Origin: Octopus bimaculoides
Taxonomy: Eukaryota
Direction of reading: 5' to 3'
Assembly: GCF_001194135.2 (NCBI RefSeq)
Contig: NC_069005.1
Location: 29,471,868-29,517,808, forward strand
Length of the DNA: 45,941 nt
In this document: positions 1-45,941 of the stretch, piece after piece
Position numbering within the stretch: the first letter of the stretch is position 1
Layout: each line of letters begins with the position of its first letter
Program-made: the position numbers and the translations under genes
Notes under the pieces: generated by a model
Databases searched by the model: none
Seen by the model: the letters and a program-made list of their open reading frames with translations, nothing else
Told to the model about the DNA's origin: nothing

Positions 1-31
1 TTTGCCAGCAGATGATGTGTCGACAGGAGAA

Positions 32-1461
32 ATGGCAACATCACTGCTTGTGAGTCGGTGATTTTTCAGAGAAGTGCAAATGTAAAACCGTACGTGCAAG
101 TACATGCGCACTCACACATCATCGTCATCATCGTTTGTCTGCTTTCATTAGAGTTTAATAGTATTTTCTTCCCATAACGTTTTTTTAGGATTAGCTGAGG
201 TGTGGCTGTGTGGTAAGAAGCTTTGCTTCCCAACCACATGTTTCTGGGTTCAGTCTCTCACAGCGTGGCACCTTGGGCAAGCATCTTCTAGCCTTGGGCT
301 GACCAAAGCCTTGTGAGTGGATGTGGTAGATGGAAACTGAAGGAAGCCTGTTATGTGTCCATCACCACTTGACAACTGATGTTGCTGTGTTTATGTACTC
401 CTAATTTAGAAGTTCTGCAAAAGAGACCGATAAAATAAGTTCTAGGCTTGAAAAATAATAAGTCCTGGGGTTATATTCTTCGTAGTCGTTGTATGGGAAA
501 GTTTCATTTCCCAACGAACAATTATTTGATCAAATCATCTCAATACATCCTTAGAATGAGATAATCACCTACTATTTTGGCATGAGATGAATGGTTTGAT
601 GGTACGTGAGTTGAATGGTTTGACAGGACCCGAGTTGAATGATTTGACAGGCAGAGGACTGTCTGGATCCAATATCTGCTTTGGCTTGTTTTCTATGGTT
701 GGATGCTCTTCCTCATGCCAACCACTACAAAAATGTATTGAGTGCTTTGTTTGTGAGACCAGCACTTGAGAGGTCACCAGGTGAAGGAAATGGGAGTGGC
801 CAAGAGAGGAGGAGGTGGTAGGTGGATGACTACAAAACAAAAAGATGGTTGGTTGAGAGCGCAGACAGAATTTACAGAGGATGATATAAGAGACAAAATA
901 ATATGTGATGAACGAAGGTGATGGTGGTGATGGGGAGCGTTTGTGAGAGGATGTTTGGTGGGGAAAGGGTATTCAGTGGGTGGAAAATGAGGAGATTAAG
1001 GGTATATTGAGAATGCGGGTGGTGGTGGGGGTAACAAAAAAGAAAAGGTTCTAAGGAGAGGAATAACTGGTTGCATAAAAGAACGAAATATGTGCAGTTC
1101 TCCTTTCATTGAGTCGCCTTTTTTGTTCCATTTGGATTTCCTGACACATCTCTGCTCATTTTTTGTATATATATATTTATATTTTTGTTTGTCTTTCCAA
1201 GAACTTCTAAACTTCAAAGATTCAAAATTTGTATGGTATAAACCTTTAGCTACTAGAATTTAAATGTTGAAGATCAATACATGTTAACAGTAATTTTACT
1301 AAAAATCAATAAATATATATGTGTATATATATATATATATATNNNNNNNNNNNNNNNNNNNNNNNNNNNNNNNNNNNNNNNNNNNNNNNNNNNNNNNNNN
1401 NNNNNNNNNNNNNNNNNNNNNNNNNNNNNNNNNNNNNNNNNNNNNNNNNNNNNNNNNTATA

Positions 1462-1513
<52 letters not shown>

Positions 1514-4500
1514 TATATGTGTGTGTATACATGCACACGTGTGTGTTTGTATATACATATATATCAGTTGAATAAAGTGGAAACAGTCTGGTTTTCACGT
1601 TTTTTTATAATGGTATTTTTACAAAATTAGCGCTTTCATACATAATGTACTCATCAGATTTCAAATGTATTTAAATGACAGTGGAGTTCATGACACACCA
1701 TGATGTTTAAGAGCATAAGGATTGATCAAAAAGTTATTCTAAAAATTCAGCTGGCTGGAGCATTCTAAGAGGTACTAAAGTTGTCAAGAACTCCTCTGTC
1801 ATTTAAACACATCTGAAATCTGATGAGAACACTATGTGTGAAAACACATAGTGTTCTCATCAGAACTAATTTTGTTAAAATACCATAATGAAAGAAGTTT
1901 GAAAACAGGCTATGTATTCCCTTTATTCAACTGATATGTTATATATATATATATAAATATGTATATATATANNNNNNNNNNNNNNNNNNNNNNNNNNNNN
2001 NNNNNNNNNNNNNNNNNNNNNNNNNNNNNNNNNNNNNNNNNNNNNNNNNNNNNNNNNNNNNNNNNNNNNNNNNNNNNNNNNNNNNNNNNNNNNNNNNNNN
2101 NNNNNNNNNNNNNNNNNNNNNNNNNNNNNNNNNNNNNNNNNNNNNNNNNNNNNNNNNNNNNNNNNNNNNNNNNNNNNNNNNNNNNNNNNNNNNNNNNNNN
2201 NNNNNNNNNNNNNNNNNNNNNNNNNNNNNNNNNNNNNNNNNNNNNNNNNNNNNNNNNNNNNNNNNNNNNNNNNNNNNNNNNNNNNNNNNNNNNNNNNNNN
2301 NNNNNNNNNNNNNNNNNNNNNNNNNNNNNNNNNNNNNNNNNNNNNNNNNNNNNNNNNNNNNNNNNNNNNNNNNNNNNNNNNNNNNNNNNNNNNNNNNNNN
2401 NNNNNNNNNNNNNNNNNNNNNNNNNNNNNNNNNNNNNNNNNNNNNNNNNNNNNNNNNNNNNNNNNNNNNNNNNNNNNNNNNNNNNNNNNNNNNNNNNNNN
2501 NNNNNNNNNNNNNNNNNNNNNNNNNNNNNNNNNNNNNNNNNNNNNNNNNNNNNNNNNNNNNNNNNNNNNNNNNNNNNNNNNNNNNNNNNNNNNNNNNNNN
2601 NNNNNNNNNNNNNNNNNNNNNNNNNNNNNNNNNNNNNNNNNNNNNNNNNNNNNNNNNNNNNNNNNNNNNNNNNNNNNNNNNNNNNNNNNNNNNNNNNNNN
2701 NNNTATATATATATATATATATAATGTATATATATATATATAATGTATATATATATATAATGTATATATATATATATAATGTATATATATATATATAATG
2801 TATATATATATATATATAATGTATATATATATATAATGTATATATTGTGTGTATATATATATAATGCATATATATTGTGTGTGTGTATGTATGTATATGC
2901 ATGTATATAAAATATTTATACTGTGTATCTGTACTTCCAGGGGCACCTTCCTTCAACCAATATAATGACACAAATTCCCAAGAATAACAATATCAAGGTT
3001 TGTTTAATTATGATTTATTAATTGTTTTGTTATTGTTTTATCTATCTATATATCTGTCTAAATATTTTTTAATTAAATATCTGCTTTATTTTCAAAACAA
3101 CCTTCTTGACTCCTTTTTCTGTCTCCTCTTCCCAGCATACTTTAAGTTACTCCTCACCTGGCATAAAGCCACCTCCCTCAATACTACTCCACTCAGTTGA
3201 GTGAGAAGATCCTTAGTAGAAAGGATCATCATCATCATCATCATCATCGTCATCACTAACATCATCTCTTTTTCTTTCTTTCTTTTTCATTTCAGACTCA
3301 CCCAAGTGTGAGGATCAAAGGAACTGAAACCAATTTTAACCCAGTCATGTGTTTGGATTTATCGTGTTCGAATCAAAATCCTCATATGCATTGTCCATTT
3401 TGTGTGAAGTCCGAATCCTATCAAGATCCTGTCATTCTCAAAGTCCACTACCGAGTGAAACATGTAGACAAGGGGATAGAATTTGCTGGTAATGTTGCTC
3501 TGTTTTTTCCATTAAAAAATTTGCAAATATTTCTTAGAGCCGTTATCTATCTTTTACTCGTTTCAGTAATTAGAGGCTGGCCATGCTGGGGCACTACCTT
3601 TAAAGGGTTTAGTTGAACAAATTGATCCCAGCACTTAACGTTTTTTTTTAAAACTTCTGGTACTTATTCTATCTGTCTCTTTATAAACCAACACTGGTTG
3701 TTTGTTTACGTATGTTGGGAGAAGATATCAAACATGGACACCAAGATAAACACATCACATATATATATATATCCTGCCCACAACAGAATTGAGATCTTAA
3801 AACCAAGGTTCCATGTTAAAAAGCATTGGTATTGGTGCCACGTAAAAAGCATCCAGTATGCTCTGTAAAGTGGTTGGCATTAGGAAAGACATCCAGCCCT
3901 AGAAACCAAACCAAAACAGACTATGGAAGCTGGTGCAACCTCAGGCTTCACCAATTTCTGTCAAGCTGTCCCGGAGCCCAGATGAAGGGTAAAGTTAAGA
4001 CATAGGGACCCAGGTCTGAGAGGATTTAAGCACTACAGTATTTAATGATCAAACTATGCTTTATCGACCACCATGTTATATTTTATTTAATTAATGTTTT
4101 GTGTTTTAACAATGTTGTTGCTGTGACAGGTTTAAAGATTTTACGCTGCTGTGACCACTGTGACATAGTAGGAATCATCAAAGGTGAGAAGAAGTTCAAG
4201 AGGGCACACTGGCACTGTTACAAATGCCGTAATGGTTTCAACAGACGTGATGAGGCGATAAAACATTATAAAACACATTTTAGAAATCCACAGACAACAT
4301 TCCAAATACAGATTGCTCAGGTGAGTCGAAGGAATCTTCTGTGTCTTCTTTCTTTATTTATTCCCATTTGAGCTTAGAGTTGGGGGAAGTGGCAGGAGTG
4401 GGGGTGGTGGCTAATTCAAGTTAGTCACTCGAGGTATGTCACAGGGTAGACAGAAACTGGGCCAAAGCTTGTTGGGTTGTGCATTTTCATGAATGGTTGA

Positions 4501-7500
4501 CTGAATCTATTGCGCCAGGTTTTGCTTTGGCATAGTTTTTATGGCTGGATACCATTTTCAATGCCAATCTCTCTACAACGTGTACTGGCTGCTTTTTCTT
4601 TTTAGTTTTGTAGCAGTAGGACTAACGGGGTCACCAAGTAAGTCGCAAGACAAGCTTCTTCAGCTGAATGGCGGTGGGTGGGTATTGTCAAGTTAAGTGG
4701 CTTTATACCAGGTGTTGAGAGGTTAAATTATGATATGGTGCAAATGAACAAAAAACAAAAGATAGAGACAGGTGAGGGAACAGCACACAAGGTGTATTAG
4801 TTTGATATTCAGGTAAAATAGAAAAAAGTTATGATCGAGGGGACAGGTGCAGGTGTCTTGCTAGAGAGGAAGTACATGGTTTCCTCAACTGGAAAGAGAT
4901 TGAGATATGGTGAAGGAGTATTCTGGAAGTACAAGTTGAATATAAGAGAGAGAGCATGAGACTAGGGATAGAGGATCAGAAAGAGGGGTGAGTTGTTAAG
5001 TTCAGAAGAGTATGAAAGGAGTGTAACAGATGATAAGAAACAGAGATAGAGGTGGACACATGGGTTGGATGGGTCTGTAAAGTTCCTCCACCCCAGACTC
5101 TTTGCTTCCAATTGTTATCATGCTTTTGCGTGTCCAGTCTGTATCTCCGCCATTTTTTTTCTTTCATCCTAGGAAGTCACTCAAGCATCGAACGCAGGGG
5201 CTGAAGACCAAGCCGCCACTCACACAATCAGTCAAGAAGAAGTATCCATCCATCCAGTTCTTACAGAAGCAGCCATATTGTCAAGTCCTAACACAGATGA
5301 ACAGAACAGTAAGTTGTCGTAAATAGTTTCATTTCTCTGTATAGGAGGGGCCAAAGCCCCATGAGTATATGTTGCTCATGTGGATTGAGGTTGGGAGAGC
5401 AACTGTACATCACAAGGCACCCACCAGTAGCAGGTGACTGCAGGAGTTATATAACTCGAAGTACAGCCCTGACAGAACAGACCTATGTTAAAAATAAAAA
5501 AAAAGCCTCCCAGCCATGATCATCACGTCTATTATTTCTAATACTACATTACTTATTGGAGTCCATGATATCATCATTTCCCTATTTAAAATAGGTTATG
5601 ATTTAATAGAAGTTTGACTGTTATTTTTGGCAGGCTGAGAGCCCACATAAAGGGTGCATTGTTGGTTGGATGCCCTCCCTAATGCCAACCACTTTACAGA
5701 GTGTGCTGGTTGCTTTTTACATGTCACCGGCATGGGTACGTTTCCACAGCACCGGCACCTGTAAAGGACAAGCCTGTATATATAGAGGACAGCAACTGTA
5801 CTTAGGTTGATGTGTCTCCTCAAGTACAGCAGATCATCACAGCTCCTGGTTCCTTGTCATTTCCTAAGTGAGGCCCAGCGCCTGAAGATCCTTTCTCACT
5901 TCTTCATCCTACATCTTCCTGGGTCAACCCTTTCCACAGGTTCCCTCCACAATTACAGCTTGGAACTTTTTTTTTATGCAGCTGTCCTCATCCATATGTT
6001 TCTATGTTTCTTGATATTTATTTTCCTATTTCATTATAATCTTTTGCTTTTTTTTCCCTCTTGCAGCCTACGTAAGTCGGACATCAAATAATATTTTGAG
6101 CAACGGCAAGTCCCCCGACAGAGCTGTGCACGTATCTGTGGCTGCAAATGAGACAGTAGACACGACAGACAGCCAAACAATCATGATCATTAAAGAAGAC
6201 ATCACAGACATCAACAACTCCTTCACCACTCAAATTGTCTCGAATGATGTAAGTTGGAGAGATCTTACAAACATTTTTGTCAGTATTCTGACTAATAGCA
6301 TTAGCTACTTTTGACATACACTTTTTCATCTAACTCATGCTAGCATAGTAAACAGACATAACACAATATATGAACATATATACATACAAATTGTAATTCT
6401 TGTTGGCTTTTGTTATACCATCTGCTTTGGTTTTTATATTTTGGATCCTAGGACGTAACAATATTTAATAATAAACTCTCAGAAAAAGAGTATGCATTGC
6501 TTCAAGACAAATACGATCAATTGGCACTCGACAAAGCTCAACAGGAACAAGATTTCAAGGCAGAAATTGAGCAACTCAAGCTACAGGTAAGCAATGTTAG
6601 AGACTTCCATATATATCTCCGCGTGAATGGAAAAATCACTGGAATGCTATGTTGGATTTTGTATCACATTCCACATAAAAGATCATGCAGCATTTAGGAA
6701 GTTCTGCAAATATGACTCCAATGTCTTTTCATTTCTCGTGTCAGCAGTTTATCTAGCGTGGGGTGGGGGAAAGAAATAACACTATTTTAATTAATAATAT
6801 TTTTTATAAGCGATCATCATGCATTGACTAAGTTAAATAGTTTTCATATTAAGGCATATAAGGCCTTGATGGAAAAAAAAGTAAGGTTTGCCGTACGCAT
6901 GGGACTTGAACCCACACTTTTATGTATTAGCAACAAGTGTGCTACCATTTACATTAACATACTCCTATGTTGCAAATACATAGCGGTGTGAGTTTGAGTC
7001 CCATGCATATGATAAACCCTTCTTATTTCTGTCGAGTGTTTATAAGCCCCAGTATTAGACTATTTAACTTAGTCAATACTTGGTGACCCCTTATAATTTG
7101 AACATAAAACTGGAGAAAATGCCACTAAGCATTTCATCTTATGTGCCAACTTGTTTCCTTGTGTAATACTATACTCATAGCAAAACATTATAATTCGGTT
7201 TAAAAACAATTTTGTTTTTGTATGTTTTCAGATTGAATTGCTCAATAAAGAACTTTCTAATTACCAGAAGAGAGAACAGGAGTTGATCAATCAACTTTGT
7301 CCACCAGCAGAGAAGACAGTTGCTGAATTAATTGAACACATGGAGGTGCAACATCGGAACTTACTGAACCAACACTTGGCTCAGCTACGCAGCACCTACC
7401 TATCGAATCTACCGTCTCACTTGACCGACACTACTATAGTGACCACGTCGACTACATCTTCTCAATCGGACACTCTGCTGACTTCGTCTGCTGTTGCCGA

Positions 7501-8050
7501 CGACGGATGCGAGCAGGAGCAGCAGGTAGAGAGCGAAGAATACGAGACAGCATCCTCGTTGCGACAGCATCATCAGTCCCACGTCGCAGTCGAGGTAAAC
7601 AGTGCAGAGAGCCTTGAGCAGCATCAACAGGAACATATAGCTTATTTAACAGACAATGTTGTAGCCCGTATACAAACGGCTCACTCTCATAGTGGCCAGG
7701 TCCACGACGACATTGTAATCATAACTTCGTCTGAAGATCCGACGGATCAGAATGAACCGAACGAAAGTAGTGGGATGGAGAGCGAGCCTTTGATCATATG
7801 TGCTTCGACAATGGACGAGGCTGTCAGTTGTAGCACTAACAACGAAGCCGAGAACAATGAGACTACTGTGATTGATCCACAACAGGAGCAGCTAAGTACG
7901 GAAGAGGAGAAAAGCGGTTCTAAAACTGATACAGCGACAGAGGTTCAGGTCGTCAGTATAATTCACACCCCAAGCAAAAACGAGATACCTGTTAATCAAC
8001 CAAAACCCCACTTTGAACCCCCAAACAAACGGCTGCGCACTGAAACGTGA
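32..8050 (+). CDS. Gene A: uncharacterised zinc-finger / coiled-coil protein (~557 aa if ATG 32 is the start; may extend upstream of the window)
   Basis: Exons 32-49, 3296-3488, 4130-4320, 5173-5308, 6067-6248, 6452-6586, 7232-8050. All introns are GT-AG with matching phases (0,1,0,1,0,0). Motifs: HMHCPFC-x14-H-x4-H, HWHCYKC-x12-H-x3-H, coiled coil EKEYALLQDKY...REQELINQL, acidic low-complexity tail, C-terminal PNKRLR (NLS-like). AATAAA at 8777-8782. Confidence 0.82.
199..470 (+). mobile_element. tRNA-derived SINE family 1; copies at 10250-10398(+), 12640-12735(-), 13118-13380(+), 41255-41608(-), 42540-42846(-)
   Basis: A-box-like GGCTGTGTGGTAA, B-box-like GGTTCAGTCCC, shared body ccttgggcaagtgtcttctactatagcc...gtgagtggatttggtaga, (TA)n tail. 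Confidence 0.85.
1635..1864. repeat. Inverted-repeat element (~58-bp arms) ending in a perfect 21-bp hairpin
   Basis: gtactcatcagatttcaaatgtatttaaatgacag vs ctgtcatttaaacacatctgaaatctgatgagaac; hairpin at 1819-1864. Confidence 0.8.
6823..7077. repeat. Palindromic (fold-back) element in gene A intron, between exons 6452-6586 and 7232-8050
   Basis: attgactaagttaaatag / ctatttaacttagtcaat outer arms; catgggacttgaacccacac / gtgtgagtttgagtcccatg inner arms. Confidence 0.8.
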
Positions 8051-10039
8051 ATAACAAACACTACAACAAAAAGAAAAGAAAAGAAAATGTTCCAAATGGA
8101 GAGGAGCTGGGGTTCATGCCTTGTAATGTTTCACTAAAGATTGTTAACGATTCAGTACAGTCTGAAGCTTTCTACACAGTCTTGCATTTAATGAGCTTTA
8201 AAAAAAAAAAAATGAATTTTTTAATCAACAAATGGGAATTTCTTATCAAGTTGACTCACAAAACAAATAAGTTAATCTTGTGAGAGTCCCAAATGTGTTG
8301 AGGTGTGCAAGGTGTGCAGGAAAGCTGGTGTATATGTTCAACAGTTCAGAATTTAATTGAAGGGGAAGATTTCGGAGTTATCAGACAAGTAATTCTATAG
8401 AAAGATTCTCTCTGGTTCATATTGAAATTTCTTCTTTACCTCATATGTTAAAACATTGTGTGTGTTTGTACATGTGTTGTGTATGTATGTTGTTTTGTTT
8501 TCTGTGTATCTGACAGTAATATTTGTATGTACACTTGGAAAACAGAAAGTCAAACCAAAACAGAATATCAAACCAAGAGGGAGGTGGGGAAACTAACTCA
8601 GCATTACATGTTTACTGCATCTCTTCTTCACTCCCAGTCCTGACAGTAAAAAACAAAAACAAAAAACCTTCCTTCAATTAAGGTTTATTCTTCTTCCCTT
8701 TTGTCCTGTCTGGTTCATGTAGAAAAGAGAAGTACTAAAATACCAAATTAAGATCCGTGCACATTGAAACAGTGTAAATAAAGAATATTTATTTTCTTTG
8801 ACTTGTTTTACTCCGAAATTTCAGATGAGAATGAAATTGCTAGATTAACCATTTAGTGTTCAGATTATTCTGTCAAATCTAATGCTTATTTATTACCTCC
8901 GCCTTAGCAAAGGCATTGTTTTCAGTTGTGTTTGTTTGTAGACAAGATGTCTCAAGAACTGCTGGATGGATATGGATGAAACTTCCAGTGATGTTTGGTC
9001 TCGTGACTGGCATGAACTGATTAGATTTTGGGGATCGATCCAGTACCGGACAAGGATTCTAGATTATTTTTCCTGTTTTTATTTTTTTTTTTACTTAATT
9101 TTTGAGAGTGATCAGGTTCATTTTTAGTATTCTCGTTTGTGAGAGCACAAGTTTATTTCAGATATTCTCATTTTAAAAATTGTCTCTGGCTAATCGTTGA
9201 GAGGATGTAGGTGTTTCTTTTCAAATAACTTGGTATTATCTCATAGCTTTAAGATTTCAATGATGTGATTATGCATTTTCAGAATGACATTGTAGAACAG
9301 CTATAAGAGGTCTGATCTAATCAGTTTGAACATAAAACAGGTTGTATACTCGGGCCGGTTATGGTTGGTTTAAATGCTAAAGGGTTAAAGCAGCCCTGTC
9401 TAGCCCAAGTATTCTACCAGTCATATGTTCAAACTGGCCAGATTTGGCTCTTCACACCCACCCTACAATGTTAGTTTAAAAATAACATCAAATTGTAGTT
9501 GTGAGCCCTGTGCCAGTAGAATGTAAAAAGCACCATCCAAACGTGGCTGATGCCAGTGCCGCCTTGACTGGCTTCTGTGCTGGTGGCATGTAAAAAGCAC
9601 CCACTACACTCACTGAGTGGTTGGCATTAGGAAGGGCATCCAGCTGTAGAAACACTGTCAGATCAGATTGGGGCCTGGTGCAGCTTCCTGGCTTCCCAGA
9701 CCCCAGTCGAACCTTCCAACCTATGCCAGCATGGAAAACAGACGTTAAATGATGATGATGATTGAAATCTCAAAGTTGTGAGATAATCCATGATTAATTC
9801 AAATCAGGGAATAAATAATATTTGATAGAGCAATCTGAATGCTAAATGGGGCTAAAAATAATTACCTAAATCATACTTCACACACACGTATTCATTCATG
9901 TGTTCACGCCCCACATGTATATAAATATACACACATTAGCTATTTAGTGTATCGTTGAAGTCAAAAGAAAAACAAATTTAGAAAAAAAGTAATTTTTATT
10001 GTAAAAGATATATTTTAAAAAACTGTATAAAAGTTGAAG

Positions 10040-13000
10040 TCATTGAGGGGCATCTATCACAAGTTCAGCATCATCGTCGACATCACCCAACAATCCTGAG
10101 GCATCCTGGGCGGTTTCACTGGCAGAAGAAAACGGAAAGAGAAACGCGTTTATTTTTTGTAGAGAGAATTAGAAATGAAGGAATTATAAATTTATGTCTT
10201 TACCCATCGCTAAGCTGTTGGTAAAAAAAAAATGTTAATCATGCACATAGGTGCAGGCATGGCTCTGTGGTAAGAAGCTTGCTTCCCAACCACATGGTTC
10301 CGGGTTCAGCCCCACTGTGTGGCACCTTGGGCTGACCAAAGCTTTGTGAGTGGATTTGGTAGACACAAACTGAAAGAAACTCATTGTATATATATATATT
10401 TGGCATATTTTGCTTTATGGGTTCAATAAAGACAACAATGCAATGAAAAGTGCAAGGAATATTAATGCAGTATATGGGGACCAGACAATAAGCGTAAGAC
10501 AGTTTCAATGGTGGTTCCAGAAATTCAAAGCTGGAAACTACAGCCACATACAGTGAGGATGAGATTCCAAAGACTGGAGCAGTTTGAATGGGAAACAATG
10601 CCTCGCCCACCATATTTGCTGAACATTGCACCATCTGACTATCATTTATTCTGCACTCTTCAAAATCATTTGGATGGAAAGAATATGAATTCTTTAGACA
10701 AGGTCAGAACAGTACTGGAGGAGTGTTTTTTGTCGTGGACAAGTGAATTTTGGAAGAGGAGCCTTGCAAGTCTACCAGATAGATGGAAGAGCATTGTAGA
10801 AAATGAAGGAGAGTATATTTTAGATTAAAAAAGAACTTTGTTTATCTTAATTTTGAAAAAACTGCATTATTTGTGATGACCCAATACTAAGTCAGCGGAT
10901 CTCAACCATTTTTTGTCTATAGACCCCTTTGATTCCTATTTTATTCTGGCAGACACCCTCACCACCCGAAGATCAAAAACTAATTTTATAGATCCTTCTT
11001 TCAAAATTCCTATTTCGTTTCTTCACACATTAAATTGTGTAGGTTGAACTCTGTAGAACATTAGAGAAAGAAACCCGTTTTCTTTGTTGCAAGAAATACA
11101 TCCAAAGTAACATTCTTTTATGGACTCTCAAAATACTACAAATTCCTATTTTGCTTGAATGGACACCCAAAAATCTTACATGGACCTCAGTTAAGAACCA
11201 CAGCACTAAACAAACACAAGCATTGCTAGAAATAGGAGTCAAAAAACAGAAGCACTTTCTATTTACTGACAGGGGAGATGACCTACTTACTACAAGTGAG
11301 TGAGTAAATAGAAAATGTACTTCTGTGGTTAGAGTTCTTTGAGTTTTATTTCTAGCAATGCTGGTGTCCCTGCACCTTCCATCATTTTTTAGTGATGGTG
11401 AATTATATATAAACTTACTTGCCATCTAATGTTATCTCCACCATAGCATCTTAAGATGTTGTCTATCTAGGTCGTCCCCCAGGATGCCCCAAGACTGTTT
11501 CCACACGTTTTTCCCCATTCATCTCAATCTTCCATAACAGTCCTCAGCTCCTGTACCCCTTCCATATCAGAATCCTCCAGCAAGTTGTCGATATAAGTCG
11601 TCTTCCTCATTCCTCTCCTGGTTCTTCCGTCTGTTGGTTGCCAGAGCACCAGCTTGTTAGCAATTTCATCATCGGTATGTCTGATGCAGTGTCCAGCTAG
11701 CCTCATCCTTCTATGCTGTATCTTCAATGTTACTTTTGGTAGTCCCTGGTATAAGTGTCAGCATTTGTTGTATGACTCTTCCAGGAGACACTGAATGCCA
11801 TTCTAAGCATCCTCGTATAACAACCGTCCAACTGCTTCTTCAATGCTTTAGTGAGCGTCCATGTTTCAGCCCCTCATAGAAGATCAGACTCCACTGTTAC
11901 CAGAAACAGCCTCACTTTCAATTTCCTTGCTAACTTTGAACTCCATACCTTTCTCAATTTATGGCATGTGCTCCAGGCAAGAGCTTTCCTTGCTACAATG
12001 TCTTTTTCAGTATTTTATGTCCACGCACCAAGGTATTTGAAGTTCTCAGCTACCTTGAGCGACTTACCGTCTTTCCCTTTTACTATGGGCTCCATGAGTA
12101 GGTATATTAAACCAAACACATCCTACATGCTAATGCAAGAAATCATTATTTCACAACACAACACAAAATCATTGAAATTTATCTCATCCTTTACCATTCT
12201 TTTCTCCTTTTCACCAATACAGTGGGTCTTGTTCTAAAAGAACATCCATGCTTAAGTGGGGATAAATACAGTGATGTTTGATTGTCACTCACCTGTCAGG
12301 ATCAGAGTTTTCATTGCTAAATATTTCCATTGGTAACTTGGCAGGTGCTTTCTCAATTCCGAAAGAATGCTGTCGAGACTCCAAATGTCTTTCTAGTTCC
12401 TCCCGGGTCATCTGGCCAGCAATTCTTTCAGGTTGTGGTTCAGGGGCTTTGGGTGTACCTGGACATAATCCAAAGAGACAATGGTACAGTAAGACACAGC
12501 ACTGAAGACAGTCGACAGGTAAAAGAGAATCAATTAGATAAGTGGTTCTCAACCATTTTTTGCCTATGGACCTCTTTGATTCCTATTTTACTCAGGTGGA
12601 CCCTCATAACCATTTTTATGGTTTTTATAGGCTCGGGGTTATAGTAGAAGACATTTGCCCAAGGTGTCACTCGGTAGGACTGAACCCAAGATCAAATGGT
12701 TGGGAAGCAAGTTTCTTAACCACACGGCTATACAAGCATTCTTTTCTCTAAACCTTGGACATTTCTGCAGATTTACTGCAAGACAACAGCAAATTCAGCG
12801 AAGAGAAAAGTAAAAAATGATTTTGCTAGCAAGAAAGTAGATAAGTCTTTCCTACCATCAGATAAATGGCTCTGCTCAGTATAGAGGAAATGTACTGGAA
12901 GAAATTCCATTTGTTGTGCCCAAAGCAAGCTATGGACACATAAAAAAAGAAATTTGATTTGAAATTATTCCTGTCATCTCTTTAATCTGTTGCAGACAGG

Positions 13001-13277
13001 AATCAGTACCGATCGCATTGGAACACCTTGTGTGTGAGAGAGCAGTGTGACATCTTGTTCTGTGTGGCACTGAGTTTTCAAATAGACCACACTGCGAAGA
13101 ATCTGTAAATATACAGCGCAGGAGTGGCAGTGTGGTAAGTAGCTTGCTTACCAACCACATGGTTCCGGGTTCATTCCCACTGCGTGGCACCTTGAGCAAG
13201 TGTCTTCTACTATAGCCTCGGGCAGACCAAAGCCTTGTGAGTGGATTTGGTAGAGGGAAACTGAAAGAAGCCTGTCG

Positions 13278-13311
<34 letters not shown>

Positions 13312-14801
13312 GTGTATGTATATGTTTGTCCCCCCTGCATCGCTTGACAACTGATGCTAGTGTGTTTACGTCCCCGTAACGTGACTTGCTCAAGAATACA
13401 ATACGCAGCCTGGTCTAGGTCTCAAACACTCAACCTCACGATTGTGAGCCTGGTGCTCTAACCACTGAGCCATGTACCTTGGGCTGGATATGGCTGATTT
13501 AAATTGCTAAAAGGTTACTTTTGCTGTTGATTAGTCCCAAGTTAGTTCTAACAGAGCTGAATCATGCTCAAAAGCCTTCCAACCATGGCCATTCCATTTA
13601 TTGGTATATGTACATCTACATTGTCCAATATGTCCTTTCTTAACTTTTTCAATGCCAACCTGCTTGGGACCATTCCTGCTTCACATTTTAAAATTTCAGG
13701 TAAATTTATTCTCCAAATATCAGTTTAATATTGATAAAATAACTTTATTAAATTCTTCCTGATTTCCAAAATTAATTGAAATAAAAACAAGATATTTCAA
13801 CAGAAATATGATGTCAAATGATATGATTTGAGGAACATTTAGCTGCAGTTTCTGGCAGGTCATATGACCTTGTAAAACAAAGGAAAATAAACCAAAAGAC
13901 TTACTTGATTTTGTGGTTGATTTTTTAATTGCAGTTTTGGTTTTCTTTTTATTTTCTGGTGTGACTAAGGGAGATGGCTGCCAAATGCAAGGAACAGGTG
14001 TGGAGGAATGGAAGAAAAAAAAGGAAAACAAAAACAACCCATGAATAATGTGAACTGCATGAATGTGCAGTGGGAATATTTAGCAATCAGATCACTCTAT
14101 CTGATGTTTGCGATTCACTAGAAATTACCTACATCAGCGAAAAGATCTGACCAACCAAGACTTTGCCTGGAACCGACTCCAACAACAACTTCATCTTTTG
14201 GTGCTTATATATATATATATATATNNNNNNNNNNNNNNNNNNNNNNNNNNNNNNNNNNNNNNNNNNNNNNNNNNNNNNNNNNNNNNNNNNNNNNNNNNNN
14301 NNNNNNNNNNNNNNNNNNNNNNNNNNNNNNNNNNNNNNNNNNNNNNNNNNNNNNNNNNNNNNNNNNNNNNNNNNNNNNNNNNNNNNNNNNNNNNNNNNNN
14401 NNNNNNNNNNNNNNNNNNNNNNNNNNNNNNNNNNNNNNNNNNNNNNNNNNNNNNNNNNNNNNNNNNNNNNNNNNNNNNNNNNNNNNNNNNNNNNNNNNNN
14501 NNNNNNNNNNNNNNNNNNNNNNNNNNNNNNNNNNNNNNNNNNNNNNNNNNNATATATATGAGGAGGTGCTGAAAAGTTCCTGGCTCTGGGTAAAAGCAAA
14601 TACAAGAGGATCAATTAATTATAATTTTATTCAACATACTTCCCTCTCACATTTGCAAACTTATTGCAGCAGACCTTCAGATTTTCTAAGCCTTGTAAAA
14701 AGAACTCAGAAGGTTGGGCCTCTAACTAGGCCTTTCTTGATAGCCTTAAAGCCAGGAACTTTTTAGTACCCCCTTGTATACATGTATGTGCATGTGTACA
14801 T

Positions 14802-14875
<74 letters not shown>

Positions 14876-17800
14876 TATATATATATACACATACACACAT
14901 ATGTAACAAGTGTATTTAGCAATCAGATCACTATATCTGATGACGCGATTCGCAAGAATATTACCCATGTCATCGAAAAGATCTGACCAATGAAGACTTT
15001 GTCTGGAAGTGGCTCCAGGAACGATTTTGTCTTTTGGCTCATTTCTTCCTGAGTCTAACCGTCACCATATATATTCACTGCACCTTAGTTACCATGAAGA
15101 GACAAGACAGCAGACAGACAGTGAAAAGATGGTTGACAGCAGTTGACCCAAGCTGACAGTAGCTAAAGCAATGAACAAATGAAAGACAGCAGCTTATCCA
15201 AGCCGACAATACAAAAGCAATGAACAGATGGTGAACGAGAAACAGAAGACAGTAGCATCACCAGCAGCTAGCACAATGAATGAACAACAACAGGAACACA
15301 AGAACCAGCAAACATTTTAACTGCTGTTACATTCACATCAATCCGAGAACAACAATATTCAAACACTGCTCAATGGTTTATTGTGCATAGTAATAGCAAC
15401 ATTTTACTTTGTTACATGGAAAGAATAATTATTTTATTTATCAGAACTCTCAACATATATCAGTGTTCCTCTTCGTAACAAAAGTAAGAACTTGTAGTAT
15501 ATTTCGGATATTGTTGTATGAGCTTAAGTACAGGACAGGGGTGGAAAGTTATGAAGCTGTGCAGAAGATAAAAGAAAATGAGCTCATTCAATGTTTAAGG
15601 GAGTGGAGCAGGCTTTATCAAGTTGTGATTGTGAACAGACAAATTTAAAACTACTTTTCAAAGCACTGAGTGGCTCTCCTCTCACTCACACACAATATGT
15701 ACATACATACATACATATACGTGGTCTAATCAATAAATATCTGGACTGTTGCCATAGTAATGAAGCTAAAGCACGCAGTGTGAAGCTGTTTGACACAGAT
15801 TGGCCTTGAACTCTGCTGTGCATGTGCAATAAGGTTTAATATTCTAGCTCACTTCTGCTGTTTACAGCAGTGCTTGGAAGGAAGGGGTGTAGTATGTGAT
15901 TGTCACATTGACCATGACAGAGAATCTGCATAAAATTTTGCCAAAAGCATGGTGATACCTGCTCAAGGGCCTACACAAAGTTTTCATCGTTCTCGACACA
16001 ATCAAGGAGATTTTGTGCAACTGAAACCGACTTTTTGTTCAGCTGAAAGCAGTTTTGAAACAAATTTGGAAGACATGCAACTTATACCCAAATCTTCAGT
16101 GATAACGGACTGAACTGAACCTTAACTAATCTACACATCCTCTGATAACTCACAGATGGTGATTAAATGGTTTCCCCTCACAGCTGCATGCACATCTGTG
16201 ATGTTTTTCTCAGTTCTGCTGGTTGTGGGTCTTCCAGAATGTTTGTCAAAGTCGACATTTTTTCGGTAATGTTGGAAACGTCTGAACCACTCACACACTC
16301 TTCTCCATACATTTTCTGCAACTTTGCATAGGCTTTTGAGCAGGTATCGCCATGACATCTTTCTCTGTCAAGGTCAATGTGACGATCCCACACTACACAT
16401 CCTCTTTCCAAGCACTGCTGTAAACAGCTGACGTGAGCTAGAACATTAAAACTTGGTGTGCATGCACAACAGAGTTCAAGGTCAATCTTTACCAAGTGGC
16501 TTCACTCTGCATGCCTTAGCTTCGTTACCATGGCAACAATCCGGATACTTATTGATCAGACCTAATATATACACATAAGAAAAACAAGCACTTTCCTTCA
16601 CATATGATAAACATATACATCAGACTCTACACACTTCTATCACAATGGTACAGTGACCATTTTCACGTATTTTGAATCAGAAAACAAACAAAAACAATCA
16701 TCATATATCATTGTCATTTAACGTCCATCTTTCCTGCTGGCATGGGTTAGATGGTTCAACAGGAACTGATGTACCAGAAGACTGTGTCATGTTTCAATAA
16801 CTGCTTGGCATGATTTCTAAAGGCAACCATTTTACATTTGCTTTTTCATGGTATAGTACTGGCACCAGTAAGGTGAAGAAGTCACTATGTAACTAGTAAG
16901 ACTAAAGGTCCTCCTTAAAGTGAGTGGAAGTGTAAAAGAGAAGGAGGCAGTTTTATGGTAGGGGCTGAGAAACTGAAGAACGACAGAGGTTGACAAGAAC
17001 AGGTTTCTTGCTGCAGCAGAGCTACATGGTTACCTTGCATTATATATAAGTAGGTTGGAATAATTAGAGGGAAGCTGAAAAGAGAGATAAAGATGAGAAT
17101 GAAGAGATATCAGAGCATAACTTAAAGGAACAAGAAGGTGAATAGAAGAGTGTGGACAGAAGATGAAAGAGAAGGATGGATAGGTAGGGGATGCAAGAGT
17201 GCATGTGGAGAGTGAGAGATGGTCAGAGAAGGGGAGTAAGGGTGTTGTGGATGAATGGTGAATTAGGGTGGAAGGGTGGTCAGTGATAAACATGAGTTGG
17301 AGTGTGAGGAGTTGGGTGATCGACAGAAAATGAGAGAGGGAGGATGAAGGATGAGTGTCACAGGTAGAGATTCTGTGGAGTGGAGTGCATGGCTCAGTAT
17401 CATGAAGTAGAGAGTTCGATTCCTGGACCAGGCTGTGTGTTGTGTTCTTGAGCACAACACTTTATTTCACGTTGCTCCAGTTCACTCAGCTGTAGAAATG
17501 AGTCGCGATGTCACTGGTGCCAAGCTGCATCAGCCATTGTCTTTCCCTTGAATAACATTGGTGGCATGCAGAGGGGAGACTGGTATGTATGGGCGACTTA
17601 CTTGTCTTTTATAAATAAATTTGCCTGGACTTGTGTCTTGGAGGGTAACTTTCTAGGTGCAATCTCATGGTCATTCATGACTTAAACGTGTGTGTATCAG
17701 GTCACTAAGAATGTCAGGGTGTGGTCAATAAAACGTTGTCTAAATTATGCAAAAATGAAAATAACGCTGACATCTCATTTTAACAGATATATTTACCAAA

Positions 17801-20644
17801 ATTGCATAAAAGTATCTTGAAATACTAAAGAGTAAATTTATTCAATAAAATTGCCACTGGCTTCAACCATGGCCCCCAGATGACTTCAGAATCTCCTGCA
17901 ACTCTTCTGGATGTTCTCTTTGTTTAAGTTGGTGAATGCTGCCATAATCTTTGTCTTCTTTGGTGTTACAAGGAGTTTTGTTGATCTCTCGCTCAACTGC
18001 ACCCCACACATAATAATCAAGGGGGGTTGCAGTTTGGGGAATTAGGTGTCCAGATGTTAGGGGGTCGTGTGGTTTCAGAAATCGTCTGACAGCCATGACT
18101 GGGTTCTCCTGCTTGTGTGGCATGGTGCAGAGTCCTGTTGCCAGACATAGGGTCTTCCAGCAGGACATGGAATTGTTGCAAAAATTCTATGAATTGCGTG
18201 GAGGTAATTATGTGCTGTGATGGGATTGGCCAAAGAAGATTTACAAAGAATCAGTCAGGACAGGTATGAGAATGTAGGACCTCGCAAACGAGATGGTAAT
18301 GATGTGAAAGGATGAGAACTTGCAGAAGATTGTGGTATTGCAGACTTGTGCAACTGATACTTGTATGGGGAGAAAAACAGATGTTAAAATGACAATGATG
18401 ATGACGATAATGATGATACAACATTTAATCGGGTGATGAAAATGAAGGCGATGATTATGATGCGACAGACGAGAAAGTTGGTACTTGCCAGAACAGGGTT
18501 TTGTGACAGCAAGTTTGTAAAGGAAGGGTTCACAAACAGTGTTGATGTGTCTGTCCCTAACAAATTCGATGATGATGGTGGAGATGTGACCACAGGTGCT
18601 GCACTGGAGCCAACACTACTGCTGCTGCTGCTAATGGTCTTTTTCCTGAAATTGAACAGAGCAAGTAATGATTTCTTAGCTAGAGTATGAAATCAAGTAA
18701 GGTTACACGTTTCGCTCCCAGCGCAAACTGTAGGAGAGGAACTCAGGAAACAGATCGTGAAAACAGGTGATGGAAAGTTCCTGGCTTTGGGTAAAAGAAA
18801 ATACAAGACGATCAGTTAATTATGATTTTATTCGACACATTCCCCTCTCACATTCACACACTTATTGCAGCAGTCTTTCAGTTTTTTCTAAGCCCTGTAA
18901 AGAACTTGGAAGGTTGGGCCACCAACCAGGCCTTTCACAATACCCTTAAAGCCAGGAACTTTAGCAACCCTTAGTATAGTATATATACTATTTCCAGGGC
19001 ACTAAATATGCGATGGCTGAAATGAAGAAACTATGCTTCTGTGAAATTCTGTTTTCTGCTGGGGAAAACAGTGGCCGAAACAGCTTACAAGGAAGCTACC
19101 ACGAGCAGAACACAAGTTTACGTGTGGCTTTCACGCTTTAGAAATGGTCACTTGTCTCTTGAAGACCAGCCTCATGCAGGGCGATCGTCGACCTCCCAAA
19201 TGAATGCAAAAATCACGAAAATTTATGAACTGATCTTGGAGGACCATTGCCAAACAATTGACGACCTTGCTGATATAACCGGTGTGTCCTGGAGCTCCTA
19301 CCAACGAATTTTGAGTGAGGAATTGTGAATGAAAAGGGCTGCAGCNNNNNNNNNNNNNNNNNNNNNNNNNNNNNNNNNNNNNNNNNNNNNNNNNNNNNNN
19401 NNNNNNNNNNNNNNNNNNNNNNNNNNNNNNNNNNNNNNNNNNNNNNNNNNNNNNNNNNNNNNNNNNNNNNNNNNNNNNNNNNNNNNNNNNNNNNNNNNNN
19501 NNNNNNNNNNNNNNNNNNNNNNNNNNNNNNNNNNNNNNNNNNNNNNNNNNNNNNNNNNNNNNNNNNNNNNNNNNNNNNNNNNNNNNNNNNNNNNNNNNNN
19601 NNNNNNNNNNNNNNNNNNNNNNNNNNNNNNNNNNNNNNNNNNNNNNNNNNNNNNNNNNNNNNNNNNNNNNNNNNNNNNNNNNNNCATCTGGACCGATAAA
19701 TTGCTTCAAATGGAGAATACTTTGAATGTTATAAACATGTAAAAACTCGGTGAATAAAATAATATTGCAAAATTCCGGTTTCTTTTGGGTACCCCCTTGT
19801 ATTTATGACAAAAAAAAAAAAACAGCTAAATTTCTTTCTTTAACGTTTTACATCCAAAATAGGAATTCTGAAAGACTTTTCAATAAATCTTAATTTTTAA
19901 ACACAGGATAGCTATGGGTAGTTCACCAGAATAAAACAGCAATCAAAGGGGTCCATAGACATAAAAATGGTTGAGAACTCCTGCTTTAAACATTTATCAC
20001 TTGGTGCCAAAATTCCATTGCAACAGTTGTGAGCTGTCACTGACGCGATTTCACTGAATCTCACTGCATGCATGTCTTTTGAGATGAAGTGGAACCACAT
20101 CTGCAACCAGATCGCAGTATTTGCAGAAAAAAAAAATTACAACACCAAACAATAGATATCAAAGTGAAGTCAACAGTGTTTGCATGGTTTCCGACGACTA
20201 ATATAGGTGTCTCCCACACTCGAATAGAAGAAAGAATTTCATTTACTTTTTCGTCACAATGCTTTCTCTGTTTATTTCTATGTCGCTCTCACTCGATGCC
20301 GTCGCGTCGGAGTCGCCCGATGAGTCGTTGATATTTTCGTATGATAATAGACGATCCAACAGGAAACTGAAACAAACAAACATCAACACTGCAAACTTTG
20401 ACGAAATGATCAACATTCAGCATTATAAGCAGAAAGACAATCGAAAGCACAAATGTGTGTCCATATATGTAAGTGAAATTATGCCAAATATAACTAAATT
20501 GAAAACCTTTCCCCCCTGGCCATATTGGCAATTCTGAAAACTTTTGGGTGCGAATTTTTACACAAGTAGATTTTTTAAATAATTGTTATCCTGAAAATCA
20601 CCTGCGCAAATTACACAGGCGCACAAATTACATAGGTTTTTAGG

Positions 20645-20708
<64 letters not shown>

Positions 20709-23700
20709 ATATGTATATATATATGTGTGCGTGTATATATACACACATGTACATATATGTGTGTGTGTGTATGTATAAACAAGGTTATTACCAGTTCAAA
20801 TATACTTGGGGAATATTCTAACCCATAAGTGTAGACAAATGGTGTAAATACAGCAAAACCAGCTTGCAGCATCACATACCGAGTGTGAGATGCAAGCATT
20901 TTGGAGTGGTTATCTCCTCTTCACTCACAGGAACCCAGACAGGGTGTGCTGCTGATAAACATTACAGTACAGAGCCATGCATATACATTTATAACATAAG
21001 TTTCAAAATAAAATGTGAACAAGATGATTACTTTTTGTCCCTGGAAACTTTCAGAAGTTTTCTCTGGGCCCTTCGCAATTCTTCAAGGAAACATTCTTGT
21101 TCCTGTTGATGGAAAATGATATGTGAAGATCAGATTTTATGAAATTAGTTTACACACAAGCATTATGTCTTACAAACATTCTCCTTCCAAGTGTCTTGCT
21201 GTCAGTTTCACCAAGCCTGTAACAACAAGAGCTCCCCTAACACTTGTCAATTATGCAGTGTACCCCAACCAGTTGTAGCAACATCCAATTAGATAAGTGG
21301 TTCTAAACTGGAGTCCATATGACCCTTGAAGGTCCATAGAAGATTTTATCATTAAAATTTAAGCCTTTAGCATTCAGATTACTGTCAAATGTAATTCTTA
21401 TTGATTCACATTGTTTTGAATTAACCATGTATTATCTCGTGGCCCTGATATTTCAAAAATGTGATTGTTTATTCTTAGAATGACATTGTAAAGAAGGTTT
21501 AAGAGGCCTGATCTGGCTGGTTCGAACGTAAAACAAGAAAAATATTTAGGCCCGATATGGCAGGTCCAAATGCTAAAGGGTTAATGTACAACAAACCAGT
21601 TACACTTCTACAACACAGTTCCAATTAATATCTAATTTAAAAAATACAGTATGAATATTTTAAAACATCAAATTGTTATGCGGGTCCACAGGTAAAAAAG
21701 GGTTGAGAATCACTGAGATAGGGCCAGGGCCAGCAAGAGCTAAGTAGTTTTGTCCTAGATACAGCAGTGCCGAGGTAAAAATCAAACACCCAACAGCCGA
21801 GACCAGATGCCCAATAACCCTAGTGTCTTCATCAACTCAATAAATGCTTTTGAAACACTTAGTGGGGTACCAGGGTACTGCTGGTGATTTCATTTACATA
21901 CAGTTTTTGAAATGTTTGTTGTTGTTGTTGTCCAACTCTCAAAACAGCACTGACCAAACAGACATTTGATCAAAGAGTAGCTTTTATCGTTTATCTGTTT
22001 CAGTCATTAGACTGTGGCCATGCTGGGGCACCGCCTTGAACTTTTAGTCAAAACTCCAACCCCTTTACTACCTGGAACTAGAAATTGTTGATCAAAAACA
22101 TATAAAAATGAAGAAATCTCAAAACAATAATAATAAGTGAAACACTTACATAAACCAAGAACTTTAACTTGCTTTTCAAATTCTTGTATTTTCGTTTGTA
22201 ATCAACCTGGTGATCAATTGCATTGTCTGTAAAAAATGAGAAGAGTTCATCTTTAACTCTTTAGCATTTAAAATGGCCATATCCAGCCAAAATAACTGAC
22301 CTGTTTTATCCTCAAACTGACCAGATCCAGTATCTCACACTCATCTTACAATATTATCCTTTTATTCTTTTACATGTTTCAGCCCTTTGTCATAGAAACC
22401 AGAGGTCACTCTACCTGCTAGAAATCACAACTAAATATCTTTCAAATCAAACCCTACCATTTTAAACAAGGCAGAACACATTGACTGTACAGTCCTTGAC
22501 ACTTGTTAAAACACGAGATGGTCATAACTGGAATGGTTTTGATCATGTCTGTTCAATCAGGACACACCCTGGGTGAAACAACTGTAGGTTGCTGTAACAC
22601 AGGTGTTTTTATTTATTTATTTTTTTCATAGATTAAAAGTTTGGGTGCATCTAATTAATGGTATTATTTAGGGTGGATATAAGGTGCCAAGCTGGCAGAA
22701 TTGATAGAATGCCAGACAAAATGCCTAGCAATATTTCCTCCGTCTTTACGTTCCGTCGAAGTTGACTTTGCCTTTTCTCCTTTCAGGCTCATTGAAATAA
22801 GTACCAGTCAAACACTGGGGATCATCAGGCCATGGATCATTTGGTGCAGGGCCACACAGAAAGAATAAATTTTAAAATCATATTTGTGTGTGTGTGTATA
22901 CTCAACAAGCAGGAATGTGAACACCTAATTGTATACCTTTAGCAAACTCTGATGAGATTCAACTTTTGAATGGTTTTAATTATGGTAATTAATTTATAAA
23001 GGTCTGGAATCGAAACAGCAGTTAGAGACGATGTCTATTTTATCTCCATCCCACTCAACATCAAGCTGCGTTTTATATACACAAGGAAAGGGTTTATGTT
23101 AATGGTAATTGAAGGTTCATGAAACGGGTTTGCTAAAACTGAGGTGCGTCTTGTAAGTCACCAATTATTTGATTTTGTTTTTATTGCTGGACTTCTTCCA
23201 ATGATGTCTGTTGCTTCGAAATAAAGAATATTGATTTCTAACTGTGATTCAAGAGCATAAATTGTAGATGATGCGAGAGAATATACTATTTGACAGGGGC
23301 TTAACTTTTATCGAATCCGTTACGATGAAAAGCTAGGTCAAATATTGGCAGGGTTAAAATGCAGAGTCAGAACCGAACTAAAATAATCACAACACACTTT
23401 TACTTACCGCTCTACCGATTTTGGAAATTCACAACCCTTTATAAGGGACATATTAATAGCTTTCTTTTGGCACACGAAGAATCCCACCACCATCACCAGC
23501 ATTACCGAACAGAAAATAGATAGCAGATTCGTGTTTGCCTCGCTGCAAGGGATATTATTAGCAACGTATGTAGTTTGAAATCTAATTGCAAACACATTTC
23601 GTCGAGATACATGGGTGATTTGGTTAAACTATAAATAAATCTAGTATATTAGGATGTTTACTGAACCCGGAGATAGGATTGAAAAGACGATATCAGTGGG

Positions 23701-23814
23701 ATACGAATTTAGGGCAGAGGCACATCAAACGTCAGGTACCACAAAATAACGAATAAAGCTCATTACTATTATCATGGGTTATCAAGTCGGGGTAGGATTT
23801 GATCTTGTGCGCGC

Positions 23815-23867
<53 letters not shown>

Positions 23868-24144
23868 CATTTCGTTTATTGGTAGGGAAAAAATAAAGAG
23901 ATCAATTTGGCACTGGTGAGGGCTGAACTTAGAAGAGTGAAACAGAGTGAGATAAAGGGTAAAGAAAAAAAAAATAGATAAGTCACGTTCCTTAGCGAGT
24001 GCACTACCACTTATTGTCAATAACGACAAATGTCATGAGAGTGAAAAGCGGTCAATAATGCAGAGAACAAGAAATGAAGAAACAAATGCATTACATACCT
24101 GTGTTTGTCACTGTTGCCGCACTGGATGCGGAAACAGGCATCAT
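10040..24144 (-). CDS. INO80E: INO80 complex subunit E (~262 aa, 8 coding exons)
   Basis: Exons 24144-24099, 22226-22150, 21102-21032, 20366-20247, 18645-18489, 13977-13905, 12458-12293, 10118-10040 (789 nt), phases consistent. The translation contains [60 protein letters not shown] and ends ELVIDAPQ*, matching the INO80E N-terminal coiled coil and LVID tail. AATAAA on the minus strand at 9995-10000. Confidence 0.93.
10405..10886 (+). mobile_element. Mariner relic with internal deletion
   Basis: The N-terminal HTH ([24 protein letters not shown]) is joined to the C-terminus ([27 protein letters not shown]). TIR-like end gatgacccaata. Confidence 0.85.
11440..12110 (-). mobile_element. RTE-clade LINE 3' fragment (RT thumb and C-terminus) in INO80E intron 7
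   Basis: [56 protein letters not shown] and [25 protein letters not shown], with in-frame stops. Confidence 0.85.
14556..14779. mobile_element. Mariner-derived MITE (~220 bp); related copies at 18766-18975, 43610-43710, 44100-44190
   Basis: TIRs gaggaggtgctgaaaagttcctggct / agccaggaactttttagtacccccttgta. The interior retains a transposase-like 3' end (..RGKYVE*). Confidence 0.75.
15718..16566. mobile_element. Mariner-derived fold-back element (two inverted 5' ends)
   Basis: Arms ~15718-15985 and ~16320-16566 are inverted copies. The minus strand encodes [21 protein letters not shown] and [26 protein letters not shown]. Confidence 0.8.
17384..17682 (+). mobile_element. tRNA-derived SINE family 2; copies at 29137-29397(+), 43800-44078(-), 13385-13475(-)
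   Basis: Head ggctcagtggttagag..gttcgatt, central tgtgttcttgagcaagacacttt, shared tail ggtcattcatgac. Confidence 0.85.
17696..18170 (-). mobile_element. Tc1/mariner-superfamily transposase 3' fragment
   Basis: [21 protein letters not shown] motif (cf. SPDLNPLDYxxWG). Confidence 0.7.
19010..19800 (+). mobile_element. Mariner relic spanning an assembly gap
   Basis: [59 protein letters not shown], then a gap, then the 3' end ending ggtacccccttgta. Confidence 0.8.
21296..21715. mobile_element. hAT/Charlie-type MITE (CAGTGGTTCTCAAC-like TIRs); related copies at 10893-11203, 12540-12630, 19870-19985, 27560-27780
   Basis: Ends agtggttctaaac ... gttgagaatcactg, and the copies share an internal atggaccc motif. 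Confidence 0.65.
21359..21584. mobile_element. TTAA-flanked MITE family A (piggyBac-type termini), nested in a hAT-type MITE
   Basis: ttaagcctttagcatt ... aatgctaaagggttaa. Other full copies at 28335-28550, 29879-30079, 35008-35238, 41005-41197; interrupted or partial copies at 8845-9388, 9390-9855, 22254-22365, 26308-26460, 27200-27310, 29083-29130. Confidence 0.75.
22685..22820 (+). mobile_element. SINE family 3; copies near 27760-27870(+), 44230-44420(-), 44772-44930(+)
   Basis: Shared gctggcagaat..gttgactttgccttt..cctttc..gataaaataagtaccagt. Confidence 0.7.
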
Positions 24145-24330
24145 TATTGGTTGAAAAGTGAACTTTTTAACAATCTGAAAGTGATAACAGAAAAATTAAC
24201 CAAAAATGCAAACAGAGCGGTTGCGAACTACGTCACGGCAACATTACAGTGAACTTCCGTTTCCGACAGTGGGCACCGCCGAAACTAATTTGCTTAATAC
24301 GTCATCACTTTGTGTCTTTCTTTTTAGCCA
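24145..24330. promoter_or_regulatory. Bidirectional promoter shared by INO80E (-) and RPL6 (+)
   Basis: About 170 bp separate the INO80E ATG (24144) and the predicted RPL6 TSS (24316). The interval is locally CpG-enriched, with tandem ETS-like ACTTCCG/TTCCG (24253-24265), CGTCAC (24231) and a TCT/TOP element. Confidence 0.75.
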
Positions 24331-24342
24331 GTACCTGGAATG
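24316..24342 (+). other. RPL6: RPL6 non-coding exon 1 with 5' terminal oligopyrimidine (TOP) tract
   Basis: TCT-type initiator gtCTTTCTTTTTT followed by a GTAAGT donor at 24343. It would splice to the acceptor caacAG at 28655-28656, 10 nt before the ATG. The TSS position is inferred from the motif. Confidence 0.8.
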
Positions 24343-25946
24343 TAAGTAAAATGGTTGTTTATATGTCTCCTTATTAATCTCCTTTAATCGTGGATTTTAG
24401 CCTTAAATTTATTTTCATCATCGAGAGAAAAGTAACATGAAAGATATTTATTTCTGTTTCTATGCTCTATTATTTAGATTACTCGTGAAAAATTAATATT
24501 ATTACATGTTTTTCTCCTCTAAGTCAAATGTTCATAAATGGCGATCGAATTATTTGTTAGAAGCACATGAGTTTTTTTTTTAAAGAATTGTCTACATTCA
24601 TTTAATATTCAGTAACATTGTTCTTTGTAACACAACACTTCGCACGTATTTCCCATATAATGAACCTTTTTTCCACATGGGTTACATTCACGTGTATGTG
24701 TCGATCCTCGTTAAATATATTTTCCCGTCTCCTCCATCGTGTAATCTTTCACCGTTTAGAGTTTGATACCTCGTATATACTTTTAAAAAGAAATATATAT
24801 TGTTAAAGCTGTGGACAGAAACATTTGTAAGTCTATAAATTTCCAATGGAGGGAGAACTATTCATTTTATTATTGTAATATCGGTAAATTTTCAAATTAA
24901 CACCCGCACGATTTTCACTAGGGTGTCAGGGTTAGGGTGACAAACTGAAATTCGCGTCGAGCAATAAAAGCTATATTGACCTACCGAAAGTGGACATGTA
25001 TATATACGCATATATGACTATAATCCAAGTTGTGGTCTCATCTGCGAATTCCAGCTATTATATATGTGTGTAGAACCATATGCTTACACATATACTCCAC
25101 TCGTGTTGTCCCTTTAATTATTTTTAGGGGTTAATGTTCACCTTTTTTGGCCCTGAAGTACGAATATCGTATACATTCACCACTGTCTCCTGTTGTTACG
25201 GGCTCGTTAAAAAAACCGAGTGGAATTCGAACCCGAGGAGCCTCGGGTGCTCGACATGCTTAGATAGAACATCGTCTTCAAAATTTAAAGACGAGAGAAA
25301 GGCAATGAATAATGTTAATGCGTGGTCTATAAAAACAAGACTAGTTGGTCATGGTTAGAAAGTCGCTGATTTGCGATTTTCGGTTAATATTCGTCCAGTT
25401 TTTAATAATTTGAACTTGTATACTATCTATGTGTTCAGATATATTGCTTTTTGTCGTTTTTAACCACGGACATTTTCTATGCAATAGCTGTTTAACCTAT
25501 GGTCAACCATCAATAAGCTGACCCATGACCAAAAAAATGAAACAAAACATCCCAAGCGCGATCACTCCCGTTTTTTTTCTTGTGTATATATTTATATATA
25601 TCCAATGTGTTTTCAAGAGAATAGGGTGAGATTTCAGGGACATTGGCTAATATTTCTTGCCGATCAGGTGACTACGTTGAGGCCCTCTCGTTGGTTTGTT
25701 GTAGTAATTTCAAAACGAAGCCATGGTAAAGGACCGGTGAGGGTTGGTGACAGAAAGGGCATCTGCCTGTAGAGAATTTACCACAACATGCCAGAATGGA
25801 AAGTGGTTGTTAAAACAAGGCTGGCAATTGTAGATTATGTATTGATGAAGAACTATCTGAATCGATTATCTGTGTTTGTGGATAATAACAGTTGTATTCT
25901 GTTGAAAGCTCTATTCTGTGGGCCTTGGTTCAGGAACCCGATATGA

Positions 25947-26158
25947 TTAACCCTTTTGTTATGATACTTTTGTTAAAATATACTTTCTTTCTTACAATTA
26001 AAAAAAATCTGAAAATAGCTTTGTCATTACTAAGCTGGTGTTTGGAACAAATTTACATAAGTTTCAAGGAAGGTTTTAATTTAGATGACTTGAAAACAGA
26101 AACTTTGTACCATAGTACCAAGGGCAGTTTCAGTGGGGTTGGTATGAAAAGGGTTAAC
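25947..26158. mobile_element. TTAA-flanked MITE family B; longer interrupted copy at 40942-41826
   Basis: Termini ttaacccttttgtta ... tatgaaaagggttaa. The interior matches the reverse complement of 41205-41250 plus 41610-41640. Confidence 0.65.
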
Positions 26159-26166
26159 ATCCCTAG

Positions 26167-26257
26167 GTGTGTGGCCATGATGGAAATGTCATGATCTGTC
26201 AATCCACTGATTTTATCAAGTTTGATGAGAATTTATTTTGACGCTGAGCACACACAC
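26167..26257 (+). ncRNA. Box C/D snoRNA copy 1, predicted guide for 18S rRNA Um1288-equivalent (SNORD110-like)
   Basis: Box C ATGATGG 26177, guide ATCTGTCAATCC 26194-26205, D' CTGA 26207, C' TTGATGA 26222, D CTGA 26244, terminal stem gtgtgt/acacac. Confidence 0.8.
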
Positions 26258-26824
26258 ATTAATATTTTAGTAAACTTGGCAATTTTCTACCTTTGTTTTG
26301 CGAGTTTTTAACCCTTTAGTATTCAGATTACCCTGTATTGCTTATTTCTTCACATTGTTTCAGATTAATCAAGCTTTATATCATAGATTTGAAATTTTGA
26401 TGATATGGTTGTATGTATGTTTTTAGAATAACATTGTAGGGTAAGTATTAAAGGCCAGATTTTCGTCGCTTGGAAACCACGGCCTGTTCACGGACAAAAC
26501 TTCATGCTGCATCTGAGAAAGGTTAGTTCATGTTGTTGGAGCAATAAGCAGGGTAAATCAGGTTCACAGTAAAGCTATGGGCCTTTGGTCTTTTTTTCCT
26601 CTATGTTGTATCGTTCATGGTTTCATTTCTGTTATTTAGCCACAAAGTCAGTCTTGTGCAGATCAACAAGCATTTCAGCCATGTTCATCCTCTTATGTTC
26701 GTTTTCTTTTCTTTTTTTCAAAGTATACTTGGTTTATATTTGTTTTAGACTGTGTGGTTTGAAAGGGAATTGGTTGCTGTTTGTGATGGTCAAGCAGCTA
26801 GATAGGTGCTCTATGGTTGGGACT

Positions 26825-26908
26825 GGTGTGTAGCCGTGATGTACTCAAAATCTGTCAATCCACTGAATAAATCAGTTTGATGATAAACCATTTTGACTGA
26901 GCACACAC
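26825..26908 (+). ncRNA. Box C/D snoRNA copy 2 (same 18S guide)
   Basis: Box C GTGATGT 26836, guide ATCTGTCAATCC 26850-26861, D' 26863, C' TTGATGA 26877, D 26897, stem ggtgtgt/gcacacac. Confidence 0.8.
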
Positions 26909-27412
26909 TTTTGGAAAAGGACCAGGCCCTGTCTGTTGCATGGGCCTGGGAACTGGATGTGTGACCCTACTTCCTAAAATTTTTGTGGGGTGCTTCTTAT
27001 TTTCAGGTTTAGAAAAGGGTGCATAAAAAGTAGTTTGAAGTTAGGTTTCTTCTCAAAGAACAGAAATAAAAATTTTAAAAAGAAAAAAAAGAGAAAGTGC
27101 TTGTTAAAAATAAATATATTGGACCTGGATTTGCATTTCCTAAGCAAATTTTGTTCCCAGGCCAGTGCTCTTTTGGTTCTGCTGTTTAAACCAGCCAATT
27201 CAGGCCCAAATATTTTCCTTGTTTAATGTACAAACTGGCCAGATCAAGTGTCTCAAATCTACCCTACAATGTCATTTTAAAAATAGTCAAATCAAAATGC
27301 CAAAGGTTAGAAAAAAATAAATGTGATGCAAGTTAATCGGAAAAAAAACTGCCAAGCCTGATTTCTATGATTTCATTTGTGTTCCTTTATTTTTGGTGGT
27401 GGCCACATAATT

Positions 27413-27501
27413 GGTGTGTAACCATGATGGACTGTCAAGATCTGTCAATCCACTGATTAAATTAACTTGATTGATAAACCCATTTGACACTGAGTTCACA
27501 C
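27413..27501 (+). ncRNA. Box C/D snoRNA copy 3 (same 18S guide)
   Basis: Box C ATGATGG 27424, guide 27440-27451, D' 27453, degenerate C' near 27467, D 27490, stem gtgtgtaac/gttcacac. Confidence 0.75.
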
Positions 27502-28666
27502 TATTTTTTGGCCCTTGTCATTGTTGAAAACTTGGCTCTGATTTAGTTGGGTTCTATCTGTTTAGTCTAGGTCCACATGACCCTTGAGGGGCCACATAGG
27601 ATTTTGTTGTTAAAGTTTATATTTGGTTTATATTTCTACAATACACAAAATATTTAATGTAAAAATATAATTTTGGTATTGAGTTTATGCTAATTCTTTC
27701 AAATTTATAACTTTGACAAGTTTGTGTGGGATTTTTTCTAAATTGTGAGTGGTTGGCGGACTTGTTGAAGCATCAGGAAAAAATATCTTGCAGTATTTGG
27801 TTTTGAGTTCAAATCCTGCTGTGGTCGCCTTTTCCTTTTATTCCTTTTGGGATCAATGAAATATGGGGTGGTGAGGGGGTGATGGTATCAACTAAACCTG
27901 CCCCCACTAAATTTCACTCTTTGTGCCTCCATGGTGGCAGGCCCCTCATCTGGGATGCCACATGCTGAAACCTCCAGCAGCAAACTGCCACAGTATTGAT
28001 CACTCTGACAAGTTTATGGTCGAGTCTGTGACAGTGGAGACCTCCAGCATTCTTGGCTCCCAGACCATATTCCTGTTCTCTGCTATTGGAGTGGAGGTGG
28101 CTATCTGCAAGTGTGAGTCAGGGTGGCTTTACACCAAATCTCCCTTGTCTTTCTCTGGCACAATACCGTTTCCATTTTCTCTGCTGGGACCAGGAGGTGG
28201 TCTGAATCAAGAGAACATAAGAATTTTGTAGTTCACTGCACAAACAATAACCTACTTCGTTGTTGACTGATTCACTGCGAACCTGTTCTATAGTAAGGAT
28301 ATATAAATATTCACTCCTCCAGAAACAGTTTATTTTAGCCCTTTAGCATTTAATCCAAGCCAAATATTCTTCCTGTTTAATGTTCAAACCAACCGGGTCC
28401 AACCTCTCACACCTACCATACAATGTCATTCTAAAAATATACAACCACACCATTGAAATGTCAAAGCTACAAAATAGTGTGATTAATTCAAAATAATATG
28501 AATAAATAAGCAATACATTTGACAAAGAAATCTGAATGCTGAAGGGTTAAGAATGGTGATCAGTAGAACAATGGGGAATGTAATAACTTGTCTTGCAGTA
28601 TTAGTTGATGTTTGGTGTTAGAAACTTATTACAATGCTTTTCATATTCTCCAACAGTTCATTCATT

Positions 28667-30931
28667 ATGGAAGGAAAAGAGAAAACGAAGCCAGTGACTA
28701 AGGAAGCAAAGAGCGCATCAAACAAGCGCCGACCTCGTAATCCGGTCATATCTTCAACGGGTTTGAGGAGGTTTTCTAGATCTCGGGTATACAAGAGGAG
28801 GAGAATTTTCATCAAAAAGGAACAACCCAAGACAAAAGCAGTTAAGAAGCCCAAACCTGCAAAGTATGTCGTGAAGCCTATTGGTGGTGAGAAAAATGGC
28901 GAAACGAGGAAAGTCCGTGTTAAGCGATTGGTGAGTCATTGTATTTCTGTTTACTGTGGGGTTGAGTGATATTACTGTGTTGCTTCAAGCCAACATGACA
29001 TTATATTGTCTCTTGGCAAATTATGTTACTACTTTAGTTCACGACGGCTTTGGAATAGTTTCTTAGTCATGTTAGTATGTTTAACCTTTTAGTATTTAAA
29101 GTGGCCATATCTAGCTCAATTTTCTGTTCAAACTGTGAAGGCGCCTGGCTCAGTGGTTAGAGTGTCGGGCTTACAATCATGGGGTAGTAAGTTTGATTTC
29201 CAGACTGGATTGTGTTGTGTTCTTGAGCAAGACACTTTATTTCATGTTGCAATGCTGTATTGGCCTTTGGGTAGCATGGGGAGGGGAGGCTGGTATGCAT
29301 GTGCAACTGGTGGTCTTCCATAAATAACCTTGCCCAGACTTGTGTCTCAGAGGTGGGTGGGCTTCCCTGGTGTAATCCCATGGTCATTCATGACTCAAGT
29401 TCCAGATCGCCCACACCTGTTCTACAATGTCATTCTAATAACATACAAAGAATGCACCTTCTGTTCAGGGGGCCAGCAGATAATTTGGCTCATGCAGTGT
29501 ATTGTGGGTGTCGCCCAAGTATTTTTCTTACATCTGGAACCCTGCTACGCTTACGCTCGTAGACATCCTACACTACATCCAAAAAGGGAGAGAGGTTGAC
29601 TGATTGGCATAAAGCCCTTGCACTCCTGACAATCTATATACTGTCTTTTTTTCTGCCCCTAAAAGACCTCTACTCCTTGGAACTGGCCTGTTCACTCAGG
29701 CATTCCCAAGCTTCATGCTAATCACTTCACCAAATCCGTAGAAGTCCTTCCTTTTAAGCTCTATGCAGTTTTTTATTCACTTCCTGTTTGAGAGGAACAT
29801 TAATGAGGTCAATCTTACTGGTTCAGAATAACCTGTGAAAGCCATGTGCACTGCCCCTTCCTCCGGGCACAGCAAGTATTAACCCCTTAGCATTTAAACT
29901 GGCCATATCCAGCCTGAATATTCAACTTGTTTTATCTTCAAACTGACCAGATCTGGCATCTCACATTTACCCTTTAATGTTATTCTAGAAATAATCTCAA
30001 AGCTATGATATGATGCATGTCTAATTCATATCAATGTGAATGAATAAGCATTACACTTGACTGAATGCTAAAGGGTTAAAGGAAGGGGAAAAAAGACCCT
30101 GATGGTTTCAATGTTTACAAAAGGGAAAAGAATTTTGTTTCTTGCACCTGTGTGGTCGGTAGCAAATTTCCATTCTGCTTTTCTTTGTTTCTGTGGACAG
30201 TCTGTTTCCCTGACTACTAATTTGATTTCAATGTCTCAGAACTGAAAGGAGATATATTTTGTGTAGTGTGAGTTGGATCATAATCTTCTCCACTTTGTTG
30301 TGTGTAGAAATATTGACCCACAACTTCAGGGCTTAAATTTATGGTCCATCCATTCGTCAGTAACAGTGGTAGATTGGTAAGTTACAGCATTTAGATTACA
30401 TTTTACTCAACTTGTGGTAATGGAACTAAAGTTATGGTATCTTGATCCTAATTTTGATTAGTTGCTTGGTTGTCAAACTTTCTATAAACTTTTTAGGAAT
30501 GAATAAATGGTAGATGCTGTAGATATAACAGTGACCTTTATACAGTATGAAATTTTTAGTAAAAAAAAAATAGATGAGTAAAAAGTGAAGTAGAGCTAAA
30601 ATTCTGACTTACATTTTTTAAGTTGTTTTTTTTTTTTACCCCCAGCCTCGCCATATTCCAACACAAGAAGGTAGAAAAAGACAGTCGAAACACAGGAAGC
30701 CATTCTCTAAGCATAAGCGTAATCTGCGCAAATCTATTGTTCCTGGAACAGTGCTTATTCTGCTAGCAGGAAGGCACAAGGGAAAGGTATGTATATTTCT
30801 TCAGTTTTGTGGATGTTAACTAATATCCATCTGTCTTTTCTTTTCTCTCTCTCACTCTTTCCTGATCAGTTGCTGTTTAAATTTATGTGCAATAAACTGG
30901 TTATATTTCAAACACAAAATATTTAAACTTT

Positions 30932-30975
<44 letters not shown>

Positions 30976-31804
30976 CCTAATATTTAATATTTAATCATGA
31001 AAAACTTATAATAGGAATTTTTAAACATCGAATGACTATGAGGGCCCCACCTCCCTGAGTAAAACAGGAGTCGTTCGATATAATGTAATCAGTTGGCTGA
31101 AGATTGTTAAGGCTAAGAAACTACCTTAGATCTTCCTGGTCATGTGCCAGGATTTGCATTTAGCACGGTTGTTGCTATTAATTTTTGTGCCAAAGTTTTA
31201 AGATTTGTGTCATGAATTGAAAGGTTGTACAGGAGTGAGTCATCACTTTGACGCTATGCCCTAATAGCTTTTTCTCTTGGTGAGGAATTATTTTCTGTAC
31301 AGAATTTAAAATGGTTATTAGTGGAAGAAACTTGTGGATGGTTACTTGTTGAATATTAAAGATTAATTTTTACTAATCAAAATATTCATGTGATTTTTGG
31401 TGCACAAAGAAAAGGTCCTTAATCAATTCTGTTGCATAACTTTTGTCTCAAAGTGACCCTAATTACAAGTTATTTCAATAAAATATAAAAAATTTTGTTT
31501 AAACATCACCATCGCAAATGTCATCAGCTAATATTCAATTTTAATATAGAAGAACTGTGCATATCACTAGATTATCAATTGCATTTAATGCACATAAGAA
31601 CAGGTGTATCATAAAGGTCGAATAAAAATGAAATGAATACACAGCCCTAGTCAAATCGTCCGGCCCATGGACGACAGACATTAAATGATGATGATATGAT
31701 GTAATAAAGATTTGCAAAACAAATTACATCGAAACTTGTCACTCACCTTACAGGTAAATAAAAAGTAAAAACGAAATGAATTTGAAAAATATTTATTAGA
31801 TCAA

Positions 31805-31877
<73 letters not shown>

Positions 31878-34800
31878 TATTCACACAATATTTCTGTGCT
31901 GGAAACTTGTAAAACATCCCAGTCTACATATTGCAGCCTTGCAGAATGAGCATTGGAAAGCAGTTTTAATTTATTTATTTATTATTATTTTTTCTATATC
32001 CAATGGCAGCCCTTTTCTACTAGCAATTACTGTAGCACATGTACATGTCATCACAGCTTCTAAATCCACTGCAAGTTTAACCAAACTGAAAAAAAATTGA
32101 TAAAAAAATAATATACGGCCATGGTTACAGTATGGAAGCGATGAATTACAGACCACATCGTACTATAGGCCATGCTGACATACATAGTTGTCCCGTTTCC
32201 CTATATAAAAACTAAACCCACAACAGTACCCTGTATTTGCTTTGCAAATCTTCCAAGCTTTGATCCCCCACTTTGTGGGTTTTCCTGGCATATTTTGTCG
32301 GAAACATGCTCTGCCTTTATTCCTCACTATGGATAAGGTGTATACCAGGGTTGTAAAGTGTTTTATATGCAAACGCAGTTGATGAAGGGTCTTATTTTAA
32401 ATAAGGGACTAAGTTTGGTTCTCCATGTACTGGGGTACTACTAGTGTCTCTCACATGTAAATAGTTTTACAAATCATGTCCTAACAACTGGAAATGTATT
32501 GGAATCCAAAAGGTGCATGATTACTCCACTTGAATTTGTTTCAAAAATTAATTGAAATAAAAAGTGAGTATTCTATTAATTTCTGCATAATTCATTAAAT
32601 ACCAGAATGGGTTTGTTAGCAAACGTCCCTTATTTTTGTTTTCATTTTTAATATATTGCTTCTTCAGTACTGATGATAACAAGAATTGTGAAAACTCTAG
32701 GATAATTCTTTCTTTTCCTCTAGCGTGTTGTATTCCTGAAGCAGCTTAGCAGTGGTCTGCTCCTTGTGACAGGTAAGGGCTTCTATAGTATTTCTACCAT
32801 TTGGCCTTTCTTTTACCATGTTACTCCTGCTGTTGTCTCAACTGAATTTATAAAATGAATTGGGTTGGTCTCATAATGCAACTAGCTTTTCTGTTTATTT
32901 CTATATTGGGGTAGTGTTCAGAGCATGGCAAGGAAGTTACTCGAATAAATCTACAAAATTTTCATTTCAGAGTTACTCTAATTACATGAATTCAGTAAAA
33001 TATACAATTTGCCATCCTTTAAAACGTCATTTTCAATATTTGGGATAGATGACAATAGTCAACGATTGTGTGCAAATAAAACTGCATGTTCATGCAAAGA
33101 GGCAAGAAGGGAGCACAAAATATTATTATTGAAGTTTGGGGAAAGATTATATTATCCTAGTGAAGAAGGGTGGCAACAAAATTTTCACAAGTTATATCAA
33201 CGATGAGGTGCATTCTAAGGATACGTTATGTATATACACACACACAGAGGGAATTGTATTCGTGTCCACATCCATTAGTAGCCCTCCCTTATTTGCAATC
33301 AGAATGGCATATGTTTGTTGCCATAGCTTGGAAGTTCTTAACTAATTTCACTAGAATGTGGTAATCCATGTTTTCTTAGAGGGCTTATCGCTTATCTAAC
33401 CATGCTAACCTGCACCATTGTCTTTCTGGTACCAGAGTAGAGCCACGACATTAATCTGTCTCACTTCATGGATTGTCAAACTTTCTTCACCTGAAATGAA
33501 TTGTGAAAAATGTTGGGTGTTTGTGATGGACTGTTTTTTTTTTCTATGAGGAGTTGCTTCCCTTTGACTTTGATGTTCTATTGTATTATATGGAACATAA
33601 TCTCCCTCTGCTGGTGCCTAGTGATTGTGGCACAGTTTCAATAAATTAAAATCATTGATGTTGGAGACCTAGCTGTTCCACCTGTATAGTCTGAATAGCT
33701 ATTTATTGCAGTTATCATCATCATCAAAGGTATAAATGAAAGATAATAGTCAGTAGAGAGCCTGGTTGGAATGTGAAACCTCATTATCAATTTATTTTCA
33801 CCCACTCCTTGTGTATACATGTCTCTCTCTCTCTCTGTATTTTGCTCTATGTACTTAATGTATGCTGATTCGATTGTTTCAGGTCCATTTGCAATGAACG
33901 GTTGCCCACTGCGTCGTGTCAACCAGATCTATGCAATTGCCACCACAGCTAGAGCTGATGTGAGCAAGGTTCAGATACCAGTCAGGATAAACGATAACTA
34001 TTTCAAAAGAAAGGCCAAGAAGGCTAATAAACACAAAGAAGTGGAATTGTTTGAAACAGAGAAGAAGGTAATTATTAACTTTTTGGATCTTGTCCACCCT
34101 TTAGTGCACAGAGTAATCTGTCGAGTATCATGTTAGTTTATTTATATTGTTTTGAATTAATCTTATATTATCTTGTTAAGTGATTTTTTAGTGTTAGAAC
34201 GACATTTTAGGGTTCAGGTGGGAGGCCAGTTTCAACATGAAACAGATAAAATTATTTTGGCTGGAAATCACTGGTTTGAATGCTAATGGGTCCAGACAAC
34301 AATTTACTAAACCATGGTGGTCTTCAGTATATTTTTTTTTTTTTATCTTGTTTGCTTGTTTCAGTTATTGTACTGTGCAAAAATGTATGTTGTTGGCACT
34401 CCATCGCTTACGACGTCGAGGATCCCAGTTGATCCGATCAACGGAACAGCCTGCTCATGAAATTAACGTGCAAGTGGCTGAGCACTCCACAGACACGTGT
34501 ACCCTTAATCAAGTTCTCGGGGAGATTCAGCGTGACACAGTGTGACAAGGCTGACCCTTTGAATTACAGGCACAACAGAAACGGGGAGAAAGTTGTGGTG
34601 AGAGAGTACAGCAGGGTTCGCCACCATCCCCTGCTGGAGCCTCGTGGAGCTTTAAGTGTTTTCGCTCAATAAACACTCACAACGCCCGGTCTAAGAATTG
34701 AAACCGCTAGTCCGCTGCCCTAACCACTGGGCCATTGCGCCTCCACTGCAAATGTATATTGCCTTAAAAAATTCAATCCCAGTATTTTTTATGCTACTTA

Positions 34801-36218
34801 TTTTATCAGTCTCTTTTCCTGGGCTGCTACATTATTGGAGACACATAGACGCATACATGCATATGATAGGGCTTCCACTCAGTTTCCATCTATTGATTTC
34901 ACTCAGACACAGCTGGACTGCTTCATTAAATTCATTTCAATAATTAACACAAGCAGTTAAGAACAGAATCAATATTTGTTTTCTATTTACCATTCAAGAT
35001 GAGGTCTTTAACCCTTTAGCATTTGAACCGGCCATATCCGGCCAAAAGTATTCTGCCTATTCTATGTTCAAACTGGCATGATCTGGTCTCTCACACCAAC
35101 CCTACAATATCATTTAAAAAAATTAACAGCTACCTCATCAAAATCTCATAGCTACAAGATAATGCATGATTAGTTCAAAACAATGTGGATAAAAGAAGCA
35201 TTAATTATGGTAGAATAATGTGAACACTAAAAGGTTAATGTCAGTGTACTTGCCTGAGAAAATGCTTCATGAAGTGGTGTTAAGATGTTCGGCTTGCAAT
35301 ATCGAGCTGGTTCCCTATTTTGCTGTGCTACTATTATAACCAATAAATGTGGAGACATTTCTTAAGTGTGTGTTAGGTGCGTCTGCTCAGTTGAAGTGTA
35401 AGCTGGGTTGTCATAAAATGCTGACTTAACGGGGAACATTTTTACTATATTTTGAACCTTGAGAACAGCTTAATGTTAATGTTATCATATTCTTCTTTGA
35501 TGACAGTGGAGATATAAAGGATATTAGGTGACCATCCACATTGTAGTAACAGTCAATGAATGGTGTAAGGAGGTACAACTATTTTTTTTCCCATAAAACT
35601 GCTATTAATGGTTTGTGGTACAGTGTCATCATCATCGTTTAACGTCCGCTTTCCATGCTAGCATGGGTTGGACGATTTGACTGAGGACTGGTGAAACCGG
35701 ATGGCAACACCAGGCTCCAATCTAATTTGGCAGAGTTTCTACAGCTGGATGCCCTTCCTAACGCCAACCACTCAGAGTGTAGTGGGTGCTTTTACGTGTC
35801 ACCCGCACGAAGGCCAGTCAGGCGGTACTGGCAACGGCCACGCTCAAAGTGGTGTCTTTTATGTGCCACCCACACAGTGTAGGTATTAATTTTAATTTCT
35901 GCAGAGACCAATCTATTTCGTGTTTCCATTATCAAGTAGAGTTATTTTGCATGCGTGTGTGTGTGTGTGTGTGTCTGTCTATCTCACAGATTGTCATTGT
36001 AGAAAAGCGTGGCAATGGTGGACATTTTTCTAAATGTTGTATTGTTTTCGTTTCAGGAGTATACCCTGACAAAAGAACGTAAAGAGGACCAGGTAGAGGT
36101 GGACAAGCAGGTTCTTGATGCTATCAAGAAGCATAAGGACAGAAAACAACTGAAGGGGTACTTGCAGTCAATGTTTTCTTTGAAAAATAAAATGTACCCA
36201 CACAAGATGTTATTCTGA
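28667..36218 (+). CDS. RPL6: 60S ribosomal protein L6 (eL6), 266 aa
   Basis: Coding exons 28667-28930, 30646-30786, 32724-32772, 33883-34067, 36057-36218 (801 nt), all GT-AG and in phase. Hallmarks: [83 protein letters not shown] at 36243-36248. Confidence 0.97.
31880..32520 (-). mobile_element. Degenerate, internally deleted piggyBac (PGBD-like) transposase relic in RPL6 intron 3
   Basis: KGRACFRQNMPGKPTKWGIKAWKICKANTGYCCGFSFYIGK (32163-32372) continues past one stop as YDVV..PY..GRILFFYQFF..CATVIASRKGLP (31971-32156). It is followed by the C-terminal Cys-rich motif KTAFQCSFCKAAICRLGCFTSFQH* (~31882-31968). Confidence 0.85.
35626..35872 (-). mobile_element. Retroposon 3' tail with (GAT)n end; copies at 570-760, 3810-3960, 4490-4600, 5620-5780, 9498-9760, 16710-16830
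   Basis: Shared catgctagcatgggttgga...ctggatgcccttcctaacgccaaccact. The 9498-9760 copy interrupts a family A MITE. Confidence 0.7.
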
Positions 36219-36580
36219 TCAGTGTACAATTTGTTCTTTGGGAATAAATCTGTATAAGTCATACGGTGTCTTTGGCTGCTTTTGTTTATTGTTTGTTGGT
36301 GAGTGTTTTGTTTGAATGTATATATGTATGTATGTGTATGTATATATATGTATGTGTATATATAGGTGTGTATATATATATATAAATATATATTTATTTA
36401 TTTATATATATATTTTTTTTATTTATAGTTTCAGCTTAGAGCTGCGGCCATGCTGAGGCACCGCCGTGTTGCTACACTTATTACAGGGAGCCTCTTACAA
36501 CATGTGGCACTTGGAGAAAAATGGAGTTTGATTTAGCAACCTTCATTTGCACCTCCTGCCGCGAGGTAGGTTCATCTGGG

Positions 36581-39460
36581 ACGTTCGTTCGTACATACGT
36601 TTGTTGGTTAATTCTTTCGAGCGTAAGTTCTTTCGTTCGTTCGTATGTATGTACGTTCGTTCTTTCTTTATTTCGATCTTTCGTTCGTTCGTACGTATGT
36701 ACCTACATTTGTTCGTTAAATCGTTTGATCTATCGTTCGATCCTTCTTTCATTCATTCGTACGTGCGAACGAACGAACATAAAACGTACGTATGTTCTTT
36801 CGTTCGTTCGTTTGTTTGTTTGTTCATTCTAATGTACGTACGTTCATTCGTTTGTACGTATGTACGCACGTCGTACGTTAGTTCGTTCGATCGTTTTATC
36901 TTCGTCCGTACATACATACGTGCGTTCATTCATTCGTTCCTTCGATCGTTCGTTCGTACGTATGTACGTTCGTTCCTTCATTCGTTCGTGCGTACGTAAT
37001 TATGTTCCTTCGTACTTACGTACGTACGAACGAACAAAAGAAAGAACGTAAGTACGAACGAATTTAATTAAGTACGTACGTTCGTTCCTTCTTTCGTATG
37101 TTCGTTTGTTCCTCCGTACGTACGGTTGTTCGTTCGTTCGTACGTATGTACCTAAGATTGTTCGTTAAATCGTTTGTTCTATCGTTCGTTCGTACGTACG
37201 TAGTACGTTCTTTCATTCGTTCGTACGTACGTACGTAATAACGTTCGTTCTTATTTACGTACGTACTTTCGTTCGTACATTCGTTCGATCGACTGTACGT
37301 ACGTACGTTCGTTTATTCGTACTATGTACGTTCGTTCAGTCGTCCGTACATACGTTAGTTCATTCGTTCGCTCGTTCCTACGTACGGATGTATGTACGTA
37401 CGTTCGTTCGTTTATACATTCTAATGTACGTACATACCTTCGTACGGACGTATGTACGCACGTTCCTTCGTTCGCTCGATCGTACGTACGTACTTTTGTT
37501 CATTCGTTGGTTCATTCTTGAGTTTGTTCGTAGGTACTACGTATGTACGTTCGTTTATTTATTCGTGCGTACTTACTTAGGTACGTACGATTGTTCGTTC
37601 GTACGTACTTTCGTTCCTTCTTACGTATGAACGTACGTACAAACGTACCACCCTTTGTTCGTAGCTTCGTATGCATGTACGAACGCACGTCATATGTACG
37701 TGCGTTCGTTCGTTCGGTCATTCGTACATACGTACGTATGTACGTACATTCGTTTCTTCGATCGTTCGTTAGTTCGTTTGTACTTACGTACGAACGTACG
37801 TTCGTTCGTTTTTACATACGTTCGGAGGAATAAAAGAACGAACGTAAGTACGTACGAACGAAGGTACGTACGAGCGAACGAACGAACAAAAGAAAGAACT
37901 TGTACGTCCTGTCTTTCGTTCGTTCGCTCGTACGTACCTTCGTTTGTTTGTTCGTACGTGCCTACGTACTTTCGTTCGTTCTTTTGTTCATTCGTTCCAT
38001 CGTTCGTTTGTGCGTTGTTTCGATCAATCGTTCGTTCGTTCCTACGTACGTACGTACGTTCATTTGTTCCTTCGTACGTACGGTTGTTCGTTCGTTCCTA
38101 CGTATACACCTACGATTGTTCGTTAAATCGTTTGTTCTATCATTCGTTCCTTCTTTCGTTCATTCGTTCGTTAATTCTTTCATTCGTTCGTTCGCTGATT
38201 CATACGTATGTTCGTTCGTTACTACGTACGTATGTGCGAAATGTCGTTCGTTCGTTCCTTTGTTCGTACATACGTACGTTCGCTCGTTCATCCGTTCGTT
38301 CATACGTACGTAATTACATTCGTTCCTTAATTTCGTTCGTTCGAACATACGTAATTACGTTCGTTCGTACGTACGTAACTACGTTCGATCGTTCGTTCGT
38401 ACATTCGTTCTTTCGTTCGCTCGTTCCTACGTACGGATGTATGTACGTTCGTTCGTTCGTACGTACGTTCGTTTGTTTGTTCGTTCGATCTTTCTTTCGT
38501 TCTTTCGTTCGTTCGTTTGTTCATTCTAATGTACGTACTACGTACTTTTGTTCGTTCGTTCGCTTTTACGTACGGACGTATGTACGCACGTTCCTTCGAT
38601 CGTACGTACGTACGTTTGTTAGTTCATTCGTTGGTTCGTTCGTTCGTAGGTACGTACATATGTAGGTTCGTTTGTTCATTCGTGCGTACTTACTTAGGTA
38701 CGTACATTCGTTCATTCGTTCGTCCGCAAGTACGTACGTTCGTGCGTACTTACCTACGTATGTTCGTTCGTTCGTACATACGTACGTACGTTCGTTCTTT
38801 CGGACGTACGGACATTCTTTTCTTCGATCGTTCGTTCATTCGTTCTTTCGTTCGTACCTACGTACATACTTACGTTCGTTCGATCCTTCATTCGTTTTGT
38901 TTGTTCGATCGTTAGTTCGTGTGTACGAATGTACGTTCGTTCGTTTTTACGTACGTTCGTTCATTCTTTCGTACGTACGTTCGTTCTCTCGTTCTTTCGT
39001 ACTTACCAACGTACGTTCGTTCGTTATTCCGTATGCTCGTTCGCTCGATCGTTCGTACGTATTTACGTAAGTTCATTCGTTGATCGTTCGTTTATTTGCT
39101 CAGTCGTTTGTTCGTTCGGTCATTCGTACGTACGTACTTACCTTCGTTTGTCGGTTCGTCCTGTCGTTCGTATGTATGTACGTTCGTTCGTTCGTTAGTT
39201 CTTTCCTTGGTTCATTCTTTCGTTCGTTCGTTCGTATGTACGTTCATTTGTTCATTCGGACGTACGTACTTAGGTTCGTATTTACGTACGTACGTTCGTT
39301 CGTTCTATCGCTCGTTCGTTCATACGTACTTATCTACGTACGTCCGTTCATTCGTTCGTATGTACGTACGATCGTTCGTACGTACGTTCTTTCATTCGTT
39401 CGTTCGTTCATAAGTACGTACGTTCGTTCGTTCGTTCGCTCATTCGTTCATTGGTTCGTA
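36581..39460. repeat. Complex CpG-rich tetranucleotide array (CGTT/CGTA/CATT/TGTT/CTTT mosaic), at least 2.9 kb, ending in a gap
   Basis: Directly visible. Contains recurring longer blocks and short inverted (AACG) segments. Confidence 0.95.
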
Positions 39461-39647
39461 NNNNNNNNNNNNNNNNNNNNNNNNNNNNNNNNNNNNNNNN
39501 NNNNNNNNNNNNNNNNNNNNNNNNNNNNNNNNNNNNNNNNNNNNNNNNNNNNNNNNNNNNAATCCTGGTTCTTATTTCATCAGTCTCTTTTTCCAAACCA
39601 CTACATTATACATATATATACACACATATATGAAAGATAACTTGAAG

Positions 39648-42600
39648 TTACTTGACTGGCCATTCATTGATGTCTTCAAATAAAAAAGAAGGCAATAAGC
39701 AGTCCTTGAGATTGGACCACTGCAAAGAAGGAAATACGTCTGATATCGGAGTGAATTCACTGTCTTCTATCAATAAAACTTTAACAACATCTTTTTGGTA
39801 AATACCATTATGGCTTTTGCTGTTTTCTCTGGAAGAATAAGCATGTTCTTGGCTAATGTTCAGAGTCGAATTAATCCTGGAGCGGTTCTTATACCGCAGT
39901 GTATTGCTGTAGTTAGCCGTGATCTTCCAGTTGTTGGACATGTCTATGCTGCTAGCATTATGTAGAGTCTCAACTATTGGTGTTTGAGTAAATATTGTAT
40001 TCTGGGGTTGGTTCAATTCGTTTGGCGCTGATGAATTCGTTAAGGGATTCTTTCTCTGATTCTCCTCTGACACAAGTTTCTTTACGGCACTTTTATTCTG
40101 TCGACTGTTAAGATTGCTCTCACCAGGGACTGAAGTCTGTTGCCGTGCCAAGAACGGTGGAATTGTCATTTGAGGGAAATCTTCACTGGAAGCTACAGAC
40201 AAAGGTGGCAAAGAGTTCTTTGAATTTGGAGCTATAAATGAAGAATTAAGTTTGTTTGGATTTGAACTGTTCACTTGATTCGTTGGCAGATTGACAATAT
40301 TCTTAGAGATTTTGGGAACCTGGTTTGGCATCATACCTTGGAGATTTAGCTGCAAATGCTGCTCTTCTATGGAATACTGATCCATAACATTTGTGTTAAC
40401 ATTCACGATTGGCCGTTTGTTGCCTTCAATTTCAGCTCTGTTTTCTGTTGTAATTTTAACATGTTTAGAAGGTAGACTCATGGAACAAACTGTACTGGTT
40501 TTATCAGACTGGTTCTTACCAACATCTACAAGCGAGTCATTTGCTGGAGGCTCTGTAGTCTTAGAAGACGCTATTTCAGTAGTCTTTGGCCGATGACATA
40601 ATGGAAGATTCAGTTTTTCCTTAGCAATTCGACAAAATGCATTGTGAGAGTCAAATAGGGACTTTAATGTTCTCTGCTGAATTTTAAGAGTGTTGATTTT
40701 TTTAAGGAGAATGGCTTTTGATTTTGCAGTGTGGTTCATTTGCAAGCCCTGTTGTTTCAACAGTTCACAAGTGATTGAATTCGTTTTTTTAATATCTGAC
40801 AATTTTTCTTGTGATGTTAGTAGAAGATCTAGAGAAAGACAAAAAGATATAAACATTTTTAACATTGTACAAATGTGGATGATAAAAAAACAGAAGTAAA
40901 ATCTACATTCTAAAGACAAGTTAATGATTCTCAAAATTATCTTAACCCTTTAAATACTGACTTACCCAAGACCATCCATGGTTCGGCGAAACAAATTTCC
41001 TACTTTAACTCTTTAGCATTTGAACTGGCCATATCTGACCCAAATATGTCACATGATTTATGTTCTAATCAGCCAGATCCAGCCTATCACACCTACCCTT
41101 CAATGCCACTATAAAATATACAATCTCATTATCAAAAGTTCAAAGCTACAAAATAATGCCATATTAATTAAAAACAATTTGAATGCTAAAGGGTTAAAGT
41201 AAACTAAATTAAAACCTTCATCAAACTTTTAAGTTTATGTTCCAAACAGGCTTACTCTTTTACTTGTTTCAGTCATTTGACTGTGGCCATGCTGGAGCAC
41301 CACCTTTAGTTGAGCAAATCAACCCCAGGACTTAGTCTTTGTACTTATTCTATAGGTCTCTTNNNNNNNNNNNNNNNNNNNNNNNNNNNNNNNNNNNNNN
41401 NNNNNNNNNNNNNNNNNNNNNNNNNNNNNNATATATATATATATACGATGGGCTTCTTTCAGTTTCCGTCTACCAAATCCACTCACAAGGCTTTGGTCAG
41501 CCCGAGGCTATAGTAGAAGACACTTGCCCAAGGTGCCACGCAGTGGGATTGAACCTGGAACCATGTGGCTGGTAAGAAAGCTACTTACCACAGAGCCACC
41601 CCGTGCCTAGCTTAATAATGACAAAGGCTGTGTTTTTCAACAGAAACATGGTAAAATGGTAAAGAAACGGTTAAATTAAAATGAAATTTTGATATTTAGA
41701 TCGTTTATGTTTCAAAAACCAGTTAAATAATGCCAAAGTAATTTTACTAAATTTTGTCAATCTTTTCCAAATTCACTGAATCACAGGCAGTGTAGTTCAA
41801 TAGAAATGTGGTAACGAAAGGGTTAAGTCGTCTCACATTTTATTAGGGAGTGTCTCAAAATTTTCAAAAATAATTTGTGCATTGTAGAAGTAAAACCAGT
41901 TTATTGCACATGAATTAACAACAAAATCTAGAATGGACACTAGTTGAGGACCACTAATATAGACTAAGGATCCAGTTAGCTTGGAAAGGAGGGTAATACT
42001 GATGACCTTTGCAAGCCTTCAAAGTATGGTAGGTGAGACTGATATGACTAATGGCTATTCTGAACATTTGGTCATTGTCCGAAGAAGAAAAATGGTAGGT
42101 AAGGAGTGGTCTGATTCAGATTGTGACAACAAATGAGCTCCCTTTATCGTACCTTTTTAAGGTACTGTAAAGAGGACTAGGGACAAGGGGATAGTACTGG
42201 ATCTACCACACATGTGAGGGAACTAAAAGCCTGATCCAAATATTTGGAATAGGATGGAATCTACTAAAAGGCACCTAAATTGTCAGGTGAGGTGTACTGA
42301 ATCAGGTGACTGTAGAGTTACACAAGGGAGATAACCAGTGGTATGTTATTGATAAGTCCAGCTGAAGTGGATTCTACTAAAAGTAGCTAAGAGCCGGTGG
42401 TGGTGGTGGTGGTGGTGGTGGGGCTAGTATTAAACTGGGGAGGGGTTTGTTTAATCTACACTTCCCCCAAGATGATTTTCAACTCACAGGCGCATGTGTG
42501 GTAAGAAGTTTGCTTCAATCTTTTATCTTAATCATTAGACAACAGCCATGCTGAGGCACCACTTTGAAGAATTAGTTAAATGAATCGACCCCAGTACTTT

Positions 42601-45600
42601 TTCTTTTTAAAGCCTGGTACTTATTCTACCAATCTCTTTTGCTGAACCACTAAGTTATGGGGACGTAAACACACAAAGACTCACACATGTTCAATGGGCA
42701 TCTTTCAGTTTCCATCCGCCAAATCCACTTACAAAGCTCTGGTCAACCCAAGACTATAGTAGAAGCTACATGTCCAAGGTGTCACATGTGGGACTGAACC
42801 TGGTACCATGTGGTTGGGAAGCAAGCTTCTTACCACGCAGCCATGCCTATATTGTTTCATTTAATTTTGAAAAAATAGCAAAGAATTCAGTAAAATAATT
42901 TGGTCATTATTTAACAGCTGCTGTTTGCAATATAAATTCACACACAATTTTGATAGAAGTCTTTAACTTAGATCACAGGACCAACAACAGCCTCAGGTGG
43001 GTTAATTTACAGAAGTTTCCTCAATAAGACCATATCTAATAATCAACATGTAATGCTTCCCCTTTTAAAACAATTGGTCTTTCACTTACTTGTCAGGTTA
43101 GAATAGGATTTAGTTAACAGTTGCTGCTGTATAATCTTGTGAAGTTTTTTAACCTCCACTATACTGGCTCTCACTGTTTTTGGTTTCTTGAAAGAAATTT
43201 ATTAGCAAAATTGTATTAAAAAAGTTGATGAGAAGAAAGAATTAATGTAGTAACTAATTAACAATTAACTGACAGAATTTTTTCTTTTGTTTATTTTCAA
43301 TTAAATATTCATCTCACACACAAAGGAACATATTTGACAGTGCATAAAATGCATTCTTGAATAAGGCAAACCTCTACTTTCTTGTGAGAAAAAAAATTTA
43401 CGCTTCATCGTACGAACATATACTTGGAGTTCCATCTGTAATACAGTTGTGTTTGATGTATGACAAGTTTTTGTTATATTTAAGAATGTAAAAAACACAC
43501 CACATACACTGGCATATATGGTATGCAACTGGTAGGAATTGAACCATTAATTCTCTTAGTTGGCATAGTGATACATTAGCGATTATGCTATAGTCATTGA
43601 GTTCTTCTTTTGCAGGGCTTAGAAAAACTGAAGGACTGTTGCAATAAGTGTGTGAATCTGAGAGGGGAATATGTTGAATAAGATCATAGTTAACTGATCC
43701 TCCTGTATTTTCTTTTACCCTTTAAAAATATTTAATGCCCTGAAACCAGTAGATTTACTATACAGCAGCCTTTATGCACATTTAGTGCCCTGGAAATTGG
43801 AGACCCCCTCCGAGGCACAAGTCAGGGCAAGGTTGTTTATGGAAGACCAGCAGTCACCCATGCATACATGCCTCCCCTCTCCATGTCATTGATGTCATCC
43901 AAGGGAAAGGCAAAGGGGCCGATACAGCTTGGCACCAGTGACATCATAACTCATTTCTACAGCTGAGTGAAATGGAGCAATGTGAAATAAAGTGTCTTGC
44001 TCAAGAATACAACATGCAGCCCGATTCGAACACCCAACCTCACGGTCGTAAGTTTGACGCTCTAACCACTGAGCCATGCGGCCTGGAAATAGTATACTAT
44101 ATGAGAGGGTGCTGAAAAGTTTCTGACTTTAAGGGATCACAAAAGGCCTGGCTGGGGGCCCAACTTTCTGAGTTCTTTTTACATTGGTTTTCTGGTATTA
44201 GTTTCAAATTTGGCACAAAGCCAGCAATTTCAGGGGAGGGGTTAGTTGATTACATTGACCCCAGTACTCAGCTGGTATTTATTTTAACGATCTTGAAAGG
44301 ACAACAGCTAAAGTTGACCTTGGCAGAATCTGAACTCAGAACACAAGATAGACAAAATGCCACTATGCATTTGGTCCAGGGTTGTAATGGTTCTATCGGT
44401 TTGTTGCCTTTCAGTTCCCTAATATTGAACACAATGAATCAAAATCTCTTACCAAAACAATATGAAATATCTTCAATGAAACTTAATACTTACTGTTTGA
44501 AAATGCTTTGACTTAGCATTGCGTGTCTGTTGGCTTTTGACGACAGGTTCTTCGGTGAAGCTATAGGGGTCGAAATCAGGAGGTTCTGTCAAAAGGATGG
44601 AACCTAACAAAAATTTGAGCAAAATAACGATTTACAATTATTAGAATCAGGGAGTTTGAACTAGAAATTGCACTGTAGATACACATATTAATTAACCTGA
44701 CCCCGTTATACTAAAAAAACCCCACAGAAACTCCAAAATACCAGCCTTCATATTATTTAATTAATAGTGTGGAAGGCGTCAAACTGGCAGAACTTTACCT
44801 TTCGTTCTTTTTTAGGCTGATAAAATAAAGTATCAATCAAGTATTGGGGTTGATGTAATCGACTACCCTCTACTTCCAATCCTCCCAAGATTGCTGGCCC
44901 TGTGTCAAAGTTCAAAACAATTACTTATGTGGATTTATATTTTACCTTGTGTTGTAGAATGTTTTCGGCCAGGATATAGAGTAACGTGACATTGACTGTT
45001 TTGGATCTCTTGAAATTTATGACGACCAGTTGTTGGTGCCATCTGTGAAGGTGGAACAGTCATCGTTTGGGACAGGCCGGCTGGCTGTGTTAGAGGGACC
45101 CGTGACTGACTTGATTCTTTAAAACTGAAATTGGTCTCGTTAAAATTAGAATCAACAGTTTTTGTTTTCCTTGAATCTGTAAGGGTAGCTGGTGACAGGT
45201 TTGTAAGTGGTAGAGTCACTTGTGATAGATTTGTGTCTGGAAGAGTCAACTGTGACTGGTTTGTATCTGGAAGAGTCAACTGTGACAGGTTTGTGTCTGG
45301 AAGAGTCAATTGTGACAGGTTTGTATCTGGAAGAGTCAACTGCGACAGGTTTGTGTCTGGAAGAGTCAACTGCGACAGGTTTGTGTCTGGGAGAGTCAAC
45401 TGTGACAGGTTTGTATCTGGAAGAGTCAACTGCGACAGGTTTGTATCTGGAAGAGTCAACTGCGACAAGTTTGTATCTGGAAGAGTCATTTGTGACAGGT
45501 TTGTATCAGGAAGAATTACTTGTGACTGGCATGTCTCTGAAAATGCATTTTGCGACGGGTTTATATCTGGAAGTGTCATTTGTGATAAACTTATGTTGGG

Positions 45601-45816
45601 AAGGGTGATTTGTGACTGGTTTATGTCTGGGATGGTAGTTTGTGACTTAGTAATGTCTGGAAGTGTCATTTGTGACTGGCTTAATTTTGGATCAGACATC
45701 TGTTCTTGGCTTGCATCTTGTACTGTTATTTTTCTGATTTCAGTATTCTTATCAATTGTTTCAGCAGAAAAAGTTGGAAATAATATTTCTGAACCAGAAG
45801 ATGATGCCACATCCAT
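39648..45816 (-). CDS. Gene D: uncharacterised protein (~752 aa) with SQ-decapeptide repeats and a coiled coil
   Basis: Exons 45816-44946, 44603-44494, 43186-43090, 40828-39648, all GT-AG with phases 1,0,1 consistent. An in-frame TAA just after the acceptor at 45847 supports ATG 45816 as the start. A possible extra phase-0/0 exon lies at 43435-43322. Confidence 0.72.
45181..45680 (-). repeat. Coding 30-bp minisatellite, ~17 units, consensus peptide SQLTLPDTNL
   Basis: 30-nt periodicity is directly visible (aagagtcaactgtgacaggtttgtgtctgg on +). The central 8 units are nearly identical and the flanking units are degenerate. Confidence 0.95.
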
Positions 45817-45941
45817 TGTTTTAATTCTGTTGGCAGAGATTTAAAACTGTCAAGTAAAAGAAATAAAGAAACAATTTTTTTTTTCATCATTTTTGAAATT
45901 ATGAGGGGCGTCTTTTTATAAAAAAAAAAAAAAAAAAAAAA

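What the first reader, a model, noticed from the sequence alone, without database searches (positions are those of the whole stretch)
26167..27501. Three diverged box C/D snoRNAs with one invariant 18S guide in RPL6 intron 1
Seen: three ~85-90-nt units, 659 and 588 bp apart. They have diverged except for boxes C/D'/C'/D, a terminal stem with co-varying changes and an identical 12-mer ATCTGTCAATCC before D'. Established: this 12-mer is the reverse complement of the conserved 18S segment GGAUUGACAGAU, and the fifth-nucleotide rule points to its first U. From memory, that is human Um1288, guided by the single-copy SNORD110/HBII-55 in NOP56. Inference: these are functional, triplicated paralogues in a different host gene.
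Basis: partly seen in the sequence, partly recalled or inferred. Interest (0 to 1): 0.8.

Follow-up and report, generated by a model that had tools for sequence, protein, structure and literature searches.

The report
Three octopus SNORD110-type snoRNAs in RPL6
The first intron of the Octopus bimaculoides ribosomal protein L6 gene carries three old, diverged copies of a well-known small nucleolar RNA (SNORD110/snoR14 family) that should direct one methyl mark on 18S ribosomal RNA; it is real and well conserved but an ordinary new member of a known family.

Summary
Three box C/D units of 84-90 nt lie at 26166-26255, 26825-26908 and 27413-27501 (+ strand). All share the guide ATCTGTCAATCCA followed directly by box D'.

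The window is Octopus bimaculoides. The units lie in a 4315-nt 5'UTR intron of RPL6 (24342-28656). I located its exon 1 from a conserved TOP tract plus GTAAGT donor, and found the same motif at the start of related RPL6 mRNAs.

O. sinensis and Argonauta hians have the same three-copy cluster. Across all nine copies, guide+D' (17/17) and D (4/4) are invariant, while flanks are about 28 % identical. The terminal stem is 87.5 % paired, with one clean G-C/A-U compensatory pair.

Rfam places unit 1 in snoR14 (40.8 bits, cutoff 40). Units 2 and 3 match SNORD110 only weakly. Both families belong to clan CL00076.

Guide and spacing equal the human SNORD110 consensus, so the predicted target is the equivalent of human 18S Um1288. 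Human SNORD110 is hosted in NOP56.

RPL6 loci of a chiton, a mussel and two gastropods lack the snoRNA.

Expression, methylation and the octopus 18S sequence were not testable here.

Verdict: a new member of a known kind. The only unusual point is three snoRNAs kept in one intron.

The parts
24316..24341 (+). RPL6 exon 1 (non-coding, TOP-type 5'UTR; start approximate): CTTTCTTTTTAGCCAGTACCTGGAAT
   Evidence: Conserved in O. sinensis and Argonauta and followed directly by a conserved GTAAGT (A2). The same TTGTC..CTTTT..AGCCAC..GGAAT motif lies at the adaptor-marked 5' end of related RPL6 mRNA contigs L006-L010.
24342..28656 (+). RPL6 intron 1 (4315 nt, within the 5'UTR), host of the three snoRNAs
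   Evidence: The GTAAGT donor and the CAG acceptor 10 nt before the ATG are both conserved in three octopods. Apart from the block at the 5' edge (through window 24544) that holds the shared promoter, exon 1 and the intron start, the three units are the only blocks inside the intron conserved with Argonauta.
26166..26255 (+). snoRNA unit 1 (90 nt). Stem 26166-26176; box C 26177-26183 (ATGATGG); guide 26194-26206; D' 26207-26210; C' 26223-26228 (TGATGA); D 26244-26247; stem 26248-26255
   Evidence: Rfam snoR14 RF01280 at 40.8 bits against a cutoff of 40. Model R1 scores 102.6 bits. The O. sinensis orthologue is 99 % identical and scores 41.4 bits in Rfam.
26825..26908 (+). snoRNA unit 2 (84 nt). 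Box C 26836-26842 (GTGATGT); guide 26850-26862; D' 26863-26866; C' 26878-26883 (TGATGA); D 26897-26900
   Evidence: Weak SNORD110 RF00610 match at 23.7 bits, below the cutoff of 64. R1 scores 95.7 bits. Conserved in O. sinensis at 94 %.
27413..27501 (+). snoRNA unit 3 (89 nt). Box C 27424-27430 (ATGATGG); guide 27440-27452; D' 27453-27456; C' 27468-27474 (TGATTGA, 1-nt insertion); D 27490-27493
   Evidence: Weak SNORD110 match at 21.5 bits. R1 scores 106.1 bits. The clearest orthologue is Argonauta copy 3: 82 % identity over the body and 81 % in the variable parts.
28657..28930 (+). RPL6 exon 2 (ATG at 28667)
   Evidence: Splice-consistent gene model translating to a 266-aa protein 100 % identical to O. 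bimaculoides RPL6.
30646..36218 (+). Remaining RPL6 coding exons: 30646-30786, 32724-32772, 33883-34067 and 36057-36218 (stop)
   Evidence: The introns between them hold no further non-coding block conserved with Argonauta, except microsatellites and a dispersed repeat.

Best explanation
These are three paralogous, functional box C/D snoRNA genes of the SNORD110 (HBII-55) / snoR14 family. They lie in the sense orientation in the 4.3-kb first (5'UTR) intron of Octopus bimaculoides RPL6. Proposed mechanism: they are co-transcribed with RPL6 from its TOP promoter and released from the spliced intron. Each assembles a C/D snoRNP, in which SNU13 binds the C/D kink-turn and NOP56, NOP58 and fibrillarin join. 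The 12-13-nt element just upstream of box D' pairs with 18S rRNA 5'-GGAUUGACAGAU-3'. Fibrillarin then 2'-O-methylates the first U, which pairs with the fifth guide nucleotide upstream of D'. This is the equivalent of human Um1288 and Arabidopsis Um1232. What is shown: the sequence anatomy, family similarity, intron position, and strong purifying selection on guide and boxes in nine copies from three octopod species. What is inferred: transcription with RPL6, processing, snoRNP assembly, and methylation of the octopus 18S. The triplication predates the Octopus-Argonauta split. RPL6 hosting is not shared with the chiton, mussel or gastropod loci examined.
For: Exact guide three times, 0/100 shuffles reach this. 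Rfam places unit 1 in snoR14 above cutoff, and units 2 and 3 match SNORD110 of the same clan with the identical guide-to-D' spacing. There are three copies upstream of the RPL6 ATG in O. sinensis and A. hians. In the nine-copy alignment, guide 13/13, D' 4/4 and D 4/4 columns are invariant and box C is 5/7, while flanks show 0.27-0.29 identity. The longest invariant run is 17 columns, reached in 16 of 100000 permutations. The terminal stem is 87.5 % paired, against 7-68 % when partners are slid. One pair is G-C in 6 copies and A-U in 3, with none unpaired; the covariation score is reached by 5/500 shuffles. Exon 1, donor and acceptor are conserved and match mRNA 5' ends. The units are the only Argonauta-conserved blocks in the interior of the intron. 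Literature: SNORD110 -> Um1288; AtsnoR14 Um1232 = HBII-55 Um1288 (PMC3511168); Neurospora CD44 listed with S. pombe snR82 (PMC2780460). C' boxes with insertions remain active in yeast (PMC3116282), so the UGAUUGA C' of unit 3 need not be inactivating.
Against: There are no expression data: no small-RNA reads, northern or RiboMeth-seq. Units 2 and 3, and all three Argonauta copies, are below Rfam gathering scores. Position 7 of box C is G, U or C rather than A. C' is degenerate in some copies (UGAUUGA, UGACGA, UGAAUGU). Exon 1 is inferred from conservation and from mRNAs of other species, not from octopus transcripts. Covariation rests on a single pair. Three snoRNAs in one intron departs from the usual animal one-per-intron layout, so processing may be less efficient or different.
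Confidence: 0.85

Rival explanations
1. Only one copy is functional, most plausibly unit 1 or unit 3. The others are decaying duplicates that have not yet lost their boxes.
For: Only unit 1 passes an Rfam cutoff. Unit 3 has an insertion in C'. Argonauta copies 1 and 2 have shortened D'-C' loops, and copy 1 has a degenerate C' (UGAAUGU). These two copies also score lowest with R1, at 78.6 and 81.9 bits.
Against: All nine copies keep guide, D' and D without a single change, while sequence a few nucleotides outside each unit is randomised (0.27-0.29 identity). A dead copy would have decayed likewise over the Octopus-Argonauta distance. The compensatory G-C to A-U change keeps the stem intact in the 'weaker' copies.
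Confidence: 0.1
2. The units are not RPL6-intronic. They would belong to a separate transcription unit between INO80E and RPL6: either an independent promoter, or a non-coding snoRNA host gene with one snoRNA per intron and small exons between them.
For: Exon 1 was not confirmed with octopus transcripts. Pyrimidine-tract+AG sites lie 49-108 nt downstream of units 1 and 2 in O. bimaculoides. Animals mostly follow one snoRNA per intron.
Against: Those acceptor-like sites are not conserved even in O. sinensis, and none is present in Argonauta. Between the conserved promoter/exon-1 block (ending at 24544) and exon 2, nothing but the three units is conserved with Argonauta. The conserved TOP exon and GTAAGT donor lie upstream of the units, and the conserved acceptor lies downstream. 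The mRNA 5' ends of related RPL6 genes carry the exon-1 motif.
Confidence: 0.08
3. The repeated 17-mer is a DNA-level element, for example a thrice-repeated transcription-factor site of the INO80E/RPL6 region, and not an RNA guide.
For: It is an invariant short motif repeated in a region near a bidirectional promoter.
Against: Each 17-mer is embedded in a complete C/D architecture: C, D', C', D and a terminal stem with a compensatory change. All copies lie on the RPL6 sense strand. The sequence equals the guide of a curated snoRNA clan. The units lie 1.8-3.2 kb from the promoter block.
Confidence: 0.02

Closest known systems
Human SNORD110 (HBII-55), Rfam RF00610, clan CL00076
   Same: Box C/D snoRNA. 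The guide AUCUGUCAAUCC lies one nucleotide from D' in both, so the predicted target is the same (18S Um1288 equivalent). Both are intronic in a gene of the ribosome-biogenesis/translation apparatus.
   Different: The human copy is hosted in NOP56 (NOL5A), with other snoRNAs in other introns. The octopus copies are hosted in RPL6 intron 1, three in the same intron. Outside the guide and boxes there is little similarity: 21-24 bits against a cutoff of 64.
Plant snoR14 (AtsnoR14), Rfam RF01280, clan CL00076
   Same: Best Rfam match of unit 1, at 40.8 bits against a cutoff of 40. It shares the D' guide (G/A)UCUGUCAAUCCaCUGA and the homologous site, Um1232.
   Different: The snoR14 consensus carries a different, well-conserved sequence upstream of box D (AUCCCGACAGGUU), which I read as a probable second guide. 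The octopus copies have no conserved element in register with D.
Neurospora crassa CD44 / S. pombe snR82
   Same: Listed as functional homologues of snoR14 and HBII-55. CD44 uses a D' guide for 18S Um1227 and is intronic (PMC2780460).
   Different: These are fungal. CD44 has a second guide, for 26S Cm776. No sequence comparison was made here.
Multi-copy same-guide intronic snoRNAs in ribosomal-protein genes, e.g. human U18A/B/C
   Same: Several paralogues with the same guide are kept in one ribosomal-protein host gene. U18A/B/C are listed for one site; that their host is RPL4 is from memory.
   Different: In vertebrates such paralogues sit in separate introns, one per intron. Here all three share one intron.

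Membership tests
Box C/D snoRNA (methylation guide) | Box C (RUGAUGA) near the 5' end and box D (CUGA) near the 3' end | tested here: met
   RUGAUG is present in 9/9 copies, with the 7th position G, U or C rather than A. CUGA is invariant in 9/9.
Box C/D snoRNA (methylation guide) | Short terminal stem bringing C and D together | tested here: met
   Eight named pairs are 87.5 % paired, against 7-68 % in slid controls. One pair is G-C in 6 copies and A-U in 3.
Box C/D snoRNA (methylation guide) | Internal D' and C' boxes | tested here: met
   D' CUGA is invariant. C' is UGAUGA, UGACGA, UGAUUGA or UGAAUGU. Divergent C' boxes are active in yeast.
Box C/D snoRNA (methylation guide) | At least 10 nt of antisense element ending next to D or D', complementary to the species' own rRNA | not testable with these tools
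   The guide is identical to the family guide for a site conserved from plants to human. No octopus 18S sequence was accessible.
Box C/D snoRNA (methylation guide) | Stable 70-120-nt RNA bound by fibrillarin/NOP56/NOP58, with the target nucleotide methylated | not testable with these tools
   No expression or modification data were available.
SNORD110/snoR14 clan (Rfam CL00076) | Score at or above a member family's gathering threshold | tested here: inconclusive
   Unit 1 scores 40.8 against 40 (snoR14), so it is met. Units 2 and 3 score 23.7 and 21.5 against 64 (SNORD110), so they are not met. O. sinensis unit 1 scores 41.4. No Argonauta copy passes.
SNORD110/snoR14 clan (Rfam CL00076) | D' guide AUCUGUCAAUCC with the target U opposite the 5th nucleotide upstream of D' | tested here: met
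   Identical sequence and spacing in 9/9 copies and in both Rfam consensus sequences.
Vertebrate SNORD110 locus | Hosted in a NOP56 intron | tested here: not met
   The octopus copies are in RPL6 intron 1. A vertebrate-like metagenomic contig, L019, shows the NOP56 arrangement. This is a feature of the locus, not of the RNA family.

The most novel reading that the evidence does not exclude
Three snoRNPs sit in one intron, and the layout has been kept since before the Octopus-Argonauta split. Exonucleolytic trimming of the debranched intron would stop at the outer snoRNPs. The locus may therefore also produce snoRNA-capped long non-coding RNAs (sno-lncRNAs) of about 680-1340 nt spanning 26166-26908, 26825-27501 or 26166-27501, as described for mammalian introns that hold two snoRNAs (PMC11028025). 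If no such RNAs accumulate, octopods must use an endonucleolytic, plant-like route to separate intronic snoRNAs. A related possibility is that the diverged non-guide parts give the three paralogues distinct extra targets or tissue-specific use.
Probability: 0.2. Interest if true: 0.45.

Novelty: new member of a known kind. Interest (0 to 1): 0.25.

Why it matters
This adds a documented, evolutionarily validated snoRNA cluster to cephalopods. My full-text search found only bulk Rfam counts for cephalopod snoRNAs. It predicts that the 18S Um1288-equivalent methylation exists in octopus. It gives a clean example of host-gene relocation (NOP56 in vertebrates, RPL6 in octopods) and of long-term retention of same-guide paralogues. 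It also shows that Rfam thresholds would detect at most one of three copies in Octopus and none in Argonauta. The three-in-one-intron layout makes the locus a convenient natural test of how animal cells process intronic snoRNA clusters. None of this changes current understanding of snoRNA biology.

Tried and rejected
**Memory-based leads that were wrong or unsupported**
- I first recalled yeast snR55/Um1269 as the counterpart. A published table equates Um1269/snR55 with human Um1326/U33 instead, so I dropped it.
- I also recalled Drosophila 'Me18S-U1356a-c' as a related three-copy case. No paper in the library mentions it. My own guess, from the numbering, is that it belongs with the U33 site rather than this one. 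Not used.

**Structural hypotheses tested and rejected**
- Mini-exons between the units (one snoRNA per intron): the acceptor-like sites are not conserved.
- A second methylation guide before box D: only UGAC is conserved, and its register to D shifts by 2 nt in O. bimaculoides unit 2.
- An inner helix (spacer GUCA with pre-D UGAC) could explain that conserved UGAC. It is 86 % paired, but covariation is not above shuffles (145/500). I report it only as possible.

**Searches for further copies**
- Other snoRNAs in the remaining RPL6 introns: none found by Rfam at E<=1 or by conservation with Argonauta.
- The same snoRNA in RPL6 +-10 kb of a chiton, a mussel and two gastropods: none found by 11-mer or by model R1.

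**Other checks**
- The 307-aa O. sinensis RPL6 model as evidence against the acceptor: rejected as an annotation artefact.
- The metagenome scan for guide+D' mostly returned chance matches. L019 is a NOP56-hosted copy, probably vertebrate. L040 has two tandem copies from an unknown eukaryote.

- The octopus NOP56 locus. A protein search seeded with a vertebrate-like NOP56 would list only vertebrates.
- Any decapodiform or nautilus genome, and the octopus 18S.

Full report
**Observation**

The 12-mer ATCTGTCAATCC occurs three times in the 45.9-kb window, at 26194, 26850 and 27440, all on the + strand. None of 100 dinucleotide-preserving shuffles gave three matches, even allowing one mismatch.

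Reading the sequence and aligning the units gives three units:
- unit 1: 26166-26255, 90 nt
- unit 2: 26825-26908, 84 nt
- unit 3: 27413-27501, 89 nt

Each unit reads, from 5' to 3':
- a 5' stem (GGUGUGU..CC)
- box C (A/G)UGAUG(G/U)
- a 7-10-nt spacer
- the guide AUCUGUCAAUCCA
- D' (CUGA)
- an 11-12-nt loop
- C' (UGAUGA, or UGAUUGA in unit 3)
- 13-15 nt of variable sequence
- D (CUGA)
- a 3' stem (G(C/U)(A/U)CACAC)

**Host gene and organism**

A tblastn probe, followed by inspection of splice sites, gave five coding exons: 28667-28930, 30646-30786, 32724-32772, 33883-34067 and 36057-36218. They translate without interruption to a 266-aa RPL6. That protein is 100 % identical to Octopus bimaculoides RPL6 (P0001). 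Its locus L001 matches the window, with window coordinate = L001 coordinate + 18666.

The ATG lies 10 nt after a pyrimidine-rich CAG acceptor ending at 28656, which implies a non-coding exon 1 upstream. The upstream neighbour is INO80E on the opposite strand, with its CDS start at about 24144.

**Locating exon 1**

I compared the 4.5-kb INO80E-RPL6 interval with Argonauta hians. Only two kinds of conserved block appear: window 24028-24544, and the three snoRNA units.

Inside the first block, all three octopods share ...TTTGTGTC(T/G)TTCTTTTTAGCCA..CTGGAA(T/G)|GTAAGT. This is a TOP-type pyrimidine start followed about 26 nt later by a consensus donor at 24342 (A2).

As an independent check, I fetched transcript-like contigs of the nearest non-octopod RPL6 proteins (L006-L010). 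They are probably decapodiform cephalopods, but their origin is not established. Their sequences begin with template-switch adaptor tails. These are followed by ..TTGTC.TCCTTTTC.A.AGCCACG(G)AAT.., the same motif.

Intron 1 is therefore 24342-28656, 4315 nt. The corresponding introns are 6289 nt in O. sinensis and 3822 nt in Argonauta. All three units lie inside it, in the sense orientation.

The 307-aa O. sinensis RPL6 model reads through the acceptor. The same frame is closed by stop codons in the other two species, so I regard that model as an annotation artefact.

**Family**

Rfam places unit 1 in snoR14 (RF01280) at 40.8 bits, against a cutoff of 40. In permissive mode, units 2 and 3 match SNORD110 (RF00610) at 23.7 and 21.5 bits, against a cutoff of 64. 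Both families belong to clan CL00076.

The printed consensus sequences carry the same guide at the same distance from D':
- SNORD110: AUCUGUCAAUCC-C-CUGA
- snoR14: GUCUGUCAAUCC-a-CUGA
- octopus: AUCUGUCAAUCC-A-CUGA

Counting back from D', the fifth nucleotide is the A that pairs with the first U of 5'-GGAUUGACAGAU-3'.

The literature supports the target assignment:
- SNORD110 is assigned to human 18S Um1288 (bioRxiv 10.64898/2026.09.11.751006).
- AtsnoR14/Um1232 and HBII-55/Um1288 are listed as the same clan and site (PMC3511168).
- Neurospora CD44 and S. pombe snR82 are listed as counterparts (PMC2780460).
- Human SNORD110 is placed in NOL5A/NOP56 with SNORA51 and SNORD56/57/86 (PMC4159348).

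My own initial recollection that yeast snR55/Um1269 is the counterpart was wrong. That site corresponds to human Um1326/U33 (PMC8817022).

**Selection**

O. sinensis (L002) and Argonauta hians (L003) each have three copies between RPL6 exon 1 and the ATG. Start-to-start spacings are 1101/761 bp in O. sinensis and 603/495 bp in Argonauta.

Conservation across the nine-copy alignment (A3):

| Segment | Invariant columns or mean pairwise identity |
|---|---|
| Guide | 13/13 invariant |
| D' | 4/4 invariant |
| D | 4/4 invariant |
| Box C | 5/7 invariant |
| C' | 4/7 invariant |
| Spacer | 0.56 identity |
| D'-C' loop | 0.48 identity |
| Pre-D region | 0.63 identity |
| Flanks | 0.27-0.29 identity |

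The 17-column invariant run was reached in only 16 of 100000 permutations of the invariant and variable columns.

The named terminal stem is 87.5 % paired, against 7-68 % when partners are slid. One pair is G-C in six copies and A-U in three, with none unpaired. The covariation score was reached by 5 of 500 shuffles. My first attempt was mis-registered by one column; its '+1' control is the intended structure.

Covariation is therefore real but rests on one pair.

Copy 3 has a clear Argonauta orthologue, with 0.81 identity in the variable parts. Orthology of copies 1 and 2 is blurred. Either way, the triplication predates the Octopus-Argonauta split. From memory, that split is on the order of 100 My or more. 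The random flanks are consistent with a deep divergence.

**Distribution**

A covariance model built from the nine copies (R1) finds only those nine in the window and the octopod loci.

RPL6 loci with 10-kb flanks were examined from a chiton (L004), a mussel (L005) and two gastropods (L127, L128). All keep the INO80E/RPL6 head-to-head arrangement. None contains even the 11-nt guide core, nor a credible R1 match. RPL6 hosting is thus not a general molluscan feature. Decapodiforms and Nautilus could not be examined.

A metagenome scan with guide+D' gave mostly chance hits, with two informative exceptions:
- L019 is a clean C/D snoRNA in the intron after NOP56 exon 2. The exon hits Pfam NOP5NT at 6e-11, and the exons are about 80 % identical to my from-memory copy of human NOP56. 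It is probably vertebrate DNA.
- L040 carries two tandem copies 364 bp apart, from an unknown AT-rich eukaryote.

Only unit 1 passes Rfam cutoffs, in both Octopus species, and no Argonauta copy does. Routine annotation would therefore miss most of the cluster.

**How it probably works**

The snoRNAs would be transcribed as part of the RPL6 pre-mRNA from a TOP promoter, which couples their supply to ribosome production. They would be excised with intron 1 and trimmed to the snoRNP-protected ends. They would then guide fibrillarin to the Um1288-equivalent uridine through the D' guide and the C'/D' motif.

The C' of unit 3 has a 1-nt insertion. Yeast experiments show that divergent C' motifs, including one with an insertion in C', direct methylation about as well as a consensus motif (PMC3116282).

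The region before box D is not a conserved second guide. Only UGAC is conserved, and its register to D shifts in one copy. It may instead pair with GUCA in the spacer, a helix that is 86 % paired but without significant covariation.

**What is unusual**

A review states that animal genomes 'predominantly' follow one snoRNA per intron. It also states that two snoRNAs in one intron can yield snoRNA-ended lncRNAs (PMC11028025).

I looked for hidden exons that would restore the one-per-intron layout. Acceptor-like sites occur after units 1 and 2 in O. bimaculoides, but they are not conserved in O. sinensis or Argonauta. Nothing between the units is conserved.

The simplest reading is that three snoRNAs share one intron. 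That implies either endonucleolytic separation or the production of sno-lncRNAs of about 680-1340 nt. I could not test this.

**Verdict**

It is a new, lineage-specific set of members of an old and well-described snoRNA family. Both the host-gene change and the paralogue retention are of a kind already documented as common (PMC3511168). Interest is modest.

Noticed in passing
window 24028-24544; also L002-L005, L127, L128: INO80E (- strand) and RPL6 (+ strand) are arranged head to head in octopods, a chiton, a mussel and two gastropods. In O. bimaculoides only about 170 bp separate the INO80E ATG (24144) from the RPL6 TOP start (about 24316). That interval holds conserved ACGTCA and ACTTCCG motifs, which suggests a shared bidirectional promoter.
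   Followed up: partly
L002:10001-10117 (O. sinensis), equivalent to window about 28550-28666: The 307-aa O. sinensis RPL6 model has an N-terminal extension that reads through the conserved intron-1 acceptor. The same frame contains stop codons in O. bimaculoides and Argonauta, so this is probably an annotation artefact.
   Followed up: yes
L002:14880-14898 (O. sinensis RPL6 intron before the exon equivalent to window 33883): An isolated partial copy of guide+D' (TGATCTGTCAATCCTCTGA) with no box C nearby. It has no counterpart in O. bimaculoides. It may be a relic fragment or a chance match.
   Followed up: partly
window 35626-35773: A dispersed repeat in the last RPL6 intron. It matches at least four places, in both orientations, in the Argonauta RPL6 locus at 68-79 % identity. 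It may be a SINE-like element.
   Followed up: no
window 1454-1570, 14774-14919, 20641-20781, 23807-23877, 37379-37948: (TA)n/(TG)n microsatellites give many sub-threshold Rfam 'miRNA' matches (mir-297, mir-3149, mir-1277 and others). These are low-complexity artefacts.
   Followed up: no
window 17863-18233 (-) and 19041-19328 (+): ORF fragments that, by eye, resemble a mariner/Tc1-type transposase (..[17 protein letters not shown]..). They lie next to an assembly gap at 19346-19684. The window has six N-runs totalling 1681 N.
   Followed up: no
window 26184-26193, 27431-27439 and the pre-D segments 26229-26243, 27475-27489: The spacer before the guide repeats part of the guide (cUGUCAAg AUCUGUCAAUCC). 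It can pair with the conserved UUGAC(A) just before box D. This helix is 86 % paired across the nine copies, but its covariation is not significant.
   Followed up: partly
L040:4042-4489 (-), metagenome contig JACCEA010951166.1: Two tandem C/D-like units 364 bp apart carrying the same guide, from an unknown AT-rich eukaryote. Tandem duplication of this family is therefore not confined to octopods.
   Followed up: partly
L003:581-700 (+), Argonauta hians, within the span of the INO80E gene: A 5S rRNA match above Rfam's gathering score (47 bits against 38).
   Followed up: no
window 39648-45816 (-): The downstream neighbour of RPL6 is a 752-aa gene on the minus strand with weak or faint pentapeptide-repeat Pfam hits. 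The coordinates are mapped from L001.
   Followed up: no
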